NCBI GenBank assembly: GCA_964653455.1
Contig: CAZZFK010000001.1
Coordinates: 158,179-222,178, forward strand
Direction of reading: 5' to 3'
DNA from: an uncultured bacterium
GTDB taxonomy: Bacteria > Margulisbacteria > Termititenacia > CAZZFK01
DNA length: 64,000 bases
Part shown: piece by piece, positions 1 to 64,000 of the stretch
How positions within the stretch are numbered: the stretch's first letter is position 1
Layout: each line of letters begins with the position of its first letter
Notes under the pieces: generated by a model
Told to the model about the DNA's origin: nothing
Databases searched by the model: none
What the model saw: only the letters and a program-made list of their open reading frames with translations
Made by a program: the position numbers and the translations under genes

Positions 1-230
1 AATATCGTACGAAGAACATACAGGACCAGCTCGCGATGTTCTTTCATGACCTCGGGTAGCCCGCTCTTTGTACGCAGCGCTATCCTGGTCCGTTCAGTGA
101 TCGAGCTGAGCCGTGCGTCATAGCATTCCTTTAAACGAAGCAGCGTATTGCGGCCTCCGGCATCCTGAACAGCTATTATTTTTCGGGCTATCTGCATCCT
201 GAACACCCCGCTCCGGACCTGTAGCGCCAT
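1..230 (-). CDS. hypothetical protein, N-terminal part only (gene continues past the window start)
   Basis: ATG at 230..228 opens a minus-strand frame (MALQVRSGVFRMQIARKIIAVQDAGG...) that stays open for 76 codons to position 1; absent from the ORF track because there is no in-window stop; no motif recognised. Confidence 0.3.
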   Translation of the reverse strand, partial: MALQVRSGVFRMQIARKIIAVQDAGGRNTLLRLKECYDARLSSITERTRIALRTKSGLPEVMKEHRELVLYVLRTI

Positions 231-327
231 CCATTAGGATATCGTAACCCCAAAGGAGCGATTTCATGTGGTAAGCGTTCTTGAAGTATTCTCAGGCAGA
301 CCTTTGCGAGCATAATAGCGGACAGGT

Positions 328-996
328 TCACATGTGAAGATATTTTTTTATATGGACCCCGAACTCTCTTTTGGCGAACCGCCGCAGGTCCTTTAGCTTC
401 GGAAAAGTGCCGAACTCCTCTCGTTCTTCCCGCTTCAACTCTTCCACAGAAACATCCTCGAACCGCTCCCCCACAGGCAGATACACGATATCAAGACCTT
501 TGCGCCCATTGAAAAGATCGAGCACAACACGCCCGTTCTTCATCGCGACAAAATACGGGAAAAGATAATAAGAATCGAATCGATATCGGCCAAAGACCTC
601 CACGGCCTCCGGCTCCTGAACAGCTATAGCTTTATAGTGCAGCAGTTCCAACGGATAGCTCGTATGCCCGTAAACCGCCCGGACGTTCTGGACCGGCAAT
701 TCCCTGAGGTCCCTGGTAATGATCGAGATCATCAGGATACCATTTCCCTTGAGCAGCAAGTGTTCCTCGATATGTTGTCCAAAAGAAAGGTCATAGAGGA
801 TAATCCGAGGTAAGCCCACGGCTCCCGGCCGCTTTTTGAGACGTATAGCTTCATTATAGAAGCGGGAGGTCATGATAGAAGCCGCATCCCTTCGCGGGAT
901 ACGCTCACCACCCTGCATAAGGAAGAACACTGCAGAACATACACAGAACACTGTGAGCATCGATAGTATCAGTACTACCCATCGCATACGCGTCAT
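328..996 (-). CDS. hypothetical membrane-anchored protein
   Basis: 222-aa ORF; N-terminal hydrophobic stretch WVVLILSMLTVFCVCSAVFFL looks like a single membrane anchor; no catalytic motif recognised. Confidence 0.5.
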   Translation of the reverse strand: MTRMRWVVLILSMLTVFCVCSAVFFLMQGGERIPRRDAASIMTSRFYNEAIRLKKRPGAVGLPRIILYDLSFGQHIEEHLLLKGNGILMISIITRDLRELPVQNVRAVYGHTSYPLELLHYKAIAVQEPEAVEVFGRYRFDSYYLFPYFVAMKNGRVVLDLFNGRKGLDIVYLPVGERFEDVSVEELKREEREEFGTFPKLKDLRRFAKREFGVHIKKYLHM

Positions 997-1085
997 GTAC
1001 AGCTCCTTGCCTTCATATGTAGAATACCATACATCCTGTGAATTCAGGCTTCACCTCTTACGATAGATGTGTAAGAGGCGGACAT

Positions 1086-2147
1086 ATGTTGCATAATAAG
1101 TTGATCACAACTGACGGACCGACCATATATTGGGGCTCGCACAATATGAACACACCAAAACTCTGGTCCCCGGAAAAGATACATACGGGACGTTCTCCGA
1201 TAGGGTCCCTGATACTTGAGCATGCGAACTACACGATACCAGGCGGAGGCAGGAACAGTGAGCTAGAGAACGAGGACACTGTCTCTCTCAAAAAATTGAC
1301 CGTCAATGGCCGAACATACCTCATCGCCATGGTCCTGGACGGACTATCCGGCGTCCTCAAAGTGGACCGAACGATCGACGGCGCAAGCCTTGGACGCTTC
1401 GCCTCGCAATTCATTGCGTCATCGCTGACAGAACACCTCCGGGCCCTGGAAGATATCACAGAACGCACCCTGACCCGCGCCATACTCGAAGCGAACCGGG
1501 ACTTACATATGATCAATGTGCAGAACGGTATGAAAAAGCCTTCGGAAGGCGGAGCGACCATGCTCTCTATGGTCGTCATCACTGATGCAGGCGAAGCGCT
1601 CTTCGCACAGGTCGGCGATGCGCAATATATGTACCCTGCCTATGGCCTTACAGAAAAAGGGGACCAGGAACTTCTTGGAGAACTGCAGCAATGGGTACTA
1701 CATCATTCACCGAACAAGGACAGCACTGCGTTCTTCAAAGAACAGTTCGATCTGCTCATGAACAGAACGGACCTGCGCACGCTCGACCATGATGTCCGGA
1801 CCGCGTTCATAGAACCGTTCCACGTCGAAACTTCACTGGCAACGAGAGACCCTAAAGGTCTTATATTCTCAGCCCTCAACGGCGATGCTGCGGTAGAACA
1901 GTTCATCAAGGTCCGGACGCTCCCCCTAAGGCCCGGGCATACTTTCGCACTGTACTCAGACGGCATCATAGACGGACTGAGCAGCGAAAGCCTGTTGCGA
2001 ACATATATATCGAACCCGAACATGGAACAAAGCCTAAGGGAGATGGATACTGCGATCAGAGAGAACATCATTGCCGGCAGGAACCTGACCCTGAAACGCT
2101 GGGGGGACGATCAATCTATCGTGGTCATCCGTGCACAGGAAAAATGA
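1086..2147 (+). CDS. PP2C/SpoIIE-family protein phosphatase domain protein
   Basis: C-terminal FALYSDGIIDG resembles the LYTDG metal-binding motif of SpoIIE/PP2C phosphatases and IAMVLDGLSGV the upstream Asp motif; start moved from track ATG 1038 to ATG 1086, which has AAGAGG 7 nt upstream. Confidence 0.55.
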   Translation: MLHNKLITTDGPTIYWGSHNMNTPKLWSPEKIHTGRSPIGSLILEHANYTIPGGGRNSELENEDTVSLKKLTVNGRTYLIAMVLDGLSGVLKVDRTIDGASLGRFASQFIASSLTEHLRALEDITERTLTRAILEANRDLHMINVQNGMKKPSEGGATMLSMVVITDAGEALFAQVGDAQYMYPAYGLTEKGDQELLGELQQWVLHHSPNKDSTAFFKEQFDLLMNRTDLRTLDHDVRTAFIEPFHVETSLATRDPKGLIFSALNGDAAVEQFIKVRTLPLRPGHTFALYSDGIIDGLSSESLLRTYISNPNMEQSLREMDTAIRENIIAGRNLTLKRWGDDQSIVVIRAQEK

Positions 2148-2171
2148 ATCTGCGGATCGGACCGTGCCGCA

Positions 2172-3233
2172 TCACCAATCCACAGAAGATGGCAGCCCCG
2201 CATACCCGCGGAGCATTTCTTCCACGATCCCGTCACGCAAGGCCCCGTTACCGATACGCACCGATCGCGGGGCTATCGTCTCATACAACACCTTGAACGT
2301 GATCAAGGGAATAAGAAAAGCATCAGCATTATCGAACTGGGAACGACCCAGCCCCTCTACAGCATCATAGGACATGCCTCGCACGGTCTCCAGTAATCCC
2401 AGAAGCTCTTGCTCGCCGACCGTGACTTCCCGCGCCGCCCTCTTGCCGAAATCCGAAAAGAACAGTCCCTGGACCTTCCAAAATGAACCGCCGGTCATTA
2501 TCAGATCCTTGTTCAAGAGAGCGTTATTCTTTTGAAGCGCATGAAAAGCGGTAAAAGACCTGAAAATGGCCTCTATCTTATCAAGCCCTTCCTGATATGC
2601 CGCACGCATATCTGGAAGAAAGTCCCGAACATGTTGAACACCGTACGGCTGGAACAAGAACAGCTCGTCCGCACGTCCTCCGGCCAGAAAGCGCTCCTCA
2701 TGCGACACATATGAACACTGTACACTGGCCCCGCCCATCTCCACGACGATACTTTCGCGCAAATGACCTGCGGTCTTTGATATGACGCCTGCCACTCCGT
2801 AATAGGCCTCTTCTTCATGGGAAAGCACATGCAGGGCGACCGGCCATCCTTTCTTCCCGGCATAGGTCTCATAGGCACGACGAAAAGCGTTGTGGCCGTT
2901 CTCCTCCGCTTCCCGCACAGCGGCAGTTGCCACGACCTTGATATGGGAGCTCGGTATCTGTAATTCCTTCAATTGTTCGAACCAGCCGTCCACGCTCCGC
3001 ATCGTCATATCTATCTTCCGGGGATCATGCACGTTGCCGCCGCGGCCTAATCGGATCTCTTTATTGAACTCGCCGGCACGCTGCCTGCCATGAACGTCGA
3101 AGATGACGACCTTCACATTGTTCGAGCCGATATCGATGACGCTGAAAAGATCGGCCGGAGCAATATGCTCACGATCGGTCGCGATAGTATGTACCAAGTT
3201 CCTGTGCGCTATCATTTTTGTATCGAATATCAT
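2172..3233 (-). CDS. Ppx/GppA-family phosphatase (exopolyphosphatase / pppGpp phosphohydrolase family)
   Basis: N-terminal VIDIGSNNVKVVIF matches the Ppx/GppA actin-fold motif (D.GSNS...I); 353 aa is typical for the family. Confidence 0.7.
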   Translation of the reverse strand: MIFDTKMIAHRNLVHTIATDREHIAPADLFSVIDIGSNNVKVVIFDVHGRQRAGEFNKEIRLGRGGNVHDPRKIDMTMRSVDGWFEQLKELQIPSSHIKVVATAAVREAEENGHNAFRRAYETYAGKKGWPVALHVLSHEEEAYYGVAGVISKTAGHLRESIVVEMGGASVQCSYVSHEERFLAGGRADELFLFQPYGVQHVRDFLPDMRAAYQEGLDKIEAIFRSFTAFHALQKNNALLNKDLIMTGGSFWKVQGLFFSDFGKRAAREVTVGEQELLGLLETVRGMSYDAVEGLGRSQFDNADAFLIPLITFKVLYETIAPRSVRIGNGALRDGIVEEMLRGYAGLPSSVDW

Positions 3234-3305
3234 ACCATTCTCTCTCTTTGTTCAACGACCGGCATCCGTACGCGGAACATGCCGCCGTGAACGGCAGGGG
3301 ATACC

Positions 3306-4811
3306 TCACACCTCAATATCTATCTCTGCAAAGTTCAGCTTCAGCGGAGGCACGCCGACCCCCTGCTCACTGAACGTACGACATATATATGCATACGCCT
3401 GTGTGACCGACAGTTTGCGGAATTCATGCAGGTCGAACTTTTCCCAGACCACATTAAGGTCATACACCTGTTCCCCCGGGACGGACACCAGCCTCATCGT
3501 ACCCGTCCCAATATCATTGATGAACAGACCCCTCCTGTTGGAAACCACCTCGATCGCAGAGTTCAAGAGCTGCATCAGCCTGCTCTCCCCGAAGAACAAT
3601 ACCGTATATCGGATAAAGGCTTCCAGGTCCTGCTCCGGCAACACCCGCTCCCCGTGATAAAAATCGCTCATACTGGTGTTCCGGGGAAGACGGGACATAT
3701 CGAACGTCCCGTATTGTGAACTCAACCGCTCAAGGTACGCATCCATGAAGGAGTAGGTCAACCCTGCATATTTATCTATACAATCGAACACCACTCTTCT
3801 GCCTAAATGGGCATCAAAAAGCCGATCGACTTTTCGTCGTTCTTCATCCGAACGTGCGCGAGGTCCGGCACAGATGAACCGGGCTTGCATACGAAGCTTG
3901 TGCTCGATCGCTGTGAGCTGTTCCTGAAGAAAATCCCTGATCACACGACGATATTCCGCAGGCAGTCCGGCACGGTCCCAGACCGCACCATCATTTATTT
4001 CCGCAACGACAATGGCCATATCTCCCGGCAGCGGAAAATATCTTTCATATACATCGGACAGAACCATATCGAGCGGACTCTCGTCAGCTGCTATTCGCTC
4101 AAGGACCTCATGAAAACGTTCGAGAGAAAAATATCTCACAGCATGTTCACTGCTGAATATATGCATGAGCTCAGACTCCTGCACATGCCTTTTGATCCAC
4201 TGTGCATCACGCTCTTCCTGAGTATCCTCAAGACAAGCAACGATATCGAACGTCTTTTCACCGGAACGTTCATCACGGACCATCCAGGGGGACAGGTCCA
4301 TCGGAAGCGGCTTGGACCAGGTAAGGACCTCGAAGAGGAGCTTTGAGATATACTGCTCCGCTTCTTTTTCAGGCATCCGTCCCTCAACTATCTGCCATGC
4401 TTTTTCCGAGGTATGAAAAGTGTCATACAAACGTTCCATTGAATTATCGTACGGTCCCTGGGCACGCCATTCCTGATAGCTCGGGCCAGGGATAGTGGAG
4501 AACTTTTCCCAGTGCTCGAAAGCCCGCCTGTACTTGGCCTCGCTGCTCTCCGGATAGCACTGAAAGACCTCCCGGTACAAGGGGTCCTTTCTATCCGTAA
4601 AATTCACCTTTTTAAGGGATTGAAGGAACCGTCCGACCGGGATCTCCGTGACGCCGTTACCTTCCCGATACATCGAACGGATCATTTCCGCACGGGCCGG
4701 CCGGTACTCTGTTGTCAGATAGTTATTCTCAACATACCACTTGAACTTCTCCGCGAACGTCGGTTGGACATTGGTATCTTCGGTCGGTGCACTGATACAC
4801 TTAATGAACAT
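3306..4811 (-). CDS. hypothetical protein (501 aa)
   Basis: Long uninterrupted ORF, co-directional with the neighbouring Ppx gene; no family motif recognised by eye. Confidence 0.55.
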   Translation of the reverse strand: MFIKCISAPTEDTNVQPTFAEKFKWYVENNYLTTEYRPARAEMIRSMYREGNGVTEIPVGRFLQSLKKVNFTDRKDPLYREVFQCYPESSEAKYRRAFEHWEKFSTIPGPSYQEWRAQGPYDNSMERLYDTFHTSEKAWQIVEGRMPEKEAEQYISKLLFEVLTWSKPLPMDLSPWMVRDERSGEKTFDIVACLEDTQEERDAQWIKRHVQESELMHIFSSEHAVRYFSLERFHEVLERIAADESPLDMVLSDVYERYFPLPGDMAIVVAEINDGAVWDRAGLPAEYRRVIRDFLQEQLTAIEHKLRMQARFICAGPRARSDEERRKVDRLFDAHLGRRVVFDCIDKYAGLTYSFMDAYLERLSSQYGTFDMSRLPRNTSMSDFYHGERVLPEQDLEAFIRYTVLFFGESRLMQLLNSAIEVVSNRRGLFINDIGTGTMRLVSVPGEQVYDLNVVWEKFDLHEFRKLSVTQAYAYICRTFSEQGVGVPPLKLNFAEIDIEV

Positions 4812-4939
4812 ATTGTTCCTCCGGCTGTATATCTATCGTTCCCCAGTATGACTTATTTCACTTGTTCATACCCCGCTAGCCAAAAAAGCCCACTATGTAG
4901 TAAAGTAACACACAATCATCAAAAAAAGAGGGATGTATC

Positions 4940-5500
4940 ATGAGAAGCGCACAAGATTGTAAGCCGGGGCAGATCGTAAAGATGAACGGACAGCTGTTCA
5001 CGGTGGTCTATTGGAACCCGTACAAAAAAGGCGATCGCGGCGGCATCATCGTCGACCTGAAGCTCAGGAACATTGAGACCGGGGCTACGGTCATTCTTGC
5101 TCCCCGGGCCCAAGACATGTTCGATGACGTGGTCCTTGACCGGAAAAAAGCGACCTATTCCTACCACGACGGCGACCTGTACGTGTTCCTGGATTCGGAG
5201 ACGTTCGACCAGATCCACCTCTCCGGTGAAGCTATCGGAGCGAACCTGCCGTTCCTGAAAGAGAACATGGAGGTCGATATTTATTTTCACGAAGAAAAGG
5301 CCGTATCCGTCGAATTCCCGGTCTATGTCGAGGCAGAGATCACCTATACCGAGAACGCCGTCCGCGGGGATTCCTCAGGCAAGGTCATGAAAAAAGCGAC
5401 CCTGGCAGGCGGCCATGAGATCGACGTTCCGGGCTACTGCAATATCGGGGACAAGATCAAGATCGATACCCGTACGCAGACTTTCGCCGAACGCGCATAG
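4940..5500 (+). CDS. efp: elongation factor P
   Basis: 186 aa; N-terminal KPGQIVKMNGQLFTVV and C-terminal GHEIDVPGYCNIGDKIKIDTRT follow the EF-P family pattern (three-domain length, C-terminal GDKIK.DTR); followed by an intrinsic terminator. Confidence 0.9.
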   Translation: MRSAQDCKPGQIVKMNGQLFTVVYWNPYKKGDRGGIIVDLKLRNIETGATVILAPRAQDMFDDVVLDRKKATYSYHDGDLYVFLDSETFDQIHLSGEAIGANLPFLKENMEVDIYFHEEKAVSVEFPVYVEAEITYTENAVRGDSSGKVMKKATLAGGHEIDVPGYCNIGDKIKIDTRTQTFAERA

Positions 5501-5525
5501 AACTCAGGGCACAGAACGCTAAAAA

Positions 5526-5551
5526 GACAGGCCTACCGCCTGTCTTTTTTT
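5526..5551 (+). terminator. rho-independent terminator downstream of efp
   Basis: Stem GACAGGC / GCCTGTC with 5-nt loop, followed by a run of seven T; preceded by AAAAA so it could work in both directions. Confidence 0.7.
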
Positions 5552-5660
5552 ATGCTCGGGAACTTCCGTACAATAGCACTGTACAATGACCGTGTGGGGG
5601 AAATACCACCAAGATCTCATTACTGACCCATACAGAGGGGAGGACCTGAACAAAGGTCTC

Positions 5661-5700
5661 GCATGTCCTTTGTTAGAGCACGGGAGATGCAGTTTTTTTT
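5661..5700 (+). terminator. second terminator-like hairpin plus T8 in the leader of the next gene (possible attenuator or sRNA 3' end)
   Basis: Imperfect stem GCATGTCC / GGAGATGC followed by AG and TTTTTTTT (5693-5700), about 28 nt upstream of the ATG at 5728. Confidence 0.3.
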
Positions 5701-5727
5701 GAAGCGACCAATAGAGAGGGGGAATAT

Positions 5728-5952
5728 ATGAGCACCATCAATTCAACAGCATCGGTCAACAATAACGAGAAAGAAGCGGCCGCCACCAATACCGCACATA
5801 ACTCCGTCGAGGAAGTCGTGAACAGCGCCGTCGGCACTTCCGCCATCGATACTGACGGGAGCAAGACCCTGAACAAGAAATTATCATCACAGCTCCTGGA
5901 CGAGGTCATCGATCCGAAGACCGGATATACCTGGTCGAACCCGATACGCTGA
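5728..5952 (+). CDS. small hypothetical protein (74 aa, Ser/Thr/Asn/Ala-rich, acidic)
   Basis: ATG preceded by AGAGGGGG at 6-13 nt; low-complexity composition, no signal peptide apparent. Confidence 0.4.
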   Translation: MSTINSTASVNNNEKEAAATNTAHNSVEEVVNSAVGTSAIDTDGSKTLNKKLSSQLLDEVIDPKTGYTWSNPIR

Positions 5953-5974
5953 GGACAGACTATCCCTTTAAGTT

Positions 5975-6622
5975 ATGCCCCATGACGTTTACAATACCGC
6001 CATGAACGAAAGCTCATTCAACATGAGGGCAAAGAACTGGGACAGGAACACGGTCCTCCGCGACCTTGCAGGTACCGTCGCGAAACATATAAAGATGTCC
6101 GCCGCTCCCGGAGGACACGCTATCGATCTCGGGTGCGGGACCGGCCTACTCGGACTGGAACTGATGGACCATTTCACGGACATCGTTTTTGCCGATTCCT
6201 CGGATGGTATGCTCGAAGAAGTTCGCAACAAGCTTGCACATCACAAAAAAGGACCTGCGTGCCGCACGCTCAGGATCGACCTCGATCATGACGAGCTTCC
6301 CGGGACCTACGATTGTATCTTTTCCCAAATGTCTCTCCACCACATCAATGATACTGAAAGGTTCATCGCACATATCGTCCCTCACCTTACCCCGCAGGGC
6401 ATCGTATGCATCGCTGATGTGGTCGCTGAGGACGGATCGTTCCATCAAGGGACCACCGTGCCGCACAATGGCTTCAATCCCTCCTCGCTCCGTGCTCTGT
6501 TCGGGCGGGCGGGGCTGCATACATCCGTCATCGAACCGGTATTCACCATCACAAAACCGGCCCCGGACACGGTAAAGGATTTTCCGATATTCCTGATGAT
6601 CGGTAAAAGAACGACCCCTTAA
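5975..6622 (+). CDS. class I SAM-dependent methyltransferase
   Basis: IDLGCGTGLLGLEL is the Rossmann SAM-binding motif I; acidic motif II (IVFADSSDGM) follows at the expected spacing. Confidence 0.75.
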   Translation: MPHDVYNTAMNESSFNMRAKNWDRNTVLRDLAGTVAKHIKMSAAPGGHAIDLGCGTGLLGLELMDHFTDIVFADSSDGMLEEVRNKLAHHKKGPACRTLRIDLDHDELPGTYDCIFSQMSLHHINDTERFIAHIVPHLTPQGIVCIADVVAEDGSFHQGTTVPHNGFNPSSLRALFGRAGLHTSVIEPVFTITKPAPDTVKDFPIFLMIGKRTTP

Positions 6623-8067
6623 GACGATCTTTGAAGTGCGTGAACGATATCGACCATAGCTTTGGTATCAAGCCCACAGTATTCCTTCAAATGAGCATAG
6701 ACCTCGGCACGGTCAGCATGGTCGTCAGTATACGTGACCCGGTAGTATTCGTGGCTTGCTGTTTCTCCGTCCCCGATCGCCATCCCTTCATATGACGTAC
6801 CGACCAATGCGGGCAGAACATATTTTATCGATGCTGAGCCCTGCTGAAGAGGGTTATAGTACTCAAAGTTCCTGAACGGAACGAGAAGATCAACGATCCT
6901 ACCTATGATAGTACGGACCTGATCGGCATATGCGGGGAATTGTTTCGCACAGGCGTTCAGGATCATACCTTCGAACTGCCTGTTGTAGACCACCACGCTC
7001 CCCGTGTTCCCGACATGCGCACAGACCGACCGGATGAACGTTCCACGCGGGTCCGCAGTCCCTTCTGAAAGGAATGACAGATGTTCGAGCGGTGCCCCAG
7101 GGGAACGTTCGATGTGCAACGAATACTGGAACGGGACATGCTCATGAGGATGCGTACCCTCGAACAAAGGGACCGCAGGAGCGAACGACTCAAAATCAAG
7201 ATAATGAACGGGATACTTCAGCAGGGATAAAAAAGAGCGTATCGCGGACACATCGGTATGGACCGTTCCAGACAATGTCGTCCGGACCTGGATATGTTGT
7301 CTTTCATTAAGATGATATCCCGGCGGAAGCTGATCGAAGGTCATGATGCCCTTATGTATGAGCTCAAAGGCCTGATATTTCCGCAGACCATAGAGATCGA
7401 GCACGCTGTTCTCCGGGATATGCGCAAAACAACGGGACATCAACGGACAATGATGCGGTGTCGTACATTGTTCGCCGATAACGACCGTCGGTGCCTCCGC
7501 AGAACGATGTACTAGGCGCACGCGGGAGATGTCCCCGGCGAGATGTATTTTCCGTTCCCGGACAACGGAGGTCACATCCTCTTTCATAAAAAGCACTGCA
7601 GGCCTCAGCTCACCGCGACGTACGTAGTCCGGGTTCAGGTACAAAATGGAACACGTATTGATACGTAATCCCGCACCTTCATAGACATACAACTGGAACG
7701 CGACATCGGTATAGTGTTCATCCTTGACTGCCGTCGTGGATTTCACCTCCACCACATCCCATGAACCGTCATGGCCCGGGAGCAGAATATCCGCACGTGC
7801 AAAACAGCCGTCATACATGAATCCCGCCTCGAAGAGCGGTGTTCTGTTATCGGGTACACGGGTCAGTACGGCGGGATCGCTCACCGTTCCCTCAAGAACA
7901 ACACCATCAGGATACAATGCTCGCGCTAAGAGCCCGACACTCTTCCCTGCGTCCATACGTGCCCGCTGTGATACAGAAAGCGGTTCAAGGTCATGCGGCG
8001 CATGTTGTTTTTTCCAGGCATACAGAGGACATTGCAGGCCGATGAGCAGATCGGATTTGGTGAACAT
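6619..8067 (-). CDS. two-domain nuclease: N-terminal Cas4/RecB-like PD-(D/E)XK domain with Cys cluster, C-terminal DEDD-like 3'-5' exonuclease-like domain
   Basis: N-terminal Cys (GLQCPLY), DVVEVKS (ExK of PD-(D/E)XK) and C.5.C.5.C (CTTPHHCPLMSRC) match the Cas4-like layout; C-terminal HYLDFESF, YNRQFEGMIL and HADRAE resemble exonuclease motifs I, II and III. Confidence 0.55.
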   Translation of the reverse strand: MFTKSDLLIGLQCPLYAWKKQHAPHDLEPLSVSQRARMDAGKSVGLLARALYPDGVVLEGTVSDPAVLTRVPDNRTPLFEAGFMYDGCFARADILLPGHDGSWDVVEVKSTTAVKDEHYTDVAFQLYVYEGAGLRINTCSILYLNPDYVRRGELRPAVLFMKEDVTSVVRERKIHLAGDISRVRLVHRSAEAPTVVIGEQCTTPHHCPLMSRCFAHIPENSVLDLYGLRKYQAFELIHKGIMTFDQLPPGYHLNERQHIQVRTTLSGTVHTDVSAIRSFLSLLKYPVHYLDFESFAPAVPLFEGTHPHEHVPFQYSLHIERSPGAPLEHLSFLSEGTADPRGTFIRSVCAHVGNTGSVVVYNRQFEGMILNACAKQFPAYADQVRTIIGRIVDLLVPFRNFEYYNPLQQGSASIKYVLPALVGTSYEGMAIGDGETASHEYYRVTYTDDHADRAEVYAHLKEYCGLDTKAMVDIVHALQRSS

Positions 8068-8126
8068 GTGTTCATTGTACCAAGGATAGAGTACGAAGTA
8101 CTATGAGCTCCTGTACGTACCGGGGC

Positions 8127-9713
8127 TCAAACGACCAGGTCCCGCTCCTTACACTCCGACGTCCGGTAGAAGACCAACTTCGGATAGAGCTCCCGCACAT
8201 GATGCAGCTCCCACTGACCTTCAAAGAAGTATACGAGCCGCTCATCAGTATCGAGCGCTATTTTCATCACACGTTCCCGCTTCACTTTTTCTATCTCCGC
8301 ACTGTCACCGCCGATCCAATAAGCGAACGCTCTGGGATACTCGGCATATTCACAATCTGCACCGTATTCGCTCTTGAGCCGGTATTGCACGACCTCGAAC
8401 TGCAGGACACCGACAGCACCAAGAAGGAGGGAATTATCAAAGATCATCTTAAAGAGCTGCACCGCTCCTTCTTCAGAGAGCTGTCGAAGCCCGGTCTGCA
8501 ATTGCTTGGTCTTATTGGTATTGCGATTGATGACACGACGGAACGTTTCAGGAGCAAAGCTGGGGATGCCCGTATAATGCAATGTTTCACCTTCCGTGAA
8601 GGTATCCCCGATCTTAATGAGACCAGTATCGTGTATCCCGATGATATCCCCGGGATAGGCCTCTTCGATGATCGTCCGAGTCTGCGCCATGAACGTGATC
8701 GGGTCCGCGATCTTCATCTCACGGTCCAGACGGATGTTCTTTACTTTCATGCCGCGAGTGAATTTTCCGGAATTGATGCGCATAAAGGCCACTCGATCCC
8801 TGTGACGCGGGTTCATGTTGGCATGGATCTTGAAAACGAGCCCGGTCAATGCAGGCTCCTGCGGCTCAACTGTCCGCTCTTCTGCGGGACTTGGCTGCGG
8901 CATCGGAGCCAGTTTGACGATATGTTCAAGCAGCTCATAGACGCCGAAATTATTGATGGCGCTCCCGAAGAACACCGGTGTCATTTTCCCGTCCAGGTAT
9001 TGTGCCAGGTCGAACTTCTCGAGCGCTCCCTCGATCATCTCCAGGTCCTGGAGCAGTTTATCTGTATAGAGCGGTTCGACATCAGGGATGGACCGGGGGT
9101 CGCCGACCGTTGCGGTCGTGAACGTTTTGGCCCCTGCCTTGAACGAAAGGAACGCCTTGTCCGCGATGTTATAGACACCTTTGAACGTCTTGCCCATACT
9201 GATCGGCCAACTCAGCGGGATCGCCTTGATGCTCAAGCTTTGTTCGATATCATCGAGCAGATCGAACGGGTCGCGCCCTTCCCGATCGAGCTTATTGATG
9301 AACGTTATGACCGGGATATTACGCAGCCGACAGACATCCATCAGCTTTTTTGTCCTGTCCTCGACGCCTTTCACGGAATCAATGACCATCAGGACCGAAT
9401 CGACGGCCGTGAGCGTGCGATAGGTATCTTCACTGAAATCCGCATGTCCCGGCGTGTCCAGAAGGTTTATGACCACGCCTTTATGCTCGAAACACATGAC
9501 CGAGGTGGCGATAGACACACCGCGTTCGCGCTCGATCTCCATCCAGTCGGACGTCGTATGCCGGTCCGTCTTGCGTGATTTTATCGCGCCGGCCTGCTGG
9601 ATAGCACCGCCAAAGAGCAAAAGCTTTTCCGTGATCGTCGTTTTTCCCGCATCCGGATGACTGATGATCGCAAAGGTCCTGCGTATCGATATTTCGTGCT
9701 GAAGCTCTGCCAT
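8127..9713 (-). CDS. prfC: peptide chain release factor 3
   Basis: N-terminal RRTFAIISHPDAGKTTITEKLLLFGGAIQ.AG and DTPGHADFSEDTYRTLTAVDSVLMVID are near-canonical RF3 GTPase sequences; 528 aa. Confidence 0.95.
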   Translation of the reverse strand: MAELQHEISIRRTFAIISHPDAGKTTITEKLLLFGGAIQQAGAIKSRKTDRHTTSDWMEIERERGVSIATSVMCFEHKGVVINLLDTPGHADFSEDTYRTLTAVDSVLMVIDSVKGVEDRTKKLMDVCRLRNIPVITFINKLDREGRDPFDLLDDIEQSLSIKAIPLSWPISMGKTFKGVYNIADKAFLSFKAGAKTFTTATVGDPRSIPDVEPLYTDKLLQDLEMIEGALEKFDLAQYLDGKMTPVFFGSAINNFGVYELLEHIVKLAPMPQPSPAEERTVEPQEPALTGLVFKIHANMNPRHRDRVAFMRINSGKFTRGMKVKNIRLDREMKIADPITFMAQTRTIIEEAYPGDIIGIHDTGLIKIGDTFTEGETLHYTGIPSFAPETFRRVINRNTNKTKQLQTGLRQLSEEGAVQLFKMIFDNSLLLGAVGVLQFEVVQYRLKSEYGADCEYAEYPRAFAYWIGGDSAEIEKVKRERVMKIALDTDERLVYFFEGQWELHHVRELYPKLVFYRTSECKERDLVV

Positions 9714-9860
9714 ATATCCTCACCTGTTCTGTTTTTTTATATCTTATGCGCTGCGCTGTGATATGTAAATGGAGCCGCATATGTATTTTTCATGTACGAT
9801 TTATTTTATTTTTCCGATATTTTTTATCCGATATATTTTCTGAAAAAAATAAAAAAACTC

Positions 9861-9888
9861 TGGTCATTATTATTTTTTTTGCTATAAT
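9861..9888 (+). promoter_or_regulatory. sigma-70-type promoter with extended -10 (TGcTATAAT)
   Basis: TATAAT at 9883-9888 preceded by TGC (extended -10); TGGTCA 16 nt upstream as a weak -35; sits in a very AT-rich intergenic region about 30 nt upstream of the micropeptide ATG. Confidence 0.45.
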
Positions 9889-9920
9889 GAATTCATCAAA
9901 TGACGAAAGGGGTGTCCAAC

Positions 9921-9989
9921 ATGGCAGTTAAAAAGAAAAAGAAAGTTGTGAAGAAAAAGAAGGCAGTAAAGAAAAAGAAGAAAAGATAG
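9921..9989 (+). CDS. 22-residue lysine-rich micropeptide (MAVKKKKKVVKKKKAVKKKKKR)
   Basis: ATG 9921 with AAAGGGG 8 nt upstream, TAG stop at 9987-9989; below the ORF track size cutoff; promoter directly upstream and inverted repeat directly downstream. Confidence 0.35.
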   Translation: MAVKKKKKVVKKKKAVKKKKKR

Positions 9990-10001
9990 TTTCATTGCAC
10001 C

Positions 10002-10038
10002 GCCCTGTTCCTCTCCGTTCATCGGTCCGGAACAGGGC
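10002..10038. other. perfect 10-bp inverted repeat (GCCCTGTTCC ... GGAACAGGGC) with 17-nt loop
   Basis: Read directly; 12 nt after the micropeptide stop; no T-run follows, so this is a terminator-like or regulatory stem-loop of uncertain role. Confidence 0.4.
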
Positions 10039-10177
10039 CAACATCCTCATCGTTAGAACATATCCCCATAAATATACTCTTATTTTTCGATACATTTTAT
10101 AGGCATATCGTGTCGATATACATATGTACCCAAGACCGGTCCGCACAAAGTTCGAACAACGAAAGGAGGAACGCTCT

Positions 10178-10325
10178 CGTGAAAGCACAGGACAAATATC
10201 ACATTTATCTGGGGATCGTGCTTGTGATCATTTCCGCACTGACCTGTATCCAGACGAACACCTGTATCGCACAGAACTCACATACCACCCTGACAGCCAT
10301 GAACTCTTCATCGGTCATTGAATGA
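10178..10325 (+). CDS. small hydrophobic protein (about 49 aa from a GTG start)
   Basis: AAAGGAGG 9 nt upstream of GTG 10178; one hydrophobic helix (IYLGIVLVIISALT); the track lists a longer 71-aa version from ATG 10110 that lacks a Shine-Dalgarno. Confidence 0.3.
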
Positions 10326-10387
10326 AAAACACGGACCAGAACGAACGCCATCATCGAATATGATCGTCCGCGGCCCATCTTCCGGAG

Positions 10388-13246
10388 CTACTTCCCTCGC
10401 CGTACCATTGCATGCAACGATTGATACCAGGCCTTCCCCGTCCGCGTTCTTTTCATCTCAAGGTCTTTCACGACATTTTCCATCCATGGCCCGTACGCGA
10501 ACACGACCCGCTTAAAGATGTTCAGTACCTTATGCGCTTTACGTATCGGCAATTGTTCAGCGATATATTGTTCGTACTTTTCACGCTGATGATACGGTTC
10601 CAGGAAGATATTCAGGTCATGCACACTGTCTTTTGCTCGCTCCAGTATCTTTTTGAGCGCTGTCCTGCTCCGCGGATTTTCCCAGAGAATATCAACGATA
10701 TCGAGCAATCCTGTCATCCTCCTCCGCCCTGTCGCTTCATCATCGCCCTGGAGTTGCGTCTCAGGAACGATCTCTTTGAGCGTCGCATAATTGAGCTCAT
10801 ATTCTTTGCGGGACTTGACCGAACCCTCGATATATCCGCCTACGAGCTCGGACGCGATCTTTCCCATGAGCACCACAGATAGAGCGACCCCTGCCCAACC
10901 AAAAAGATAGGAAAGACCGAACGCGATCGGCCCCGCGATAAAACTTCTCATAAGATTCCGTCGCTTTACGTCCTGTGTGAAACCTCTCAATGAATTATGC
11001 GCATAGATGTACCCCCCATTGAGGGCCGCGAGGGCCACATAGTTCAGGAACCGCTTCGCCATCTCAACAGCAGCATGCTGCTGCGTTCGCAAATGCTCCG
11101 CGATATGTCCATGATACGCGGAGACGTACGCGATCATCTGGTCCATGCTCTGCTCGAGCAGAGCACCGTCAGTCGTGAGCACCATGGACTGAAAATAATG
11201 GTCCGCGATACGGAGCACCGGTATAGAAAGAAAACTGAAGAACATGGAGACCGCGGCATTATGCGGATCAAAATCCTTCATACGCCAATTAACCGGGTTC
11301 CAGCCGTTCTTAGCGACCAGATCCACGACCATATTACGTCCGTACGTGATAAAGAACCAGAACGCATGCACAGCTTCACCGTACGAGAACGCTGCCTTTC
11401 CACAATAGACCGCATATGAGACCGCAGTGCCTAACGTCATCACGATCACGTCTTTGACATGCATATTGAGATCGAACACATAGTCCCGCATCCGGCCGAA
11501 CGGGCCTGTGCGCAGGACATCTGACCGCAGCTGCAATTTCGCCTTCTCGCTCTTGCCCAAAGAGAGCACTACACCATGATCAGAGGACGATCTCACGGAC
11601 ACATGCCCGAGCAGACCGGTCAGTGCATCACGAGGACCCATTCTGAGACCGATCATATCAACGGCGTTCACACGAAGAAGTCGTCTCCAGCGGCGGACCT
11701 TCCTGCGGTCGGTGTACCCCATCCCAGGGACCTTATGGTTATGCCCGTCCGAATTACTGCCGATACGGGCCCGCAAGGGGACCTTCCTGAAATGCTCGGA
11801 GGCTTTCGCCAATTGATAGCGTCGTATATCCAGTTTTTCCCGCTCGACCAACCGCACGGCTTTCGTGACCTGACCCTCGTTCAAACATTCTCTGATCTTG
11901 TTGAGTAAAAGCATCTGTCGTATCAGCTCTGGTCCGGCCACACGATTATTCCATACTTCGATCGATGAGATATGTTCATGATATGTGGTCATATAGTCCA
12001 CTGCCGCTTCCAGACCATGGATAATGGACCTATTGAGAACAACATGTGCCCGGATCTCCTGACCTTCCTGGGAGACCGCATTGATACGTTCAAGAGCAGT
12101 GAAGGCGGTCTCCGGCAACATGAACCGCATGCTGTCCATCATCTTGAAATAGATACCATCAAAATATTTCTTTCTAAGATACACCTTATCCATGCGTTCA
12201 GGGAGCTTTTTACCGTTAATGAGAAAGAGCGCGGTCAAATGAGCGTGCAGATACCGACCGAGATGGACCTGAAACAACGGTTTCCCCTGGGCATAGGTAT
12301 ATAAATCCTCGAGGTCCAAAGACGGTATCGTGATCTGTTCATAGACCAGGTCGCTGTTCAAGACGGGCAGGACCTCCGCATTGAACCGCTCAATGAGACG
12401 AACGAACAACTGATCACGGGTCTTATTGTTCTTGCGAAGCGCCTGAGCGAACTGCTGCCAGGCTTTATCAGCAAAAAGTGCGTCATAATCCCCTATCGTG
12501 CGACAATGCTCGAACACGACGGTCTGATGATAGTATCGCCCGCCATAACTGACGACATATTCCAGGCCGCAATGGACCGTGATATCCAGGATAGCACCGG
12601 CACATACCACTTCATGAATAGCATCCCTATCCTCGAACGCATCAAATACGATCGTGAGCCCGGACAAGCCTTTGATATACGCGTCCAGAACGAGCTGTGC
12701 AGGCCGTTTGCGATCGATAGAGACATGATCGTCCCATGCGATACGTCCGGTCTTTTCCGGTATCTCGGCCATACCCAGGAGGGCGAGCGCACGGCGTACG
12801 GCAGGAGCTTTACCCGAAAGGGCACGCATGTAACAGTCGACCAGCCGGCATTGCCGTAAGATGTTCCCTTTTGCCTTCACACATTCTTTCATAAGGGCCA
12901 TCAGTACCGGAGGCGTGTTCAGCGGCATTTCCTTGCTGTTATAATTGCGACCTTCCTCCATCAGCCTTTTGAGCGCACGCAACCGCAGGTCAGGATCATT
13001 GGAGCGGATAGCGACATAGAGCAGTGCCATATCAAGGGGCTTTTCATAGACCACCTCTTTGAACCCGCGCACATGCCCTTCGAAGAAGAAATGGATATCG
13101 GCGATATCACGATCCAGTAGTTCGTTCAGCGTACGAACGGTCGCATATATCTCCGGGGAGAACGTGGTCGCGCGGCGCACACGGCCGGAAAATGTCATAT
13201 CCCGGACATGCTCAATGACCGCAGCGGCTACTATCTTGGCGAACAT
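10388..13246 (-). CDS. large uncharacterised protein (952 aa) with predicted transmembrane segments
   Basis: Long ORF; hydrophobic stretches (FIAGPIAFGLSYLFGWAGVALSVVLMG, MFFSFLSIPVL) towards the N-terminal third; no family recognised. Confidence 0.6.
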   Translation of the reverse strand: MFAKIVAAAVIEHVRDMTFSGRVRRATTFSPEIYATVRTLNELLDRDIADIHFFFEGHVRGFKEVVYEKPLDMALLYVAIRSNDPDLRLRALKRLMEEGRNYNSKEMPLNTPPVLMALMKECVKAKGNILRQCRLVDCYMRALSGKAPAVRRALALLGMAEIPEKTGRIAWDDHVSIDRKRPAQLVLDAYIKGLSGLTIVFDAFEDRDAIHEVVCAGAILDITVHCGLEYVVSYGGRYYHQTVVFEHCRTIGDYDALFADKAWQQFAQALRKNNKTRDQLFVRLIERFNAEVLPVLNSDLVYEQITIPSLDLEDLYTYAQGKPLFQVHLGRYLHAHLTALFLINGKKLPERMDKVYLRKKYFDGIYFKMMDSMRFMLPETAFTALERINAVSQEGQEIRAHVVLNRSIIHGLEAAVDYMTTYHEHISSIEVWNNRVAGPELIRQMLLLNKIRECLNEGQVTKAVRLVEREKLDIRRYQLAKASEHFRKVPLRARIGSNSDGHNHKVPGMGYTDRRKVRRWRRLLRVNAVDMIGLRMGPRDALTGLLGHVSVRSSSDHGVVLSLGKSEKAKLQLRSDVLRTGPFGRMRDYVFDLNMHVKDVIVMTLGTAVSYAVYCGKAAFSYGEAVHAFWFFITYGRNMVVDLVAKNGWNPVNWRMKDFDPHNAAVSMFFSFLSIPVLRIADHYFQSMVLTTDGALLEQSMDQMIAYVSAYHGHIAEHLRTQQHAAVEMAKRFLNYVALAALNGGYIYAHNSLRGFTQDVKRRNLMRSFIAGPIAFGLSYLFGWAGVALSVVLMGKIASELVGGYIEGSVKSRKEYELNYATLKEIVPETQLQGDDEATGRRRMTGLLDIVDILWENPRSRTALKKILERAKDSVHDLNIFLEPYHQREKYEQYIAEQLPIRKAHKVLNIFKRVVFAYGPWMENVVKDLEMKRTRTGKAWYQSLHAMVRRGK

Positions 13247-13394
13247 CTCTGCTCCCTTATTATGGGCGATACATTACCTTCCGGCACACCTGTGCCGGTA
13301 CTATGTTAATATCGTACAGATATCGTTGGAAATTCAGCGGATCAATCCTATGCCGTGGCCGGACGTACGACCGCGCTTGCGCTACCTCGCCAGC

Positions 13395-15521
13395 TCAATG
13401 TACGGGACTGGGGTCAATAGTGCTGTCGGCAGGGTATGTGTTATGGACCCGATATGACGAATACCCCTTGGTCCCTCTCATTTTATTCGCTCGTCGTTCA
13501 TTTTCCAGGATACGGGTAGCTTCTTGAATATCATGTGCAGCATCCTTGAGTACCATCAAGGAATCCTTTTGTATCTGATAGAGCACGTGCCGGGACCTTT
13601 TAAAAAGGGAGGGATATACATGATGCTCGATCGCCCATCGGTTCAGCTGCCTCAGCCGCGCAAGTTCATACTGCTCCCATCGGGCAGGGAAACGGTCCTG
13701 TTCATCCTTCTCGAGCCGACCGCGGACATATCCATACAATTCTGCCGCAAGACGGTCATGCATGACATGTTCTTCCGTTATACCAAGGAGAGAAAAGAGG
13801 TCGTTACGCGCTATCAGTTCATTGAGATTATCCCACGCAGAAAGCCCTGTTCGGGCGGATAATGACGGATACGTCCGCAATAAGAACTCCAATACCTCCT
13901 TAGCGTCCTGATTGCTGATATCCTCAATCCCGTATTTACCCAGGTCCATATCCCACGTCAGGAAATGCGGCCCGAGCCTAAAGGTCCTTTCTTGTTCCTC
14001 GATCCATTTTTTCTGTAAAGCTTGTACGGCCGCATCGATATCTCCGTTACAGGCATCAAATATCCTGCCGTACGTATCCATCGTATTCCTGTCATCGTCG
14101 ATCGAGGCCAGATACCGCAACGCCTCCGTGCGTTCTTGAACATCATGTTGTGCCCCATCACGACCGTCATGCCGAACGGCGAACTTCTTATCCACCTCAG
14201 CCAGAAGATCATCAAGGCTCGCCAACGGGGCATATGTAGGTTCAGGCTTTTTTTCTGACGGACGGTGAACAGGACCATCTTTCGAACTTCCGTCTTTCCG
14301 GTCACCTGAACCCTCTTCCCGAATGACCGCTGCGACACGCATCTTTTTTTTCTGCTCTTCAAGGAGCCTATCCCCTATCTGTTTATGTCTGTCCGATGTT
14401 CTCTGCATGCCGTCCTTGAGCCACTGCCGCACCTCCGCACTGACCGCATCAAAGATACCGCTCGCGGCCATATCCGCGTCGTTCGGCAAGAGATATATCT
14501 GTGTCCCGTTCTGATACCGCAAGAGCTTCTGACCGTTCTCCTGTAACATATGCCGATAGAACAGGACCGAGCGCTCGGTAGTGCCTATATCTTTCGCGAA
14601 TTGGCGCACACACTGGTACATGGTGCGCACCTGACCGCCCATATAACGGCCGCGCAGATATTTATCGAAATCATCAGGATATAATCTGGAGATACTTTCC
14701 GCCCTCTTCAGGTCCTTCATGATCTGCTGCGATATCTTTGCGGGAGCGGACGCATCGAGGTCCAGGCCTTTTGTCGAGAACACTTCTTTTTCCGTATACC
14801 CGCTCTTGGGGTTCTTTTGCAGCCCGAGCTCCAGAACGGACACTAACTTGACCGCATCGCCCACGGATAACGCGAGAGGATCATCAGCCTCTTCCTGCGG
14901 CCACATTTCTTCCAAGCTCTTGGCCTCTTCGGAACGAACGCCCAGTTTTTTAAGCGCATTGGCCTTGCGCTCGTCCTCACAAAATATCAATCTCACGACA
15001 TTCTGCTCTGCAGGATAACGGCATATATCCGACATATGATGTACGAACAAGAACTCAAAATAATACCTGTAGACCCCTGTTACCCCATGGGACTTAAAGA
15101 ACCGTTCTTTATCGGCCGAGAACACATATTCCTCGAACAGTTCTTTCAGGTCCCAGCGAAAAACATCGTCCAGGCAGACCTTCCGTGTCTTTCCCCCGCG
15201 CACTATCACCACCTCATCAAGAGGTGCGTGAGTATGAAATACCGAAGCGAGCAAATCCTTTTCTTTGATGCCTACGGGATGGGGGGACGTTCTGATGTGT
15301 TTCATCAATTCTTCAAAGATCTGTGTGCGCTCTTTTTCTTCCTGTATCTCTTTGAGGTCCAGTTTCTTGACGCCCGCTTTTGTATCCGTAACAAGCGCTC
15401 CGCCGGAAGCCGACCAGTCCAGCAGTTCTTTGCCTTTATCGTCCGATATCATTTTTTTATGCCACATGGCCATACCCCTTCTTCCTATATAGATATCGTA
15501 TTTTTTGGAAAAAACTCCCAT
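13395..15521 (-). CDS. uncharacterised protein, paralog A (708 aa), UBA-like motif
   Basis: Shares with the next gene the N-terminus MG..(D)(I/T)YI.R...M..WH.K..SD, YRYYFEFLFVHH, a GL..D/E..AP.I helix and a Lys/Arg/Pro-rich linker; YGRIFDACNGDIDAAVQAL resembles the UBA / EF-Ts N-terminal fold. Confidence 0.65.
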   Translation of the reverse strand: MGVFSKKYDIYIGRRGMAMWHKKMISDDKGKELLDWSASGGALVTDTKAGVKKLDLKEIQEEKERTQIFEELMKHIRTSPHPVGIKEKDLLASVFHTHAPLDEVVIVRGGKTRKVCLDDVFRWDLKELFEEYVFSADKERFFKSHGVTGVYRYYFEFLFVHHMSDICRYPAEQNVVRLIFCEDERKANALKKLGVRSEEAKSLEEMWPQEEADDPLALSVGDAVKLVSVLELGLQKNPKSGYTEKEVFSTKGLDLDASAPAKISQQIMKDLKRAESISRLYPDDFDKYLRGRYMGGQVRTMYQCVRQFAKDIGTTERSVLFYRHMLQENGQKLLRYQNGTQIYLLPNDADMAASGIFDAVSAEVRQWLKDGMQRTSDRHKQIGDRLLEEQKKKMRVAAVIREEGSGDRKDGSSKDGPVHRPSEKKPEPTYAPLASLDDLLAEVDKKFAVRHDGRDGAQHDVQERTEALRYLASIDDDRNTMDTYGRIFDACNGDIDAAVQALQKKWIEEQERTFRLGPHFLTWDMDLGKYGIEDISNQDAKEVLEFLLRTYPSLSARTGLSAWDNLNELIARNDLFSLLGITEEHVMHDRLAAELYGYVRGRLEKDEQDRFPARWEQYELARLRQLNRWAIEHHVYPSLFKRSRHVLYQIQKDSLMVLKDAAHDIQEATRILENERRANKMRGTKGYSSYRVHNTYPADSTIDPSPVH

Positions 15522-15582
15522 TTTGAGGGGCTCTGGAGGGTGGTGCCCGGTGTGAAAAATACCGAATAATGCCGGACCTTCG

Positions 15583-17424
15583 TCAGCCGAACATATCCTT
15601 CAGTTCCTGGGCATGTTTCTCATTGATCTCAGCGGCTTTACGTAATAATTCTTTCTTGGCGACCTCGAAGTTGCCTCCGTTCTCTTCCAGGACACTTTTA
15701 CATTGGTCCTTGTCAAAACCGGCCATCATCACTTCACGCAACAGGGTCAACTCGCGAACTTCCTTTGAATAGGATCGGAGCAGCTCGGAACGCCAGAGGA
15801 TATCTTCCTCTTTTTCGTTCAACGGGCGGCCAAGCAACAATATCTTTCTCGCTCGGCCGATACTATTGCCTGAACGTTCATACGCAGAGGAGCACTCATC
15901 CCAGGTCTTTTTCGTTTCATAACAAAGGCTGAAGATATCGTCCTTTATTTGCTGCTCAGCAGTGATCGCCGCACGTTTCAGCGCATCGTGCTTCCTATCC
16001 ACCTCTTCACAGATCTGTTCAAAACTCTTCCGGGGAGGGAATTCCACCGGCACATACTGTTTCCTTTGAGGGACTTCCGCTTTAGGCGACGAGACCTTTT
16101 TTGGCGGGATCACAGGGACAGGCCGTGTCTCAGATTCTCGCTTTCCCCGCATTTCCGTCTCGCGTTGTTTTTGCTTTGCTTCTTCAAGAGCGGCCATTTT
16201 ACGCCCCGCCGCCAATATCTCCTCATGTTCTTCATCGTTCTTCAGCTTCAACCAATCGATGACATCCATGATGCGCCGTTGGTTCACATCGTTCTTGTCT
16301 TTCCGCTGACGATGGAGCTCATCTTTCAGCCCGGACAACGCAGTGGGATTGTTCAGGACGATGTACATTTCGCCCCTGTCCTCATATATGAAGAATTTTA
16401 CGCCGTTATTCAAAAGGAGATACTTGACCGCCTCAATGGCTTTGACCGTGCATCCGAGCTCTTTGGCCAACCTCGATTCTTCTCCGCCATAGTCCTGGTC
16501 CAAAAGTTTTTTAAGGTCCTCAAAACGCTGATATTCATACTTGATCTTTTTGCGCTCATGAATGAGTTTACGTATCTGCGGTGCCGTCTCCCTGTTCAAC
16601 CCAAGAGCATTGAGGAGCGTACGCTCCGTATACCCTAACGGGTCCCTTCTGTTGCCTTTGTTCAATAACCCCAGAAGTTCTTCTTCTTTCTCATGAAATA
16701 TCTGGATCGTATCGATATTCTCGTATTCGAACGTATCATAACCGACCCACAGGGATTCCAGTTGCTGTGCGGCAATGGAATTCTTGCCCAATTTTGCTAC
16801 GGCAGCCTCTACCCTGTCCTGCAGGGAAGGAAGAATGAAGATCTCCCCGTTATGAGCATATCTGATGATCTTGAGCGGATGATTGGCGAACAGATAACTG
16901 AAGTAGTACTTATACTGCTCTTTGATGTTCGAATCGGAAAGGAATCGTCCGATATTGTTCACATATCTGCGGGAAAGCTGGACCATATCTTCGACCGAGA
17001 TATCCATTAAGGGTTTTACCTTGAAATCATTTGGCCCTGCGATCACATTATAGGGGACCTGCGGCACCTTGATAGTGAACGCTGCCGGATATCCGAGGAC
17101 CTCCAGCAAGCGTTTTTCCCGCACACCGAACACGTCCTTTTCCGTGCTTAATTCATGTACGATCTTCTTTCTCAGGTCCTCGAGGGCCCTCTCATCTTTC
17201 AATTCAGCGGGCGTTTTTTTAACTTCCTGTTTAACGTCAAAAGTATCATCCGCAGCGAACAACTGCAGGTCCATACGCAGCTCAATACGCTCGCCATTCT
17301 CTCCGACCGCATATACGGGCGTTCTCAGCCACGCAAGACAATCGGATAATAATTTATTATGCCACACGGACATACCTGTGCACCTCTGTATATAGGTATC
17401 GGAACCTCCTGAAGGTCGTCCCAT
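15583..17424 (-). CDS. uncharacterised protein, paralog B (613 aa), C-terminal UBA-like domain
   Basis: Paralogous to 13395..15521 (YKYYFSYLFANHP, LGCTVKAIEAVKYLLLNNG); C-terminal VMMAGFDKDQCKSVLEENGGNFEVAKKELL fits the UBA consensus (MGF ... NG.(V/F)E.A...LL). Confidence 0.65.
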   Translation of the reverse strand: MGRPSGGSDTYIQRCTGMSVWHNKLLSDCLAWLRTPVYAVGENGERIELRMDLQLFAADDTFDVKQEVKKTPAELKDERALEDLRKKIVHELSTEKDVFGVREKRLLEVLGYPAAFTIKVPQVPYNVIAGPNDFKVKPLMDISVEDMVQLSRRYVNNIGRFLSDSNIKEQYKYYFSYLFANHPLKIIRYAHNGEIFILPSLQDRVEAAVAKLGKNSIAAQQLESLWVGYDTFEYENIDTIQIFHEKEEELLGLLNKGNRRDPLGYTERTLLNALGLNRETAPQIRKLIHERKKIKYEYQRFEDLKKLLDQDYGGEESRLAKELGCTVKAIEAVKYLLLNNGVKFFIYEDRGEMYIVLNNPTALSGLKDELHRQRKDKNDVNQRRIMDVIDWLKLKNDEEHEEILAAGRKMAALEEAKQKQRETEMRGKRESETRPVPVIPPKKVSSPKAEVPQRKQYVPVEFPPRKSFEQICEEVDRKHDALKRAAITAEQQIKDDIFSLCYETKKTWDECSSAYERSGNSIGRARKILLLGRPLNEKEEDILWRSELLRSYSKEVRELTLLREVMMAGFDKDQCKSVLEENGGNFEVAKKELLRKAAEINEKHAQELKDMFG

Positions 17425-17461
17425 TTATTTGAGCTTTTTTAATATGCGGAAAAATGAAAAG

Positions 17462-17498
17462 AATAAAACCCCGGCGATACCTGTATCACTACAGGTAT
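17462..17498 (-). terminator. intrinsic terminator downstream of the PGK-family gene
   Basis: 9-bp perfect stem ATACCTGTA / TACAGGTAT with 4-nt loop; on the minus-strand transcript it is followed by a U-rich tract (plus-strand AATAAAA). Confidence 0.5.
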
Positions 17499-17524
17499 GC
17501 CAGGGCCTATCTTAGCAGTAGCAG

Positions 17525-19126
17525 TTATTGCTTTTTTGGCTGCGTAACATCATATCCAAAATTATACATTTCTGACATCGTATACTGCAGGACCTTGATC
17601 GACGGTAACGCCAACCCGTCAATAACATAGGCCATCGCCGCACCACCGCCGGTGAGCAATATACTGTACTCTGTACTATGATCCAGCAATCTTGATTTCT
17701 TTATCGCCGAATCCGTATCACCGCCGCCTAAGATACCATACCCATGGGTGACCTCGGCAAAAGCTTTGATGATGGCATCGGTACCATGTGCGAACTGAGG
17801 ATTTTCGAACACACCCATAGGACCGTTAAAGAACCTGTACTCGGCAGCTTTGATCCTCTCCGCATATAATTCCTCGGACTCACGACCAATATCAAGATAG
17901 ATCTGGTCATCCGCGATCTCTTTGACATTATGAACATCTTTAATATGCTTCCCGCCGCCGAACACGTTCGGAAGCTCTGTCCAACTGACCGTGCGAAAAT
18001 CCTTGGGGATAATGATGTTCACGCCGTTCTGTTCCGCGGTCTCAAGGAGCTCTATTGCCGCACGGATGCCTGCCGGATCGAGCTTCTGCTTATCCCAGAC
18101 CGCCTGGGGGATACCTTGTGCAAGAGCCTCTTCAAGAGTAAGCCCTGGCACACCCACCTTCATGCCGCGTGCTTTCATGAAATATAACGCCATTTTTCCG
18201 CCGACACAGATATCCTTGATACCTTTATCGACAAAACTGCGCAAAATATCGATCTTTCCCATTTCTGCTCCGCCCGGATCACCCATGATCTTGGTCCCGC
18301 CTGAGACCACGACCGACCTTTCCGGATATTTCAGGAACGCATCATGGAGTACATGCAGTTTCGCACTGCTGTTCACAAAAGAATCCGAGGCCATGACCGG
18401 TTTGTGAAGCTTTTTCATGGCTGACACCAGAAAGTTATTCGACCATTGAACGCGATGGATGAAATCGAACCCGGCGTTCATATATACGTCCAGATAATCC
18501 AGCATCTTCGGGAAAAGGTTCTGGTTCTTTTTTTCCATCATCCGTTCTTTTTCATTGATGCGTATGTTCTGGAGCAGCAGTATTCTGATCTTCCCTTGCT
18601 TCACTTTCCTTAGCTTCCAGAGCGCTTCTATACCGGCAAATTTTTTGGATTTTACCCTGTCTATCTTGATAACACCTTTGCCGAATTCACGCTCCACTCT
18701 GTGCTTCATTTTCTCAAAGATCATTTTATTATCTTTGAAAGTAACACCCATGATATTGTTCTTGTCTTCAACGTGATAGATAAGCACTACGTTCATACCG
18801 GCCTCAACAGCCGTTCTGACATCAGTCCATGAAATATCCATGCGCTTTTCGCTATCCACTTCATAACCTTTTGCAAAGAATCTGAGGGATTGCTTCGCAA
18901 GCTTGAAAGTAAGGTTCCAGTCGACCCTGATGCCGATCGTTTTACCCTTCACCCATTCTCTGTTCATCAGAATAAAGTTCTTAAAGGTTCGGATACCGTT
19001 CTTGTTCAAATGATTCGGCTTGAGCCGGTCTACGCTCCTCATTAAGTTATGCGTTGTATAAATATTTGGCCTTTGCGGTACAACTAATTCCTGGACGAAT
19101 TCTATTACTTTCTTTGAATGATACAT
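17525..19126 (-). CDS. pgk: phosphoglycerate kinase-family protein with N-terminal extension
   Basis: C-terminal RFFNGPMGVFENPQFAHGT, ILGGGDT and LTGGGAAMAYVIDG are diagnostic PGK motifs; N-domain aligns (IRILLLQNIRINEKE, IHRVQWS) but SHLGRP is replaced by YHVEDK; AAAGGAG precedes the ATG at 19126. Confidence 0.7.
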   Translation of the reverse strand: MYHSKKVIEFVQELVVPQRPNIYTTHNLMRSVDRLKPNHLNKNGIRTFKNFILMNREWVKGKTIGIRVDWNLTFKLAKQSLRFFAKGYEVDSEKRMDISWTDVRTAVEAGMNVVLIYHVEDKNNIMGVTFKDNKMIFEKMKHRVEREFGKGVIKIDRVKSKKFAGIEALWKLRKVKQGKIRILLLQNIRINEKERMMEKKNQNLFPKMLDYLDVYMNAGFDFIHRVQWSNNFLVSAMKKLHKPVMASDSFVNSSAKLHVLHDAFLKYPERSVVVSGGTKIMGDPGGAEMGKIDILRSFVDKGIKDICVGGKMALYFMKARGMKVGVPGLTLEEALAQGIPQAVWDKQKLDPAGIRAAIELLETAEQNGVNIIIPKDFRTVSWTELPNVFGGGKHIKDVHNVKEIADDQIYLDIGRESEELYAERIKAAEYRFFNGPMGVFENPQFAHGTDAIIKAFAEVTHGYGILGGGDTDSAIKKSRLLDHSTEYSILLTGGGAAMAYVIDGLALPSIKVLQYTMSEMYNFGYDVTQPKKQ

Positions 19127-19404
19127 GTGTTTTACTCCTTTTGGTAAGAAACATCTGTCACTCTCTGATCTATCGTACTTCCCCCACCTCCCGTTCTCTT
19201 TTCATGTGTCAACATGACCGGCACAGAAAATACAAAAATAAATAGTACATATAAAAATATACAGCTGTTTATCGCTATCACTCACGTGCGATTTCAAAGA
19301 GTATTCAGTGTGTTCAATAATAATGAACAACCCCCTTCGCTCATCCACTGCATACACCGTGGTATACTTTTTCAAAAAATATCAGGAATACTAGCAGGTG
19401 CACA

Positions 19405-20130
19405 GTGAATATTCGTATACAGAAATATCTCTCCGAAAAAGGCATCACATCCCGCCGCAACGCCGAATCATGGATAGCTTCCGGATTCATCTCGGTCAAT
19501 GGGACCGTCGTGACCGAGCCCGGCACCCGTATCGATCCTGATAAGGATACCGTGACCATCGCCCCGGAAGCATTGAAAGAAGAACTGCACTATTATCTCT
19601 TCAACAAGCCCAAAGGCATCGTGACCGTGAACCCGCACCCCGGGGAGCAGGCGATCGGTGATATCGTGGAACTGCCGAACTCTGTCGTCCCTGTCGGCAG
19701 GCTCGATAAGGATTCCTCCGGGCTCATACTGCTCACCAACGACGGAGTGGTCGCACGGCGTATCATGGACCCGGCATTCGAACACGAAAAAGAATACGAG
19801 GTCCTCTTCCATACTAAAATAACGGATGAAGCCCTGGAGCAGATTTCCCAAGGCATGGTCATTCTGGGAGAAAGAACGCGCCCGGTACTGGTGACCCGGC
19901 TCGGTCCCGCGCGCGCCCGTATGGTGCTCACCGAGGGCAAGAACCGCCAGATCAGACGCATGTGCGACAAGGTCGGGTTCCCGGTCAAGGAATTAAAACG
20001 AGTAAGACTGCTCTCGTTCCATGATACCGGACTCATACCAGGCAAGCTCAAGGAACTGAAGCCGGACGAAGTCCAGGAACTCTACCGTACCCTTGAGCTC
20101 ACGTTCCGGACCAACATGTTAAGTGCATAA
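19405..20130 (+). CDS. rRNA pseudouridine synthase (RsuA/RluB/RluF family)
   Basis: N-terminal S4 domain (IRIQKYLSEKGITSRRNAESWIASGFISVNG) and catalytic motif VGRLDKDSSGLILLTNDG; GTG start with AGGTG upstream. Confidence 0.9.
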   Translation: MNIRIQKYLSEKGITSRRNAESWIASGFISVNGTVVTEPGTRIDPDKDTVTIAPEALKEELHYYLFNKPKGIVTVNPHPGEQAIGDIVELPNSVVPVGRLDKDSSGLILLTNDGVVARRIMDPAFEHEKEYEVLFHTKITDEALEQISQGMVILGERTRPVLVTRLGPARARMVLTEGKNRQIRRMCDKVGFPVKELKRVRLLSFHDTGLIPGKLKELKPDEVQELYRTLELTFRTNMLSA

Positions 20131-20244
20131 GAACAATACTAAAATACATGCAATAATCCGCTACGGAAACCGAGTACCTACCAGGTCCTCACCGGAAGGA
20201 CATATTATTTATTTTGTGCCACGCATCGGAGATTTGAGCATCTC

Positions 20245-23200
20245 ATGTACAGACCTGCGAACCATAAGATCATAGCGGCGATCGAAGAGCCTGTCGTACG
20301 AGCTGGACGGCAAAGGACCGTCCTTGTCATAGATGATGAACCCGACATGTGCTCATTTTTAAGTAACGCGCTCATGGAATTCGGCTTTGCGGTCTTGACC
20401 GCACAAGACAGCGGACACGGACTTGAACTGTTCAAACAACACCGCCCGGACCTGATACTGCTCGACCTGAACTTCCCTCAGTATATGCCCTGCGGGGAGA
20501 ACATACTTAAGGAGGTCGTTTCTTTTGATCCCATCACTCCCGTTCTGATATTCACAGGAGCCCCGGTGACGCCGGAAATGGCCTCCGAGCTGACACTGAC
20601 CGGGGCCAAGGGATTCCTGACCAAACCGTTCAAGGACCTCAATGGACTGAGAATGATCATCAATGAACGCATCAAGGAAGCGGACAATATCCGGTTCATC
20701 AAACATACCGAAACAGTCGGATATCAGCGGATCTACCATGAACTGGTACGGAGCCAAAAAGAGTTCGAAGCGCTCGTCATGAACACCTCGACCTCCATAT
20801 TCGAATATGCGAACGGACATTTTGTTTTTTTAAATCCTTCGTTCGAAAAAGAGATCGGCTACCCTCTGAAGGACCTGCAAGAGCTGGACCTGCATACCTT
20901 CGTCCACCCCGACTCACACGCGGCCATTGATGAACATGTGAAGCATTGTTTTGACCATCCGTACCAGGAACATCGTACAGAGCTGAAGCTGATGACCAGC
21001 AGCGGCACCATCCGCTGGGTCAAAGTGGTCTCGATCGTGGTCGACCTGGACGATACGCCGACGCTCATCGGTTCTGCGAGCGATATCACTGTACGAAAAG
21101 AGGAGCTTCGCCGCATATCGATACTCGAATCGCTCTTTCGGGAGCATTTGAGGTCCATCCCGGTCGCAGAGATGCCTGAACTGATCGCCCGCACGCTCCT
21201 GGAGCTTTCATCTGCCTCCACGGTGGCCGTGAACATATTCGACCCGGACACCAAAGAGATGACAATTGCCAATATTTCCGGTAATGAGGACCTGCTCGAA
21301 CAGGTCTGGCAGGAATACCAGGTCCCGTTCGTGAAACGCGGACATCAATTCAAGATAGATGATCTCTCGATACAGGCTTTGCGCTCTGATACCCTGATCA
21401 CTATACCACAGGGGCTCTATACACTCTGGGGGAAGGCCGAACCAAAAACAACCTGCCTTGAAGTAGAAGAACGCTGCGGCATCAGGTCCGTCCTCACACA
21501 AGGACTGGTCAATGAAGGTAGGCTCATCGGCAATATCGTTATCATGGCCAGACAGGACCGGGATAACCCTCCGATGAACAAACCTCAGATCAGCATCATG
21601 ATCAGGCTTTTCGCGCTCATGTGGCAGGAACGGATAAAAACAGAACAGCTTTCGCTGAACGAACAGCGCTATCACGCGTTCTTTGATAATATCAGTGATG
21701 CAGCATTGACCCTTAACGCTGCCGGCAAGATAACAGATTGCAACGCTCAGACCGAGACACTGTTCAAATATCCCGCAGAGATGATCCTAAAGGACAGGCG
21801 TACATTATTGAACATCGCCGTACCAGTCACCCCTTCGGACCGGCAAGCGCTCAAGGATATGCGCAAGACCGCACACATGCGCGGTTCGGCGAACGGAGAA
21901 ATAAGGTACAAGAACGGTGACGGGGACATCATCGATACGTTCATCAAGATAAAGACCGACAGCCTCGGGAACCAGTACGTCCTGATCACGGACATCACCG
22001 AACAGAAACGCGCGGAATATCTCCGCGGACATGACGAAGCCACCGGACTCCCGAACTCTCAGAGCTTCCTGAAGGAGCTCGAACGCGCCTATCATGACCA
22101 TACCGTCTCCGGCAAGAACTTCGCGGTCCTGTCCCTGGTCGCCGACTGGGGGGAAATGGATGCGCTCAAATTACGGTATCAGGGACAGAACATCTCAGAG
22201 AAAACGCTCCTTCATCTTTCTCAGGAATTGACCAGGGTCCTCCCCAGCAACACTGTCCTTGCTCGTGGAAAAAAAGAGAACGAGTTCCTGTGCCTCTACC
22301 ATGGCCTACAGGACCCGAAGAACGACAAGCGATTCGAAGAGATATTGAACAAGCTTTCAATACCGATCACGCTCTATCGTTTGCCCCGGACCGAACACAT
22401 CACGTTCAGTATCGGCATCACGACATCGTTCGATCCCGTGCATGATCGTCCCGAGAACATACTCACCAACATGGATACGGCGCGGAAAAAACTGAAAGAT
22501 ATCAAGATCCCGGGCGAAACACATATCTCCTGGTATGACCCAACGCTCGACGAGCAGAACCGCTCTATCCAGGAAATACGCACGTACACCAAAGAGATCG
22601 CACAGAACGGGTTCAAGGATTGTTACCTTAAATACCAGCCTATCTGGGACCACCGGACAAAGACCATTCATGCTGTCGAAGTGCTCTTCCGCTGTGACGA
22701 TCCCAAGTTCAGCAAGAATATCGAGCTCCTGATAAAAATAGCAGAGGAGAACAAGGAGCGCATAACAGCTCTTGATGCCTGGGTCCTCGAACGGGCATGT
22801 ACCGAGGCGCGGGACTGGGGGAACACCAAGATATGTGTCAATGTATCACCTCTCGAACTTGATGAATATTTCCTTGACCGGGTCATCGCTATCACGGACC
22901 GTTGCCGATTCCCCAGACAACGGCTCATTTTTGAGGTCACAGAACGCAGCTTCGTTAATGCTCAAAGCATTGATATCCTTCGCGCACTGGTACGGAACGG
23001 TATCGAGCTATCCGTCGATGATTTCCTTTCAGGTAATGCCACGTTCCACAACGTGAGCTTGTATTCGGACTGTATCCATTACGTGAAACTCGATAAAGGG
23101 GTCGTGAACGACCTTGAGAATGCACATACATTGCCTGACCGGGGCAAAAGCATGCTCGGCATAACCGAAGGTATGATAGAAACGTTCCATACAAAAGTTG

Positions 23201-23361
23201 GACGGCTCATCAGGGTCATAGGGGAAGGGATCGATTCGGCGAACATCGTACAACTCCTGAAGAACATCGATGTGGACCTTATGCAGGGGTACTTTCTTGG
23301 CCGTCCGGAAAATGCTAAGACCTTCGCCAAACGTTTCAACAGGAAAAAACATGCGAAATAA
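20245..23361 (+). CDS. response-regulator receiver / PAS / degenerate GGDEF / EAL protein (probable c-di-GMP phosphodiesterase)
   Basis: N-terminal REC domain (VLVIDDEPDM ... PDLILLDLNFP); EAL motifs EVLFR, DDFLSGNATF, VKLDKG, GEGID...QGYFLGRPE; the GGDEF position reads KKENEF (degenerate). Confidence 0.8.
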   Translation: MYRPANHKIIAAIEEPVVRAGRQRTVLVIDDEPDMCSFLSNALMEFGFAVLTAQDSGHGLELFKQHRPDLILLDLNFPQYMPCGENILKEVVSFDPITPVLIFTGAPVTPEMASELTLTGAKGFLTKPFKDLNGLRMIINERIKEADNIRFIKHTETVGYQRIYHELVRSQKEFEALVMNTSTSIFEYANGHFVFLNPSFEKEIGYPLKDLQELDLHTFVHPDSHAAIDEHVKHCFDHPYQEHRTELKLMTSSGTIRWVKVVSIVVDLDDTPTLIGSASDITVRKEELRRISILESLFREHLRSIPVAEMPELIARTLLELSSASTVAVNIFDPDTKEMTIANISGNEDLLEQVWQEYQVPFVKRGHQFKIDDLSIQALRSDTLITIPQGLYTLWGKAEPKTTCLEVEERCGIRSVLTQGLVNEGRLIGNIVIMARQDRDNPPMNKPQISIMIRLFALMWQERIKTEQLSLNEQRYHAFFDNISDAALTLNAAGKITDCNAQTETLFKYPAEMILKDRRTLLNIAVPVTPSDRQALKDMRKTAHMRGSANGEIRYKNGDGDIIDTFIKIKTDSLGNQYVLITDITEQKRAEYLRGHDEATGLPNSQSFLKELERAYHDHTVSGKNFAVLSLVADWGEMDALKLRYQGQNISEKTLLHLSQELTRVLPSNTVLARGKKENEFLCLYHGLQDPKNDKRFEEILNKLSIPITLYRLPRTEHITFSIGITTSFDPVHDRPENILTNMDTARKKLKDIKIPGETHISWYDPTLDEQNRSIQEIRTYTKEIAQNGFKDCYLKYQPIWDHRTKTIHAVEVLFRCDDPKFSKNIELLIKIAEENKERITALDAWVLERACTEARDWGNTKICVNVSPLELDEYFLDRVIAITDRCRFPRQRLIFEVTERSFVNAQSIDILRALVRNGIELSVDDFLSGNATFHNVSLYSDCIHYVKLDKGVVNDLENAHTLPDRGKSMLGITEGMIETFHTKVGRLIRVIGEGIDSANIVQLLKNIDVDLMQGYFLGRPENAKTFAKRFNRKKHAK

Positions 23362-26300
23362 CAGGAACAGGCTCTTTCATTCCAAGATCATCGCAGATAT
23401 ACATCGCGAACTCTTTATGACCAAAGGGAAGTTGAACCTTTTGCGCCATCAGAACGAACGGCAGCGGAAGATCATCTCTGGCCACCAGATCTCGGAACAA
23501 AAGCTCAAAGAACAGGTGGTATCCCTGCGAGCACAGATCGAAACCCTGAGAACAGAGAATATTGTGCTTTCCAAGACCCATACAGAGCTCAAAGAATGCC
23601 AGCTGACCATGCACGAAATGACCCAGAACCTGCGGGACATGATCACGTTCACCGACCTCACGGGCCGTATCACGTACAATTCTCCGGTCATTCGCGAGTT
23701 CCTCGGGTACGATCCGGAATATCTCAACGGCCTTTCGATTTTCGACCTCATACACCCTGACGATCGCCAGCACTCGCTCCGGGAGTTCAATGAAGCGATC
23801 GCACAACGTCAACCCCGGACGGCCATCATACGTTTCAGACACAAGGACGGACACTACCTGTGGCTTGAATCGAGCGGCAATTATATCCCTGACGACGCCG
23901 GCGGTATCAGCAAGCTCATCTTCTCGAGCCGGGACATCAGTGAAAGGCTCTCGCTTTATGAAATGATCGGCAAACAACAGCAGCTCCTTCAGATGATCAC
24001 GGAGAACATGCGGGACATGCTCTCCGTTGTCACCCCGGACCTTCGGTTCACCTATGTGAGCGCCTCGAATTTCAAGGTGCTCGGCTATGCTCCGAAGGAC
24101 CTGACCGGGATCTCACTGCTCTCTATCCTTCACCCCGACGACGCGCATAACGTGGCACAGCTCTTCTCCCTGCTCCGCCAGACCGGCATGGAAGAGACCG
24201 CCACAGAGGTCCGTTGCAGAAGATCGGACGGCAGTTATCTCTGGGTGGAGACCGTGATCAACGTGGTATTCAGCACACCGGGGACCATAGAACATATCAT
24301 CCTCTCGAGCAGAGAATGTACAGAACGTAAACGGATCGAGGCCGAACTTGAACTGGAACGCTACTACAGCCGTGAGATCATAGATAAGAACATCATCCCG
24401 TTCTTCGAGATCGACCTGGACGGCTATATGCACGATGCCAATCAGGCAATGGCGGACATGCTGGGTCGTCCGCTGCATGAGCTCAAACCGCGCCCGATCC
24501 CACTTGAGGCCATACAAAAGGCCATCGGACGTTCCGGTATCCGCTGGGAGGACCTTGTCTCCATGGACAAGAACAATACGTTCATTTTCAAGAAGAACAG
24601 CCTCTCCTCGATCTGCAACACTGCCCCTGATTCAGCTGAACGAAAAGCATTGCTCTCTCTCATCAGATCTTCTTTTGGACCGAAATATTCCGATCTTGTC
24701 GGACCAAAACATGCACGAACATCCTGGAACGCGTTCAAAGAGGTCTTTGAAACCAAACGGTCCCGTTCGACATATGACCTGCCCATTACCGGCAAAGATG
24801 AACGGATCGGGGAGACCTCTATAAATCTTCGCTATGAGAACGAGCGGATCATCGGCTACTTCGGCTTCATCCGGGACGTCACCGAGATACGTAAGACCGA
24901 GCAGGAAAAACAGATGGTGGCACATATCATCTCCAATACCGTGGACAGGACGGATACGATCGTATACCAGCTCGACAGAGACGGATATATGACATACACG
25001 AACAACGCCATCCATAAAAGAAGAGCGAAAGAGCTCGAAATGCTCAAGACCGATCACAAACGACTGCATTATCTGGAGTTCGTTGTCCCTGAATACCGTG
25101 CGTTCGTCAGGGACCATTATGAAAAACTACTGGCCGAGCACGCTCTCCTGCTAAAAAACAACCCGCACGTTCGGGCCGCCGACATCCCCCCTCTGTCGCC
25201 GTTCCTGGAGTTCCCTGTCCAGATCGGAGAGAGCACCCTCTGGATCTCACAAGCTATCACTGTCGAGCTCGATGAAACCACACGGGAGATCACGCGCGTG
25301 AACGCAATAGCACATAATATCACTGACCGAAAACTCGCGGAGCTCGAAAGAGAAAAAGCAGACAAACAAAAAGAACGGGCGGAACAAGAGCTCCGCAACA
25401 GCCATGAACAGATGAAAAAAGTGCTTGATCAGCTCCATGAAGCAGCGATCATTCAGGGAAGCGACGGGATCACGCTCATCAACGAAGCGTTCGCGAACAT
25501 GGTCGGACTGACAAAAAAAGATATTCTCGGCTCCCATCCTGTCGAATACGTACCAGAAGATTTCATTCCGGCCTTTTTGGACCAATACATACCCGGCACG
25601 TCCCCGATCCCTGAAGAAATGACACTGCTCAGTACCACTAAAGGCACCATCCCGGTCAAGCCCAGCCACTCACTGCTGACCGAAGGCCAACAGACCGATG
25701 AACCATTACATCTATGGACGTTCCTTGATCTGACCGAACGTAAAGAAAGGATCAACAGTGCTCTCCGTGATGAACTGACCGGTCTTCCGCAAAGAGGATT
25801 GTTCAAGGAATATTTCATGAACGCCGTCGCAGAAGCAAAACGGGCCAAGAACGCAGGGCTCCCGTATTTCATTTCCATGTTCTTCATCGACATCAATAAG
25901 TTCAAAGAATATAACGATAAGCTCGGATACTATGAAGGCGGAGATCCGGCCATTAAGACCGCCGGAAGGATAGCCAGCCAGTGCATGCGGGAGACCGACC
26001 ACTTCGCACGCTGGGGTGGGGATGAGTTCATCGGACTGCTGGAGAATATCGACGGAGGAACGGAGAACGTGCTTCAAAAGATCATGGCCAGTGCGCTCGT
26101 GAAGGACCTCCGGTTCAGCATCGGAGTGTATCATGATGACCTGACCGCTCTTGACCTTTCAGACCAGAACAAGCTTTTTGATGAATGTATCAGAAAGATA
26201 ACCATAGCGGAAGAAAAAGCAAAACAACTGAGCGCCCTTCACCCTGTCTCCGTGACGATCAACGACAAGACCCTGAATCTGACAGATAATTATTGTTATT

Positions 26301-26422
26301 ATTACGGGAGCGACACCGAGGGCAAGCCGCCGCTGCATAAACGGCCGTTCCTCAAGTTCAGACAGATGTCCGTTCTGAACAAACAATACCTCAAAGCTGT
26401 CTGGAAGATCCTGCGCGGCTGA
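23351..26422 (+). CDS. multi-PAS sensor diguanylate cyclase (GGDEF)
   Basis: C-terminal RDELTGLPQRGLF ... RWGGDEFIGLL is an intact GGDEF domain; several PAS-like repeats and a coiled-coil N-terminus; start placed at ATG 23351 (AGGAAAA upstream), overlapping the previous stop by 11 nt. Confidence 0.8.
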   Translation: MRNNRNRLFHSKIIADIHRELFMTKGKLNLLRHQNERQRKIISGHQISEQKLKEQVVSLRAQIETLRTENIVLSKTHTELKECQLTMHEMTQNLRDMITFTDLTGRITYNSPVIREFLGYDPEYLNGLSIFDLIHPDDRQHSLREFNEAIAQRQPRTAIIRFRHKDGHYLWLESSGNYIPDDAGGISKLIFSSRDISERLSLYEMIGKQQQLLQMITENMRDMLSVVTPDLRFTYVSASNFKVLGYAPKDLTGISLLSILHPDDAHNVAQLFSLLRQTGMEETATEVRCRRSDGSYLWVETVINVVFSTPGTIEHIILSSRECTERKRIEAELELERYYSREIIDKNIIPFFEIDLDGYMHDANQAMADMLGRPLHELKPRPIPLEAIQKAIGRSGIRWEDLVSMDKNNTFIFKKNSLSSICNTAPDSAERKALLSLIRSSFGPKYSDLVGPKHARTSWNAFKEVFETKRSRSTYDLPITGKDERIGETSINLRYENERIIGYFGFIRDVTEIRKTEQEKQMVAHIISNTVDRTDTIVYQLDRDGYMTYTNNAIHKRRAKELEMLKTDHKRLHYLEFVVPEYRAFVRDHYEKLLAEHALLLKNNPHVRAADIPPLSPFLEFPVQIGESTLWISQAITVELDETTREITRVNAIAHNITDRKLAELEREKADKQKERAEQELRNSHEQMKKVLDQLHEAAIIQGSDGITLINEAFANMVGLTKKDILGSHPVEYVPEDFIPAFLDQYIPGTSPIPEEMTLLSTTKGTIPVKPSHSLLTEGQQTDEPLHLWTFLDLTERKERINSALRDELTGLPQRGLFKEYFMNAVAEAKRAKNAGLPYFISMFFIDINKFKEYNDKLGYYEGGDPAIKTAGRIASQCMRETDHFARWGGDEFIGLLENIDGGTENVLQKIMASALVKDLRFSIGVYHDDLTALDLSDQNKLFDECIRKITIAEEKAKQLSALHPVSVTINDKTLNLTDNYCYYYGSDTEGKPPLHKRPFLKFRQMSVLNKQYLKAVWKILRG

Positions 26423-27361
26423 TCAGCGCAATAACCCCTGAATGATCATTTCAACCGCGTCATCTTCGGATAACCCTCGTGACATGAGCGTATCGAGCTG
26501 CTTTGAATCGACGCTGCCGATGGCCGCCTCATGGGTAACGTGCGCCTTGGGATCACGGACATCCACGATCGGTACGGCTTTTGCGGTCGCGTTCCCCTGC
26601 ACGATCTCTTTACAATCCACATGTCCGCGGGCATACGGGGCGGTTGCGGTCATCACATTATATATCTCACCTTGAGCATGCTCACGTAAGGCCACACGGG
26701 ACGTCAGCACACCTCGAGCCCCTTCTCCGATAAGTGCCGCTGATTCTTTTATTTTGACGATATCATTCTCGCGGCCGTTGATGCGCGCGTTCATTTCCAT
26801 AACGCTCTCGGCCTTGCAGGTCGTATCATAATCGATATCGATGAGGCCGACGCGGCCGGAGACCAGCTCGAACTCCGTCTTGAAACGTGCACCCTTCTCG
26901 AGCATGACCCGGGCCTTCGGGAACACCTTGATACCACCGTGCGGACCATGGATATGCTTCTCAAGGTAGGAATACTCAGCTTCTTCACCGATATGGATCT
27001 GCGCGTCCATGATATGCTGAAGATCAACAGCTTCCGGGAACACACAGTGGGCCAGGATACTGACCTTGGAACGCTTTCCGAGCTTCATGTCCATAACGAT
27101 ACGTTGCACTCCGGTCTTCGGGAGCATACCGAAACAGATCTGCACGGGGTGCTCTATTTTTGTATCGTCCTGTAGGACAAAATGCACGTCGACACCATCA
27201 GGAAGTTCTTTAACATCGACGGTCAGCCCGGGAAGCACACGCGAAGTGATGACCTTATTGAAATGGATGAACAGATGCGCGATCCCTTTATTCTCAAGGT
27301 CCGCAAGGTTCGTATGTGCGGCTTCCGCCAACGTACGTGCCAGGTCCTTCAGTTCGCTCAT
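26423..27361 (-). CDS. Fe-S cluster assembly protein, SufB/SufD family (short form)
   Basis: C-terminal HVDCKEIVQGNA ... THEAAIGSVD..QL..LMSRGLSEDDA matches the SufB/SufD signature; start set at MSELKDL (ATG 27361) forming an ATGA overlap with the sufC stop. Confidence 0.75.
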   Translation of the reverse strand: MSELKDLARTLAEAAHTNLADLENKGIAHLFIHFNKVITSRVLPGLTVDVKELPDGVDVHFVLQDDTKIEHPVQICFGMLPKTGVQRIVMDMKLGKRSKVSILAHCVFPEAVDLQHIMDAQIHIGEEAEYSYLEKHIHGPHGGIKVFPKARVMLEKGARFKTEFELVSGRVGLIDIDYDTTCKAESVMEMNARINGRENDIVKIKESAALIGEGARGVLTSRVALREHAQGEIYNVMTATAPYARGHVDCKEIVQGNATAKAVPIVDVRDPKAHVTHEAAIGSVDSKQLDTLMSRGLSEDDAVEMIIQGLLR

Positions 27362-28092
27362 AGGTTCTCCACGATGTCCGGCGCGTTCACGTGATCGCAC
27401 GGGATGCATTTATTCTCGAAGTACGGGACGATCTTATCGACAGGTCCTTTATCCACGACCTTGCCATGGCACAACAGGAACGCATGCTCCGCCTGCCGGA
27501 GAACAGAAAGACTATGAGTGATGAGCAGGATGGTCACGCCGCGCTGCTTGAGAACGCGAAAGATCTCATAGATCTTGACCAGCGAAGCGATATCGATACC
27601 GGAATCCGGCTCGTCCATCATCACCAGTTTCGCGTCCATGGCAACGATAGATGCGAGCTCGACCTTCTTGCGTTCTCCTCCGCTCAAGGTCTTATCCACC
27701 GAACGGGTGAGATATTGGACAGGCGCAAGGCCTGCCAGATCGAGGACATGTTTTGCATGCTCCTCGCTCTTGTCCTTCGCGCCGGCCAGGACGAAATCCT
27801 TCACGGAAAGACCTTCATACCGTGCTGGGTCCTGCCAGGCGAGCGTGATGCCGAGCTTTCCCCTCTCATCGACGGACAGAGCATTGATGTTCTTCCCGTT
27901 AAAGATGATGTCGCCAGTGATATGCCGGTACCCGCCAAGCCCCATGATGGTATAGGCGAGCGTGGATTTTCCGGCGCCGTTGGGACCGACCACGGCATGG
28001 ACATGGCCTTCCCAGATATCCATGGTAACGCCGTTCAGGATGTTCTTATGCTCGACCGCAAGGCCGACATTGTTGAGCTGCAGGATTCCCAT
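27358..28092 (-). CDS. sufC: Fe-S cluster assembly ATPase SufC
   Basis: Walker A GPNGAGKST, signature LSGGERKK, Walker B LVMMDEPDSGIDIA and the SufC-type N-terminus; start set at MGILQLNNV rather than the track's GTG extension. Confidence 0.85.
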   Translation of the reverse strand: MGILQLNNVGLAVEHKNILNGVTMDIWEGHVHAVVGPNGAGKSTLAYTIMGLGGYRHITGDIIFNGKNINALSVDERGKLGITLAWQDPARYEGLSVKDFVLAGAKDKSEEHAKHVLDLAGLAPVQYLTRSVDKTLSGGERKKVELASIVAMDAKLVMMDEPDSGIDIASLVKIYEIFRVLKQRGVTILLITHSLSVLRQAEHAFLLCHGKVVDKGPVDKIVPYFENKCIPCDHVNAPDIVENL

Positions 28093-28141
28093 ATATGGAA
28101 TTATTGTAGCATCCGCATGGCACTCCACAACAGGACCCCGG

Positions 28142-28185
28142 TTGACATTTTAGTTAACATATGTTAACTATTTACATATGTTAAC
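28142..28185. promoter_or_regulatory. divergent promoter/operator region with palindromic repeats (GTTAACATATGTTAAC)
   Basis: TTGACA at 28142-28147; perfect 16-bp palindrome at 28153-28168 and a second ACATATGTTAAC copy at 28174-28185, between the divergent sufC and MarR genes and overlapping the MarR start. Confidence 0.4.
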
Positions 28186-28624
28186 TAACTCCTCTTCCGC
28201 AAAAGCCGCCTCCGCCGCGAACCTGCTGAGCGAGCTCGTCCCGGTCATTCTGCAGGGCGTTCAATTCAGCATCATCTCACAGAACAATCTATCCACTACT
28301 CAATTCTTCATCATGATAGTCATTGACCGACCGGGCAAGATCACTATGTCGGCGCTGGCCAAACGGATGCAAATGTCCCTTCCGCGCGCCACCGGACTGG
28401 TGAACCGGCTCATCAAACAGGACCTGCTCGAACGCAACACCACACTGGAAGACCGAAGACTGGTCATCGTATCGCTCACTGCAAAAGGGAAAAAACTGAT
28501 AGAAAGCTATAAAAAGCTCATCCGGAACCGCTGGCAGGAAGTCCTTGAGGGTATGAACAACCGCGATATAAGTACGTTCTCAAGCTTCGTAAAAAAACTC
28601 CTGACAAAGGTGAAAATGCCATGA
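28178..28624 (+). CDS. MarR-family transcriptional regulator
   Basis: Winged-helix region TTQFF...GKITMSALAKRMQMSLPRATGLVNRLIKQDLLER..TLEDRRLVIVSLTAKGKKL follows the MarR pattern; stop overlaps the next ATG (ATGA). Confidence 0.75.
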   Translation: MLTNSSSAKAASAANLLSELVPVILQGVQFSIISQNNLSTTQFFIMIVIDRPGKITMSALAKRMQMSLPRATGLVNRLIKQDLLERNTTLEDRRLVIVSLTAKGKKLIESYKKLIRNRWQEVLEGMNNRDISTFSSFVKKLLTKVKMP

Positions 28625-29928
28625 AAAAGCCCTTATACATCATCACGGCACTGGTGCTCATACTGACAGTATCTTTTTCCGCTTGTGCCGGAACAATAGA
28701 GGACCTTGTTGCTGCCGCGCTCAAGAACAATCCGACGGTCAGGTCCGCTGAAGCCCGTGAAAAAAAGGCCGAAGAAGAGAAAAAAGCAGCCTTCAGAAGG
28801 CTCTGGCCCACGCTCTCTCTTGATTCTTCCTATAAGTATGTGAGCAAGGTCAATACCGTAACGATCGAGATGCCGATGGGGATGGGATCAAAAGAGCTCG
28901 AATTCGGTGACCACGACACCTACGACAACGGCATCACACTGTCCTGGCTGCTTTTCAACGGTTTCGCCAAGGAATCTGCGGTATATATCAGCGAGGTCAA
29001 ACGTTCCGCGATGACCTTACAGACCGAAAAGACGAAAAAAGAGATCGCGTTCCGTACCGTTTCCACGTACCTCACCGCCCGCTCGCTCAAGCTCCAGCAG
29101 GAGATCGTTCAAAAAGGACGGGACCGTGCACAGCTCCAATATGAAAAGACTGATGCCTGGGTCAAGAACGATATAACACTGCCGATAGAGCTCATGACGA
29201 TATCGCTCACGCTCTCCAGATATGATCAACAATTACTATCGATCGATTCCTCACTGCATAACGCCGAACAGCAACTGCAGGACCTGACCGGGCTCACACC
29301 TGATGTTCCGACCGATGCGTTCATACTCGCTGAAGACACCCCCGCCGCTCTCAACATCACACGCAACGAAGATATCCAGGCCCTGCTCCTGCAGCACGAT
29401 ATCACCTCCGCCAGCCGCACCATAGCCGGCGCCAAGGATTATCCGGACATCAGCGCCTATACCAGCGCTCGCCGCGGGAAACCGGGCGTGAACCCCGTCG
29501 ATAACGAGTGGATGGATTATTCCGTTGCCGGCATCTTCGCACAATGGAACGTCTGGGATTGGGGCGCCCGCTGGGCGGATACCGCGGCCCAGGACAATGA
29601 ACAACAGAACATCGTTACTCAACGCCAGACACTGGAGGACCAGCTACGCCTTAAGTATGACACTGCCGTACGCGATCATGAGACCATGAAAAAACAGCTT
29701 CAAGTGCTGAAGGAAGCCGCCTCGATCGCCCGGGACCGCATGAAGATCATCGAACAACAGGCGGAGAACGGCATCGTGAGCGCTACGGATTTCCGCGATG
29801 CCGATGCCGACCTCAACCAGGCCGAACTGGCGGTGATGCAACAAGAACTGCTCATCGCCCAAAAGCTGATCGAGATAGACATGATCAGTGGAAGACCGAT
29901 CAAAGAATGGAGGATAAGCCATGATTAA
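28621..29928 (+). CDS. TolC-like outer membrane efflux protein
   Basis: Signal peptide (MKKPLYIITALVLILTVSFSACA), then LVAAALKNNPTV.SAEA, typical of outer membrane factor N-termini; two-repeat architecture of about 435 aa. Confidence 0.7.
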   Translation: MKKPLYIITALVLILTVSFSACAGTIEDLVAAALKNNPTVRSAEAREKKAEEEKKAAFRRLWPTLSLDSSYKYVSKVNTVTIEMPMGMGSKELEFGDHDTYDNGITLSWLLFNGFAKESAVYISEVKRSAMTLQTEKTKKEIAFRTVSTYLTARSLKLQQEIVQKGRDRAQLQYEKTDAWVKNDITLPIELMTISLTLSRYDQQLLSIDSSLHNAEQQLQDLTGLTPDVPTDAFILAEDTPAALNITRNEDIQALLLQHDITSASRTIAGAKDYPDISAYTSARRGKPGVNPVDNEWMDYSVAGIFAQWNVWDWGARWADTAAQDNEQQNIVTQRQTLEDQLRLKYDTAVRDHETMKKQLQVLKEAASIARDRMKIIEQQAENGIVSATDFRDADADLNQAELAVMQQELLIAQKLIEIDMISGRPIKEWRISHD

Positions 29929-30778
29929 AGCCAAGATTACCAGGATTAACAGGATTTGCAGGATTAAAGACATCATAAAGAACAGCTGCTTCAACACTGA
30001 ACGAAACAATGTATTCACACAGAACAAAATCCCGCTAATCCTGTTAATCCTCCCAATCCTGGTCCAGACTATGGGATGTACGAAGATCGAGTTATACAAC
30101 GGACGCCTCGAAGCCGACACGATCCGCCTCTCCTCGCAGACCACCGGCATCGTGAACATGCTCTCCATCAGTGAAGGTGATACCGTAGAACCAAAACAGG
30201 TCATCGCGGTCATCAATAAAGAAAAACTGCTCGTCCAACTACAACAAGTTCAGGCAGATCTCAGCTTCAACTCAGATCTGCTCAAAAAAACAGAATCGAT
30301 GTTGGCCAGCGGTGCCGCGACCAAACAACGCCGCGACGAGCTCGCCGCACGCGTTGATGTTCTACGCGCTCAAAAGAACGGCATAGAACTGCAGCTCGCT
30401 GATGCCGCGATACGTTCTCCCATCAAAGGCGTGATCCTTAATAAATACGTCAATAAAGGAGAGTTTGTTGTTCCCGGAACTCTGGTCGCTGAGGTCGCGG
30501 ACCTCAACGAGCTCAAAGCGCTCATCTATCTGCCGCTCAACAAGCTCTCGACGATCAAGATCGGACAAAAGGTCCGCATTAAAGTGGACGGATTGAGCAC
30601 CGCAGCCTCTGGGACCATCACCTGGATCGCCAGCGAGGCGGAGTTCACTCCCAAGACCATCCTTACCAAGGAAACAAGAACGACACTGGTCTACGCCGTG
30701 AAACTTTCCGTTCCGAACAAGGACGGCAGCCTCAAGATCGGCATGCCGATCGACGTGGAGCTCACTCCGGGATCATAA
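29921..30778 (+). CDS. HlyD-family periplasmic adaptor (membrane fusion protein)
   Basis: N-terminal TM helix, coiled-coil region and beta-barrel motifs (IRSPIKGVILNKYVNKGEFVVPGT); GGAGGA upstream; position between the outer membrane factor and the ABC genes. Confidence 0.7.
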   Translation: MIKAKITRINRICRIKDIIKNSCFNTERNNVFTQNKIPLILLILPILVQTMGCTKIELYNGRLEADTIRLSSQTTGIVNMLSISEGDTVEPKQVIAVINKEKLLVQLQQVQADLSFNSDLLKKTESMLASGAATKQRRDELAARVDVLRAQKNGIELQLADAAIRSPIKGVILNKYVNKGEFVVPGTLVAEVADLNELKALIYLPLNKLSTIKIGQKVRIKVDGLSTAASGTITWIASEAEFTPKTILTKETRTTLVYAVKLSVPNKDGSLKIGMPIDVELTPGS

Positions 30779-30780
30779 TA

Positions 30781-31695
30781 ATGGACCCGCTCGTCATCGA
30801 CCATCTTTCCAAGTCATACGGCAGCATCAAGGCGGTCAGAGATATCTCGTTTACCGTCGAACAGGGCGAGATATTCGGGCTCATAGGCCCTGACGGTGCC
30901 GGCAAGACCACAACAATACGGATCATCGTCTCTCTCCTTAATGCCGATAGCGGCACGGTCAATTTTCTTGAAAAGCCCGTACATCAGAACACGGTATTCG
31001 TCCGTTCACGCATTGGGTATATGCCGCAGCGCTTCAGCCTGTACCAGGACCTGACCGTGGAACAGAACCTGCATTTCTTTGGGGACCTTTTTGGCGTACC
31101 CAAAGCGGAGCAGCGCTCCAAGATCGAACGGCTCTACCAATTCTCACGGCTCGGTCCGTTCAAGAACAGAAGGTCCGGGGCCCTTTCGGGGGGCATGAAA
31201 CAAAAGCTCGCGCTCTGCTGCACATTGATACATGAACCAGCAGTGCTCGTTCTTGACGAACCGACCGTCGGTGTCGATCCGGTATCACGCAGTGAGTTCT
31301 GGGACATTTTGCATGAACAATCAAAGAAAGGCATGACCATACTGGTCTCAACATCATATATGGATGAAGCATCACAGTGCGATTATATCGCGCTCATGCA
31401 TGAAGGCAAGATCATGGCCTGCGACACACCGGAGCATGTCAATGAAATGCTTCCCTACCCGATATACCATGTAACAAGTACATCCCCCTACCAAACGTAC
31501 CAGGCATTGCTCAGCACAGAGTTCAAGGAATGTGTCCAATTGTTCGGGGCCGGGGTACACATCATGGACAGGACCGGCCAAGGCCTTGAAGGGACCCGCG
31601 CAGCACTGACCTCTCTCGGTATACATATGGACGATATCACCACCGTCAGCCCTCAGCTTGAGGACGTGTTCCTGGAGTTGATGGGAAAGAAATGA
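30781..31695 (+). CDS. ABC transporter ATP-binding protein
   Basis: Walker A GPDGAGKTT, signature LSGGMKQKL, Walker B LVLDEPTVGVD. Confidence 0.85.
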   Translation: MDPLVIDHLSKSYGSIKAVRDISFTVEQGEIFGLIGPDGAGKTTTIRIIVSLLNADSGTVNFLEKPVHQNTVFVRSRIGYMPQRFSLYQDLTVEQNLHFFGDLFGVPKAEQRSKIERLYQFSRLGPFKNRRSGALSGGMKQKLALCCTLIHEPAVLVLDEPTVGVDPVSRSEFWDILHEQSKKGMTILVSTSYMDEASQCDYIALMHEGKIMACDTPEHVNEMLPYPIYHVTSTSPYQTYQALLSTEFKECVQLFGAGVHIMDRTGQGLEGTRAALTSLGIHMDDITTVSPQLEDVFLELMGKK

Positions 31696-31747
31696 CCTTG
31701 GATACAACATGGACACGTTGATCTTTAGACGTACAAAAGGATAAAAG

Positions 31748-32569
31748 ATGAACAATGGTCAGTACGCTGTCGAAGTAAATGACCTCACCCGCACGTTCGG
31801 GAAGTTCACGGCCGTGGACCATATCTCCTTTTCGGTCAATAAAGGTGAGATATTCGGATTCCTGGGCGCCAACGGTGCCGGCAAGACCACGACGATCCGT
31901 ATACTCTGCGGTCTGCTCATGCCCTCAAGCGGAAGCGGACATGTCGCCGGGCACGACATCTATAAAGAACCGGAGAAGATCAAGCTCAAGATCGGGTACA
32001 TGAGCCAGAAATTCAGCCTGTATAATGATCTGACCATCGTCGAGAACATCGAGTTCTATGGCGGCATCTATGGTCTTTCACGATCAAAGATCAAAGAACG
32101 TACAGAAGAACTGCTCCATACGCTCGACCTCAAGGATTTCGCGAACGCCCTGGCCGGCAGCCTGCCGCTCGGCTGGAAACAGAAACTCGCGCTCTCCACT
32201 GCCATCCTGCACGACCCGGACATCATCTTTCTCGACGAACCGACCAGCGGCGTGGACCCCGTCTCGCGCAGGAACTTCTGGATCATGATCTATAAGCTCG
32301 CGGACCAGGGCAAGACCATCTTCGTGACCACGCATTATATGGATGAAGCGGAATATTGTAACCGCTTGAGCATCATGAAGGACGGCCGTATCATCGAACT
32401 GGAATCACCCACAGCACTGAAACAAAAATATCGTTCCGATACGATGCAGGACGTATTTCTGAAAGCTGTGACCTCACCCCCTGCCCCTTCGGACGTTCGA
32501 ACCCCACCCACCGCTTTCAGCGGTCCTCCCTCCCCTGATCAGGGGAGGGAAAGAGGGAGGGGTCTATGA
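31748..32569 (+). CDS. ABC transporter ATP-binding protein (second ATPase), with unusual Pro/Gly-rich C-terminal tail
   Basis: Walker A GANGAGKTT, signature (LPLGWKQKL), Walker B IFLDEPTSGVD; the last 30 residues (PPAPSDVRTPPTAFSGPPSPDQGRERGRGL) are encoded by a C-rich/G-rich palindromic element. Confidence 0.8.
   Translation: MNNGQYAVEVNDLTRTFGKFTAVDHISFSVNKGEIFGFLGANGAGKTTTIRILCGLLMPSSGSGHVAGHDIYKEPEKIKLKIGYMSQKFSLYNDLTIVENIEFYGGIYGLSRSKIKERTEELLHTLDLKDFANALAGSLPLGWKQKLALSTAILHDPDIIFLDEPTSGVDPVSRRNFWIMIYKLADQGKTIFVTTHYMDEAEYCNRLSIMKDGRIIELESPTALKQKYRSDTMQDVFLKAVTSPPAPSDVRTPPTAFSGPPSPDQGRERGRGL
32525..32565 (+). promoter_or_regulatory. C-rich/G-rich hairpin overlapping the Shine-Dalgarno of the permease gene
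   Basis: Perfect 10-bp stem TCCCTCCCCT / AGGGGAGGGA with GATC loop (32527-32550), then GGGAGGGG 4 nt before ATG 32566; CCTCCCT at 32525-32531 is also complementary to the SD. Confidence 0.4.
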
Positions 32570-33672
32570 AGAACAAGGTCCTCCAAAGCATCATCAAAAA
32601 AGAGTTCATCCATATCTGGAAGGACCCGATAACGCTCATCATCATTTTGCTCCTCCCGATCATCATGATGATACTGTTCGGCTACGCTATCACGCTCGAT
32701 ATGCGCGATATCCGGACGGTCATTGACGACCTGAGCGACACGCCGGAGAGCCGCATGCTCGTCGACCGCATCTCATCGAGCGGCTTTTTCAAGGTGACCC
32801 AACGAACAGTGCCTGAACGGGACGTGGACACGATATTCCAGAGCAAACAGGCGCGCTGTATCGTGATCATCCCGCGGGACTACGCCCGCGACCTTGCCCA
32901 CAAGCTCACGACCCGTATCCAGGTCCTGATCGATGCCAGCGATCCGAACGCAGCGAACTTCATCAATAACTATCTGCAGCAAATAACCTATGCCTATAAC
33001 CAGGACATCAACCAACGCCTGCCCGTACCGTTCACGGTGGTCCCGCGATTCATCTACAACCCGGACCTGCGCTCCACGAATTTCTTCGTGCCGGGGCTTT
33101 TTGCGATCATACTCCTGCTCATCAGCGCCTTGCTCACCAGCGTTGCGATCACCCGCGAAAAAGAGCTCGGCACGATGGAACAGATACTGGTCAGCCCCGT
33201 ACGCCCCCGCCAGATCATCATCGGCAAAGTGATCCCCTATCTCCTCATCGCCTTCTTCAGCGGGCTTAATATTCTGTTCATGAGCCGTACGCTCTTTGCT
33301 GTCCCGTTCGAGGGATCTGTGATAGCCCTGCTCGTGATGCTGGTCATCTATATCTTTGCGGGGCTGAGTTTCGGGCTTTTGATCTCGACCGTGGCCAAAA
33401 GCCAGAGTGTGGCCATGATCATGGCCATGATGATCACCATGCTCCCGACCATCATGCTCAGCGGCTTCATCTTTCCGATCGAGAGCATGCCGCTCGTCTT
33501 CAGGGTCATCTCATACATCATCCCGGCACGGCATTTCGTCTATATCATCCGCGGTATCATGCTCAAAGGGATGCCGCTCACGGCCATGGTCCCGCAGGTC
33601 CTGTTCCTGCTCGGGATCTCCGCTCTGTTCATCGGGATAAGCATCAAGAAGTTCAAGAGTTCACTGGAGTGA
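32566..33672 (+). CDS. ABC-2 family transporter permease
   Basis: N-terminal KKEFIHIWKDPITLIIILLLPIIMM, large periplasmic loop, then about five C-terminal TM helices: ABC-2 (YbhS/YbhR-like) topology. Confidence 0.8.
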   Translation: MKNKVLQSIIKKEFIHIWKDPITLIIILLLPIIMMILFGYAITLDMRDIRTVIDDLSDTPESRMLVDRISSSGFFKVTQRTVPERDVDTIFQSKQARCIVIIPRDYARDLAHKLTTRIQVLIDASDPNAANFINNYLQQITYAYNQDINQRLPVPFTVVPRFIYNPDLRSTNFFVPGLFAIILLLISALLTSVAITREKELGTMEQILVSPVRPRQIIIGKVIPYLLIAFFSGLNILFMSRTLFAVPFEGSVIALLVMLVIYIFAGLSFGLLISTVAKSQSVAMIMAMMITMLPTIMLSGFIFPIESMPLVFRVISYIIPARHFVYIIRGIMLKGMPLTAMVPQVLFLLGISALFIGISIKKFKSSLE

Positions 33673-34799
33673 TCATGTCACGGATCATATACCTTATACA
33701 GAAAGAATTCAGGCAGCTCTTCCGGGAGAAGGCCAATATCGTCATCATCTTCTTCCTGCCGTTCATCCAATTGGTCATGATCGGCTTTGCGATCACAACG
33801 GACGTGACCAATATCGCGACCGTCATGGTGGACCAGGACAAGAGCGTCCTCAGCCGACGCATGATCGACGCGTTCAGTTCCACCAGGACGTTCATCATGA
33901 AAGGGACCGTGGGCACCGTGAAAGAAGCGGTACACCTGCTCGATGTCGGCAGGACGAAGGTCATCATCGTCATCCCGCAGTATTTCGCGCGCGACCTGAG
34001 CAACGGTCGTGTCCCGCAGGTACAGGCCATTTTCGACGGCGTGGACGGGAACAGTGCAGGGATCGCGAGCGGCTATGTGACCCGCGTCATGACCGCGCTC
34101 CAGAAGGAGTGGATGTTCCGGTCCCGCAGCATCGCGCTCTCGATACGCGACCTGCACACGGTCAGCACTGAGCCACGCATGCTCTATAACCCACAGCTCG
34201 ACAGTCAGAACAACATCGTCCCGGGGATCCTGGCGATACTGCTCACCATGATCACGATGTTCCTGACCACGCTCAACATCGTCAAAGAGAAAGAGCTCGG
34301 CACCCTGGAACAGCTCTCCGTAACGCCGATACATAATACCGAACTGATCATCGGCAAGACCATCCCTTTCGCGATCATGGGGTTCCTGCTGTTCAATGTG
34401 GGACTTCTGGCCATGTGGCTCATCTTCGGTATCATACCGCGGGGGAACCTCCTACTGCTCTATCTGTTCAGCATCATCTATATGATGACCACGCTCGGTA
34501 TCGGGATATTCCTCTCAACGGTCTCAGCCTCACAACAACAGGCGATGTTCTTCTCGTGGTTCTTTTCGATATTCGCCATACTGCTCTCCGGATTTTTCGT
34601 CCCGGTGGAGAACATGCCGCCATTCATCCAGGGACTGACGTTCCTGAACCCAACACGTTATTTCATGCAGGTGGTAAGAGGGATCATACTGAAAGGATCA
34701 GGGATAGCGGCCTTATGGCCAGAGCTCGTCTCGCTCACCGTGTTCGGCATCGTTATTTTGAACAGTGCGATATTGAATTTCCACAAACGTGTAAAATAA
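33669..34799 (+). CDS. ABC-2 family transporter permease (second)
   Basis: Paralogous to the previous gene (QKEFRQLFREKANIVIIFFLPFIQL; C-terminal TM bundle); start overlaps the previous stop. Confidence 0.8.
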   Translation: MIMSRIIYLIQKEFRQLFREKANIVIIFFLPFIQLVMIGFAITTDVTNIATVMVDQDKSVLSRRMIDAFSSTRTFIMKGTVGTVKEAVHLLDVGRTKVIIVIPQYFARDLSNGRVPQVQAIFDGVDGNSAGIASGYVTRVMTALQKEWMFRSRSIALSIRDLHTVSTEPRMLYNPQLDSQNNIVPGILAILLTMITMFLTTLNIVKEKELGTLEQLSVTPIHNTELIIGKTIPFAIMGFLLFNVGLLAMWLIFGIIPRGNLLLLYLFSIIYMMTTLGIGIFLSTVSASQQQAMFFSWFFSIFAILLSGFFVPVENMPPFIQGLTFLNPTRYFMQVVRGIILKGSGIAALWPELVSLTVFGIVILNSAILNFHKRVK

Positions 34800-34802
34800 C
34801 CG

Positions 34803-36614
34803 CTAGCCCCACACCTGCATCTCGCAGGCATTACAGTCGAAGAACAGTGTGAATTCGCGGCCATCCTCATCGCGCAGGAACAACGGCTCAGCACTTGTAT
34901 CACCGGTAACTTTTCGGCACAGCCCCAGCTGATGCAGGATACAGTATTTCGTGGTCATGACCTGCCTGCCATGCATATCCAGGCCGGACTCCACAGCAGG
35001 CTCTATCTTCTCCACTCCGTGACGGCGATAGAACGCCTCTGCTTTTTTATTGAGGACATTGCTGGTATAGGTCAGTTCTTTTTCAGGGTACGGCACATCG
35101 TTCGGGACAATACCTCCGACCATTTTAGGACGTGACCCATCACGTACCGTACGCAAAGCAGCGATAAGCTGACGGCGCAATTCATTAAGTATCTTGATGG
35201 GGATGAAATACATGGAGCTCGTTGTGATAGAGATATTCGTACAAACGAACTCCGTATCGCCCAGTTTAGCGAGCTGTTTCCGGATAGTATCTTCGCTCTT
35301 CTCCTTATTATCTGCAGGAACTTTTTCGATGGTTTGACGAAATTCAGCTTTGTTCCCGTCCCCATCAATGGCCCTCAACACCAAGCCTTCTGCATCTTCT
35401 CCCAGCTCCAAAGAAACACCGATACGGCGCTGGGTACGTGCGCTCTTCAGGGCATTCAGGAATTCCCTGTCGAGATTACGATAGATAATGGTGCCGACCT
35501 GAATATCTGCGAGACTTAAGGGGAACACATTCCGTCCGTCCGCTGTGTTCACCGTCGTACCGGAGAGCGTACCATCTTCTTTAAAGAAACAGATGCCGTC
35601 ACCGTTATGCAGGACCGTATCTGCATCTACAGCAAAATAGTTCGTCCCGATCTTCGTGACCGGTCCGATCTTTTCCCCAAGAGACTTCGGTGTACCCCAT
35701 TCGGCAATGACAGGCTGCCTTCCCTTCAGAAAGTATGACGTATAGCCGCGATTGAAGGTCTTGTTGGGGTCCGGTTCAAAATCTAGAACGACGCTGCCGC
35801 TCGAGGCTCTCTTCAGCCCTTTTTCTTTCAGGAGAAGATCAAGCTTTTTGCGATAATATCCGACATTGTTCATGACGTACGGCACGTCCTTGAGACGGCC
35901 TTCGATCTTAAATGACGACACACCCGCATCGATGAGCTCACCGAGATAACAAGAAAGGTCCAGGTCCTTCAACGAGAGAAGATGTCGGTCTTTGACCATC
36001 TCTTTACCGGAACTATCAAGCAACGTATAGGTCCGTCGGCAGGGCTGCGCACATTCACCGCGATTAGAACTGCGGCCGCCGATAGCATAGCTCAAATAGC
36101 ACTGCCCGCTATAGCACACGCACAAAGCCCCATGTATGAAACACTCGAGATCAACTGAGGTATGCTGCCGTATCTCCTTTATCTGGGACAAGGACAGTTC
36201 ACGGGCAAGGATGATCCGCTTGAAGCCGACATCCTCCAGGAACTTCACTTTCTGCCAGGTGCGGTTATCCGTCTGTGTGCTGGCAAAGAACGGTATCGGA
36301 GGCAGGTCCATTTCCAGCAGCGCCATATCCTGCACGATGACAGCATCCACCCCAATGGCGTACAGCTGTTGTATGAGCCCGGCAACATGCCCGAGCGATT
36401 CGTCACCGATGATCGTATTGACCGTCACATACACCTTCGCCCAATAGACATGCGCGTATTTGACGAGCTTTTCGATATCAGCGATAGCGTTCCCGGCCGC
36501 ACGGCGGGCACCAAACCGCTCGGCCGCGATATATACGGCATCTGCACCGCAATCAATGGCGGCGATACCGCATTCCAGGTCCTTGGCGGGAGCTAAAAGT
36601 TCAATAGGCTTCAC
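34803..36614 (-). CDS. peptidase U32 family protein
   Basis: ECFIHGALCVCYSGQCYLS matches the U32 signature (E.F..G(A/S)(L/M)C...G.C.(L/M)S); 603 aa. Confidence 0.8.
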   Translation of the reverse strand: MKPIELLAPAKDLECGIAAIDCGADAVYIAAERFGARRAAGNAIADIEKLVKYAHVYWAKVYVTVNTIIGDESLGHVAGLIQQLYAIGVDAVIVQDMALLEMDLPPIPFFASTQTDNRTWQKVKFLEDVGFKRIILARELSLSQIKEIRQHTSVDLECFIHGALCVCYSGQCYLSYAIGGRSSNRGECAQPCRRTYTLLDSSGKEMVKDRHLLSLKDLDLSCYLGELIDAGVSSFKIEGRLKDVPYVMNNVGYYRKKLDLLLKEKGLKRASSGSVVLDFEPDPNKTFNRGYTSYFLKGRQPVIAEWGTPKSLGEKIGPVTKIGTNYFAVDADTVLHNGDGICFFKEDGTLSGTTVNTADGRNVFPLSLADIQVGTIIYRNLDREFLNALKSARTQRRIGVSLELGEDAEGLVLRAIDGDGNKAEFRQTIEKVPADNKEKSEDTIRKQLAKLGDTEFVCTNISITTSSMYFIPIKILNELRRQLIAALRTVRDGSRPKMVGGIVPNDVPYPEKELTYTSNVLNKKAEAFYRRHGVEKIEPAVESGLDMHGRQVMTTKYCILHQLGLCRKVTGDTSAEPLFLRDEDGREFTLFFDCNACEMQVWG

Positions 36615-36641
36615 GATGTTCGACCTTTCAAGGGATACTGA

Positions 36642-37949
36642 CTACTTCATCACCGGTTGACGGGTGGTTTCCAATACTGTGGTCCAGAGACGGCTCGCAG
36701 GGTCGACCTTCTTGCGTTCCCGGGTAATGAGCGTCATGGGAAGATGCACATAATGCCCGTTGCGGTAGCCAATGACCATGGCCGTCTTTCCGGCCATCGC
36801 CGCGTGCACGGCGTTCTGGGCGAGCATCAGACAAAAGATATTGTCGTCGGCCGTCGCCGGGACGGAACGGATCATATAACTCGGATCGATATATTTCACG
36901 TTCACTTCGATCTTTCTGCCCTTAAAATGGTCTTTGATCTTCTGCGACAGGAACACACCGCAATCCTTGAGCTTCACATTGCCCGATGCATCATGGCCGG
37001 TCTCGCCCTGCAACAAGTCCTGCGCGGCACCCTCGGCGAGCACAATGACCGCATGTTGTTTGATGGCCAAGCGTTTTTCCAGCACGGACAAAAGTCCTCC
37101 GGGACCATCGAGCCTGAACGGGACTTCAGGAATGAAACAGTAATTCACGACCGGATTGGCAAGGGTCACCGCAGAAGCGATGAATCCGGATTCACGCCCC
37201 ATGAGCTTCACGATACCAACACCGTTATGGGCACCTTTCGCCTCCACATGGGCGGACGTAATGGCCGTGCTCGCCTCCTGCACGGCGGTCTCGAACCCGA
37301 AACTTTTCTCGATGATAGCGATGTCATTATCGATGGTCTTCGGAATGCCGATGATACTGATCACGGCCCCGCGCTTTTTGATCTCCTGCGCCAGATCGAG
37401 CGCACCGCGCATAGTGCCGTCGCCACCGACCACGAACAGGAGGCGCACATCCAACTGAATAAGACGATCGACCATCTTATCGACCGGTTGCGGCCCGCGA
37501 GAAGAACTGAGGATAGTACCGCCTTGTTCATGGATATTGTCGACCATGGCCGAGGTCAGCACTATCGGTTCGATACCAAGGTCCGGATTGAGACCGGCAT
37601 ACCCGTTGCGGAACCCATAGACCGTTGAGATACCATAGAACTGCTCAGCGGTAAGAACTATGGAACGAATGATGGTATTGAGCCCCGGGCACAGACCGCC
37701 GCAGGTAACAATACCTGCCTTGACCGTGCCTGAAGAAAAAAAGATATTCTTGCGCGGACCGGCGAGCTCCATAGAAGGTAATGCCTCGTTTCGCGCACAA
37801 TAATCGTCCTGATGACGCAGGTGCTGATGAAAGATGATCCTGTCTTCATCGGTCACGAAATGAACAGAAGCCGTCTCTGGCGTCGGTACCCCGGCATCCC
37901 CCAGACTTTCAATAATAAAATCTTTTTGGGTCAGCAATAGTTCATCCAT
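36642..37949 (-). CDS. 6-phosphofructokinase (ATP- or PPi-dependent, long type)
   Basis: VVGGDGTMRGA and IGIPKTIDNDI are the PFK catalytic motifs; start set at MDELLLTQ (ATG 37949) instead of the 38-codon upstream extension in the track. Confidence 0.8.
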   Translation of the reverse strand: MDELLLTQKDFIIESLGDAGVPTPETASVHFVTDEDRIIFHQHLRHQDDYCARNEALPSMELAGPRKNIFFSSGTVKAGIVTCGGLCPGLNTIIRSIVLTAEQFYGISTVYGFRNGYAGLNPDLGIEPIVLTSAMVDNIHEQGGTILSSSRGPQPVDKMVDRLIQLDVRLLFVVGGDGTMRGALDLAQEIKKRGAVISIIGIPKTIDNDIAIIEKSFGFETAVQEASTAITSAHVEAKGAHNGVGIVKLMGRESGFIASAVTLANPVVNYCFIPEVPFRLDGPGGLLSVLEKRLAIKQHAVIVLAEGAAQDLLQGETGHDASGNVKLKDCGVFLSQKIKDHFKGRKIEVNVKYIDPSYMIRSVPATADDNIFCLMLAQNAVHAAMAGKTAMVIGYRNGHYVHLPMTLITRERKKVDPASRLWTTVLETTRQPVMK

Positions 37950-38083
37950 AGGAAAAGTATAGCATCGTAGTAAAGGGGCTGTCCTTGCCTGTACCCCCCT
38001 GAGCTGAATACTGTTTTCTGGGCTAGCATGCGCAAAACAGGTGCCAGACACCAACCAAGCCAAGCCCCACTTCTCTATATCAC

Positions 38084-38545
38084 TCAGTGAATACCCAAAA
38101 CATCACGTAATTTCTCCAATACCTCCCGAGAAACCGAGCTTTGGTCACATGCGAACAAGGACCACAAAAAGAATTTTGCCACATGAAAACCCATAAATAG
38201 ACAGAACAAGGTCATCAGATCAAGATGCATAATATTGAACTGCATCACAACAAGATGACCGAAAATAGCGATCAATAAGAATACATACGCGATCCTATCA
38301 AGATATATCCAGGGGCAATCATTTTGAGGATAGAGGTTCCCGCTCGTCACAGCTGCGTTCCAGAACGCGACAAACACAGCCATAAGGAAAGCCGTGATCG
38401 TTAAAAAACCGATCATACCCAGATAACCACCGTCATTTGGTATTGAATCACTGGACCACCATATCGAAGACCAGAACAGCCAATATGCGGTAGTTGCAAA
38501 TATTTTCCAGAACATATATACACCTCTTTCTTTAGTTTTTCCCAA
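38084..38545 (-). CDS. hypothetical integral membrane protein
   Basis: 153 aa with about four hydrophobic helices, Trp-rich N-terminus; no motif recognised. Confidence 0.5.
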   Translation of the reverse strand: MGKTKERGVYMFWKIFATTAYWLFWSSIWWSSDSIPNDGGYLGMIGFLTITAFLMAVFVAFWNAAVTSGNLYPQNDCPWIYLDRIAYVFLLIAIFGHLVVMQFNIMHLDLMTLFCLFMGFHVAKFFLWSLFACDQSSVSREVLEKLRDVLGIH

Positions 38546-38668
38546 ATACTATAGATACGCCTTTTGCCAAACAGAACACAAAAAGGCCTTGCATAATTGA
38601 TTCATGCATTCCGGGATTTTCCCCCATAAGGACCACCTGTTTCATAGCATTTTCAAGTTTATTCATAT

Positions 38669-38836
38669 TCATTTTCTTCTCCTTTTCTTAATACCCTTTT
38701 TGCTCTGTTCCTCGCGTTCCTGCAACAAACAAAGCAAAAATACAACATACAACACGCCAAACAATGCATACCCATACAGCCGGGAATAGAACACCGTGAC
38801 AAGAAAAACGACCACCCCCGGAATGGCTGCATACAT
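38669..38836 (-). CDS. small hydrophobic protein (55 aa, C-terminal KKRRRK)
   Basis: AGGAGGTG 6 nt upstream of ATG 38836 (MYAAIPGVVVFLVTVFYSRLYGYALFGVLYVVFLLCLLQ...); a second 46-codon ORF starts in an ATGA overlap with its stop; different frame from the Cys-rich 94-aa track ORF. Confidence 0.3.
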   Translation of the reverse strand: MYAAIPGVVVFLVTVFYSRLYGYALFGVLYVVFLLCLLQEREEQSKKGIKKRRRK

Positions 38837-39011
38837 ACATCACCTCCTGCTACTGAATAACAACAAGGCCCCACACAACCATATATAGCAGGTTTACTTG
38901 CCATTTTTTGGCAAGTTTGTTTATTAGTCATTTGACAATACAAATCAGGGAAATATCGGACAATTTATTGCTGAGTAATACTATTTTACTGACAGCCAAA
39001 TACCTTCCGTA

Positions 39012-40766
39012 TCATTCAGTTTCTACTTGTGAATTAAAATTCTTTAGCATATTCTGAACCTGTTCCCAATTACTTTCCGACGCGGTATACCTTTTGTCAT
39101 GAACAATCAGTTCTTCACCATATAATTTCTCAAGTATATACGCAACAGACTTAGTAATAGACCAAGCCAAGACCTCATCAGGCTTTTCTCCCAAACAATA
39201 CTTTTTGACATCCTCTTTTGAAACATTAATTAATATTTTCCCGGTGTAGCTAAGATAGCGGTATTTTTCTTTATCCATTATACAACCCGGAAAATTCGCA
39301 TGCTTCAATGTATTATGAATTTTCCGAACATCGTGCGCATTAGCAAATACCTTTTCGTCCATTCCACTCCACAAGCAACTCTTTTTAAGGCTGTTCAACA
39401 ATAGAAAATATTCACACTCATCCATACTCTCCGTTTTCTTCTCTACCTCTATCTTATCCTTATCCACTATCATAAAACTGTCCTTACCGGAGCTAACCAA
39501 AAGCGATCGATATTTTTTGCGAACAGCCTGCTCGGCCAAGGAACACCCCAGGCTACAAGCAGACTCATATTTCCCAATAAAATAACAAAAATACATTTCA
39601 TCTAACAATTTCCCCAGACGGGGATCTCCAATACTATTATCCGAATCGTCCTTTAATTCATACCTATTCCCATACTTTTCTAATCTCAGAAGACATTCTT
39701 GCTGCTTCTGCTCAGTAAAGAAATGCTGAGATAATTCAGATTCAACTTTGCTCTTTTGATCAAATTGAAGTTCTCTAATTTTTCTAGTATCAGCCAAAGC
39801 TTTTTCTATCTCGCCTCTTTCCCGATACAACTCAGCTCTAGCTTCTATAGCTGCTATAAAATTACCGTTAATCGCTATTGCTTTATTAAAGGCATCAAGC
39901 GCATCCTCAATATTACCAAAACTCTGGTCCTCTAGCCCGATGAAATAATAAGCATATTCATTATCTGGATTGAGCTCCAGAGCTTTCTCATAAGATGGAA
40001 ATCCATGACATTGGCTAGTATCGGAGCAGAAGAATACTATCGCATTCGACAATTCATTCTTATATTCAGGGCAGAGATCAGCCAAATTGTCTATCTGCAG
40101 CTCAAACTCCTCAAATAAAGCACTTATATCGACTGCAAGGTCTATCCAATCAAAAGCATCCATCATCGGAGTTTTAAGCACCTCAATATAATCATCAAGA
40201 GCTTCTTTATGCTTAGCTTGCTTCATCCTTGCATGGCCACGAAAGAAACATATATGACACCTAGGCGATGAATAACCAACCACTTTTAACTCTGAACGCT
40301 CTCTTTTATCCATATAGACAGAACAAGCTTTCTCCAATGCCGGATAGTCTTCCAATGCGAAATTAATCTGACACACGCGCCAATATACTTTCTCATCGAT
40401 ATCATTGCGACCACTCTCAAGAACCTTTTTATAGTCTTTAAGTGCATTTTCATAATCGGCGTTGTTAAAATACAAATCACCTCTATCATTATGAATAATA
40501 TCCTCATAACATCGCTTCAACCCATTTACCTCTGCAGGAAAGCGCTCAACAATATCCAATGCTTTTTTATAATCCTCAAACATTTGCTGAACTGCATCAG
40601 GATGATTTAACTTCTCTGTCGCCCATGCTCGCCACATATACGCTTGCGGAAGATAGATAGAGGTATCATTATTAGCAGTTTTTATTATTTCACTTAATAA
40701 ATCAAAGGCTTCTTGATATTTACCCTTATCATATAATTCAATACCAGCATTAATTTTTTCTTTCAT
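39012..40766 (-). CDS. TPR-repeat protein with uncharacterised C-terminal domain
   Basis: Repeated 34-residue units with the W/LG/Y/A/F/AP TPR pattern (KGKYQEAFDLL, YENALKDYKKVLE, ALDAFNKAIAINGNF); last ~230 aa have no recognised motif; AT-rich gene. Confidence 0.7.
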   Translation of the reverse strand: MKEKINAGIELYDKGKYQEAFDLLSEIIKTANNDTSIYLPQAYMWRAWATEKLNHPDAVQQMFEDYKKALDIVERFPAEVNGLKRCYEDIIHNDRGDLYFNNADYENALKDYKKVLESGRNDIDEKVYWRVCQINFALEDYPALEKACSVYMDKRERSELKVVGYSSPRCHICFFRGHARMKQAKHKEALDDYIEVLKTPMMDAFDWIDLAVDISALFEEFELQIDNLADLCPEYKNELSNAIVFFCSDTSQCHGFPSYEKALELNPDNEYAYYFIGLEDQSFGNIEDALDAFNKAIAINGNFIAAIEARAELYRERGEIEKALADTRKIRELQFDQKSKVESELSQHFFTEQKQQECLLRLEKYGNRYELKDDSDNSIGDPRLGKLLDEMYFCYFIGKYESACSLGCSLAEQAVRKKYRSLLVSSGKDSFMIVDKDKIEVEKKTESMDECEYFLLLNSLKKSCLWSGMDEKVFANAHDVRKIHNTLKHANFPGCIMDKEKYRYLSYTGKILINVSKEDVKKYCLGEKPDEVLAWSITKSVAYILEKLYGEELIVHDKRYTASESNWEQVQNMLKNFNSQVETE

Positions 40767-40809
40767 TATAGAAACCCCTTTTACCTTGTACCTTTCTTAA
40801 AATAACACA

Positions 40810-42237
40810 TCAAGAATTATCTTCATCCTGCCCTTTCTCGCCATATGCATCATAAAAATACCTGAACGCCACCTTCGCATTTGTAGTATCTTTATGATAT
40901 CTATTTGCCATTCTTTGCTTTAATACCTGCAGAATCGTACCGCAGCCCGGCTGATACTTCGACTTGCCGGAAAGCAACTTAATGACCTCTTCCGCGAGAG
41001 CGCTCCTGAGCTCCGTATTCATTTCTTTGCCAGCCCTATTCCCCTCCATCTGCTCTATCACATGATTGATCGTTTTCTCGGGATCCTTTTCATACTCATA
41101 AAAATACTTTTCCGCCTCAACTTCATTACTCCTGATGCTTGTCAGCTGTGCTTCATAATTATCTTTCATCTTGCTCACAACACTAAAGATCCGCTCCGTA
41201 AGCTCCCGGGGAGCATAGGCCGTTACATCCCCGCCCCAACCCAATATCCATTTTTCTAATGCATATTTATCCGCCAAAGTATCCCATTCAAAATCATTAA
41301 AAAAGAACTTTGCTTTTATATTGGAAGGGAGCATCGCAGCTTCTTGTATGACATTCCTGAAAAGTTCTTTTTTCCATATCCCTTTCGAATAAATGGCACT
41401 ATTGGCAAAGGTCTTCATTTCATACAGGTAGGGGGCGATCTTCGGGGATATCCGCACCTCCACAGATCTGCTGCTTTTCCTTTTTTGGGCATTTAAAAAC
41501 CTCTTTAATTCCTTACTCCTTGGTTTAAATTTCTTGTGCAGCTGCCGCATGCTCTTTATTCTGGCCAAAGCTAAAAGAACAAAGCCAGTCCGTGTTTTAT
41601 CCAGGCAATACGCCAATACATACCAGCGATAGTTGTTATACACAAAAACGTATGGCTCGATGACTTTTTCTTCCGCAACGAACTTATTATCCTGGAGTTT
41701 CGTGTACGTATAATATTCAATTTTCAGTGAAGTCTTCGCTTCGATCGCCGCATCAATACGTTCAAATACGTCCGAAAATGCAAAATCACAATAAGGAATA
41801 TGCCCGATAAAATATCTGGCCATAGTCTTCTTTGTATCGAGCTTGTGCTGCCCCATATTCGCCTTAATGATCTTTGCGACGGCAGACTTAAAATGGGTCT
41901 TGAGAGGCGTGCCTTCAAAAGAAGGCAGGAATCTTTCTGCTACAAGTAAAGCTTCTGCTTCCTTAGGAGATAGCGAAAAAGCACCCTTTGCTAAACGAAC
42001 AGGGTTAGTGAAGTAATACGTAGATTTCCCTTCTTTTTCAACCCTGACCATATCTTCTTCCATGAGCTTTTTCAGATTACGGTCTAATGTTCGTTGGGGA
42101 ATATGAAGATTATTCAGCAAATATTGTCGTGATAGTTTGTTCTTGATCAAAAGATCTTTATCTTTATCTAAATACTCTCGCGTTGTCAGCTCAATATAAT
42201 CTGTAAGGTATTTAATAGCTTTCACTTGCTTGCGCAT
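40810..42237 (-). CDS. WYL-domain transcriptional regulator with N-terminal HTH
   Basis: N-terminal winged-helix segment and a central WYL domain (EPYVFVYNNYRWYVLAYCLDKTRTGFVLLALARIKSM); about 230-aa C-terminal extension; AT-rich gene. Confidence 0.7.
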   Translation of the reverse strand: MRKQVKAIKYLTDYIELTTREYLDKDKDLLIKNKLSRQYLLNNLHIPQRTLDRNLKKLMEEDMVRVEKEGKSTYYFTNPVRLAKGAFSLSPKEAEALLVAERFLPSFEGTPLKTHFKSAVAKIIKANMGQHKLDTKKTMARYFIGHIPYCDFAFSDVFERIDAAIEAKTSLKIEYYTYTKLQDNKFVAEEKVIEPYVFVYNNYRWYVLAYCLDKTRTGFVLLALARIKSMRQLHKKFKPRSKELKRFLNAQKRKSSRSVEVRISPKIAPYLYEMKTFANSAIYSKGIWKKELFRNVIQEAAMLPSNIKAKFFFNDFEWDTLADKYALEKWILGWGGDVTAYAPRELTERIFSVVSKMKDNYEAQLTSIRSNEVEAEKYFYEYEKDPEKTINHVIEQMEGNRAGKEMNTELRSALAEEVIKLLSGKSKYQPGCGTILQVLKQRMANRYHKDTTNAKVAFRYFYDAYGEKGQDEDNS

Positions 42238-42454
42238 ATGTTATTTTGACATAGAAGCAATATGATTGCCATATTTTGGCAATAATATATTTGGGTATTA
42301 AAATGCCTGTATTTATTGCTTAAAAAATACCTCCATTACCCCCTGAATAGATATCATTTTTTACTGCCACGCCCAGCAAAACAGGCGCCAGACACCAACT
42401 TGAACAGAAGCATGATAAAATCAGGTCAGGATAGCGTACCGAGGGAGAAAGAGC

Positions 42455-45034
42455 ATGCCCGCATTCGATAAAGCAGCGTCAGGGCTCAAAGGGCTGGACG
42501 AACTCGTCCAGCATATCCGCATCGGCGATAATGTCGTCTGGCAGATAGATACACTGCAGGACTACAAGAAGTTCGTCGCGCCCTTTGTCCGTGAGGCCCT
42601 CGCCAAGAAGATCAAGATCATCTATATCCGTTTCGCGGACCACCCGCCGCTCCTCACCAAGCATAAAGGTCTGAAGATCTTCGACCTGCGCTGCCACAAG
42701 AGCTTTGAAGCGTTCACCGTGAAGGTCCATCAGATCATCAACAAAGAAGGCCGCGAGGTCTTCTACGTGTTCGATTGTCTTTCCGCGCTATTGAAGGCCT
42801 GGGCGACGGACCTGATGATAGGTAATTTTTTCATGGTCACCTGTCCGCTCCTCTTTGAACTGGATACTATCGCCTACTTCGGCATATACCGGCAGAACCA
42901 TTCGGCCAAGACCATCGCCCGTATCAGGGATACTACCCAGCTCCTGTTCGACATCTACTCGCTGAACAAGGACCTGTACATACACCCGCTAAAGGTCTGG
43001 AGAAGATATTCCTCCACGATGTTCTTGCCGCATCTGGTGCAGGGTGAAGATTTCAAGCCGGTCACCGACAGCGGGAGGGCTACCAGGATCCTTTCACATA
43101 TCTACCGTCAGGGGAACCGCCCCACCCGGGCCAAAGTTGATTTCTGGGATAAACTGCTCACAGAAGCCGAGAAACTGGCCCGCCCCAAAGCAGCCCCCCA
43201 GAGCAAAACAAAAATGTTCAAAAGACTGTGCGAATTGATGCTGGGGCGGGAGACCAAGATACTGAAACTGATCCAGGCACATCTCACACTGGAGGACCTA
43301 GTGGAGGTCATGCATCGGCTCGTCGGCTCAGGTTATATCGGAGGGAAGGCCGTCGGCATGCTGGTCTCCCGCAAGATCCTGATGAACGACAAAAGCTTCG
43401 CCTGGGGCGACCTTCTGGAAGACCACGATTCTTTCTATATCGGCTCGGACGTGTTCTACACCTATATCGTACAGAACGGCCTCTGGAAATCCTGGCTGAA
43501 GCACAAGAGCAACACATCCGACCTTACTATCGCACATGAACTGAAGGAAAAAATGCTGCATGGACAGTTCCCGGAAGAGATCATGGAGAAGTTCCAGGAC
43601 CTCGTCGACTATTTCGGTCAGGCGCCGATCATCCTCCGCTCAAGCAGCCTTTTGGAGGATAGCTACGGCAATGCTTTCGCCGGGAAGTACGAGAGCATCT
43701 TCATCGTCAATCAAGGCACGCCTGAGGGACGTCTCCTGGTTTTCACGGAAAGCATCAGAAAGATCTTCGCCAGCACCATGAACGACGATGCCCTGGCCTA
43801 TCGTCTGCAGCGCGGTCTGGCGGACAAGGAAGAACAGATGGCGTTGCTCGTGCAGCGCGTCTCGGGAGCGCACAAACAGAAATATTTCTTCCCGGACCTC
43901 GCGGGAGTTGGGCTCTCCTATAATACGTTCCTGTGGCAGGAAGGTATGGACCCTCAGGCCGGGATGCTGCGTCTCGTACTGGGACTGGGGACCCGCGCGG
44001 TCAACCGCGTCGAGGATGATTACCCGCGGCTCGTGGCGCTCGACCAACCGCTGCTCAAGCCGCATGCCAGCAAGGACGATACCCGCAAGTACTCGCAGCA
44101 TAACGTGGACCTATTGAACAAGAAACATAACACCTTGCAGACCCTGCCGCTGGACGAACTGGTGGAGGAAAAGACGGACCTGAAGCTGGAAAGGCTCGCT
44201 GAAAAAGACCATGAAATGATCGCCTACCGGCAGCAATACGCTTCGGACAGAAAAGACCTCTGGCTGGTGACCTTCGACGAGTTCCTGTCGACCACATCCT
44301 TCGCCCCGAACATGCAGCGTATGCTCAAAACCATCGAGAAGGCCTATCAATTCCCCGTGGACATAGAGTTCACCGGGAACTTCACCGAAGAAGGCGAACT
44401 GAAGATCAACTTGGTGCAATGCCGCCCGTTCCATGCGACGGCGCTCGGCAGCCGTGTGGCGTTGCCTGAACACATGGATGACGAACGAACGTTCTTCCGT
44501 TCTGTCGGCTTCTTTATCGGCGGGAACATCGACGAGACGCTCTCGCAGGTCATATACATCGATCCGGAAGCCTACAGCCGGCTGAAAGAACAGGAGAAAT
44601 ACGATATCGCCCGGGTGATCGGACGCCTCAATCGCGAAAAGGCAGCAGGGCCAGACCAACGCACCATACTGATCGGACCGGGACGCTGGGGGGCCAGCAT
44701 GCCGGCCATGGGAGTGCCGGTGAGCTTTTCCGAGATAAATAATTTCAAGGCCATCGTTGAAACTTCGTACCCCTTAGGACACCTACAGCCGGAACTTTCA
44801 CTCGGCTCGCATTTTTTCCAGGACTTGATCGAGATGGATATCTGTTATGTGGCGCTCTTCCTGGAAAAAGAGAACGTGTCATTGCGCTCCGAGCTTTTGA
44901 ACTCCCTGCCCAACCTGTTGACCGAATTCCTTCCGGAATATGCCAAGTACAGCGATGTCATAAAGGTCTGCGCAATGAACGTACGTCTTATCTCGGACAT
45001 CATCACACAAAAGATAGTCTGTTTTTCAGAATGA
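42455..45034 (+). CDS. PEP-utilising-enzyme N-terminal (PPDK_N, ATP-grasp-like) domain protein
   Basis: GSGYIGGKAVGMLVS and ILRSSSLLEDSYGNAFAGKYESIF match the PPDK_N nucleotide-binding motifs (GGK...; RSS..ED...FAG); no phospho-His swivel motif seen; 859 aa. Confidence 0.65.
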   Translation: MPAFDKAASGLKGLDELVQHIRIGDNVVWQIDTLQDYKKFVAPFVREALAKKIKIIYIRFADHPPLLTKHKGLKIFDLRCHKSFEAFTVKVHQIINKEGREVFYVFDCLSALLKAWATDLMIGNFFMVTCPLLFELDTIAYFGIYRQNHSAKTIARIRDTTQLLFDIYSLNKDLYIHPLKVWRRYSSTMFLPHLVQGEDFKPVTDSGRATRILSHIYRQGNRPTRAKVDFWDKLLTEAEKLARPKAAPQSKTKMFKRLCELMLGRETKILKLIQAHLTLEDLVEVMHRLVGSGYIGGKAVGMLVSRKILMNDKSFAWGDLLEDHDSFYIGSDVFYTYIVQNGLWKSWLKHKSNTSDLTIAHELKEKMLHGQFPEEIMEKFQDLVDYFGQAPIILRSSSLLEDSYGNAFAGKYESIFIVNQGTPEGRLLVFTESIRKIFASTMNDDALAYRLQRGLADKEEQMALLVQRVSGAHKQKYFFPDLAGVGLSYNTFLWQEGMDPQAGMLRLVLGLGTRAVNRVEDDYPRLVALDQPLLKPHASKDDTRKYSQHNVDLLNKKHNTLQTLPLDELVEEKTDLKLERLAEKDHEMIAYRQQYASDRKDLWLVTFDEFLSTTSFAPNMQRMLKTIEKAYQFPVDIEFTGNFTEEGELKINLVQCRPFHATALGSRVALPEHMDDERTFFRSVGFFIGGNIDETLSQVIYIDPEAYSRLKEQEKYDIARVIGRLNREKAAGPDQRTILIGPGRWGASMPAMGVPVSFSEINNFKAIVETSYPLGHLQPELSLGSHFFQDLIEMDICYVALFLEKENVSLRSELLNSLPNLLTEFLPEYAKYSDVIKVCAMNVRLISDIITQKIVCFSE

Positions 45035-45155
45035 CCGCACAATGAAAAAAAGATTAAGACGCTCCGACAGTACGTAAGGTGTCCTATCACCGAACAATAG
45101 TCTTTACCCGTTCCACTCTGCAATCATCGCATATTCCCTCCGATATCCACCCAGC

Positions 45156-46136
45156 ATGCTCAACAAACTGATCAGTCTCGATGATACCTGCCCGAACCTC
45201 CATCTGGTCATGGATGACCTATTGCACACGGTCTCCTGCATCATGCTCAGCCCCTTTCAACTCAGTACAAACAAATATGACGGATCCGCCGTAACGGACG
45301 CAGATGTAAAGATACAGCACCTATACAACAAAACACTGCCGACGCTCCTTCATGACTCAACGGTCCTGGGTGAGGAATCCTTCGCGGAAAGATTGAACTA
45401 TCTTTCAAAACATTGGGGCATATCCAGACATGAAGCCTCCGGACAGATAAAAAGTGAGTACCGCGCCCTTTTCAATACGTTCCGCTATATCTGGATCACA
45501 GACCCGATAGACGGCACAGATAATTTCAGCAAAGGCAAACCGGGCTACTGTACGTCCTTCATCCTGCTAGATAACGGTTACCCGGAATACGCCATGGTCT
45601 ATTCACCCGACCATATTGCCGCTTCATATGCAAGGACCTTCCGCCTAGAAGCGCATAATAAGGTCATATTCAACGGCAAAATACTGATACATACACCTCG
45701 GCCGGAAAAAAAATTATCCGATGCCATCATCAGCATATACCGTTCCTCCGTCATCGACAAAGACCCGGTCTATACGGCACTGGAAGACGTTTGTTGTCAT
45801 GTCCGTTATCATGAACTGGGCGTCTCCGGACAGCTCAAAGGACTGGAGATCATCCCGGAACTCACGAACGACCTGTTGGCTCCCGATATCTACATAAAAC
45901 CGCCGTCACCTGTCGAGGATGTACTGCCTATGGCCTTCATCGTTCAAACATACGGATATAAAGCTACCTATCTCGATGGCAGCGATATATTCCCCTTTAT
46001 GCCGGATAGGATCATGATCGACCCGAACGGAAAACAACGCCTGCCAGGTATCGTCATGGCACCGGAAGGTCTGCACACACAGCTCATGACCGCTATCCAT
46101 GCGTTCAGAGCCGCAAAGAGATCTCCCGGACATTAA
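45156..46136 (+). CDS. inositol monophosphatase-family phosphatase (SuhB/CysQ-like)
   Basis: WITDPIDGTDNFSKG is the IMPase-family metal-binding motif (W(I/V)DP(I/L)DGT..F); 326 aa. Confidence 0.7.
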   Translation: MLNKLISLDDTCPNLHLVMDDLLHTVSCIMLSPFQLSTNKYDGSAVTDADVKIQHLYNKTLPTLLHDSTVLGEESFAERLNYLSKHWGISRHEASGQIKSEYRALFNTFRYIWITDPIDGTDNFSKGKPGYCTSFILLDNGYPEYAMVYSPDHIAASYARTFRLEAHNKVIFNGKILIHTPRPEKKLSDAIISIYRSSVIDKDPVYTALEDVCCHVRYHELGVSGQLKGLEIIPELTNDLLAPDIYIKPPSPVEDVLPMAFIVQTYGYKATYLDGSDIFPFMPDRIMIDPNGKQRLPGIVMAPEGLHTQLMTAIHAFRAAKRSPGH

Positions 46137-46207
46137 TGAAATCCGCATATCACAGCCTACGATATCTTCAGGTACATAGTGCTTACACACCTTAAGAGGA
46201 GTCCTCT

Positions 46208-46786
46208 ATGAACAGTAAAGTCATCGCGGCAAAAAATAACATGCTGGTCCGCCTCAGCCAAAAATTCAGCGGACTTTTCACCCCCAATATCAGCAAAAAA
46301 GACCTCTTTACCGTTTTCCAAAAAATGTTCCTTCAAATACTAGAAGAGTATCCATTCACGTCCGCTTATGACCGGGAATACATCCTGAAACATATGAACG
46401 TCGATATCAAGGAGATCTCCAGTTTTGGCATCTATAAAACCACGACCATAGTAGTGATAAGACAGGAACTCGCCATGGCTGTAGCCCGAGGTGAATGGAA
46501 TTACGGCGGAGATCCGTATATTATCACCAAAGTGATGATCTCTGACGGGGAAGCCGATATATTCAGGCAGCATAAGGAGGTCATCCCGAAACCTTTTGAC
46601 CATGATCACTCCATACCGCCAGATGAACGCTCATTGCTCGACAGATACACGTCTACCGCGTTCGACCTCTCAAGAGAACATACCGTACATATGCTGAAAC
46701 GGATCATTCAGCCCATCATATTCGAGAATATCATGGTCATTCTCATGAACCTGAAGATAAACAATAATGATGCGGAGATGGATTGA
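46208..46786 (+). CDS. hypothetical protein (192 aa)
   Basis: ORF with AAGAGGAG upstream of the ATG; no motif recognised. Confidence 0.5.
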   Translation: MNSKVIAAKNNMLVRLSQKFSGLFTPNISKKDLFTVFQKMFLQILEEYPFTSAYDREYILKHMNVDIKEISSFGIYKTTTIVVIRQELAMAVARGEWNYGGDPYIITKVMISDGEADIFRQHKEVIPKPFDHDHSIPPDERSLLDRYTSTAFDLSREHTVHMLKRIIQPIIFENIMVILMNLKINNNDAEMD

Positions 46787-46816
46787 ACCGTCACCAAAGA
46801 ACATCACCATCAAACG

Positions 46817-47209
46817 CTAGTGTTCTCTCCATACATAGTTCGATGTGATGCTCACACCTTCGATCACGACAGTTTTCATGAGCTTCATCTTTTCTCTGTT
46901 CGGGATATAACTGTTCACGGTGACGATCTTATGCAGGAACCCGCTCACGTTCGCGGTAATGATATAGGTGCCCTCGCCCAGGTAATATTCATTGTCGCAG
47001 TTCGCATAGAGCGCTTCCGGGTCTGCGGCCACTGACTGCGCCCGACTGAGACCTGTCTCCGCAAGGGCCAATAACTGAAGTTCGTTCTCATAACGCAGAA
47101 CATCTACCGTGCGCGAAGCCGATAAGGTCACACGCAATATACCCAGTGATGAAAGGACGAACACGACTATCAGAACAGTTAAAAGGATGAATCCTTTTTG
47201 ATCCTTCAT
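46817..47209 (-). CDS. GspK/PilX-like minor pseudopilin
   Basis: N-terminal MKDQKGFILLTVLIVVFVLSSL (Gly-Phe then hydrophobic helix, no Glu+5, as in GspK-type pseudopilins); GAGGAG 6 nt upstream of ATG 47209, ATGA overlap with the upstream gene stop. Confidence 0.55.
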   Translation of the reverse strand: MKDQKGFILLTVLIVVFVLSSLGILRVTLSASRTVDVLRYENELQLLALAETGLSRAQSVAADPEALYANCDNEYYLGEGTYIITANVSGFLHKIVTVNSYIPNREKMKLMKTVVIEGVSITSNYVWREH

Positions 47210-47781
47210 AGGATGCTCCTCGGATAGACCTGCGTATTGAGCGTCAGTGTATATTCCCGCACACATGCACCAACGGAAAAAGATATCCCAGCTCCGGAAG
47301 CTCTGAACATCGTCACCGGCGGCGGCAGAAGGTCTTTGGCGATAACGGTCCCTGTGCCGTAATTCCCCTGTGTCACATTAGGTGATGCCAGCAGCTTCAA
47401 TTGCACGGTCTGGGTCGGGCTATACGATCCGTACTGATAGAACTGGAAACTGGACGCCGGTACATACATATAAAAGATATGCCCTGTATCGTTCTTCAGG
47501 TACGATAACGTTGCTCCGCTCCCTCCTACCGTTACAGAACCGCTACGGGCGGCGCGGACCTCACGCGAGACCGACTGCACGGCCCTACGCGCCTCATCTT
47601 CCACTCTTCCCTGCACCAACCCGATATCCCAGGACCGGTAGGCCATCATGTACACATAAAATATCAGCTCAAAGATAAAAAGAGATATCGAAAGCGCAAT
47701 GATCAGTTCCATAAGCGTCACCCCGCGGCGGCCGTCCGCTCGTCCCCCTGATATCAAATCCTTCAGCCGGGTGATGGTCAT
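47206..47781 (-). CDS. pseudopilin with prepilin-type N-terminal domain
   Basis: GVTLMELIIALSISLFIF is the prepilin cleavage/methylation motif (G-(F/V)TL.E + helix); start set at ATG 47781 (GAGGGAG upstream, ATGA overlap) rather than 47835. Confidence 0.6.
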   Translation of the reverse strand: MTITRLKDLISGGRADGRRGVTLMELIIALSISLFIFELIFYVYMMAYRSWDIGLVQGRVEDEARRAVQSVSREVRAARSGSVTVGGSGATLSYLKNDTGHIFYMYVPASSFQFYQYGSYSPTQTVQLKLLASPNVTQGNYGTGTVIAKDLLPPPVTMFRASGAGISFSVGACVREYTLTLNTQVYPRSIL

Positions 47782-48224
47782 AGAAAGAACTCCCTCACGA
47801 TAGTAACGGAACCCTTGCTGTCCCGCTCTATCCACTGCACATTCACCGTTACACGTTCGGAGATAGTGCCCGACTCAACTTCGATCTCCGGGAGGAATGA
47901 GGAGCGCGGCGGAGAGCTCTGCGCGACCTGTTCCATTAATTGCTCGGCACGGACCGCGGCTTTAAGCTGTGCCCGGGCATCATTTGAAGAACGAATATCT
48001 ACATTGAACACCTCAAGGATGGCGACCAGAGAGAACGCCACCACGAACACTGAAATAATGACCTCAATAAGGGTAAAGCCGTCACGGCCAGCCCTGAACG
48101 TGCTGGGTAGCTGGACTTCACTGGGTTCAATGCTTTTGACAGCTGCTTCAGGAGCCCCCCTGAACGCGCTGATTTGCCGGCTCTTACTGGTTTTAATGCT
48201 TTTGACAGCTGCTTCAGGGGTCAT
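47778..48224 (-). CDS. pseudopilin with unusually long leader containing a tandem duplication
   Basis: GFTLIEVIISVFVVAF prepilin motif preceded by a 50-aa leader with the repeat PEAAVKSI(K/E)(T/P)S twice; AGGAGG 5 nt upstream of ATG 48224. Confidence 0.6.
   Translation of the reverse strand: MTPEAAVKSIKTSKSRQISAFRGAPEAAVKSIEPSEVQLPSTFRAGRDGFTLIEVIISVFVVAFSLVAILEVFNVDIRSSNDARAQLKAAVRAEQLMEQVAQSSPPRSSFLPEIEVESGTISERVTVNVQWIERDSKGSVTIVREFFL
48121..48218. repeat. two copies of a 32-bp direct repeat, 66 bp apart
   Basis: CTGGGTTCAATGCTTTTGACAGCTGCTTCAGG (48121-48152) and CTGGTTTTAATGCTTTTGACAGCTGCTTCAGG (48187-48218); within the pseudopilin leader coding region. Confidence 0.8.
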
Positions 48225-49441
48225 CCCAACCTCCTGAGCGAACCGGCCATCTTGAACATCGGCAGCAGTATGGATGCCGCTATGAACATGACGATGAGCG
48301 CTATGAAGATCAATGCTATCGGCTCAAGCAGGGTCATCTGCCGCTTGATCTTGTACTCCGTTTCCTGGTCATAGAAATCCGAGGCCTTGAGCGCCATATC
48401 ATCGAGCGTTCCCGATTCCTCGCCGACGCCTATCATATGCGCCATGATCTGAGGGAAAACACCGCTTTGGCTCAAAGGTTCGGCTATCCCTTTGCCGTCT
48501 CGCACGCTGTCTATGACCGTGTTTATCGCTTCCGCCATGACGATATTATTGAGCGCGTCACGGCTCAGCTCCAATGAACGGATGAGCGGCACCCCGCTCT
48601 TATGCAGGATGCCCAGGGTCCTTGCGAAACGAGAGAGCGCTGCGTGATGGATGACCGTCCCGAATATCGGCATCTTGAACTTGAACAGGTCCTTCAATCT
48701 GCGGCCTTCCTGCGTCTGAATGAAGAAGATCGCCCCGAAAATGATACTGACAATGCCGAGCAACATGAACAGATAATAGTTCGAAACGAAATTCGAGACA
48801 TGGACCAGGATACGCGTGGCCAACGGCAGTTCTATGTTGCTCTGCTGGAATATCTGCACGAATTTCGGCAGCACGAACACGATCATTGCCACGAGCACAA
48901 GGCTCCCGACCGAGAGCAGCAGTATCGGGTACGTGAGCGCCGAGACCACCTTGTTCCGTATCTCCCGGTTCTTCTCTTCAAAGACCAGTATACGCTCAAA
49001 AGCCTCATCGAGCTGACCACGGCTCTCTCCGACGTCGACCATATTGATCATGAACGGCGAGAATACCTGAGGAAAGACCGTCATGGCCTTGGCCAGAGAG
49101 GAACCTTCGGAAAGGTCGTTCTTGAGCGATGTGACGATGCGCTTGAGCCGCGGCTCGTCGGTCTGATCGATAACTATCTGAATTGCCTTGAAGAGCGGTA
49201 TCCCTGCGCGGATGAGCGTGCCTAATTGCCGGATAAAGACCAGCAGATCATCGATCGGCACACGCATAAAAAAGTCCTGAACCTGTTCCAGTAACGTACG
49301 CTGGACCAGATGGACCTCCAGCATCTGCTGACCTTCTACATAGAGACGATCGCGCAGCATCTCCGGAGATGACGCTTCCGCCTCATGATGAACGGTCTCG
49401 CCAGTTGTGATGGACCGGGCTGCATATGAATATTTCGGCAT
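48221..49441 (-). CDS. type II secretion / type IV pilus platform protein (GspF/PilC family)
   Basis: N-terminal MPKYSYAARSITTGE is the family-typical start; two repeated cytoplasmic domains and three TM helices; start at ATG 49441 (GGAGGGAG upstream), not the track's extension. Confidence 0.8.
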   Translation of the reverse strand: MPKYSYAARSITTGETVHHEAEASSPEMLRDRLYVEGQQMLEVHLVQRTLLEQVQDFFMRVPIDDLLVFIRQLGTLIRAGIPLFKAIQIVIDQTDEPRLKRIVTSLKNDLSEGSSLAKAMTVFPQVFSPFMINMVDVGESRGQLDEAFERILVFEEKNREIRNKVVSALTYPILLLSVGSLVLVAMIVFVLPKFVQIFQQSNIELPLATRILVHVSNFVSNYYLFMLLGIVSIIFGAIFFIQTQEGRRLKDLFKFKMPIFGTVIHHAALSRFARTLGILHKSGVPLIRSLELSRDALNNIVMAEAINTVIDSVRDGKGIAEPLSQSGVFPQIMAHMIGVGEESGTLDDMALKASDFYDQETEYKIKRQMTLLEPIALIFIALIVMFIAASILLPMFKMAGSLRRLG

Positions 49442-49530
49442 TGAACTGTGTACTCCCTCCTCACCACCCCCATCCCCCACTCCTGCATGCCCCGAGCTTG
49501 TCGAGGGGGAGAGGGGGACGAGGTGTGAGG
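49442..49530 (-). promoter_or_regulatory. C-rich/G-rich self-complementary intergenic element between GspE and GspF genes, including the GspF Shine-Dalgarno
   Basis: On the mRNA a C-rich tract (CCUCACACCUCGUCCCCCUCUCCCCCUC) precedes a G-rich tract (GGGGGAUGGGGGUGGUGAGGAGGGAG) that contains the SD; CCUCAC can pair with GGUGAGG. Confidence 0.35.
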
Positions 49531-51210
49531 CTAGCGAATGACCCTCATGACCTCTTCAAGCGTCGTCATACCCGCTTTAGCCTTGAGGATACCGTCATCT
49601 TTAAAGGTCCGCATACCTTCGCGCTGGGCAGCTATCCCGATATCGCCTGAAGTCGTCCCCGGGGTCCCGAGCAGCCGTTGTACGACCTCGCCCGGCACCA
49701 TGAGCTCATACAGGCCCAGGCGCCCTTTGTAACCGCTGCCCTGACAATCCGGACATCCGGCGCCGCGATAGAAAGAAACACTGCCGGGCTTGATCCCCGC
49801 CCACTGCAGCGCGTCGGCATCAGGTGTGTAGCTCACTTTGCACTTCGGGCAGACCCTGCGCACCAGGCGCTGGGCGAGCACACCGATGACAGTGGAACTG
49901 ACCAGGTACGGCTCGATGCCCATTTCCACAAGACGCGTGATACATGAGGGGGCATCATTTGTATGGAGCGTACTGAAGACCAAATGCCCCGTAAGCGCAG
50001 CCTGGAAGGATATTTCTGCCGTTTCCGGGTCGCGAATTTCCCCGACCAGGATGATGTCCGGGTCTTGACGCAGGAACGAACGCAGTCCTTTGGCGAACGT
50101 AAGACCGGCCTTCGGATTCACCTGAGACTGATTGATAAGGTCCAGATGATATTCAATGGGATCCTCGATGGTCACGATGTTCTTTTCGACGCTCTTCAAG
50201 CGATTGAGTATCGCGTACAGCGTCGTCGTTTTACCGCTGCCGGTAGGACCCGTGACCAGGATGATGCCATAGGTCTTGGTGATGAGCGGCAGGAGCGATG
50301 TGAGCATGTCCGGCATGATGCCCAGGTCTTCCAGGTCGAAAAGCACGCTCTGTTTATCCAGTAGACGGATGACGATCTTCTCGCCGTCGAGCACCGGGAA
50401 ACTGGAAACGCGCAGGTCTATCAGACGGTTCTCGACCTTCACCTGGAACCCGCCGTCCAGCGGTACGCGCTTCTCGGCGATATCCATGCGGGCCAATATC
50501 TTGATGCTCGAGATGAGCGAATTGGAAAGATGTTTCGGGAAGGTCATCATGGCGCGCAGCACACCGTCTATACGGAAACGGACCTTGAGCTCCGCTTCGA
50601 CCGGTTCAAAATGAATATCGCTCGCCCGTTCCCGTATGGCATGAGAGATGATGAGATGCAGAAGACGATTGACGGGCCCTGCGGCGGAAGAGGCCTGGAA
50701 CACCTGGTTCTCCACCATGCCGAGCGTTATATCGCTCAACCCCTGCACGTCCAGATCATCGATTATCTTCTTGATGGACGTGAACACCCCGAAATGCTGG
50801 TCAAGGACCGCGGTTATCTCGGCGAGCGTTGAGACCACCGGCTCGATACGGCATCTGGTATGGAACTCAAGCTCCTCAATGGCCTTATGATCGAGGGGGT
50901 CCGCCATGGCCACAAATAACGTATCTTTGACCTTGAACAGCGGGAAGAATGAATACCTGCGTGCCACTTCTCCGGGGACCAGCCGCAGAACGCTCAGGTC
51001 CAGCTTTTTACCCGCAAGTTTATAGCGCGGTATGCCTGCGTATTCCGAAAGAAAATCAGCGAGCAGCGACTGATCTATCAGCCCCAGGTCGCTTATCGTC
51101 CGGATGAAGGTCTCGTTCTTTTCCAGATGCGTGTTTGACGCGACATCAAGGTCCCGGACGGAAAGAAGTCCCTGTGCTACGAGCTCGGTACCGATGCTTT
51201 TAAAGCTCAT
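49531..51210 (-). CDS. type II secretion / type IV pilus assembly ATPase (GspE/PilB family)
   Basis: Walker A VTGPTGSGKTTTLYA, GspE N-terminal domain, Walker B and tetracysteine motif (CPKC ... CPDC). Confidence 0.9.
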   Translation of the reverse strand: MSFKSIGTELVAQGLLSVRDLDVASNTHLEKNETFIRTISDLGLIDQSLLADFLSEYAGIPRYKLAGKKLDLSVLRLVPGEVARRYSFFPLFKVKDTLFVAMADPLDHKAIEELEFHTRCRIEPVVSTLAEITAVLDQHFGVFTSIKKIIDDLDVQGLSDITLGMVENQVFQASSAAGPVNRLLHLIISHAIRERASDIHFEPVEAELKVRFRIDGVLRAMMTFPKHLSNSLISSIKILARMDIAEKRVPLDGGFQVKVENRLIDLRVSSFPVLDGEKIVIRLLDKQSVLFDLEDLGIMPDMLTSLLPLITKTYGIILVTGPTGSGKTTTLYAILNRLKSVEKNIVTIEDPIEYHLDLINQSQVNPKAGLTFAKGLRSFLRQDPDIILVGEIRDPETAEISFQAALTGHLVFSTLHTNDAPSCITRLVEMGIEPYLVSSTVIGVLAQRLVRRVCPKCKVSYTPDADALQWAGIKPGSVSFYRGAGCPDCQGSGYKGRLGLYELMVPGEVVQRLLGTPGTTSGDIGIAAQREGMRTFKDDGILKAKAGMTTLEEVMRVIR

Positions 51211-51563
51211 TGCGGATCACCCTTCTGCCGGAATATCTGTTGCAGGACCTCTTCCACGCTCTCACGGACGGGGATCTGCTTGTCCAGCCCCGTGATATGC
51301 AGTATCTCCCGGACATCGGGAGTAACCGAGGTAAGGAACATTTTTTTTCCGTGGGATTCAGCATGGACATATGCATCCGTCAGGGCTTCAAGGGCGGCAC
51401 TGTCGAAGAAACGGGTCGTCGGAACGTCTATGAGCCAGAACGGGAGCGCGGTATCGGAGGCCCGTATCGTTTCAAGGATATGACGGCCATCCTCGTTCTC
51501 GATATCCCCCGTGATCTTCAATATCGATACCCCACGTTGTTGAGAGACTTCCATCTTATCCAT
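51207..51563 (-). CDS. STAS-domain protein (anti-sigma-factor antagonist-like)
   Basis: 118 aa; ILKITGDIENEDGRHILETI ... FLTSVTPDVREILHITGLDKQIP follows the SpoIIAA/STAS pattern; stop overlaps the GspE start. Confidence 0.55.
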   Translation of the reverse strand: MDKMEVSQQRGVSILKITGDIENEDGRHILETIRASDTALPFWLIDVPTTRFFDSAALEALTDAYVHAESHGKKMFLTSVTPDVREILHITGLDKQIPVRESVEEVLQQIFRQKGDPQ

Positions 51564-51704
51564 ATTTTGAAATTGTAGCGTTAGCAGGGGTAGTTTTCAA
51601 TGAATGTTACTCTCGGTACGTTCTGCGTTTTTTCATGAAACATACCGCCACAGGCTACGATATCCAAAAGCAGGGATCCAACGATACAACAAGGAGCAGG
51701 CCAC

Positions 51705-52067
51705 GTGTTCAACAAGATCATCATGGACGGAGAACTGTTCACCATTTCTCAGGATGAAATGGACTCCCTGTTCCTGACCGACAGTACGACTGACCGGGCC
51801 GCACCCGTATATGGCAAGATCGCGCGGCTCCTGAAAGAAGCCCGGGGATTCGATACCCTGAGCGTCGAAGAGATATGGATAGCTCTCCTCCCGCTCCTTT
51901 TACAGGGCCCCTCACCGAACGCAGAATGTCCGACAGCACAGGAAAAGATACTGACGCTCATTGAACAAGGGGCCTTCGACCGGATCCCGGAGGACGTCAG
52001 TATCGAGCTTTTGGCCGACCTGAGCGGCGCACTGGCGAAAAAGTACATGCGGGATAGTGTTCCTTAG
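51705..52067 (+). CDS. hypothetical protein (120 aa)
   Basis: GTG start with AAGGAG 8 nt upstream; no motif recognised. Confidence 0.45.
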   Translation: MFNKIIMDGELFTISQDEMDSLFLTDSTTDRAAPVYGKIARLLKEARGFDTLSVEEIWIALLPLLLQGPSPNAECPTAQEKILTLIEQGAFDRIPEDVSIELLADLSGALAKKYMRDSVP

Positions 52068-52102
52068 CTCATCTGCGAAAGCTCGACCCCGGACAGCTGG
52101 TT

Positions 52103-53977
52103 CTATTTTTTATTTCGTTTCAGCGGGATCAGGGATAAGAAAGGCCCGACCATAAATGAAACAGAAGCAACAATGAATATCGGAGCAAAAGGAAGCATGA
52201 ACGATATAGAGAACAGAACCCCGCCAAAGATCAGTTCTTTATAATGCTTTTTTACCACATCAATGAACGGATTTTTTGTTTGTATCTTACCCTTTGGAGT
52301 AACGTGAAATATCGTATCTGAAGAAAACCCCTCAAAAACACCTTTCGCAATAGACAGTCCTGCACTGATAAAACCAAGGAACGCAGGGATTATGAATACA
52401 ATACTTTGAAATGCCTGCTTGATCTTTTTACTCATTACAAGATTTATAAAATCCATGCCTATTATACCAAGAAAAGCATGCCCAAAAGGCCTACTATATT
52501 GATAGATAGAATTGACCAATGAAAAGTCAGCATGAGATTGTAGTCCAATGATGCCAGTAACACTTAAGATGAGCGGGGCAATCGCAAACATATAGGCAGA
52601 GAGCGGATAATATGAAAACCGATAACACATGTCCGCTTTTTCATTCCAAGGAATATGCTTTGCATGAACAAAAGATGGCATTATCCTTCGAAGGGATTCG
52701 ACCCCTCCTTTAGCCCAACGTTTTTGCTGTACTTTAAAACGATCAAGATCCTCCGGTGAATGATCGACCACATGTACATAAGAGATCCGTTTACCTTTAT
52801 CCCAATAAGAGTGTTCCGCCCGCAACGATAGTCCCGTTGCCCAATCCTCCCCAACAAAATCTTCTTTCCATCCTCCAACGTCTTCAAAAGCGGCCTTTTG
52901 ATACAAAATAGCATAACCTCCTGAAGTTGCATGACCTATCCTTTCAACAGTATGCGTCAATTTTGACCTTGCACGATTTAATGCCGCAATAGGTTGATTG
53001 AATAAATTGTCATCACCCTTATCATCCACATCATAAACCAAGAACGGAAGTTTCTGATTATCCCTGAACTCCGGAACTGACTTTTTCAAGAGATCAGGCG
53101 CAAACTCTATATCACAATCGATCTGAAGAAATAGATTACCCTTCGGCCGATAAAAAACATTATCCGCATAAGATCGTAGTCCCAAGCTTATGTTCAAATT
53201 CCTTGCCTTACCACCCTCTTTGCCGTCACGATGAATAAAGGTAATACCATATTCAGTACAATAGGCCTCTAGTTCCGGCTTCCGAACACCATTAGAAAGA
53301 ACAACAATATCAAGCTTATCTTTCGGGTAATCCACCTCCAAAGCACTCCTGAGGGATGTACTCTTCAATAGCTCTAAAGGTTCATTATATGTAGGAATGG
53401 TTATTGTCACATGCGGCAGGTCTTTTTCTTGCATCGGGAGCGGCTCACATTCAGGACCTCTGAATAGCCCGACCATATTTGCAACAATACTCGTACTAAA
53501 GAATGGTATCGCAGCAAATAGATAAAAACTAGAGACTACCATGCTTGTAATGCCTGCCGATATTTCCGAAAGTGAGAACATATTCTTTATAAGCGGCGCA
53601 ACGGAATAAATATAGTACGCACTGGCCGCTCCATAGGTCAGTATTATCGATGACCATGCCTTTTTTTCCGTGCTTTCGAACATGGCCCTGTAGCAATGTT
53701 CAAAAACACTTTTTGATAGTTCTTTGACCATCAACTTCGCATTATGCATTGACCGAGAGATCGGATTTAGATCTATCTGAGGGAAAAGGGAAAAATCGTT
53801 CTGAAGCTGCATGCCATCACCGCTAAAAGCCAGGTTCTGTTTGAAAAAGATATTATCAATAGATGAAATGACCGCATCTGTATAGGGTCTTACCTGAACA
53901 GGGCTGGCATCCTTCTTTAAAAAGGATATATCTTTTACAGGATCATCGAACCCCATTATCTTTGTATGCCTGAACAT
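52103..53977 (-). CDS. family 2 processive glycosyltransferase (cellulose/chitin/hyaluronan synthase-like), membrane-bound
   Basis: GT2 motifs DCD (LQIDCDIEF), GED (FVGEDWATG) and Q..RW (VQQKRWAKGG) with N- and C-terminal TM helices; gene is AT-rich. Confidence 0.7.
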   Translation of the reverse strand: MFRHTKIMGFDDPVKDISFLKKDASPVQVRPYTDAVISSIDNIFFKQNLAFSGDGMQLQNDFSLFPQIDLNPISRSMHNAKLMVKELSKSVFEHCYRAMFESTEKKAWSSIILTYGAASAYYIYSVAPLIKNMFSLSEISAGITSMVVSSFYLFAAIPFFSTSIVANMVGLFRGPECEPLPMQEKDLPHVTITIPTYNEPLELLKSTSLRSALEVDYPKDKLDIVVLSNGVRKPELEAYCTEYGITFIHRDGKEGGKARNLNISLGLRSYADNVFYRPKGNLFLQIDCDIEFAPDLLKKSVPEFRDNQKLPFLVYDVDDKGDDNLFNQPIAALNRARSKLTHTVERIGHATSGGYAILYQKAAFEDVGGWKEDFVGEDWATGLSLRAEHSYWDKGKRISYVHVVDHSPEDLDRFKVQQKRWAKGGVESLRRIMPSFVHAKHIPWNEKADMCYRFSYYPLSAYMFAIAPLILSVTGIIGLQSHADFSLVNSIYQYSRPFGHAFLGIIGMDFINLVMSKKIKQAFQSIVFIIPAFLGFISAGLSIAKGVFEGFSSDTIFHVTPKGKIQTKNPFIDVVKKHYKELIFGGVLFSISFMLPFAPIFIVASVSFMVGPFLSLIPLKRNKK

Positions 53978-54121
53978 AGTTCACACCTTATCTAAGAACG
54001 CCAAGCGGGTTCCTTCATAATACATACCCCATGTACTGCCATTTTATACATACCTGTATCCACCCCTGATTTATTGATATTTATCAAATACAAAATGACC
54101 ACCTATTGCTAGGCTACCGCA

Positions 54122-55336
54122 ATGCAGAACACACCAAAAGGCTTACGGCTCCATATCGGGATATTTGGACGTACGAACGTCGGAAAATCCAGCGTATTGA
54201 ACATGATCGCAGGACAGGACGTGGCCATAACCTCCCCTATCCCGGGCACGACGACCGACGTCGTTGAAAAAACAATGGAACTACTGCCCATCGGTCCCGT
54301 AGTATTCCTCGACACCGCAGGCTTCGATGACACGTCGGTCCTTGGCGAAAAACGTATCGAACGGACCAAAAAGATATTCGATCGCGCGGATATCGCCGTC
54401 CTCGTCTGCGAACCGGACATCTGGACCGAGTTCGAAGAGGAGATACAGCACTTGGCGAAAGATAAAAAGATCCCGCTCCTTTATATAATGAACAAAGTGG
54501 ACCTGGGGAACCCCTCCCCTGCGCTTTTAAAGAATATCCGTATCCCTGAGGAAAAGCTCATCACCTGCTCCGCTACGGACAGCGCTCAACGGGAACGGAC
54601 CGTGAACCGATTCAAAGAACAGGTCCTTGAGGTCTGTCCGGAAGGGTTCCTCAACCCGCCGCCCCTCCTGGGGGACCTGATACCGAAAAGAGGTCTTGTG
54701 GTCCTCATCGTCCCCATAGACATAGAAGCCCCTAAAGGACGCATCATACTTCCGCAGGTCCAGGCCATACGCGACGCGCTCGATGCGGACGCTGTCGTCC
54801 TGACCGTGAAAGAAAGCGAATACGCGTACAGCCTGTCCCTGTTGAACAAAAAGCCGGACCTGGTGGTCTGCGACTCACAGGTCGTCGATAAGATGGTGGC
54901 CGACACACCTGCGGACGTTCCCTGCACCACCTTCTCGATAATTCTGGCCCGTCAAAAAGGAGACCTCCCGGAACTGACCAATGGAGCGAAAAAGATAGAC
55001 AGCCTTAAGAACGGGGATAAGGTCCTTATCGCTGAAGCCTGCAGCCATCATGCGCTCGAGGATGATATCGGAAGAGTGAAGCTTCCCCGGTGGATCAAGG
55101 AGCATACAAAAGCCGACATCCGTTTTGAAACAGTCGCAGGTCGTGACTATCCTGCGGACCTCAAGGAGTACTCATTGATCGTACATTGCGGGAGCTGTAT
55201 GCATAACCGGCGTGAAATGCTCTCCCGCATACATAAAGCAAAAGAGGCCGGCGTAGCTATCACGAACTACGGCGTGGCCATCGCCCATACCCAGGGCGTG
55301 CTCGCACGTGTCCTCGCTCCGTTCGGGATATCATAG
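54122..55336 (+). CDS. hydF: [FeFe]-hydrogenase maturation GTPase HydF
   Basis: N-terminal GTPase motifs (GRTNVGKSS, DTAG, NKVD) and the C-terminal FeS-binding signature C.H.(45).HC..C (CSH ... HCGSC). Confidence 0.8.
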   Translation: MQNTPKGLRLHIGIFGRTNVGKSSVLNMIAGQDVAITSPIPGTTTDVVEKTMELLPIGPVVFLDTAGFDDTSVLGEKRIERTKKIFDRADIAVLVCEPDIWTEFEEEIQHLAKDKKIPLLYIMNKVDLGNPSPALLKNIRIPEEKLITCSATDSAQRERTVNRFKEQVLEVCPEGFLNPPPLLGDLIPKRGLVVLIVPIDIEAPKGRIILPQVQAIRDALDADAVVLTVKESEYAYSLSLLNKKPDLVVCDSQVVDKMVADTPADVPCTTFSIILARQKGDLPELTNGAKKIDSLKNGDKVLIAEACSHHALEDDIGRVKLPRWIKEHTKADIRFETVAGRDYPADLKEYSLIVHCGSCMHNRREMLSRIHKAKEAGVAITNYGVAIAHTQGVLARVLAPFGIS

Positions 55337-55420
55337 TTCACCCCACGGCCAGCTCGGAATGAGTTAAATCCCTTGACTCTCACTTCAACAATACTCGATA
55401 ATTATCTGTAGAGGTGCCCC

Positions 55421-55681
55421 ATGAACAAGAACGTACTGCTCATCCTGATAGATCATCGCAAGGATTCCGCCGTGAACGTCCAGAAGATACTCACTACCTG
55501 GGGCTGTCTGATCAAGACCCGTCTCGGTATCCATGACGGTGTCCTCGCCGCTTGCTCCGATACCGGGCTCATCATCCTGGAACTGGTCGGTGACAAGGAG
55601 AAGCAAGATGAGCTGACCCGGAAATTAGGGGTACTACCGGGGGTCTCCGCCAAGCTTGTCGAAATGACATTACCTGCATAG
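55421..55681 (+). CDS. small ACT-like protein, possibly the TM1266-type putative iron-only hydrogenase system regulator
   Basis: 86 aa directly downstream of hydF with AGAGGTG upstream; size and neighbourhood fit that family; assignment rests on context, not a confirmed motif. Confidence 0.45.
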   Translation: MNKNVLLILIDHRKDSAVNVQKILTTWGCLIKTRLGIHDGVLAACSDTGLIILELVGDKEKQDELTRKLGVLPGVSAKLVEMTLPA

Positions 55682-55769
55682 AACGAAAAGTACCCTCTTT
55701 ACGTTTTTAGAAAAACGAGTATCATAACGCAGACCTGAATAATTCTTGCACATCAAAAGGTAAAGTATC

Positions 55770-56678
55770 ATGATCAATACGATCAAGATCGGCCGCATCA
55801 AATGGCTCGATGTTCGTAACCCTGACGAGAACGAACTGAAATTCCTTCAGAAGAAGTTCAAGTTCCATCCTCTTGATATCGAGGACTGTCATTCATCCTA
55901 TCAACGTCCCAAGGTCGAGATCCACGAAAAATATCGTTTTGCGATCCTGCAGGTCCCGGTCTGTTCGCGCACCTGCTTCCGCGTAACGATGACCGAGATA
56001 GACGTGTTCTGGTCGGACAAGTTCATTGTGACCGTACATTATGGAGACGTCCCCTCGATCAGCGACCTGACCGAACGATTGCAGGACCGCAAAGCCCGGG
56101 CAAAGCTCGGAACGCTCACCGGCAAAAGATTGTTCTTCGAGCTCAGTAACGAACTGGTGACCCAGGTCTATCCGATGCTCTCTCATTACCGCGGGGTCAT
56201 CGATCAGATCGATCAGGAGATGTTCCAACCCAACAGCCGCAAGATCGTAGAGAACATCAACGCCGTCCGTCGTGACCTCATCTTGTCCCAAACGAACATC
56301 CGCCAGCTGGCCCCTATCTTCTCGCAGCTGGAAGATATCAACAAAAAAGCCGGGGACCCGATCGCCTCCTACTGGGGCGAGATCCTTGATAAATTGAACA
56401 ATTTGCGCGACGAATTCGAAGATTTCCAGGAGATCGTCGAGGGCCTCAACAGTTCGCTTGAATCCCTTCTTAACCACAGGACGAGCGACATCATGAAAAC
56501 GCTCACGATCTTCAACGTGGTCATGCTGCCGTTGAACTTCATCACCAGCTTCTACGGGATGAACCTGGACTCATTGCCGTTCGCGAAGACCCATCAGGCG
56601 CTCATCATCCTGCTCGCACTGATGCTCTCGACCAGCACCTCCATGGTGGCCTACTTCAAGTTCAAGAAGTGGTTCTGA
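55770..56678 (+). CDS. corA: CorA-family magnesium/cobalt transporter
   Basis: C-terminal two TM helices flanking the YGMN signature (FITSFYGMNLDSLPF) after a long cytoplasmic domain. Confidence 0.8.
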   Translation: MINTIKIGRIKWLDVRNPDENELKFLQKKFKFHPLDIEDCHSSYQRPKVEIHEKYRFAILQVPVCSRTCFRVTMTEIDVFWSDKFIVTVHYGDVPSISDLTERLQDRKARAKLGTLTGKRLFFELSNELVTQVYPMLSHYRGVIDQIDQEMFQPNSRKIVENINAVRRDLILSQTNIRQLAPIFSQLEDINKKAGDPIASYWGEILDKLNNLRDEFEDFQEIVEGLNSSLESLLNHRTSDIMKTLTIFNVVMLPLNFITSFYGMNLDSLPFAKTHQALIILLALMLSTSTSMVAYFKFKKWF

Positions 56679-56755
56679 CCTGACCCCGATAGCAGTAGAC
56701 ACCGAACATCTCCATACGATCGACCAGCACAGGGACTACGGACGGGGAAAAAGGC

Positions 56756-57469
56756 CTACTTCCCGGCCTTCTCTACAGCTTCCAAGAACTTTTCTTCAGG
56801 CAATGCTCCGGACAGTTTTATTTTTTCATTGATAACGGTCATGGGGACACCAACCACATCGTACTTCTGTGAGAGATAGGGGAATTCGTTGAGCTCCACC
56901 ATGTCCGCACGGATGAGCGGATTATGCATGGCGAACTGATGTGCCAAACGCACCATTTTCGTGCAATACGGGCACGTGGGTGTCACCAGGACCTGTATAT
57001 GCACCGGCTTCTTTATCCTTTCAAGACGCGCGATGGTCCCGGATGAAAGCTCAGAACCGCCTCGAGAAGCGTCCTTTATCGCTTCGATAAGGTTCGAGAA
57101 CTCATATCCTGAAGGGATACCGAAGAAACGCACGCCACTTGTCCGCGCACCGACAGGAACGATCGCGGGGATCTTATCCACGCCATAGTTCCTGGCGGTC
57201 AGCACATCCTTCTGGAACTCATGTTTCTCCACTTTGATCTTCGGGGAGAGCTTCGACAGTTCATCGACCAGCTGATCGTTCTGCCCGCAGGGTACGCACC
57301 GCAGCTCCTGTGTGAACACAACGAGCGTGACCGGTGCGGTCACTTGTTTGAACTCTTTTTTAAGTTGTTCCTGTACGGACTTCGGCAATAACTGCTCTGC
57401 CATGAGCGCACAGGTCATACTTGCAACTAATGCTATACTAATGAAGATGATACGTGCATATCTGAACAT
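56756..57469 (-). CDS. secreted thioredoxin-fold protein disulfide oxidoreductase (two C..C motifs)
   Basis: Signal peptide; CVPC and TPTCPYC redox motifs in two thioredoxin-like halves. Confidence 0.6.
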   Translation of the reverse strand: MFRYARIIFISIALVASMTCALMAEQLLPKSVQEQLKKEFKQVTAPVTLVVFTQELRCVPCGQNDQLVDELSKLSPKIKVEKHEFQKDVLTARNYGVDKIPAIVPVGARTSGVRFFGIPSGYEFSNLIEAIKDASRGGSELSSGTIARLERIKKPVHIQVLVTPTCPYCTKMVRLAHQFAMHNPLIRADMVELNEFPYLSQKYDVVGVPMTVINEKIKLSGALPEEKFLEAVEKAGK

Positions 57470-57531
57470 GACTGCATTATATCAATGCAATAATGCAACT
57501 GCAAAGGTCGTACGGAAAAAAGGAGAGATAT

Positions 57532-58608
57532 ATGCTGCTGAAAGACAAAGGTCTTCGCGCAACAAAAAAGAAAGTCCTGTCCAAGAACGTTAACCAGGTC
57601 TCTGTCGGCCCGAGAACGACCGTCAGTGAACTGCTGGACGAGTTCAAAGGGGCCTCTATACAGGCCCGGAACCTCGGCGCCTGCGCGGACGTCCTGGAAC
57701 GGATGCTTCGTGACAAAAAACGGCCGACGATACTGCTGGGACTGGCAGGACCGCTCATCGCGGCCGGTCTGCGCAACGTCATCCGCGGCATGATCGAGAA
57801 CAACATGGTGGACGTCATCGTCTCCACGGGGGCCATCATGTACCAGGACATTTATCAGGCACGCGGCAATCAGCATTTTGTCGGGACCCCGCAGGCCGAT
57901 GACGGAAAGCTCGCGGACCTCTATATCAACCGCATCTATGATACGTACATTGACGAGGAGAAATTCTGGGAAACGGATTGTTCCGTCTCGCGCTTTGCGG
58001 ATACGCTCGAAGTACGCGACTATTCGACCCGGGAATTCATGGAGCTGCTCGGCACGAAGTTCGTGAGCGCAAAGGATTCCATCGTCTGCACCGCGGCAAA
58101 AAAAGGTGTCCCGATATTCGTTCCGGCACTGAACGACTCCAGCTTGGGCATCGGATTGACCGACCATTATCATCGTGCCCGCAAGAACGGGCGCACCCCT
58201 ATCACGATCAGCTCGATACGGGATAATTATGAACTCGCCCAGATCGTGGCCAAGTCCAAAGAGACCGCGGCCATCTATATCGCCGGCGGTGTGCCAAAGA
58301 ACTACATCAATGATGCTGTCGTCATGACCTATATCTTTGATATCGAGGACATGCATAAGCACGGGCACAAGTACGCCCTCCAGCTCACGACGGATGTCCC
58401 GCACTGGGGCGGACTTTCCGGCTCGACGCTGCACGAGGCGAAATCCTGGGGAAAGGTCGATAAAAAAGCGAACACCGCTATGGCGTTCGTGGAACCTTCG
58501 GTCTCCCTGCCGCTGCTCTACGGCCATGCGCTGCAGAAAAAAGCATCGGCCGGACGCAAGCCGCTCAGGTTCGTCTGGGACCAGGACCTGCTGACCTCTT
58601 TGCGCTAA
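57532..58608 (+). CDS. deoxyhypusine synthase-like protein
   Basis: LLGLAGPLIAAGLRNVIRGMIENNMVDVIVSTGA and AGGVPKNY resemble the DHS NAD-binding core; start at ATG 57532 with AAGGAGAG upstream. Confidence 0.7.
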   Translation: MLLKDKGLRATKKKVLSKNVNQVSVGPRTTVSELLDEFKGASIQARNLGACADVLERMLRDKKRPTILLGLAGPLIAAGLRNVIRGMIENNMVDVIVSTGAIMYQDIYQARGNQHFVGTPQADDGKLADLYINRIYDTYIDEEKFWETDCSVSRFADTLEVRDYSTREFMELLGTKFVSAKDSIVCTAAKKGVPIFVPALNDSSLGIGLTDHYHRARKNGRTPITISSIRDNYELAQIVAKSKETAAIYIAGGVPKNYINDAVVMTYIFDIEDMHKHGHKYALQLTTDVPHWGGLSGSTLHEAKSWGKVDKKANTAMAFVEPSVSLPLLYGHALQKKASAGRKPLRFVWDQDLLTSLR

Positions 58609-58704
58609 GCGCTGGCACACTGACCATTTGTTCATGGTCAGTGAAATTACAGAAGATTATGTTCGACACCTTACAGGGATACGTTCGCTATAAGGAGCCG
58701 ATAT

Positions 58705-59169
58705 ATGTTGCACAAGATCGTCGAACATACCGTAACGCCAGTCTGGACCGAAGAAGAAGATGTCGACCAGGACGACCTGATCCTTCCCAAGCACATTGAA
58801 TCATGGACAACAACGGTCAACATGTTCAAAAGCACCTGCTCACTGCTCAACGATGTGCAAGAGCTTATCTCCTTTCTGAAAGAATACTGGGATGATTTTC
58901 TTATGGACACCGCGGTCCTAGACGATAAAAGAAAGGAACTCGTCAGGATCATGGGTATCATCCGCATCGATCTGAGCAAGTACATTTTTGCCGGATTTTT
59001 CGAACGATACGCCCACGCCGAACACAGAGAACAGTTCTTGAACGATCTCCGTTCAATACTACAGGACCCGGTCTCCCGCAAGGTCCTGAACAATAAACAT
59101 CTTAAAAGCATGAAGATATCTCTGGACTATATCGATACGCTCAAAGGAACGTTATTGCCGCCTGAATGA
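58705..59169 (+). CDS. hypothetical protein (154 aa)
   Basis: TAAGGAG upstream of the ATG; no motif recognised. Confidence 0.5.
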   Translation: MLHKIVEHTVTPVWTEEEDVDQDDLILPKHIESWTTTVNMFKSTCSLLNDVQELISFLKEYWDDFLMDTAVLDDKRKELVRIMGIIRIDLSKYIFAGFFERYAHAEHREQFLNDLRSILQDPVSRKVLNNKHLKSMKISLDYIDTLKGTLLPPE

Positions 59170-59194
59170 CCGACCGTGTGAAAACACCTTGCCA

Positions 59195-60973
59195 CTAGCG
59201 CGATTGACGCCGCATGTTGTCGATACCTTGATCGAGCGGCGAATCGTCATGATCATCCGCCCAGATATCGCAGAATTCAAGGGTGGAGCTGATCGGCGGC
59301 GCGTTCGGAGGGGTGACCTTGATGCGCAACGGTAACAATACCGCATCACCGATGACGATCAATTCTCCGATGCCCAATATCGGCAGTGATTCCACAAGTC
59401 CGGACATACCGTCCGGCATGAGCTTCTTCACTATCTCCTGGTCCATCGAATTGGTCAAACGCAAGGTCATGATGTTGCCGCATTGGCTCAAGATGCCCGG
59501 ATTCACGTCAGCCGGACGCTGACTGACCACCATCAGGGCGACCCCGTATTTCCGGCCTTCCTTGGCGATACGTTGAAAATTAAAGAGCGTATTCCGCTGC
59601 ATGGCGTTCGCGATCTCCGTCGGCGGCAGGTACAGATGGGCCTCATCGCAGACCATGACCACCGGATGACGGTCCGTCGGCTCGTTCCAGAACTGCACCA
59701 GGAACAGGAACCGGCCGATGGTCGAGATGATGACCGGGAGCATTTCGCTCGGCACCATGGAAAAGTCGATTATCTTGATGCCGGGGTTCGTCTTGTCCAA
59801 CTTACCCGTACCCAGCAATATTTTCACGAACTTATTGATATAGTCGAAATCAAAAACATATTTCGGTCCTTCAAAAAGGAAGTTATAGCGTTTATCAGCC
59901 TTCTTTGCTTCGATACGCGGGATGAACCGGTCGAACTTGCCGTAGTACGGCCCGGCCGTGACATTGCCCAGACCGATGCCGGGAACGAGCTCTTTATTGA
60001 TGCGCTTCAGTTTTGTCAGGACCTCGTTCATGTCGTACGGTATCGGACTGTCAATGGTAAAGGATTTGATATAGCGCTCCTGCTTATGTTCTTTCAAGTA
60101 CTGCAGTTTCTCGTTCTTGATGATCTCATGCAGGACCAGGGCGTGCGTCGGAGCGTCCGGATCATGATTATCCACAAGCACCGTCAATAATTCCTCATAG
60201 CTCAGGAACCAGGCAGGCATGAAGAGAGATTCATCCGTGGGATTCGCGGAATCCGCAGGCGTGGCGATATGCAGCGACTTCGCGTAATGCAGGCCTTTAT
60301 ATTCACCGTGGATATCGAAAATGACCACATTGGCGCTGTTGAGCTCGGCGACCTTCTCGATGATCGTGGACACGGTCCAGGATTTTCCGCAGCCGGAACT
60401 GCCCAGGAGCGCCACATGCCGCTGAAAAAGCTTGTTGCCGTTCACGTACGCGACCACGTCCTTGTCCAGGACATAGTTGCCAAAAGGCAGATCGGCGTTC
60501 GTGCGGCTCTCCGAGATACCGCCCATAAAGAACGCCAGATCGGGTCCTTCGAGCGCAAAGCAGGGAGCTTCGACATCAGCGACGTTAATGACAGCACGCG
60601 TAAAGCTCCCCTTATGCGTACGCTTATTGATCATGAACGTGCCGATGAGACCTATCTCGGCGATATGTTTTTTCTCCAGGTCCGTCGCCCCGTCCCCTTC
60701 CAGCGTGTTCTCGATACGTCCGATCAGGAACTCATGCTCACGTACCCGGACCGCACACAACCGGTCGACGCGGGCTATTTTCAGTTTTTCAATGGATGCG
60801 ACACGCATACGCAGACGCGTACTGGTCACTTCAAAGATGGTCCCTATGAATTCTTCTTCCGAAAAATCAAATACAGGCGCAGTATCTGCGTTCTCAAGCC
60901 GTGCGATCTCCTTCGCACTGGCCGAGGTCTCCTGCCCTGTTCGCTGTGTGGCTTTATCCTTCATGTGGCCCAT
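59195..60973 (-). CDS. HerA-like (DUF87, FtsK/HerA superfamily) ATPase
   Basis: Walker A GSSGCGKSWTV, Walker B VVMVCDEAHLYLP and the family-typical LMVVSQRPADVNPGILSQCGN; start may be the internal ATG at 60964, which has better spacing to GAGGGGG. Confidence 0.7.
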   Translation of the reverse strand: MGHMKDKATQRTGQETSASAKEIARLENADTAPVFDFSEEEFIGTIFEVTSTRLRMRVASIEKLKIARVDRLCAVRVREHEFLIGRIENTLEGDGATDLEKKHIAEIGLIGTFMINKRTHKGSFTRAVINVADVEAPCFALEGPDLAFFMGGISESRTNADLPFGNYVLDKDVVAYVNGNKLFQRHVALLGSSGCGKSWTVSTIIEKVAELNSANVVIFDIHGEYKGLHYAKSLHIATPADSANPTDESLFMPAWFLSYEELLTVLVDNHDPDAPTHALVLHEIIKNEKLQYLKEHKQERYIKSFTIDSPIPYDMNEVLTKLKRINKELVPGIGLGNVTAGPYYGKFDRFIPRIEAKKADKRYNFLFEGPKYVFDFDYINKFVKILLGTGKLDKTNPGIKIIDFSMVPSEMLPVIISTIGRFLFLVQFWNEPTDRHPVVMVCDEAHLYLPPTEIANAMQRNTLFNFQRIAKEGRKYGVALMVVSQRPADVNPGILSQCGNIMTLRLTNSMDQEIVKKLMPDGMSGLVESLPILGIGELIVIGDAVLLPLRIKVTPPNAPPISSTLEFCDIWADDHDDSPLDQGIDNMRRQSR

Positions 60974-61099
60974 ACCCCCTCATCGGCATGACGGTACTTT
61001 CACAATCAGGTATGCCCACTTTCGGCGGATTATATACCTGTCTATTTTCGATTGAAATTACCGAAAAAACACTGCGATAATACGATCAAGGAGCTGTAC

Positions 61100-61654
61100 A
61101 TGCGGACAAAGATCATATCTTTTCACTACCAGGGAAAAGCGGAACAAAAACCGTACGGACCGACAGAACAGTGCCGGCTTGACGCACTGAACATGTTCAA
61201 CATGCATGCCGAACGTTCGCTCACCAAGCTCGATGAACTGTTATTGGACACTGTGACCAACAGAAGCAAAACACCGACCCGTGAAGTATATACCGCGGTA
61301 CAAGAATTCAATACCTTACTGACGACCCTGAAAGAGAACGATCTTTTTGGCCGGTATGGTCCGGGATATGTCATGACGTTCCGTCAAAAGCTCTATGAAT
61401 TACAAGAAAAATATCGAACATGGTTCACGGTCATGAGCTTTGACCGGGACATAGGAACGCTCTGCACATTCTGCAAAGAGCTAGGAGTGCAGGACATCAA
61501 AAAAAACAAGCGAAGAATAAAAACGACCACCGCCGAGAGTGGACCGGAGATCGTCGCAACAGTATCCGAACAGGAAAAGACCGACGGAACACAACTGCCG
61601 GCGGAAGGTCCAACGTTCAGGAACATCCTGGCAAGGTTCAAACGCCGTCCGTGA
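61100..61654 (+). CDS. hypothetical protein (about 184 aa)
   Basis: ATG 61100 with AAGGAG 8 nt upstream (the track starts at 61052); no motif recognised. Confidence 0.5.
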   Translation: MRTKIISFHYQGKAEQKPYGPTEQCRLDALNMFNMHAERSLTKLDELLLDTVTNRSKTPTREVYTAVQEFNTLLTTLKENDLFGRYGPGYVMTFRQKLYELQEKYRTWFTVMSFDRDIGTLCTFCKELGVQDIKKNKRRIKTTTAESGPEIVATVSEQEKTDGTQLPAEGPTFRNILARFKRRP

Positions 61655-61655
61655 C

Positions 61656-62351
61656 CTAAAGCTGCCAGCCCATCTCCTCGAGCGCCGCAAGAGCTGACGG
61701 GCAATTATTCGCTTTTTTGACCACCGCGAACATCTGACGGGCCACTTCCTGTATCTCTGGCTGGGCATGCGGATCGAGCCTCAGCTTGAAGAAGTTCGCC
61801 AGACTGCGCAGATTGAACGTGGTCGTCACTTTCGTGTAGTACGCCGTCCCGAGCACGCCGCGCAGGATCTCGCGAGCGCGTTTATACTCATCGTTCGTGA
61901 TGGTACCGGCCTTTTCGGCAGCACGATATTGTTCAAGCCGTTTTTTGTACAACTCGAACGCCTTTTTATTGACCTCATCCCACTCTTTCACAAGGTTCGC
62001 ATCCCCGACCTTTTTCGCGATAGCCTCGACATCCTCAGGGATCGAAAGGAACTCCTCCGGCAGGGTCCGATAGCGTCCGCTCATCTCGTTCGGGGACTGC
62101 ATACGATGACGCATGAACTGGCGGGAAACGAATATGGGCATGGAGATATAAAAACGATAGACGATCTGTTCCACCGGGCTGCTGTGCCGGTCCAGCACGA
62201 GCTGACGAACGACCCGAGCGACATCCTCATCGGACCTTTTCTCTTTTTTCTGTTGATCCAGGCTGCTCGTCCATGCGGCATTGGCGATATCGCGGTCCGA
62301 CCCGAAATATCCCAACAATTCGACATAAATACCTTTTTTTTCTTCGCTCAT
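61656..62351 (-). CDS. thyX: flavin-dependent thymidylate synthase ThyX
   Basis: ThyX signature R.FMRHRMQSPNEMSGRY (RHR...S...SGRY); 231 aa. Confidence 0.85.
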   Translation of the reverse strand: MSEEKKGIYVELLGYFGSDRDIANAAWTSSLDQQKKEKRSDEDVARVVRQLVLDRHSSPVEQIVYRFYISMPIFVSRQFMRHRMQSPNEMSGRYRTLPEEFLSIPEDVEAIAKKVGDANLVKEWDEVNKKAFELYKKRLEQYRAAEKAGTITNDEYKRAREILRGVLGTAYYTKVTTTFNLRSLANFFKLRLDPHAQPEIQEVARQMFAVVKKANNCPSALAALEEMGWQL

Positions 62352-62384
62352 ATGAACAACTCCTTGTACTACCGGACCCCGGGA

Positions 62385-63248
62385 TTATAACGTGAACCCG
62401 TGATCTTTGATAAGGCGCTCGATCGTCTGCTCCACCAGGTACTCGGGCGCCGAAGCTCCGGAAGATATCCCCAGCGTATCGATCCCGCTCAACCACGAAG
62501 GGTCTATGTCATCCTTTGAGTCGATCAGGTAGGCGCGAACGCCTTCGGTGTTCGCGACCTCGCGGAGCTTTTTTGAATTGGAACTGTTGAGCGAGCCGAG
62601 GATCAGGATCATATCGACCTTTTTAGCGAGCGCTCTCACGGAGAGCTGCCTGTCGGTCGTGGCGCGGCACAGGTCCTTTTTGTCCGGGAACTCGACGCGC
62701 GGTATCCGGCCCTTGATACGTTCGAACAAACGTTCCGTCTCGAAAATATTCAGGGTCGTCTGGGTCAGGACAACGTACCGTGCTTTGCCGGGGACGATAT
62801 GGTCTATGTCAGATTCGGTCTCTACGACCGAAACATTCCCGGGCGCTTCACCAAGAACGCCGATCGCTTCTTCATGTTTTTTATTACCTATATAGATGAT
62901 GTGGTATCCTCGGGAACCATAATCGACCGCTTCAGCATGGACCTTTTCCACCAGGGGACAGGTCGCGTCCATGATGACCAGACCGTGCGAGCTGAGCTTT
63001 GTGCGTATCTGCGGTGAGATCCCATGCGCGGAAATGATGACCGTGGCGCCTTTCGGAATACTGTCCGCATCCTGGGTGAAGGTCACGCCCTGAGCAGCAA
63101 GTTGCCCAACGATCATCTTATTATGGACGATCTCATTGAAGACATACAACGGTTTCCGCTTTTCATCGAGCGCTTTCTGGACGATACCGAGCGCCCGTTC
63201 GACCCCGAAACAGAAACCGCGGGGATCAGCGAGCAGTATTTTCTTCAT
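62385..63248 (-). CDS. ispH: 4-hydroxy-3-methylbut-2-enyl diphosphate reductase IspH
   Basis: N-terminal LADPRGFCFGVERA, conserved Cys (DATCPLV) and the C-terminal SSNS motif; 287 aa. Confidence 0.9.
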   Translation of the reverse strand: MKKILLADPRGFCFGVERALGIVQKALDEKRKPLYVFNEIVHNKMIVGQLAAQGVTFTQDADSIPKGATVIISAHGISPQIRTKLSSHGLVIMDATCPLVEKVHAEAVDYGSRGYHIIYIGNKKHEEAIGVLGEAPGNVSVVETESDIDHIVPGKARYVVLTQTTLNIFETERLFERIKGRIPRVEFPDKKDLCRATTDRQLSVRALAKKVDMILILGSLNSSNSKKLREVANTEGVRAYLIDSKDDIDPSWLSGIDTLGISSGASAPEYLVEQTIERLIKDHGFTL

Positions 63249-63335
63249 ATGACCATGCCTCTCTATTGAGATACAACGTCCATATGTGTACGTCGAGCTA
63301 TCGACCCCACTGGACTTCCGACCTGCGACTTAGGA

Positions 63336-64000
63336 CTAAAGACTTATCTTGATCCCCACCGGACAATGGTCTGACCCCATGACCTCGGGCAGGATGAACG
63401 CATCCGTGACCGCGGACCGCAGCTCCTCGGAAACGAAGAAATAATCGATCCTCCAGCCGATGTTCCGCTCACGGGCACGCGTCTTCTGGTCCCACCAGGA
63501 GTATTGTTCCGGCTTTTCATTGAACATGCGGAAGGTATCAACATACCCATGGTCAAGAAGAGCATCTATCCACTTGCGCTCACTCGGCAGGAACCCCGAT
63601 GTCTTCTCGTTCTCTTTAGGCCGCGCCAGATCGATCTCCTTATGCGCTGTGTTCACGTCGCCGCAAATAACAATCTTTTTTCCGGCCTTACGTAACTTCT
63701 CGCAGTAGGAGAGCGTCGCATCATAGAAGTCCATTTTATACTGCAACCGTTCCGCATCCTTTTTTCCATTGGGAAAGTAGATATTGAGCAGCGTAAATCC
63801 GGGATGCTCCGTGATGCACACGCGGCCTTCGAGGTCGAACTTCTTGATACCGAAACCGTTCTGAACGGAAAGCGGTCTTTCTTTACAGAACGTCGCCACA
63901 CCGCTGTAGCCTTTTTTCTCGGCGGAACAAAAATGAACGATATAGCCTTCGGGGGCCTTCAGTTCATCGGATAATTGCTCAGGGAGCGCTTTGGTCTCCT
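63336..64000 (-). CDS. xthA: exodeoxyribonuclease III (ExoIII/APE family), N-terminus beyond the window end
   Basis: C-terminal ...RIDYFFVS...SDHCPV and central GDVNTAH motifs; the frame stays open upstream of the track start to position 64000 (ETKALPEQ...KKGYSGVA), so the gene is truncated by the window. Confidence 0.8.

Follow-up and report, generated by a model that had tools for sequence, protein, structure and literature searches.

A stand-alone member of the DUF2779 family joining a Cas4/RecB-like nuclease fold to a DEDDy exonuclease fold

Background

Here we describe a gene from an uncultured bacterium, found in a 64 kb window (the whole stretch of DNA that was analysed), whose automatic annotation would read 'DUF2779 domain-containing protein'. 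We regard it as probable that the product is a standard member of the DUF2779 family, in which a Cas4/RecB-type Fe-S nuclease is connected through a helical linker to a DEDDy exonuclease, and which by analogy would process DNA ends. Both domain folds are recovered in a structure model, both sets of catalytic residues are conserved across the family, and the gene stands alone, with no link to CRISPR or cas genes.

The gene had originally been singled out as a fusion of two nucleases of different kinds, with an unclear role. The fusion is real but no unrecognised oddity: the combination of a Cas4-like nuclease with an exonuclease is the published, defining architecture of the DUF2779 family, and the window protein is an ordinary member of it. 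Majorek et al. 2014 (PMC3985635) classified DUF2779 as family F.17 in the 3′-5′ exonuclease clade of the RNase H-like superfamily and recorded its co-occurrence with DUF83. A 2026 mSphere paper on MMSYN1_0389 described the two-nuclease fusion, named the same catalytic residues and argued that both domains are active. The D/E/K triad is reported to be conserved throughout PF11074, with a tyrosine replacing the DEDDh histidine at motif III in the family (PMC13621843). In the literature that we found, no assay of metal-dependent 3′-5′ exonuclease activity is reported for any DUF2779 protein.

Results

The gene and its family

The coding sequence is complete (6619..8067, minus strand), starting with ATG and encoding 482 amino acids followed by a stop codon in the ORF list. 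Translation confirmed these coordinates as well as every sequence string quoted in the original prediction. Pfam returned a single match, PF11074 (DUF2779), at residues 288-413 (6829-7206), with 130.3 bits and E=6e-38 against a gathering cut-off of 23.3 bits; the match spans model positions 1-126 of 126, that is, the whole model. The NCBIfam model UU173 (NF045869), which represents the Mollicutes branch of DUF2779, reached 23.9 bits against a cut-off of 225 and aligned to residues 281-317 only. Judging from the sequence, the motifs carried by this protein of 482 amino acids are far beyond what chance would give.

A search of 5.8 billion proteins retrieved 1,604 homologs. The best 120 of these are colinear, full-length proteins of 477-534 amino acids with 97-100 % query coverage; among them, the closest are 40-45 % identical, aside from an identical protein that is present in public databases with a precomputed PF11074 match. 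Profile search against 1.84 billion representatives of 50 %-identity clusters gave 13,799 matches at E<=1e-3 and 4,860 at E<=1e-30. Because most of the top 150 profile matches align end to end, from about position 3 to 488, the two halves nearly always travel together. By length and layout, we class the window protein as a typical DUF2779 member. Neither the single-sequence search of the PDB nor the search of PHROGs produced a match.

An AlphaFold2 model made from an alignment of 39 sequences reached a mean pLDDT of 93.4 and a pTM of 0.89, which indicates a single rigid, confidently packed two-domain body. Foldseek ranked Cas4 (8d3l_I, E=1.3e-5) at the top, followed by SSO0001, the AdnAB nuclease, human Exo5 and the Argonaute-associated Cas4-family protein ACE1. 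At the head of the fold matches stand DNA enzymes, namely polymerase proofreading domains, ExoI, DnaQ, a TREX1 homolog and Cas4.

The Cas4-like nuclease domain

Residues 1-215 (7423..8067, minus strand) form the Cas4/RecB-like PD-(D/E)XK nuclease domain. In the AlphaFold model this half superposes on Cas4, SSO0001, the AdnAB nuclease and Exo5, and its fold is that of PD-(D/E)XK nucleases, the catalytic core being D...ExK. Conservation was counted over 262 family members aligned to the family profile. The core, D93...E107-V-K109 (7741..7791, minus strand), is retained almost without exception: D93 in 262 of 262, E107 in 257 and K109 in 260. It is accompanied by Q125 (7693..7695, minus strand; Q in 261/262), the glutamine of the RecB-type QhxxY motif, and Y129 of the same motif is not conserved (Y in 101/262).

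A set of four cysteines accompanies the catalytic core. C13 (8029..8031, minus strand), the N-terminal cysteine of the set and a probable Fe-S ligand, is a cysteine in 258/262 members, and the C-terminal triad C201-x5-C207-x5-C213, CTTPHHCPLMSRC (7429..7467, minus strand), is kept in 251, 255 and 244 of the 262, respectively. The family consensus at the triad reads CxxPYxCPLxxxC. All four positions are thus kept in 244-258 of the 262 members, with the spacing C-x5-C-x5-C; in Cas4 and AddB the spacing is C-x2-C-x5-C. The four conserved cysteines probably hold a 4Fe-4S cluster. With both the model and these counts in hand, the Cas4-type layout that had been predicted for the N-terminal half is borne out.

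Profile models place the likeness more precisely. PF01930 (Cas4/DUF83) reaches 12.8 bits against a cut-off of 22.7 (E=0.13) and the PADLOC Cas4 models are likewise sub-threshold (E=0.004-0.03). As the Cas4 profiles match so weakly, the relationship to Cas4 is one of fold and motif and not of membership at the Pfam level.

The DEDDy exonuclease domain and the linker

Residues 286-482 (6622..7212, minus strand) form a DnaQ-like domain of the RNase H fold, predicted to be a DEDDy 3′-5′ exonuclease. The model of this half shows the RNase H-like exonuclease fold and superposes on DnaQ-like DEDD 3′-5′ exonucleases, in agreement with what had been proposed for it. Exo I is D291-F-E293, within LDFES (7189..7197, minus strand; D291 in 261/262, E293 in 260/262), and Exo II is Y361-N-R-Q-F-E366 (6970..6987, minus strand), with E366 in 259, F365 in 251 and N362 in 206 of the 262. 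The acid of Exo II is a glutamate (E366), the usual residue being aspartate. This region also gave the only, marginal, match of the PDB profile search: the string VVYNxSFE at Exo II aligns to a putative DNA polymerase I of solved structure (9qhs_A, E=0.012). D393 (6889..6891, minus strand) is an extra, near-invariant acidic residue, being D in 260/262.

Exo I and Exo II are the motifs that had been named from the sequence; the third had been misplaced. HADRAE (H450-E455; 6703..6720, minus strand), first read as motif III, is not conserved and was rejected: H450 is replaced by E, P, A, D or K and E455 by K or R in the family, and position 452 carries E in 172 of the 262 aligned members against D in 45. 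The real Exo III is Y463-C-G-L-D467 (6667..6681, minus strand), in which Y463, C464 and D467 are kept in 259, 260 and 259 of 262. Because the true motif III has the form Y-x3-D, the domain is assigned by its motifs to the DEDDy subclass, consistent with polymerase proofreading domains being its best structural matches. The catalytic acids had been expected to be conserved in homologs, and each of the four (D291, E293, E366 and D467) is indeed kept in 259-261 of the 262 members.

The two nuclease domains are joined by a helical linker at residues 216-285 (7213..7422, minus strand), whose helices at 230-238, 255-266 and 273-280 are confident in the model and in which L225 and Q260 are invariant in the family. 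A faint, non-significant Pfam match to the Pol lambda fingers domain (E=0.13) and Foldseek matches to Pol lambda at low probability fall on this segment. The linker is possibly helix-hairpin-helix-like, a form that the family consensus resembles.

Genomic context

Directly upstream of the DUF2779 gene, on the same strand and across a gap of 59 bp, lies prfC (8127..9713, minus strand). At the other side a SAM-dependent methyltransferase gene (5975..6622, plus strand) converges on its 3′ end with an overlap of 4 bp. Further along from the gene are efp and a Ppx/GppA-family gene. These neighbours (prfC, the methyltransferase, efp and Ppx/GppA) are housekeeping genes. The GC content across the DUF2779 gene is without anomaly, and an Rfam search of the entire window gave no match. 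No Cas1, Cas2 or Cas4 family was matched among the 51 ORFs of the window, and no interspaced CRISPR-like repeat array was found in its 64 kb; the gene adjoins prfC and not cas genes, as had been observed originally.

The prfC of the window has its nearest named relatives in Candidatus Margulisbacteria and Termititenax, at 62-66 % identity, which makes this lineage the probable source of the window. At the three closest prfC relatives (80 %, 75 % and 67 % identity) the DUF2779 gene is missing from beside prfC, and the adjacency is for this reason incidental. A functional tie between the two genes was considered and rejected on the same grounds.

To characterise the surroundings of the family at large, 80 loci were taken from species-representative genomes. 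They span many bacterial phyla together with archaea (among them Woesearchaeota, Methanosarcinales, Heimdallarchaeota and Thermoplasmata). When ORFs within 6 kb on either side were clustered all-against-all over about 80 loci, no family occurred in more than 4 loci, and none of the Pfam domains detected in the 130 directly adjacent genes was present in over 4 of them. No cas-like neighbour family recurs in the approximately 80 loci. A helicase or motor domain is found neither in the protein nor conserved beside the gene across these loci and 130 neighbours. The DUF2779 gene thus stands alone, with no conserved genomic partner and no CRISPR/cas link.

Distribution across domains of life

Mean identity between bacterial and archaeal members is 44 %, compared with 45 % within bacteria and 47 % within archaea, and the nearest relative of the window protein is an archaeal sequence, from Woesearchaeota. 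This cross-domain pattern of identity, together with the archaeal nearest relative, suggests frequent horizontal transfer. A tblastn search of 50,697 phage records detected no copy of DUF2779, and among 72,556 plasmids just 33 have a copy. The patchy distribution across domains is more in line with an accessory gene than with one of core repair.

Discussion

Proposed function

Structures of Cas4, Exo5, Dna2 and AddB show an Fe-S cluster that fastens the N-terminal helix of the domain to its C-terminal portion, and an active site that admits single-stranded ends or flaps. DEDDy domains use two-metal catalysis to take nucleotides off 3′ ends. The DUF2779 protein has two intact active sites that are under strong purifying selection; each is therefore probably catalytic and would depend on divalent metal ions. 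If the Cas4-like domain works as in Cas4, Exo5, Dna2 and AddB, it would admit a free single-stranded end or flap and cleave it in the 5′ to 3′ direction or endonucleolytically, and the DEDDy domain would trim 3′ ends. Together the two domains could thus process or degrade DNA ends of both polarities, and do so in the absence of a helicase motor. For the DUF2779 family we infer an enzyme activity, a substrate (DNA or RNA) and a polarity from such comparisons; metal-dependent trimming of 5′ and 3′ DNA ends appears to be the most likely function. The biological role would seem most likely to lie in DNA repair, in the clean-up of recombination intermediates or in the turnover of linear DNA.

Genetic data from Mollicutes bear on this role. 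MMSYN1_0389 is quasi-essential in the phage-free minimal cell JCVI-syn3.0, and its authors ascribe to it a role 'beyond bacterial immunity'. In Mycoplasma bovis, a transposon mutant in a DUF2779 gene is listed with recD, holA and nanoRNase mutants. Both published phenotypes are more suggestive of nucleic-acid housekeeping than of immunity. A broader idea, which we put forward tentatively, is that DUF2779 proteins may represent widespread and unrecognised helicase-independent DNA-end enzymes, combining in one rigid body a 5′-end or flap nuclease with a 3′-5′ exonuclease, and serving housekeeping genome maintenance and neither CRISPR nor defence. A hint of the housekeeping element comes from the minimal cell JCVI-syn3.0, in which MMSYN1_0389 is quasi-essential.

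Alternative explanations

A role in defence, as a nuclease that works alone against phages or plasmids and degrades linear DNA from the ends as it enters the cell, we consider unlikely, though it is the most serious of the alternatives. In its favour, the near equality of cross-domain and within-domain identities and the Woesearchaeota relative suggest frequent horizontal transfer; a few restriction-type genes occur among the 130 neighbours in other genomes (GmrSD twice, Mrr twice and N6_N4 methylase twice); in the PathFams paper DUF2779 is counted among the domains of low lineage-specificity; and PMC13621843 treats the family under 'immunity connections'. However, PADLOC yields sub-threshold Cas4 matches only and no defence-system model, no partner gene is conserved at the loci surveyed, and the family is absent from the phage records and rare on the plasmids searched. 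In the window itself the neighbours are housekeeping genes and GC content is unremarkable. A member that is quasi-essential in a cell that meets no phage also argues against a defensive role.

A role in RNA processing, tied to the upstream prfC, with the DEDDy domain acting as an RNase D-like exoribonuclease and the other nuclease as an accessory endonuclease, seems to us improbable. It would be in keeping with the short gap of 59 bp that separates the gene from prfC, which lies upstream on the same strand, and with the lack of any promoter-like or terminator-like site in that gap, but the adjacency is absent at all other loci as well as at the three nearest prfC relatives, and the best fold matches are DNA enzymes. 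Least probable is an accessory of CRISPR adaptation that would unite the activities of Cas4 and of a DEDDh prespacer-trimming enzyme and act in trans on a distant cas locus. The window lacks Cas1, Cas2 and Cas4 families among its 51 ORFs as well as an interspaced repeat array, no cas-like family recurs at the approximately 80 related loci, and DUF2779 is also present in CRISPR-poor groups such as Mollicutes. Helicase-independent processing of DNA ends by a standard DUF2779 protein remains our preferred reading.

Significance for the DUF2779 family

DUF2779 comprises some 14,000 clusters at 50 % identity, occurs in both bacteria and archaea and has one quasi-essential member in JCVI-syn3.0, and is for these reasons a worthwhile experimental target. 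To the literature on the family our analysis adds that the mainstream branch of about 490 amino acids keeps four cysteines, compared with two in MMSYN1_0389 of the Mollicutes, and that these have the spacing C-x5-C-x5-C. It further adds the assignment of the exonuclease to the DEDDy type with a glutamate in motif II and an extra near-invariant D393, and the finding that the gene has no conserved genomic partner.

Comparison with known systems

The Fe-S PD-(D/E)XK nucleases Exo5, Dna2 and AddB/AdnAB differ from the window protein in that it has no helicase or motor domain. With Cas4 (PF01930/DUF83; SSO0001 4ic1, and the type I-C and Cas4-Cas1 fusion structures 8d3l and 7mi4) it shares the D...ExK core and the layout of one N-terminal and three C-terminal cysteines; unlike Cas4, it has the triad in the form C-x5-C-x5-C, scores below the PF01930 threshold and is fused to a second nuclease. 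In contrast to CAS-Cas4, it is linked neither to cas genes nor to a CRISPR array.

The DEDDy exonucleases (proofreading domains of family A and B polymerases, RNase D and the WRN exonuclease) and their DEDDh relatives (DnaQ, ExoI, TREX1 and MrfB) share with it the D-x-E of Exo I, the N-x2-F-acid of Exo II and the Y-x3-D of Exo III. In contrast to these enzymes, the window protein has a glutamate in motif II and the additional D393, and its exonuclease domain is joined to a PD-(D/E)XK nuclease and not to a polymerase or helicase. A similar pairing of a DUF83 Cas4-like with a DnaQ-like exonuclease domain occurs in COG2251/PF13482 (RNase_H_2, YprB-like; family F.13 of Majorek), a bacterial lineage. 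This is a different Pfam family, whose COG2251 proteins often carry tandem AAA domains that are absent from the window protein; a few DUF2779 homologs (P0033, P0086 and P0100) have a precomputed PF13482 match.

The closest known counterpart is MMSYN1_0389 (DUF2779/PF11074, F.17), which has the same two-nuclease architecture, the D/E/K triad, the four exonuclease acids and the tyrosine of motif III. MMSYN1_0389 is longer, its DEDD region starting near residue 460, and it keeps two of the cysteines, whereas the window protein belongs to the common branch and retains the set in full, which would make it a good representative of the family for biochemistry.

Gene neighborhood and other features of the window

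The closest relatives of the prfC gene directly upstream of the DUF2779 gene (8127-9713, minus strand) are metagenomic, with up to 75-80% identity, and the nearest named relatives, at 62-66% identity, come from Candidatus Margulisbacteria and Candidatus Termititenax. The source of the window is thus probably an uncultivated genome of the Margulisbacteria lineage. Large minus-strand ORFs of 952 aa (10388-13246), 708 aa (13395-15521) and 613 aa (15583-17424) stand in succession over positions 10388-17424. None of them has a Pfam or PADLOC match, and the same is true of a 501-aa ORF at 3306-4811, also on the minus strand.

A HerA-type ATPase of 592 aa is encoded at 59195-60973 on the minus strand (PADLOC HerA model PDLC04105, E=3e-184). 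The next minus-strand ORF (57433-58635, 400 aa), for which the Pfam search returned no match, might be a candidate partner or effector of this ATPase. Because more than 50 kb separate the HerA-type ATPase from the DUF2779 gene, it has no bearing on the DUF2779 finding. One ORF of the window matches PADLOC WYL-domain models (E=8e-21), and a 61-nt unit is present at 48092-48218 in two tandem copies with 82% identity and a spacing of 66 nt. This unit lies within an ORF at 47778-48224 (minus strand) and is probably an internal protein repeat.

The DUF2779 module in longer proteins

In the profile search, a few family members were found to carry the complete two-nuclease module embedded in far longer proteins, namely P0183 (3010 aa, with the module at residues 367-853), P0148 (770 aa), P0251 (811 aa) and P0236 (648 aa). 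The Parcubacteria MAG isolate NP996 has two DUF2779 genes on separate contigs, PBQF01000079.1 (locus L020) and PBQF01000063.1 (locus L071).

Among solved structures, residues 258-310 of PDB 9qhs_A, a 'putative DNA-directed DNA polymerase I' of 1142 aa, contain the DUF2779-type Exo II string VVYNxSFE with its Glu (E=0.012). This string, shared by the DUF2779 family and 9qhs_A, is unusual, and the resemblance at the level of sequence hints that a DUF2779-type exonuclease domain also exists fused to a polymerase.

Follow-up and report, generated by a model that had tools for sequence, protein, structure and literature searches.

We identified a lysine-rich reading frame of 22 codons, unnoticed by gene annotation, between prfC and the gene for a 952-aa protein in the 64-kb stretch of bacterial DNA analyzed here (called the window below). 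To judge from its sequence, this micro-ORF is a real feature that appears unusually well equipped for expression, and it is a neat candidate for a small protein. Our preferred reading, which is tentative and to which we give a probability of roughly 0.4, is that it may be a lineage-restricted, stand-alone micro-gene that encodes a polycation with affinity for nucleic acid or ribosomes; its transcription, its translation, and the binding mode of its product are things that we infer. The features of the locus and the genes around it are collected in Table 1.

Table 1. Features of the micro-ORF locus and its surroundings (positions in the window)
Feature	Position	Strand	Basis
A-tract block TGAAAAAAATAAAAAAACTC, directly 5' of the -35 hexamer	9841-9860	+	Sequence read
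Sigma-70-type promoter-like site, TGGTCA-16-TGcTATAAT, extended -10	9861-9888	+	Consensus scan
Shine-Dalgarno (SD) AAAGGGGTG, 6 nt 5' of ATG	9906-9914	+	Motif and spacing as in the window's genes
22-codon ORF encoding MAVKKKKKVVKKKKAVKKKKKR, TAG stop	9921-9989	+	Direct read of sequence
18-nt (6-codon) tandem repeat, 2.7 copies, 83% matches, unit (A/V)VKKKK	9932-9980	+	Tandem Repeats Finder
Stem-loop GCCCTGTTCC-TCT-CCG-TTCAT-CGG-TCC-GGAACAGGGC	10002-10038	+	Folding and inverted repeat
SD AAAGGAGG of the 48-codon ORF	10162-10169		
Possible second cistron, 48-codon ORF, GTG start, one hydrophobic helix	10179-10325	+	Codon usage, SD
18-nt duplication within the 48-codon ORF	10242-10277		Tandem Repeats Finder
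Gene for the 952-aa protein, convergent	10388-13246	-	
prfC (RF3), divergent from the micro-ORF unit	8127-9713	-	
Predicted prfC promoter	9769-9741		
Canonical bidirectional terminator, after efp	5521-5549		

The frame opens with an ATG at 9921 to 9923 and closes with a TAG at 9987 to 9989. Its product has 14 lysines and 1 arginine among 22 residues (K+R = 68%), laid out as M-[AVKKKK]K-[VVKKKK]-[AVKKKK]KR, and the edges of the A-rich tract in the DNA are also the edges of the micro-ORF. The first-pass annotation had placed a lysine-rich micro-ORF of this length here and had expected standard annotation to miss it. The frame is indeed present at that place, and it was overlooked: the assemblies carry no call for it, and exact look-up of the peptide in forms of 22, 25, and 29 aa returned no match in a collection of 15 billion proteins. 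The micro-peptide has never been called by any pipeline. Common gene finders have a floor of ~90 nt, under which the 69 nt of the micro-ORF fall. The 674 bp that separate prfC from the 952-aa gene do not differ by a single base among three independent assemblies, made from three sequencing runs, so the lengths of the A-tract and of its homopolymers are not assembly artefacts.

The phasing of the lysine codons is beyond chance: when the bases of the tract were shuffled 200,000 times, no shuffle held 14 in-phase lysine codons, and the highest number was 13. Across the six frames of the 64 kb, a density of at least 8 lysine codons per 22 codons is found in the tract of the micro-ORF and nowhere else, and no comparable lysine-rich micro-ORF was found in ~1.26 Mb comprising 170 loci from other bacteria. 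The sole noise in the scan of those loci came from arginine-rich, off-frame windows of GC-rich genomes.

Much of the tract consists of the tandem repeat, and the manner in which the repeat units differ is informative. Set in register, they vary in six columns, five of which are third codon positions, while the remaining one is a conservative exchange of Ala and Val; our own binomial estimate for this third-position bias, made from the sequence, is P ~ 0.02. Lysine is encoded by six AAA and eight AAG codons, against a genome usage of 48.5% and 51.5%, respectively. AAA codons are kept from standing side by side, and the longest A-run in the micro-ORF is 5; A-runs of at most this length occur in 2.6% of synonymous permutations and in ~6% of draws at genome codon usage. 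These are small-sample signals that point the same way, and they suggest that the triplet phase at least, or the reading frame itself, has been maintained. The repeat and codon signals alone are no proof of translation, because an (A-R-N)n RNA motif also frees third positions.

Upstream of the frame, an extended -10 promoter of the micro-ORF's own and a Shine-Dalgarno sequence had been proposed, and sites of both kinds were found. The promoter-like site is made up of TGGTCA at 9861 to 9866, a spacer of 16 nt, TG at 9880 to 9881, and TATAAT at 9883 to 9888, and in the consensus scan it scored 10 of 12 consensus positions plus the TG extension. It ranks first among the 28 candidates in positions 1 to 20000 of the window and is the sole candidate with TG; promoter-like sites overall scarcely exceed chance (28 seen versus 21.8 ± 4.8 expected). 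Transcription is predicted to start near 9895, which would leave a 5' leader of ~26 nt. The A-tract block that adjoins the -35 hexamer is possibly a UP-like element, by analogy with strong sigma-70 promoters. The SD stands at a spacing typical of the host, with comparable sequences at the same spacing before two bona fide genes, namely, aaaggggt (gtaaaaggggtttctataATG) for the gene at 39012 to 40766 and aagggtga (cagaagggtgatccgcaATG) for the gene at 49531 to 51210.

Downstream of the frame, the perfect 10-bp inverted repeat described in the first-pass annotation was recovered: its arms, GCCCTGTTCC at 10002 to 10011 and GGAACAGGGC at 10029 to 10038, are complementary at 10 of 10 positions and enclose an inner CCG/CGG pairing. 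The hairpin that they form begins 12 nt past the stop codon and has an energy of -24.3 kcal/mol (z = -6.2), with none of 200 shuffles being as stable. In the centroid fold of the 148-nt predicted transcript (9895 to 10042), pairing is confined to this 3' hairpin and leaves the SD, the start codon, and the micro-ORF single-stranded. No U-tract lies 3' of the stem, and the hairpin did not score as an intrinsic terminator.

Three other roles for the hairpin were considered and set aside. A repeated (REP-like) element was rejected, the hairpin being single-copy in the 64-kb window. As a minus-strand terminator for the operon of the 952-aa protein, composed of the hairpin and a pyrimidine tract, the arrangement would be noncanonical, with the U-rich stretch starting 14 nt after the stem; the predicted prfC promoter sits beyond the A-rich tract. 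A dnaX-type -1 frameshift at the A AAA AAG sites was judged by the spacing between slippery site and hairpin in dnaX, and the hairpin, 24 nt past the last such site, is too far away.

The surroundings of the locus are those of an ordinary chromosome, with pgk, pfk, a PPDK-like gene, c-di-GMP signaling proteins, and an efflux system in the rest of the window. Beyond prfC, on the side from which the micro-ORF unit diverges, lie the genes for a DUF2779 protein, a methyltransferase, and efp. On the other side, an AT-rich spacer of 140 nt separates the unit from an orphan 48-codon ORF, which is followed by the convergent gene for the 952-aa protein; the latter belongs to no Pfam or NCBIfam family. 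The 48-codon ORF shares the reading frame of the micro-ORF and scores 0.24 bit/codon for codon usage (true genes, 0.32 ± 0.15; off-frames, -0.10 ± 0.31), and a homologue search with its 48-aa product found none. Its membership in the unit of the micro-ORF is uncertain. The gene finder's actual call is an antisense ORF of 57 aa, which scores 0.10 bit/codon and among 1.84 billion representative proteins matches itself alone.

The RF3 encoded by prfC is nearest to that of "Candidatus Margulisbacteria" (61 to 69% identical), and a search of 5.8 billion proteins yielded closer sequences that are 80%, 79%, and 75% identical. A lysine-rich micro-ORF was found in none of the prfC loci sampled, of which 80 came from genomes and 80 from metagenomes; the nearest of them, from Margulisbacteria, are 63 to 69% identical. 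In the two contigs whose RF3 sequences are 80% and 75% identical (L164 and L165), the neighbors of prfC differ on both sides and the micro-ORF is absent, the spacers upstream of prfC containing neither a micro-ORF nor an A/G tract. Homologues of the 952-aa neighbor are 32 to 36% identical, one of them being from Rectinemataceae, and have a convergent ABC transporter at the position of the micro-ORF locus. The peptide itself matched no family in Pfam, NCBIfam, PHROGs, or PADLOC, and phmmer against all PDB chains returned nothing at E ≤ 10. A mobile-element origin of the region was rejected, blastn against plasmids and phages having given no match.

The absence of the locus from the nearest relatives, together with the orphan status of the entire 674-bp region, speaks for an incidental or very young, functionless ORF that arose by 18-nt slippage duplication beside a chance promoter and SD. 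An ORF of this kind might be transcribed or even translated, without effect. We regard this explanation as unlikely in itself and as nearly as likely as a stand-alone micro-gene. The micro-ORF is a simple repeat, and the neighboring 48-codon ORF also has a duplication of 18 nt, which suggests that the region is slippage-prone; the frequency of promoter-like sites, scarcely above chance, also fits. Arguing against an accident are the four independent signals (promoter, SD, ATG, and hairpin) that stand in the correct order and at the correct spacing, the confinement of variation among the repeat units nearly always to third codon positions, and the avoidance of long A-runs.

If the micro-ORF is instead a stand-alone micro-gene, the nearest models for its product would be small basic proteins of the ribosome, and it had been pointed out earlier that proteins of this size and basicity are ribosomal in some lineages. 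One of them is bS22, a 30S protein found in Actinobacteria, Bacteroidetes, and Borrelia and an analogue of eL41 and mS38, which forms a bent helix in a pocket of the 16S rRNA made by h2, h27, h44, and h45 of the 30S subunit. The peptide was aligned with reference sequences of eL41, bTHX, bS22, and bL37. Those for bS22 (from Borrelia, Flavobacterium, and M. smegmatis) and for bL37 of M. smegmatis were taken from a published study (PMC10618245), in which bS22 is a small basic ribosomal protein of 30 to 33 aa; the Borrelia protein (31 aa, GUG start, 61% K+R) is unannotated and a candidate essential gene, and mycobacterial bL37 has 24 aa, with both bS22 and bL37 being unannotated in some genomes.

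By Smith-Waterman alignment, the peptide scored 34 to 40 against the three bS22 sequences, compared with shuffled-peptide means of 36 to 41, and a fraction of 0.59 to 0.73 of the shuffles scored at least as high. For bL37, eL41, and bTHX, these fractions were 0.93, 0.93, and 0.995, respectively. A control alignment of the Borrelia and Flavobacterium bS22 proteins reached a score of 106, where shuffles averaged 44.6. Because the alignments of the peptide are at the level of shuffles and the PDB search was empty, the peptide is by sequence not a member of the bS22, bL37, eL41, or bTHX families. The earlier remark is therefore sound as a general statement, as bS22 and bL37 illustrate, and finds no support in the case of this peptide, which resembles the known basic ribosomal micro-proteins no better than its shuffled versions do.

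What remains is a likeness of kind. The peptide and bS22 are both very short, single-segment, and extremely basic, and both come from tiny genes that pipelines miss and that lie outside ribosomal-protein operons (PMC10618245). The micro-peptide differs in its length (22 aa versus 30 to 33 aa), in being lysine-only where bS22 combines R, K, and H, and in being a simple repeat three times over, and the bS22 motifs PxG+K+K, THK+RKKR, and NRHKKK or GSVIKKRRKRM are absent from it. With bL37 (24 aa), eL41 (25 aa), and bTHX (~26 aa), it has size and charge density in common, and the gene for bL37 also stands alone, apart from ribosomal operons (PMC10618245); these three proteins differ in being arginine-rich and nonrepetitive, and they have no sequence relationship to the micro-peptide.

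Another likeness is to the H1-like tails, rich in Lys and Ala, of nucleic-acid-binding proteins, in which two small residues are likewise followed by four to five lysines in a periodic arrangement. A viral scan with the pattern KKKK-xx-KKKK-xx-KKKK gave a single match, and this was not a micro-ORF: it was the C-terminal tail (...AAKKKKAAKKKKAAKKKKKKK) of a 421-aa phage protein (locus L170). The pattern is thus the tail of a large protein in the phage, whereas here it is the whole product, equipped with a promoter, SD, start, and stop of its own. Because it forms such a tail, the KKKK-xx motif is plausible as a nucleic-acid-binding module when attached to a protein.

An antimicrobial role, which the first-pass annotation had offered as another possibility, finds no support at this locus. 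The peptide shows neither a leader nor a signal peptide, and no gene for a transporter or for immunity lies nearby; the neighbors are prfC and the genes for the DUF2779 and 952-aa proteins, and the PADLOC and PHROGs searches gave no match. Its helical hydrophobic moment (0.27) is ordinary, with 33% of shuffles being as high or higher, and an amphipathic-helix design was rejected, the moment not being above that of shuffles.

As a stand-alone micro-gene, the locus would be transcribed into a monocistronic RNA of ~145 nt, the 3' end of which would be set or protected by the hairpin; at 12 nt past the stop, the stem-loop would lie just outside the footprint of a terminating ribosome. Since the RNA is predicted to be unstructured except for the 3' hairpin, it would be expected to translate efficiently. 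The product would be a cytoplasmic polycation of 22 residues with a net charge of ~+15 and without a hydrophobic core or signal sequence. Its charge may let it bind a polyanion electrostatically, with rRNA and ribosomes or else DNA as the most plausible partners, in a mode that we model on the unrelated micro-proteins bS22, bL37, and eL41. The ORF itself arose when an 18-nt unit for (A/V)VKKKK was triplicated in tandem, and nearly all later changes in the copies have been synonymous.

For the micro-gene we count the top-ranked promoter, the host-like SD, the open fold, the hairpin z score of -6.2, the lysine phasing, the third-position variation of the repeat, the short A-runs, the coincidence of the ORF with the edges of the tract, the identity of the three assemblies, and the precedent of tiny basic ribosomal proteins overlooked by annotation (PMC10618245). 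Against it we count the lack of a homologue and of conserved synteny, both among the relatives with RF3 sequences 75 to 80% identical and around the 952-aa homologues, and the lack of a family match and of any similarity to known micro-proteins beyond composition. The hairpin also has no U-tract, although the genome has a canonical terminator elsewhere. In addition, the lysine-only, repeat-derived make-up is the look to be expected of a young or incidental ORF, and an (A-R-N)n RNA motif would likewise be free to vary at third positions. A bolder form of the micro-gene reading, in which the ORF encodes an abundantly expressed, de novo, repeat-born poly-lysine protein of 22 residues with a structural role, as a polycation, in the ribosome or nucleoid, seems to us quite improbable.

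A run of a single codon type is the mark of amino-acid leader peptides, such as those of the his, trp, leu, and thr attenuators, and the micro-ORF might on this ground be a leader ORF whose lysine-codon translation controls, via the hairpin, the 48-codon membrane ORF downstream, the peptide itself being irrelevant. We consider this rather unlikely. Like the leaders of the his, trp, leu, thr, and ilv attenuators, the micro-ORF is short, repeats the codons of a single amino acid (14 of 22 codons here are Lys), and is followed by a stable hairpin. The interval between the hairpin and the 48-codon ORF contains no promoter-like site, transcription may pass the hairpin because it lacks a U-tract, and the downstream ORF has a strong SD of its own (AAAGGAGG) and a coding-like score. 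Furthermore, positions 9966 to 9981, at the 3' end of the micro-ORF, are 81% complementary to positions 10078 to 10093.

The locus differs from the attenuators, however, in having neither a terminator U-tract nor an antiterminator, and thus no terminator/antiterminator pair, and in having no cognate amino-acid operon. No alternative pairing that would compete for the arms of the hairpin was found, and the leader as a whole folds no more stably than its shuffles do (z = -0.84). The downstream gene is an orphan of uncertain reality that is unrelated to lysine, and the arrangement is absent from the 170 other bacterial loci examined. We know of no established class of lysine leader peptides.

The same tract could also be read at the RNA level. 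The distal face of Hfq binds A-R-N repeats (PMC8121710, PMC9890229), and all of the Lys and Arg codons here are A-R-N triplets, with variable third positions that suit N; there are 15 such triplets in the micro-ORF, in blocks of 5, 4, and 6. The ~145-nt RNA might therefore be a noncoding or dual-function small RNA that offers an A-R-N platform, for example as an Hfq sponge acting on the distal face, or that pairs with pyrimidine-rich targets, and its promoter and 3' stem-loop are the usual anatomy of a small RNA. In its long in-phase A-R-N run on a short, independently transcribed RNA, it is like the Hfq-binding RNAs of the CrcZ type. It differs from them in its full set of translation signals, whose SD and ATG coincide with the beginning of the tract and whose stop coincides with its end, and in the absence of a U-rich 3' tail for the proximal face of Hfq. 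The A-R-N run is moreover broken by GCA, GTT, GTG, and GTA codons, and Rfam gave no family at gathering scores and noise alone at E ≤ 10. We regard a small RNA as very improbable.

Least credible of all is read-through of the TAG, perhaps stimulated by the hairpin, or a recent nonsense mutation, by which a lysine-rich head would be fused to the membrane ORF in a protein of ~134 aa. In its favor, no further stop interrupts the frame for 111 codons beyond the TAG, past the hairpin and up to a TGA at 10325; a stop followed 12 nt on by a strong hairpin resembles read-through signals; and it is common for a lysine-rich cytoplasmic head to precede a transmembrane helix. Against it, the 63-codon spacer scores as noncoding (-0.13 versus +0.32 ± 0.15 bit/codon), TAG is an ordinary stop here, used by 12 of 45 genes, open stretches of 111 codons or more also follow the stop in 4 of 45 genes, the fusion product has no Pfam match and no significant tblastn match in plasmids, and the 48-aa ORF carries its own strong SD. 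A 47-aa protein with a lysine-rich head and a transmembrane segment adjoins panC in the contig of a relative (L081, 838 to 981).

Returning to the micro-gene, we regard the locus as a well-formed curiosity rather than a discovery, the function of which we infer. If the peptide is made, few known products of bacterial genes would be as short or as highly charged, and its gene would be a clean case of a micro-gene that was born from an 18-nt tandem repeat and is invisible to annotation pipelines. The ribosomal proteins bS22, bL37, and bL38 were recognized in recent ribosome structures solely from density, and their cases indicate that such peptides can be essential yet unannotated. Long A-runs are known to cause ribosome sliding (PMC4552401), and the alternation of AAA and AAG in the micro-ORF avoids them, the locus being a natural test case for bacterial translation of long lysine runs. 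Were the reading as a de novo poly-lysine protein true, one uncultured lineage near the Margulisbacteria would have convergently invented a bS22/eL41-like micro-protein that is evolutionarily independent of those already known.

A minus-strand ORF of 57 aa, called as a gene downstream of the lysine-rich micro-ORF, overlaps a plus-strand ORF of 48 codons that has a strong Shine-Dalgarno sequence (AAAGGAGG), encodes a transmembrane-like helix and has the better codon usage (0.24 bit/codon, versus 0.10 for the minus-strand ORF). Both are orphans, and together these features indicate that the annotation at 10179-10378 may be on the wrong strand.

The micro-ORF and the 48-codon ORF share a reading frame, with a single TAG, an ordinary stop within the window, separating them. 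The frame stays open for 111 codons after this TAG, passing through the hairpin that follows the micro-ORF, and the codon usage of the spacer between the two ORFs resembles that of noncoding DNA. The 48-codon ORF contains a tandem duplication of 18 nt that keeps the frame (TCIQTN/TCIAQN). Its period is that of the repeat from which the micro-ORF is built, which suggests that the region around both ORFs is prone to slippage. A 14-nt tandem repeat is located between the divergent promoters of prfC, the release factor 3 gene, and the micro-ORF. The spacer downstream of the hairpin has further copies of CGATA(T/C) near positions 10088, 10105 (as the reverse complement), and 10113. This could be an operator motif, although TATCCGATAT shows no enrichment across the window (8 matches versus 5.6 expected).

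Positions and strands of features in the window
Feature	Position	Strand	Setting
Perfect 12-bp hairpin, A5 and T5 flanks (AAAAAGACAGGC/GCCTGTCTTTTT)	5521-5549		directly after efp
14-nt tandem repeat, TATTTTATCCGATA x 2.4	9802-9839		
Frame from micro-ORF TAG to end of 48-codon ORF	9987-10325	+	
48-codon ORF	10179-10325	+	
57-aa ORF	10205-10378	-	gene finder's call
18-nt tandem duplication	10242-10277	+	
952-aa protein	10388-13246	-	
ABC-ATPase	27358-28128	-	
18-nt palindrome, 94% (TTAGTTAACATATGTTAA / TTTACATATGTTAACTAA)	28150-28188		between two divergent genes
Outer-membrane efflux	28621-29928	+	
Low-GC blocks	38000-42000, 52000-54000		

A Margulisbacteria-like metagenome contig (L081) carries a 47-aa ORF (838-981, +) whose product combines a lysine-rich head with a single transmembrane helix (MIKKKIKKRKKMKKLKSVKEKVLNNFGLKILSIILALVLWLIARINS). 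This ORF is flanked by a zinc-finger protein on one side and on the other by a 283-aa gene that looked panC-like by eye; its product has no sequence similarity to the window peptide.

The neighboring 952-aa protein belongs to no family in Pfam, NCBIfam, PADLOC, or PHROGs, and its homologues number only about 13 among 5.8 billion proteins (24-36% identity; one from Rectinemataceae). It is conserved but rare.

Elsewhere in the window, the hairpin after efp has the canonical form of an intrinsic terminator and works in both directions; it shows that U-tract terminators are in use in the host genome. The palindrome between the ABC-ATPase and outer-membrane efflux genes is likely an operator. The GC content falls to 39-41% in two blocks, compared with about 51%. 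These blocks may be islands gained by horizontal transfer; among their products are a TPR protein, a WYL-domain protein, and a family-2 glycosyltransferase.

Follow-up and report, generated by a model that had tools for sequence, protein, structure and literature searches.

Three consecutive genes on the minus strand, encoding proteins of 952, 708 and 613 residues, lie in the first third of the window, by which we mean the whole 64-kb stretch of DNA analysed here (Table 1). Their presence and extent, taken from the ORF list, agree with the initial annotation, and so do the intergenic distances, which are 148 and 61 bp if the first ATGs are taken as starts. The true starts of the 708- and 613-aa proteins probably lie 16-18 codons further downstream: Shine-Dalgarno-like sequences are found 5' of the later ATGs in both genes and none 5' of the first ATGs, and the database versions of the two proteins comprise 690/692 and 596 residues, respectively. 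With the revised starts, the gaps become about 109 and 151 bp.

Table 1. Genes, domains and sequence elements of the three-gene block (window coordinates; residue numbers refer to the encoded protein)
Feature	Position	Strand	Basis or remark
952-aa protein gene	10388..13246	minus	ORF; SD AAGGGAG 6 nt 5' of ATG
C-terminal long-helix tail, about residues 831-952	10391..10756	minus	model
Six-helix membrane domain (predicted), about residues 590-830	10757..11479	minus	model helices, hydropathy, conservation
PHP-fold (β/α)7 barrel with enlarged helical insertion, about residues 165-515	11702..12754	minus	TrpH/RNase AM type
N-terminal all-helical domain, about residues 20-160	12767..13189	minus	secondary structure, pLDDT 80-93
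708-aa orphan paralogue	13395..15521	minus	probable start M17 (15473) or M19 (15467)
Start-region element, 708-aa gene	15442..15476	minus	35-nt direct repeat copy spanning likely start codon
613-aa orphan paralogue	15583..17424	minus	probable start M18 (17373)
Start-region element, 613-aa gene	17342..17376	minus	second copy of 35-nt direct repeat
Intrinsic-terminator-like hairpin and U-run after PGK-like gene	17450..17508	minus	upstream boundary of block

When searched as whole proteins against Pfam, NCBIfam, PADLOC and PHROGs, none of the three reached the threshold of any family; the PADLOC anti-phage defence models gave zero matches for all of them, and the PHROGs phage families nothing better than E >= 0.012. 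Their description as large and uncharacterised thus holds as far as curated families are concerned, but the 952-aa protein is partly assignable, as its central 350 residues form a PHP-fold domain.

We find it scarcely credible that the 708- and 613-aa ORFs do not code for proteins. While homologues of them are found nowhere and the AlphaFold2 (AF2) model of the 613-aa protein is of low confidence (pLDDT 41), the latter value is expected from an alignment that held only two sequences. Open reading frames of more than 600 codons at 50% GC are not attainable by chance, and here 613 and 708 codons are open at about this GC content. The two ORFs are moreover recognisable as paralogues at the protein level (E = 3e-24) despite randomised third positions, have GC1, GC2 and GC3 values that match the pattern of the other genes in the window, and carry Shine-Dalgarno-like sequences before their likely starts.

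An old pair of orphan paralogues

The two proteins are 26% identical across an alignment of about 500 columns, which bears out their earlier description as tandem paralogues; there is no third copy within the 64-kb window. Word-indexed searches of 5.8 billion protein clusters, and a profile search run exhaustively against 1.84 billion representatives, returned only the proteins themselves, no relatives were found in viral and metagenome contigs, and a profile of the pair detected no relative in the PDB. The 708- and 613-aa genes are species-specific duplicated orphans, present in no other sequenced genome, although this status may partly reflect sparse sampling combined with fast divergence, since the organism is phylogenetically isolated, with no more than 36% identity between the 952-aa protein and its nearest homologue.

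The start regions are better conserved than the rest of the two genes. Over the first 30 codons, nucleotide identity is 68%, and 60% at third positions, as compared to about 40% and 30% elsewhere, and a 35-nt direct repeat (D2), whose two copies are 80% identical, lies at the start of each gene. Synonymous sites between the two genes are saturated, and the duplication is therefore old and the genes have long been resident. This weighs against a quite unlikely alternative in which the orphan pair, together with a divergent PGK-like gene upstream, would be a laterally acquired island or the remnant of a mobile element beside a resident 952-aa gene. Such an origin would fit the drop in GC content from about 0.52 to 0.43-0.47 over 14.8-19.6 kb, the GC3 of 0.55-0.57 in this region as compared to 0.59-0.72 in most other genes, the lack of homologues of the pair and the strong divergence of the PGK-like gene. 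The shift in GC is, however, gradual and mild when set against the stretches at 38-42 and 52-54 kb, which are clearly low in GC, neither an integrase, a tRNA nor flanking repeats were found, and there were no matches to PHROGs or viral contigs. Over the whole 64-kb window, no Rfam or tRNA matches were obtained.

Both orphans are soluble, hydrophilic and mostly helical proteins with a Lys/Glu-rich linker. When domain-sized segments of both were compared to Pfam at E <= 10, the only match, a sub-threshold one, was to the UBA family (PF00627). It covers 22 residues of the 613-aa protein (residues 567-589, ...SVLEENGGNFEVAKKELLRKA) and stays short of the gathering threshold (22.4 bits), at 21.1 bits when only the C-terminal segment is scored and 15.6 bits over the whole protein. 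A UBA-like motif, 'ACNGDIDAAVQALQKK', can also be read by eye in the 708-aa sequence. The likeness would be to three-helix domains of the UBA and EF-Ts N-terminal (TS-N) type, and the low-confidence model of the 613-aa protein provides no structural confirmation of it. Tentatively, the two orphans may be binding or adaptor proteins rather than enzymes. In our reading, an orphan gene specific to the lineage was duplicated in tandem long ago, which would have given rise to two cytoplasmic proteins of 613 and 708 residues, and each gene kept its own conserved start region. At present the pair offers no handle for functional work, but it illustrates how much lineage-specific coding sequence persists in poorly sampled spirochaete-like lineages.

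A PHP barrel in an unannotated membrane-protein family

The 952-aa protein belongs to a widespread family of PHP-domain membrane proteins that has remained unannotated, and is a divergent member of it. We collected 13 relatives from the protein database and 103 from species-representative genomes, so that the family spans more than 100 species in at least three or four phyla, including Spirochaetota, Riflebacteria and Myxococcota, among others. The AF2 model of the window copy (pLDDT 77, pTM 0.74) divides it into four parts (Table 1). Residues invariant across the family in the N-terminal helical domain include H58, R88, N110, T111, K120, Q132 and G145, and a structural search with this domain gave no informative match. 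The second part displays the distorted (β/α)7 barrel of the PHP superfamily and, within it, a helical insertion with the R-x-H-[FL] motif, a trait of TrpH, RNase AM and Cv1693.

The third part accounts for the transmembrane segments that had been noted before. The protein has four hydrophobic segments (residues 597-615, 664-682, 765-783 and 785-803) and two amphipathic helices, and the membrane helices of the predicted six-helix domain are only moderately hydrophobic (Kyte-Doolittle 1.3-1.6). Across 73 sequences this domain carries the invariant polar residues R637, N638, D642, N663, H750, N751, R754, N764, R767, K796, E807 and K811, and it matched no solved structure. The distribution of charges, as read from the sequence, with 8 K/R before TM1 and 5 K/R in the loop 754-767, follows a positive-inside pattern that would place the helical domain and the PHP barrel on the cytoplasmic side of the inner membrane.

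In its cytoplasmic part, the family is remotely related to the RNase AM phosphoesterases. The best sequence-profile match is to BAD_1165 (3e0f), with an E-value of 1.3e-3 over profile positions 161-270, and Foldseek matched the model to 2yb1, 3e0f and 3o0f with a probability of 1.00 and target TM-scores of 0.56-0.63. The Pfam PHP family (PF02811, gathering score 26.4 bits) matches neither the 952-aa protein nor 14 aligned relatives, and among 10 canonical family members it yields a score for only one (14.4 bits).

RNase AM binds its trinuclear metal centre through H13, H15, D20, H45, E72, H83, H198, D255 and H257, and its Arg201 contacts the scissile phosphate or sulfate (PMC9410882). We mapped these positions onto the family by combining that ligand list with an hhalign alignment, a per-sequence table and the AF2 model. 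Most family members keep the ligands of the α and β metals (the equivalents of H13, H15, E72, H83, H198 and D255), while the γ site is affected by the loss of H45 and H257 and the change of D20 to Glu. The window copy keeps only three of the nine ligands, H174 (H13), E229 (E72) and H240 (H83), a state common to the copy and its Rectinemataceae-type subclade, the only one in which the per-sequence table shows the second His of the HxH motif to be lost. In the window copy, H15 is replaced by S or deleted, D20 by I, H45 by D, H198 by R406, D255 by N498 and H257 by D500. The D20 equivalent is ambiguous owing to a 4-residue deletion after β-1, and D178 could substitute for it; likewise, D500 could stand in for D255. 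The position aligned to Arg201 (residue 409 of the window copy) carries E, S or D in the different family members.

Family members with an intact α/β site probably act as binuclear metal phosphoesterases on the cytoplasmic side of the membrane. With three of nine ligands kept, the window copy is probably not a canonical hydrolase; most likely it binds a phosphorylated ligand rather than hydrolysing it, or has an altered chemistry, with its membrane domain kept. By the same evidence, it is very unlikely to be an RNase AM or Cv1693 orthologue that is tethered to the membrane and has full activity as a 5'-3' exoribonuclease or as a pAp/pGpG phosphoesterase. Besides the loss of ligands and the lack of conservation at the Arg201 position, even the canonical members are without equivalents of H45 and H257, the architecture of about 900 residues with six membrane helices is a different one, and the Pfam PHP threshold is not reached. 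More tentatively, in the canonical members a binuclear phosphoesterase fused to the membrane domain may process a phosphorylated substrate at the membrane, such as a nucleotide, a breakdown product of a second messenger or a lipid-linked phosphate, for which the invariant Arg, Asn, Asp, His, Lys and Glu residues of the membrane domain could provide a substrate path or a coupling site.

Neighbourhood, transcription and evolutionary reading of the block

The upstream boundary of the block is marked by a strong hairpin of about 18 pairs (-32.9 kcal/mol, z = -4.75; none of 200 shuffled sequences reached this stability) and by UUUUAUUCUUUU after it, which corroborates the intrinsic terminator proposed between the PGK-family gene and the block; a simple terminator scan overlooked it. 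Since this terminator cuts the block off from the PGK-like gene, the three genes could be transcribed together, as judged from the sequence. They might even form a lineage-specific operon, read from a promoter located 3' of the PGK-like terminator, in which the orphans serve the membrane PHP-like protein as partners or regulators in the cytoplasm. The genes do run in one direction, spaced by 61-148 bp (or by 109-151 bp if the starts are revised), a terminator scan recognised no terminator-like site in either internal gap, and the 148-nt gap folds no better than shuffled sequences. We nevertheless consider this unlikely, as each orphan has its own conserved start region and the 952-aa gene its own Shine-Dalgarno sequence, separate promoters fit into gaps of more than 100 bp, and the linkage is not conserved.

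This last point comes from a survey of 82 other loci with a homologue of the 952-aa protein, taking in as much as 10 kb on either side, and less where a contig ended. Relatives of the 708/613 pair were found beside the homologue at none of the 82 loci, and the same is true for relatives of the PGK-like protein. Nor did a recurrent same-strand neighbour emerge from these loci, the largest close same-strand cluster having 2 members; clusters of neighbours are confined to particular clades and lie for the most part on the opposite strand. The neighbours that recur are a PGM-family gene, TPR proteins and a V-ATPase operon. A stand-alone context is typical for the family. A 709-aa ORF directly upstream of one homologue (L011), considered as a remote relative of the 708-aa protein, proved to be an ABC exporter (hhalign probability 0.1%).

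The initial annotation had presented the three genes as a candidate functional module and had named beforehand, as part of what would speak against it, the lack of conserved linkage in other genomes. No such linkage was found, and with the pair absent from all collections searched, the proposal of a functional module is not supported. We consider it rather probable that two unrelated evolutionary units lie side by side in the block. One would be the old tandem duplication of the orphan gene; the other would be a gene that usually stands by itself and whose product, an inner-membrane protein from the unannotated family seen in several phyla, would combine a cytoplasmic helical domain, a cytoplasmic PHP barrel, six membrane helices with invariant polar residues and a helical tail. 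A more far-reaching interpretation, which we put forward only tentatively, is that the 952-aa family represents an undescribed class of integral-membrane PHP enzymes, with the subclade of the window copy as a pseudoenzyme offshoot serving as a sensor or scaffold, and that, separately, the orphan pair represents a new, lineage-restricted fold family.

The main gain of this analysis is that a family of roughly 900-residue membrane proteins, blank in curated databases, was found to hold a PHP barrel of the TrpH/RNase AM type. Its members with an intact α/β site and the degenerate subclade offer a comparison for studying the role of a membrane-attached PHP barrel.

Comparison with known PHP proteins

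In the literature that we searched, we found no membrane-anchored PHP or TrpH protein. The relative to which we compared the 952-aa protein is RNase AM (YciV/TrpH; E. coli b1266, PDB 7ug9; V. cholerae, PDB 9etk), a soluble protein of about 290 residues with nine ligands for three Mn ions and Arg201 (PMC9410882). In contrast to it, the 952-aa protein adds an N-terminal helical domain, six membrane helices and a helical tail, has a roughly two-fold larger insertion in the barrel and keeps three of the nine ligands, and its sequence similarity falls under the detection limit of Pfam. It differs in the same ways from Cv1693 (PDB 2yb1) and BAD_1165 (PDB 3e0f/3o0f), the PHP-family 3',5'-nucleotide bisphosphate phosphoesterases whose fold the model matches, and because its metal site is degenerate, a pAp-type activity does not follow from this likeness. 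The PHP domain of DNA polymerase III α and PolC, finally, is without the TrpH-type insertion, belongs to a polymerase and has no association with the membrane.

Layout of the block and its flanks

The three minus-strand ORFs of 952, 708 and 613 aa are present as initially annotated (see table), and the tandem paralogy proposed for the latter two is confirmed at 26% sequence identity (E = 3e-24), with no third copy found within the window. The intrinsic terminator said to separate the block from the PGK-family gene was missed by a consensus terminator scan; past the stop codon of that gene we found a hairpin of ∼18 pairs (−32.9 kcal/mol, z = −4.75) followed by UUUUAUUCUUUU, and the terminator is therefore real. 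No terminator-like site was found in either internal gap of the block.

The first 30 codons of the two paralogues share 68% nucleotide identity (60% at third positions), against ∼40% (∼30% at third positions) beyond them, and both start regions are marked by a 35-nt repeat whose two copies are 80% identical. This suggests that a leader, ribosome-binding site or regulatory element was copied with the gene. Shine-Dalgarno-like sequences lie upstream of internal ATGs in both paralogues and at neither first ATG, and the database versions of the two proteins (690/692 and 596 aa) begin at these internal ATGs. The start codons thus probably need correction to the internal ATGs, and while the gaps of 148 and 61 bp noted initially agree with the ORF coordinates, start conservation, the repeat, Shine-Dalgarno positions and database versions together point to true gaps of probably ∼151, ∼109 and ∼148 bp.

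Positions of features in the window and, for domains, residues of the 952-aa protein
Feature	Position	Strand	Remark
952-aa gene	10388-13246	-	ORF
708-aa gene	13395-15521	-	ORF
613-aa gene	15583-17424	-	ORF
PGK-family gene	17525-19126	-	upstream of block; Pfam PGK 1.3e-55
prfC	8127-9713		downstream of block
35-nt repeat, first copy	15442-15476		start region of 708-aa gene
35-nt repeat, second copy	17342-17376		start region of 613-aa gene
22-codon ORF	9921-9989	+	flanks 9861-10038
57-codon putative ORF	10205-10378	-	begins 9 nt past 952-aa stop
c-di-GMP signalling genes	20245-26422	+	just past block
Low-GC block	38000-42300
TPR protein	39012-40766		within this block
WYL/WCX-domain protein	40810-42237		within this block
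Low-GC block	52000-54000
Family-2 glycosyltransferase	52103-53977		within this block
Helical domain	residues 20-160		model
Alpha/beta domain	residues 170-500		model
Linker	after alpha/beta domain		model, low confidence
Six helices	residues 595-830		model; four hydrophobic (Kyte-Doolittle)
Long helical tail			model

The PGK-family gene encodes an oversized (533 aa), very divergent paralogue that scores only 189 bits against Pfam PGK and 95 bits against the best solved PGK, and is well conserved only across its nucleotide-binding half (NGPMGVFE, GGGDT). No gene of the neighbourhood has a lower GC (0.458), and it is unlikely to be the housekeeping PGK. That this gene and the orphan paralogues form an acquired island is faintly suggested by a GC content that falls gradually to 0.43-0.47 (GC3 0.55-0.57), but searches for repeats, tRNA genes, an integrase and phage matches were negative. 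Elsewhere in the window, two sharply low-GC blocks (0.39-0.41 vs. ∼0.52) are likely acquired segments. On the strand opposite to the block, a 22-codon ORF encodes MAVKKKKKVVKKKKAVKKKKKR. Ahead of it lie a promoter-like site of the extended −10 type (TGGTCA-16-TATAAT, with TG) and a Shine-Dalgarno sequence (GAAAGGGG), and behind it a 10-bp hairpin (GCCCTGTTCC...GGAACAGGGC); it appears to be a genuine small gene whose peptide would be extremely basic. The 57-codon putative ORF is called as a gene in Logan assemblies and has no family match.

The orphan paralogues

That the 708- and 613-aa proteins are uncharacterised, as noted initially, was borne out, with no match in Pfam, NCBIfam, PADLOC or PHROGs. 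Among 5.8 billion protein clusters neither had a match besides itself, an exhaustive HMMER search of 1.84 billion representatives with a two-protein profile returned only the pair, and nothing was found in the PDB, viral contigs or metagenome contigs. Both are hydrophilic (GRAVY ∼−0.66), and no segment of either is convincing as a membrane span. The AF2 model of the 613-aa protein, built from a two-sequence alignment (pLDDT 41), is usable only for secondary structure, which is mostly helical and contains a helix-helix-hairpin unit at residues 318-357. Among family models, UBA/TS-N alone gives a hint for either orphan, at residues 567-589 of the 613-aa protein and below threshold (21.1 bits, cutoff 22.4). 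The length of the ORFs, the protein-level paralogy and codon statistics rule out that they are spurious, and codon-position GC matches that of other window genes. Third positions are randomised between the paralogues; the duplication is therefore old, with both copies held open by selection. Their orphan status may reflect the drift past recognition of fast-evolving proteins in a lineage that is poorly sampled, to judge from the mere 36% identity between the 952-aa protein and its nearest homologue.

Family, predicted topology and metal site of the 952-aa protein

A word-indexed search with the 952-aa protein found 13 relatives, one labelled Rectinemataceae, and 103 came from a pattern scan of species-representative genomes; by record labels these comprise ∼25 Spirochaetota (Rectinemataceae, Treponemataceae, Leptospira), ∼14 Riflebacteria/Ozemobacteraceae, ∼17 Myxococcota, Bradymonadales or Desulfobacterota and, for the remainder, unclassified MAGs. 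Two family loci (L053 and L063) lie on different contigs of one Myxococcales MAG (CAMCLY01), so paralogy occurs inside the family. The model, from a 14-sequence alignment (pLDDT 77, pTM 0.74), supports the membrane segments initially noted. K/R-rich segments, read directly from the sequence, precede TM1 and occupy the loop 754-767, a pattern compatible with six membrane helices and both termini inside (N-in, C-in); we infer that this would place the PHP domain in the cytoplasm. Residues invariant across the family, both outside the membrane domain (D172, R179, K180, D188, K192, E212, E430, S497, G501 and PGMG at 507-510) and in it (R637, N638, D642, N663, H750, N751, R754, N764, R767, K796, E807, K811), indicate that all copies are under selection for some function.

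In E. coli RNase AM, Mn-alpha is bound by H13, E72 and D255, Mn-beta by E72, H83 and H198 and Mn-gamma by D20, H45 and H257, and Arg201 touches sulfate (PMC9410882). We aligned RNase AM to the 73-sequence family alignment and tabulated the residue at every ligand position. The pattern GWDDHVHD..SEGRKTP / G(I/L)E / RRH / IHP / GSDS is shared by about 55 of the 73 members, which retain equivalents of H13, H15, E72, H83, H198-P199 and D255, have Glu for D20 and are without H45 and H257; judged by these residues, they have kept the alpha/beta binuclear site intact and lost the gamma site. The window protein and its 13 Rectinemataceae-type relatives have a degenerate site: the window protein reads WDDHVSIDRKRP, VLNRS and GSNSDG, and only H174, E229 and H240 are therefore left as ligands. 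The Arg201-equivalent position is conserved nowhere in the family. The ligand table thus contradicts a fully active RNase AM orthologue.

Genomic linkage and relation to known PHP proteins

We surveyed 82 family loci with flanks of up to 10 kb on each side, shorter at contig ends. By tblastn, none of the 82 has a relative of the orphan pair or the PGK-like protein nearby; a 709-aa ORF upstream of the family gene at one locus (L011) was rejected as a relative of the 708-aa protein, being an ABC exporter. Clustering of neighbouring ORFs revealed synteny within single clades only, for the most part on the opposite strand, and the biggest cluster of same-strand neighbours within 150 bp has two members. 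In Riflebacteria, the genes recurring nearby (a PGM-family gene, TPR proteins, a pilin-like protein and a V-type ATPase operon) are never co-directional, and in two annotated contexts the family gene stands alone between oppositely oriented genes. The observation made initially is confirmed, and its interpretation is only partly supported, since the proposed functional module is not borne out; of the two findings named as refuting it, the lack of linkage is seen, whereas assignment to known families reaches only a known fold for one protein. Juxtaposition is the likeliest reading of the block, and a lineage-specific operon of the three genes is improbable. Past the block, genes for REC-PAS-GGDEF-EAL (1038 aa) and multi-PAS-GGDEF (1050 aa) proteins adjoin; pGpG is a substrate that enzymes of the RNase AM type can cleave (PMC11528712), but we found no evidence tying these genes to the 952-aa protein.

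The central domain of the 952-aa protein shares ancestry with the TrpH/RNase AM/Cv1693 barrel and is predicted to work like it. As that family is defined, however, the protein does not belong to it: it falls below the curated model threshold and differs in metal ligands, Arg201 and soluble single-domain architecture. E. coli Pol III alpha offers a precedent for a degenerate PHP domain serving as a binding platform. We found no membrane-anchored PHP family in the literature searched, and the main value of the block lies in revealing such an unannotated family, with active-looking and degenerate branches.

Follow-up and report, generated by a model that had tools for sequence, protein, structure and literature searches.

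The closest described systems are proteins with tandem winged-helix (wHTH) domains, e.g. ScpB or the Rep_3/RepA-type initiators, and ORFan families of tandem paralogs. The two genes analyzed here, designated A and B, share with the latter a distribution limited to one organism, adjacent copies on the same strand, a conserved core, and variable termini. They differ from typical ORFans in that the proteins, with 600-700 aa, are exceptionally large, are clearly structured, and contain an internal repeat. In addition, the low identity of the two proteins implies an old family, yet relatives were undetectable among ~15 billion proteins. The resemblance to tandem wHTH proteins consists of two modules in tandem, of three predicted helices followed by a beta-hairpin at the module end (A residues 282-346, in a low-confidence model with a mean pLDDT of 36), and of the sequence pattern LAKELGCTVKAIEAVKYLLLNNG-VKFFIYEDRGEMYIVL, which is typical of wHTH. 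In contrast, the modules comprise ~110 aa, compared to ~70 aa for a minimal wHTH domain.

Taken as a whole, the results are best explained by lineage-restricted tandem paralogs that encode soluble modular proteins, alike in their core but not in their tails, a reading that we regard as fairly probable.

Paralogy of the two genes

The window, i.e. the whole analyzed stretch of 64,000 nt, contains the two genes on the same strand, separated by a gap of 61 nt:

13395..15521, minus strand: gene A, 708 codons counted from the first ATG (open reading frame list)
15583..17424, minus strand: gene B, 613 codons counted from the first ATG (open reading frame list)

Both open reading frames were thus recovered with the lengths and positions given in the original prediction; these lengths assume that the first ATG is the start codon.

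Composition-adjusted BLASTP aligned A and B over ~500 residues with an identity of 26% (E=3e-24). The Smith-Waterman shuffle test yielded a z-value of 43.7 for the N-terminal 360 residues, and values of 22.7 and 17.4 for the sub-segments 60-220 and 220-360, respectively. The significant homology spans the N-terminal ~445-480 residues and is undetectable beyond. Several elements that had been proposed to be common to both proteins were found, i.e. the aromatic motif (YRYYFEFLFVHH at A 151-162, YKYYFSYLFANHP at B 171-183) and the GL..D/E..AP.I helix (GLDLDASAPAKI in A, GLNRETAPQI in B). The proposed K/R/P-rich linker is also present in both, but its similarity does not exceed that expected from composition (z=1.6 for the linker alone, below significance). 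The C-terminal halves diverge, as had been proposed, and show no similarity in the shuffle test (z=-0.2).

It could be argued that the similarity is a chance or low-complexity artefact, or that the open reading frames are spurious. Charged residues (K, R, E, and D) make up ~32-34% of both proteins, both contain the low-complexity linker, and their coding status is without confirmation by homologues. However, the BLASTP and shuffle results refute an artefact, because the E-value was obtained with composition adjustment and the high z-value belongs to the region outside of the linker; the similarity is therefore not limited to low-complexity segments. Moreover, frames that stay open for 613 and 708 codons do not arise by chance in DNA with 50% GC, and A was called by gene callers in two independent assemblies. 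The same codon is used at only 47 of the 104 identical aligned residues, showing that conservation acts at the protein level. An artefact is thus extremely improbable.

The proposed tandem duplication followed by diversification is supported by the short gap, the common strand, the significant homology outside of low-complexity sequence, and the unrelated tails. The simplest reading of the sequences is a tandem duplication, after which the C-terminal parts diverged or were replaced; the tails may either have diverged past recognition or have been swapped. The gene duplication is old, with identities of only 26% at the amino acid level and 45% at the nucleotide level, and both copies have native codon usage.

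Translation starts and 5′ ends

The deposited proteins are shorter than the first-ATG counts. The A protein P0001 has 690 aa and starts at M19 (ATG 15465..15467), and the Logan variant P0003, obtained with another gene caller, has 692 aa and starts at M17 (ATG 15471..15473); P0003 is 100% identical to the window copy of A. The B protein P0002 has 596 aa and starts at M18 (ATG 17371..17373). The following elements are located in the 5′ regions of the two open reading frames:

15474..15485, minus strand: Shine-Dalgarno-like purine tract GGAAGAAGGGGT, upstream of the internal starts M17/M19 of A
15486..15497, minus strand: 12-mer GATATCTATATA of the A 5′ extension, conserved in B
17381..17387, minus strand: Shine-Dalgarno-like AGAGGTG, 7 nt upstream of the internal start M18 of B
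17389..17400, minus strand: 12-mer GATACCTATATA of the B 5′ extension, corresponding to the conserved 12-mer of A

The energies (dG) of the anti-SD duplexes were -6.6 for M17, -9.0 for M19, and -2.1 for the first ATG of gene A, and -9.4 for M18 and -0.7 for the first ATG of gene B. Values of -5 kcal/mol or lower were found for 17 of the 27 genes tested. Because strong SD sites precede the internal methionine codons and not the first ATGs, internal starts are favored, and translation most likely begins at M17 or M19 in A and at M18 in B. The proteins would then probably have 690-692 aa and 596 aa, respectively.

This has consequences for the N-terminal motif MG..D.YI.R..GM..WH.K..SD of the original prediction. 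The motif is present in both open reading frames, but the first 16-17 residues of this “conserved N-terminus” are probably not translated, and with an internal start a part of it would be a conserved ribosome-binding region. The tract GGAAGAAGGGGT of A overlaps the codons for the “conserved Arg” of the motif. The pair would then illustrate that a “conserved N-terminal peptide” derived from raw open reading frames can in fact be a conserved ribosome-binding region. Counting against internal starts, both 5′ extensions retain an in-frame ATG-GGA as well as the 12-mers, which are identical at 11 of 12 positions and adjoin the most highly conserved nucleotide stretch of the pair. The 12-mer of A may either be coding (D-I-Y-I) or be a leader element; no common RNA structure was seen in the 5′ leaders of A and B. 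An N-myristoylation-type MG motif was rejected upon inspection with a PROSITE-style rule, as neither N-terminus fits.

A doubled module with different C-terminal parts

The region shared by A and B turned out to be an internal duplication of a module of ~110 residues. The parts of the two proteins are:

14961..15299, minus strand: A module R1, residues 75-187 (E=6e-49 with a self-trained HMM)
14463..14831, minus strand: A module R2, residues 231-353
14217..14438, minus strand: A charged helix and K/R/E/P-rich flexible linker, residues 362-435 (from composition)
13398..14216, minus strand: A-specific helical C-terminal part, residues 436-708
16804..17154, minus strand: B module R1, residues 91-207, containing YKYYFSYLFANHP
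16345..16677, minus strand: B module R2, residues 250-360, containing GLNRETAPQI and LAKELGCTVKAIEAVKYLLLNNGVKFFIYEDRGEMYIVL
16030..16302, minus strand: B charged helix and K/R/E/P-rich linker, residues 375-465
15586..16029, minus strand: B-specific helical C-terminal part, residues 466-613
15649..15771, minus strand: sub-threshold UBA-like matches in B, residues ~552-592

Comparison of the module-1 and module-2 profiles with hhalign gave a probability of 79% (P=1.6e-5 over 105 columns), and the off-diagonal matches of the self-comparison were reciprocal. The R1/R2 score was 34.9, compared to 11.0 +/- 1.9 for a column-shuffle null with a maximum of 17.6 (z=12.4), and to 12.4 for the reversed control. 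The module HMM detected exactly two copies per protein. Since R1 and R2 occur in both paralogs, the module duplication predates the gene duplication. A third, degenerate copy in the C-terminal extension of A (“LLGITEEHVM”, “IEHHVY”) was considered and rejected (P=0.2-0.3).

In A, R1 contains G-IKEK-DLL, the aromatic helix YRYYFEFLFVHH, and then a beta-hairpin-like CRY..VVRLI, so that the aromatic motif noted originally is one helix of module 1. R2 contains G-YTEK-EVF, GLDLDASAPAKI, and a helix-turn-helix with a hairpin (FAKDIGTTERSVLFYRHMLQENGQKLLRYQNGTQIYLL). The AlphaFold2 model of full-length A, based on a two-sequence alignment, is unusable as a structure (mean pLDDT 36). At this low confidence, it places helices at 282-293, 297-312, and 316-329 and strands at 333-338 and 341-346 of R2, and equivalent helices also in R1; the winged-helix-like pattern of helix, helix, and hairpin spans A 297-346. 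Each module may begin with a G-x-x-E-K/R-x-L-L helix and end with three helices and a beta-hairpin, a winged-helix-like pattern that we propose with low confidence. The order of secondary structures in the same model (mean pLDDT 36) fits a three-helix bundle with a two-stranded beta wing. No HTH or wHTH family of Pfam was matched at E<=10 by the full proteins or by isolated module-2 segments, and PDB profile searches, including one with a four-sequence module profile, retrieved no wHTH chain.

The K/R/E/P-rich linkers extend over residues ~385-435 in A and ~405-465 in B; the low-confidence model of A shows a long helix (362-403) followed by coil. Only the first ~11 residues of the C-terminal part of A (SLDDLLAEVDKK) still align with B, and neither a module copy (module HMM) nor a Pfam match was found in this part. 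The C-terminal part of B is the sole part that could be modelled with any confidence. In a single-sequence AlphaFold2 model (mean pLDDT 76.4), it forms two units of three helices each, for which fold searches matched only generic helical hairpins. Neither A nor B has a signal peptide or a membrane segment (no hydrophobic segment with KD19 >= 1.6), and both are probably soluble, cytoplasmic proteins.

Two eukaryote-like resemblances were noted. The first is to the UBA/CUE/TS-N families (PF00627, PF02845, PF14555, PF22566). B 566-589 (MAGFDKDQCKSVLEENGGNFEVAKKELL) resembles their helix 1-loop-helix 2-helix 3 consensus, and the AlphaFold2 model gives a three-helix unit at the UBA-like residues, for which the fold searches were unspecific. 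The matches have E-values of 0.0014-0.008, and all bit scores are below the respective cut-offs, i.e. UBA 18.8 (22.4), UBA_8 17.2 (26), CUE 16.5 (21.1), and UBA_4 16.4 (21.8); A scored 12.1 bits with UBA_4. The UBA domain of TDRD3 (1wji) was retrieved at E=0.3, and the SOUBA domain of UBAP1 was the top Foldseek match of the C-terminal model of B. The second resemblance is to the SURP/SWAP domain of SF3A1 (2dt7_B), which aligns locally over ~40 residues that include the aromatic motif (D-x-V-x-L-x-x-x-[FY]-V...G-R-x-F-L...K-E-Q-x-x-Y-x-F-x-[FY]-L-x-x-x-H). Based on these matches, A and B might be eukaryote-like interaction proteins or effectors, with a UBA-type domain at the C-terminus of B and a SURP-like helix pair at the aromatic motif, acting on eukaryotic machinery of a host or partner. 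We consider this highly unlikely. The SURP similarity was dismissed as chance: 2dt7_B reached only E=0.45-0.82 among 177,635 sequences, unrelated proteins such as poxvirus A6 scored better, and the Pfam Surp model (PF01805) had no match at E<=10 in either segment.

The lineage-restricted paralogs have an architecture of a short conserved N-terminus (GM..WH.K..SD), R1, R2, a charged helix with the K/R/E/P-rich linker, and a helical tail that differs completely between A and B. It would have arisen by an internal module duplication, a subsequent tandem duplication of the whole gene, and finally divergence or replacement of the tails, which would make A and B a clean, small example of these three steps. 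In the most likely working model of a platform with heads, proposed with low confidence, the doubled module could serve both proteins as a platform that binds either nucleic acid or the same protein partner, the flexible linker could tether alternative C-terminal interaction heads, and each paralog could pass the common input on to a partner of its own. As a low-confidence guess, A and B would be cytoplasmic adaptors or nucleic-acid-binding proteins. A more specific version appears doubtful, i.e. a new tandem winged-helix-like family, specific to a deep and barely sampled spirochaete lineage. Its doubled module would bind a partner common to both proteins or nucleic acid, and different effectors would be recruited by interchangeable heads, of which one is UBA-like; the conserved 952-aa protein encoded downstream might also take part. 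On present evidence, the pair is tied to no particular process, and its practical value is limited.

Distribution and genomic neighborhood

In two word-indexed searches of 5.8 billion clusters, each protein matched only itself. With a profile, an exhaustive HMMER search across 1.84 billion representative proteins retrieved only P0001 and P0002. Pattern scans found nothing in GTDB-representative genomes (species representatives, searched without this genome), JGI metagenome contigs, or IMG/VR, and tblastn found no match in plasmids and phages. Six-frame HMM searches of the remaining window and of related loci totalling ~1 Mb revealed no further copy, and no significant match was found in Pfam, NCBIfam, PHROGs, PADLOC, or PDB. 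Judged by sequence, A and B are a genuine new family without detectable relatives. If real and functional, they would add a large, structured, and internally repeated family to the “dark matter” of the bacterial proteome.

A family without relatives would also be compatible with a remnant of a mobile element, a prophage, a plasmid function, or a defence system, for example a protein for replication initiation or partition. Such a protein could carry tandem winged helices, an architecture that is typical of plasmid Rep proteins. Such an origin would explain a patchy distribution, and the flanking genes lack synteny in the closest relatives that have been sampled: no synteny was found at RF3-anchored loci, including that of the closest relative L012 (RF3 identity 67%). 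A PGK-anchored genome scan gave only one distant match. In contrast, the plasmid, phage, and IMG/VR searches were empty, PADLOC gave no match, and the best PHROG match had an E-value of 0.012 and an unknown function. Integrase, transposase, tRNA, and repeat boundary are all absent nearby, and the window contains no Rfam or tRNA match. Furthermore, A and B are native by codon usage. Their codon-usage distances (0.086 and 0.074) are within the range of core genes (0.05-0.116), unlike those of three low-GC genes at other positions of the window, which are clearly foreign (0.155-0.214). A mobile origin therefore seems improbable, and lineage-restricted native paralogs remain the preferred reading.

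One further element is located upstream of B:

17456..17507, minus strand: hairpin with a T-run that resembles an intrinsic terminator and follows the PGK-like gene upstream

When the leader was folded, the minimum-free-energy structure contained this hairpin. Its position after the PGK-like gene suggests that B, and probably A, have their own promoter; B and A, perhaps together with the downstream 952-aa gene, probably form one transcription unit whose promoter lies downstream of this terminator. The 952-aa gene product has one membrane-like segment and 13 homologues; judged only from the relatives of this protein, the bacterium is probably a spirochaete. Since none of the five spirochaete contigs examined contains an A/B-like gene beside the 952-aa homologue, a functional link between this gene and A/B is unsupported by conservation.

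Lineages with sparse sampling commonly contain orphan genes, and these are expected here, because the closest sampled RF3 proteins are only 65-69% identical to that of this lineage.

Paralogous genes A and B and their internal repeat

For two adjacent minus-strand ORFs, A and B, which are separated by 61 nt, the original prediction was a tandem duplication followed by diversification:

13395..15521, minus strand: gene A, 708 codons from the first ATG (ORF list)
15583..17424, minus strand: gene B, 613 codons from the first ATG (ORF list)

Both ORFs and all of the motifs that had been named were recovered. A pairwise alignment of the translations (BLASTP, composition-adjusted statistics) gave 26% identity over ~500 residues, with E = 3e-24. 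For comparison by segment, Smith-Waterman scores were related to those of shuffled sequences. The z value was 43.7 for residues 1-360, i.e. upstream of the charged helix and the linker, and the sub-segments 60-220 and 220-360 yielded 22.7 and 17.4, respectively. The K/R/E/P-rich linker alone had a value of 1.6, and the C-terminal parts (A 433-708 and B 466-613) had a value of −0.2. These values show that the similarity is real, lies outside of the low-complexity linker, and stops shortly past it, so that an artefact is extremely improbable. The homologous N-terminal regions and unrelated tails support the predicted duplication and diversification and, judged by their sequences, A and B are a genuine tandem paralog pair.

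A two-sequence profile of A and B, compared with itself, had reciprocal off-diagonal matches (A 75-183 with 231-350, and A 307-346 with 140-179). Separate profiles were used for the two modules of ~110 residues:

A 75-187, B 91-207: module 1
A 231-353, B 250-360: module 2

The two profiles aligned over 105 columns with a probability of 79% and P = 1.6e-5 (hhalign). The score was calibrated because two-sequence profiles can yield optimistic statistics: the observed value was 34.9, while 100 column shuffles of module 2 gave 11.0 ± 1.9 (maximum 17.6; z = 12.4), and the reversed control gave 12.4. With a four-sequence module HMM, two copies per protein were found and no others: the N-terminal 80 residues, the linker, and both C-terminal parts had no match. 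The presence of two modules in both proteins indicates that the internal duplication within the conserved “N-terminal half” is older than the gene duplication; this repeat is new in comparison to the original prediction. The aromatic motif of module 1 (YRYYFEFLFVHH in A, YKYYFSYLFANHP in B) aligns to a helix of module 2 (ERSVLFYRHMLQEN and VKAIEAVKYLLLNN, respectively), and the predicted GL..AP.I helix sits inside the variable insert of module 2.

Distribution and origin of the family

Among 5.8 billion clusters, A and B each match only themselves, and when 1.84 billion representatives of ~15 billion proteins were searched exhaustively with a profile (HMMER), the two deposited proteins were the sole matches. 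No match came from pattern scans of GTDB-representative genomes, JGI metagenome contigs, and IMG/VR, or from tblastn searches of plasmid and phage records. Sequence searches of Pfam, NCBIfam, PHROGs, PADLOC, and PDB gave nothing significant, and no additional copies were found elsewhere in the window or across ~1 Mb of retrieved loci. A and B are a genuinely new sequence family. The source organism is barely sampled: the RF3, the PGK-like protein, and the 952-aa protein encoded in the window have no relatives at 90% identity and were seen only in one 525,596-bp NCBI contig and two SRA runs. Within the metagenome collection, the nearest RF3 reaches 65-69% identity, and its locus has no synteny with the window. 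Under-sampled lineages commonly hold orphan genes, and no result of the analysis hints at a specific or surprising biology.

Codon usage is native in both genes: the distances to the pooled usage of the window are 0.086 for A and 0.074 for B, within the range of the core genes (0.05-0.116). Mobility genes, tRNAs, and repeats were not found close to A and B. These findings make a recent foreign origin unlikely, and a reading of the pair as a remnant of a mobile element or a defence system, with the PADLOC, PHROGs, plasmid, and phage searches negative, appears improbable. Elsewhere in the window, three genes at 39012..42237 (minus strand) and 52103..53977 (minus strand) look foreign, i.e. those for a TPR protein (GC 37%), a WYL/WCX-domain protein (41%), and a family-2 glycosyltransferase (40.5%). 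Their codon-usage distances are 0.155-0.214 versus 0.05-0.116 for the other genes, and they are probably horizontally acquired islands.

Module fold, C-terminal tails, and potential function

Each module starts with G-x-x-E-K/R-x-L-L and ends in three helices and a β-hairpin, an order visible in the secondary structure of a model that is unreliable in other respects. This ending may represent a winged helix topology; HTH-type Pfam models and solved winged-helix proteins did not match the modules, permissive thresholds included.

The tails comprise 273 residues in A and 148 residues in B and have no detectable similarity to one another. For B 466-613 alone, AlphaFold2 yielded a usable model (mean pLDDT 76.4, pTM 0.53) with two three-helix units. 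Four related Pfam models (UBA, UBA_8, CUE, and UBA_4) match B 566-589, all below threshold (top score 18.8 bits, cut-off 22.4), and the top Foldseek match of the model is the UBAP1 SOUBA domain (E = 1.1), a mere hint at a UBA-like tail. The aromatic motif locally resembles the SURP domain of SF3A1 (E = 0.45-0.82). This assignment was rejected, as the Pfam Surp model has no match and unrelated chains score equally or higher. That A and B are eukaryote-like UBA/SURP effectors is improbable.

The analyses establish the architecture and evolutionary history of the pair: a conserved module is present twice and is followed by a flexible charged linker and a helical tail that differs between A and B. 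Signal peptides and membrane segments were not found in either protein. Tentatively, A and B might be cytoplasmic adaptors or nucleic-acid-binding proteins, with a shared core that would bind a common ligand and tails that would contact different partners.

Translation starts, transcription, and neighbouring genes

In the deposited annotation, A starts at the internal Met codon M19, which gives 690 aa, and B starts at M18, which gives 596 aa; a second gene caller placed the start of A at M17. For 17 of the 27 genes tested, the anti-Shine-Dalgarno (anti-SD) duplex has −5 kcal/mol or stronger, showing that the organism uses SD sequences. The values are −2.1 (A) and −0.7 (B) kcal/mol for the first ATGs, and −9.0 (A M19), −6.6 (A M17), and −9.4 (B M18) kcal/mol for the internal starts. 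The “conserved Arg” of the original prediction is the SD purine tract (AGA-AGG-GGT in A, CAG-AGG-TGC in B). Nucleotide conservation is highest at the aligned codons 7-31, which straddle the internal starts (71-77% identity versus a mean of 45%). Taken together, the SD strengths and these codons suggest that a conserved region for translation initiation, rather than peptide, probably accounts for the first 16-17 “residues”. Further features of this region and its surroundings are:

15486..15497 (A) and 17389..17400 (B), minus strand: 12-mer GATAyCTATATA, 11 of 12 positions identical
17456..17507, minus strand: strong intrinsic-terminator-like hairpin GGCCCTGGCATACCTGT...ACAGGTATCGCCGGGG with a T-run, 3′ of the PGK-like gene
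10388..13246, minus strand: 952-aa gene downstream of A, one membrane-like segment (residues ~774-799)
17525..19126, minus strand: PGK-like gene upstream of B, 533 aa

The 12-mer lies 9 nt (A M17) and 16 nt (B M18) upstream of the aligned internal Met, and an in-frame ATG-GGA is kept 48 or 51 nt upstream. Both may be part of a regulatory or leader element that the two genes share, or of a translated N-terminal extension. The two leaders have no predicted RNA fold in common. Across the whole window (1..64000), tRNA genes and Rfam families (gathering threshold) are absent.

The hairpin at 17456..17507 was missed by a simple terminator scan. Minus-strand terminator-like sites were found neither between B and A nor between A and the 952-aa gene, so that B and A may form a single transcription unit, possibly together with the 952-aa gene. 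The 148-nt spacer between A and the 952-aa gene contains a perfect palindrome (CCGGCAC-AGGT-GTGCCGG, 13281..13298, minus strand), which, as no T-run follows, may serve as a protein-binding site or form an RNA hairpin.

The 952-aa protein, which matches neither Pfam nor NCBIfam, represents a conserved but uncharacterised family; its 13 homologues have 24-36% identity, and at least two of them are encoded on spirochaete contigs, one labelled Rectinemataceae (Treponematales, Spirochaetota). One contig with a homologue also carries TatT and DUF5312 genes. From these homologues, the source organism is likely a spirochaete. None of the five neighbourhoods examined has an A/B-like gene. The PGK-like protein is highly divergent (Pfam PGK 189 bits; NCBIfam PGK/TIM 154 bits, cut-off 883), the sole relative found in GTDB-representative genomes is 23% identical, and it may be a PGK-like paralog rather than the housekeeping enzyme.

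The window also contains two large tandem c-di-GMP signalling genes, encoding REC-PAS-GGDEF-EAL (20245..23361, plus strand) and PAS-PAS-GGDEF (23270..26422, plus strand) proteins. The first ATG of the second ORF overlaps the end of the preceding gene by 92 nt, and thus translation of this ORF probably begins further downstream.
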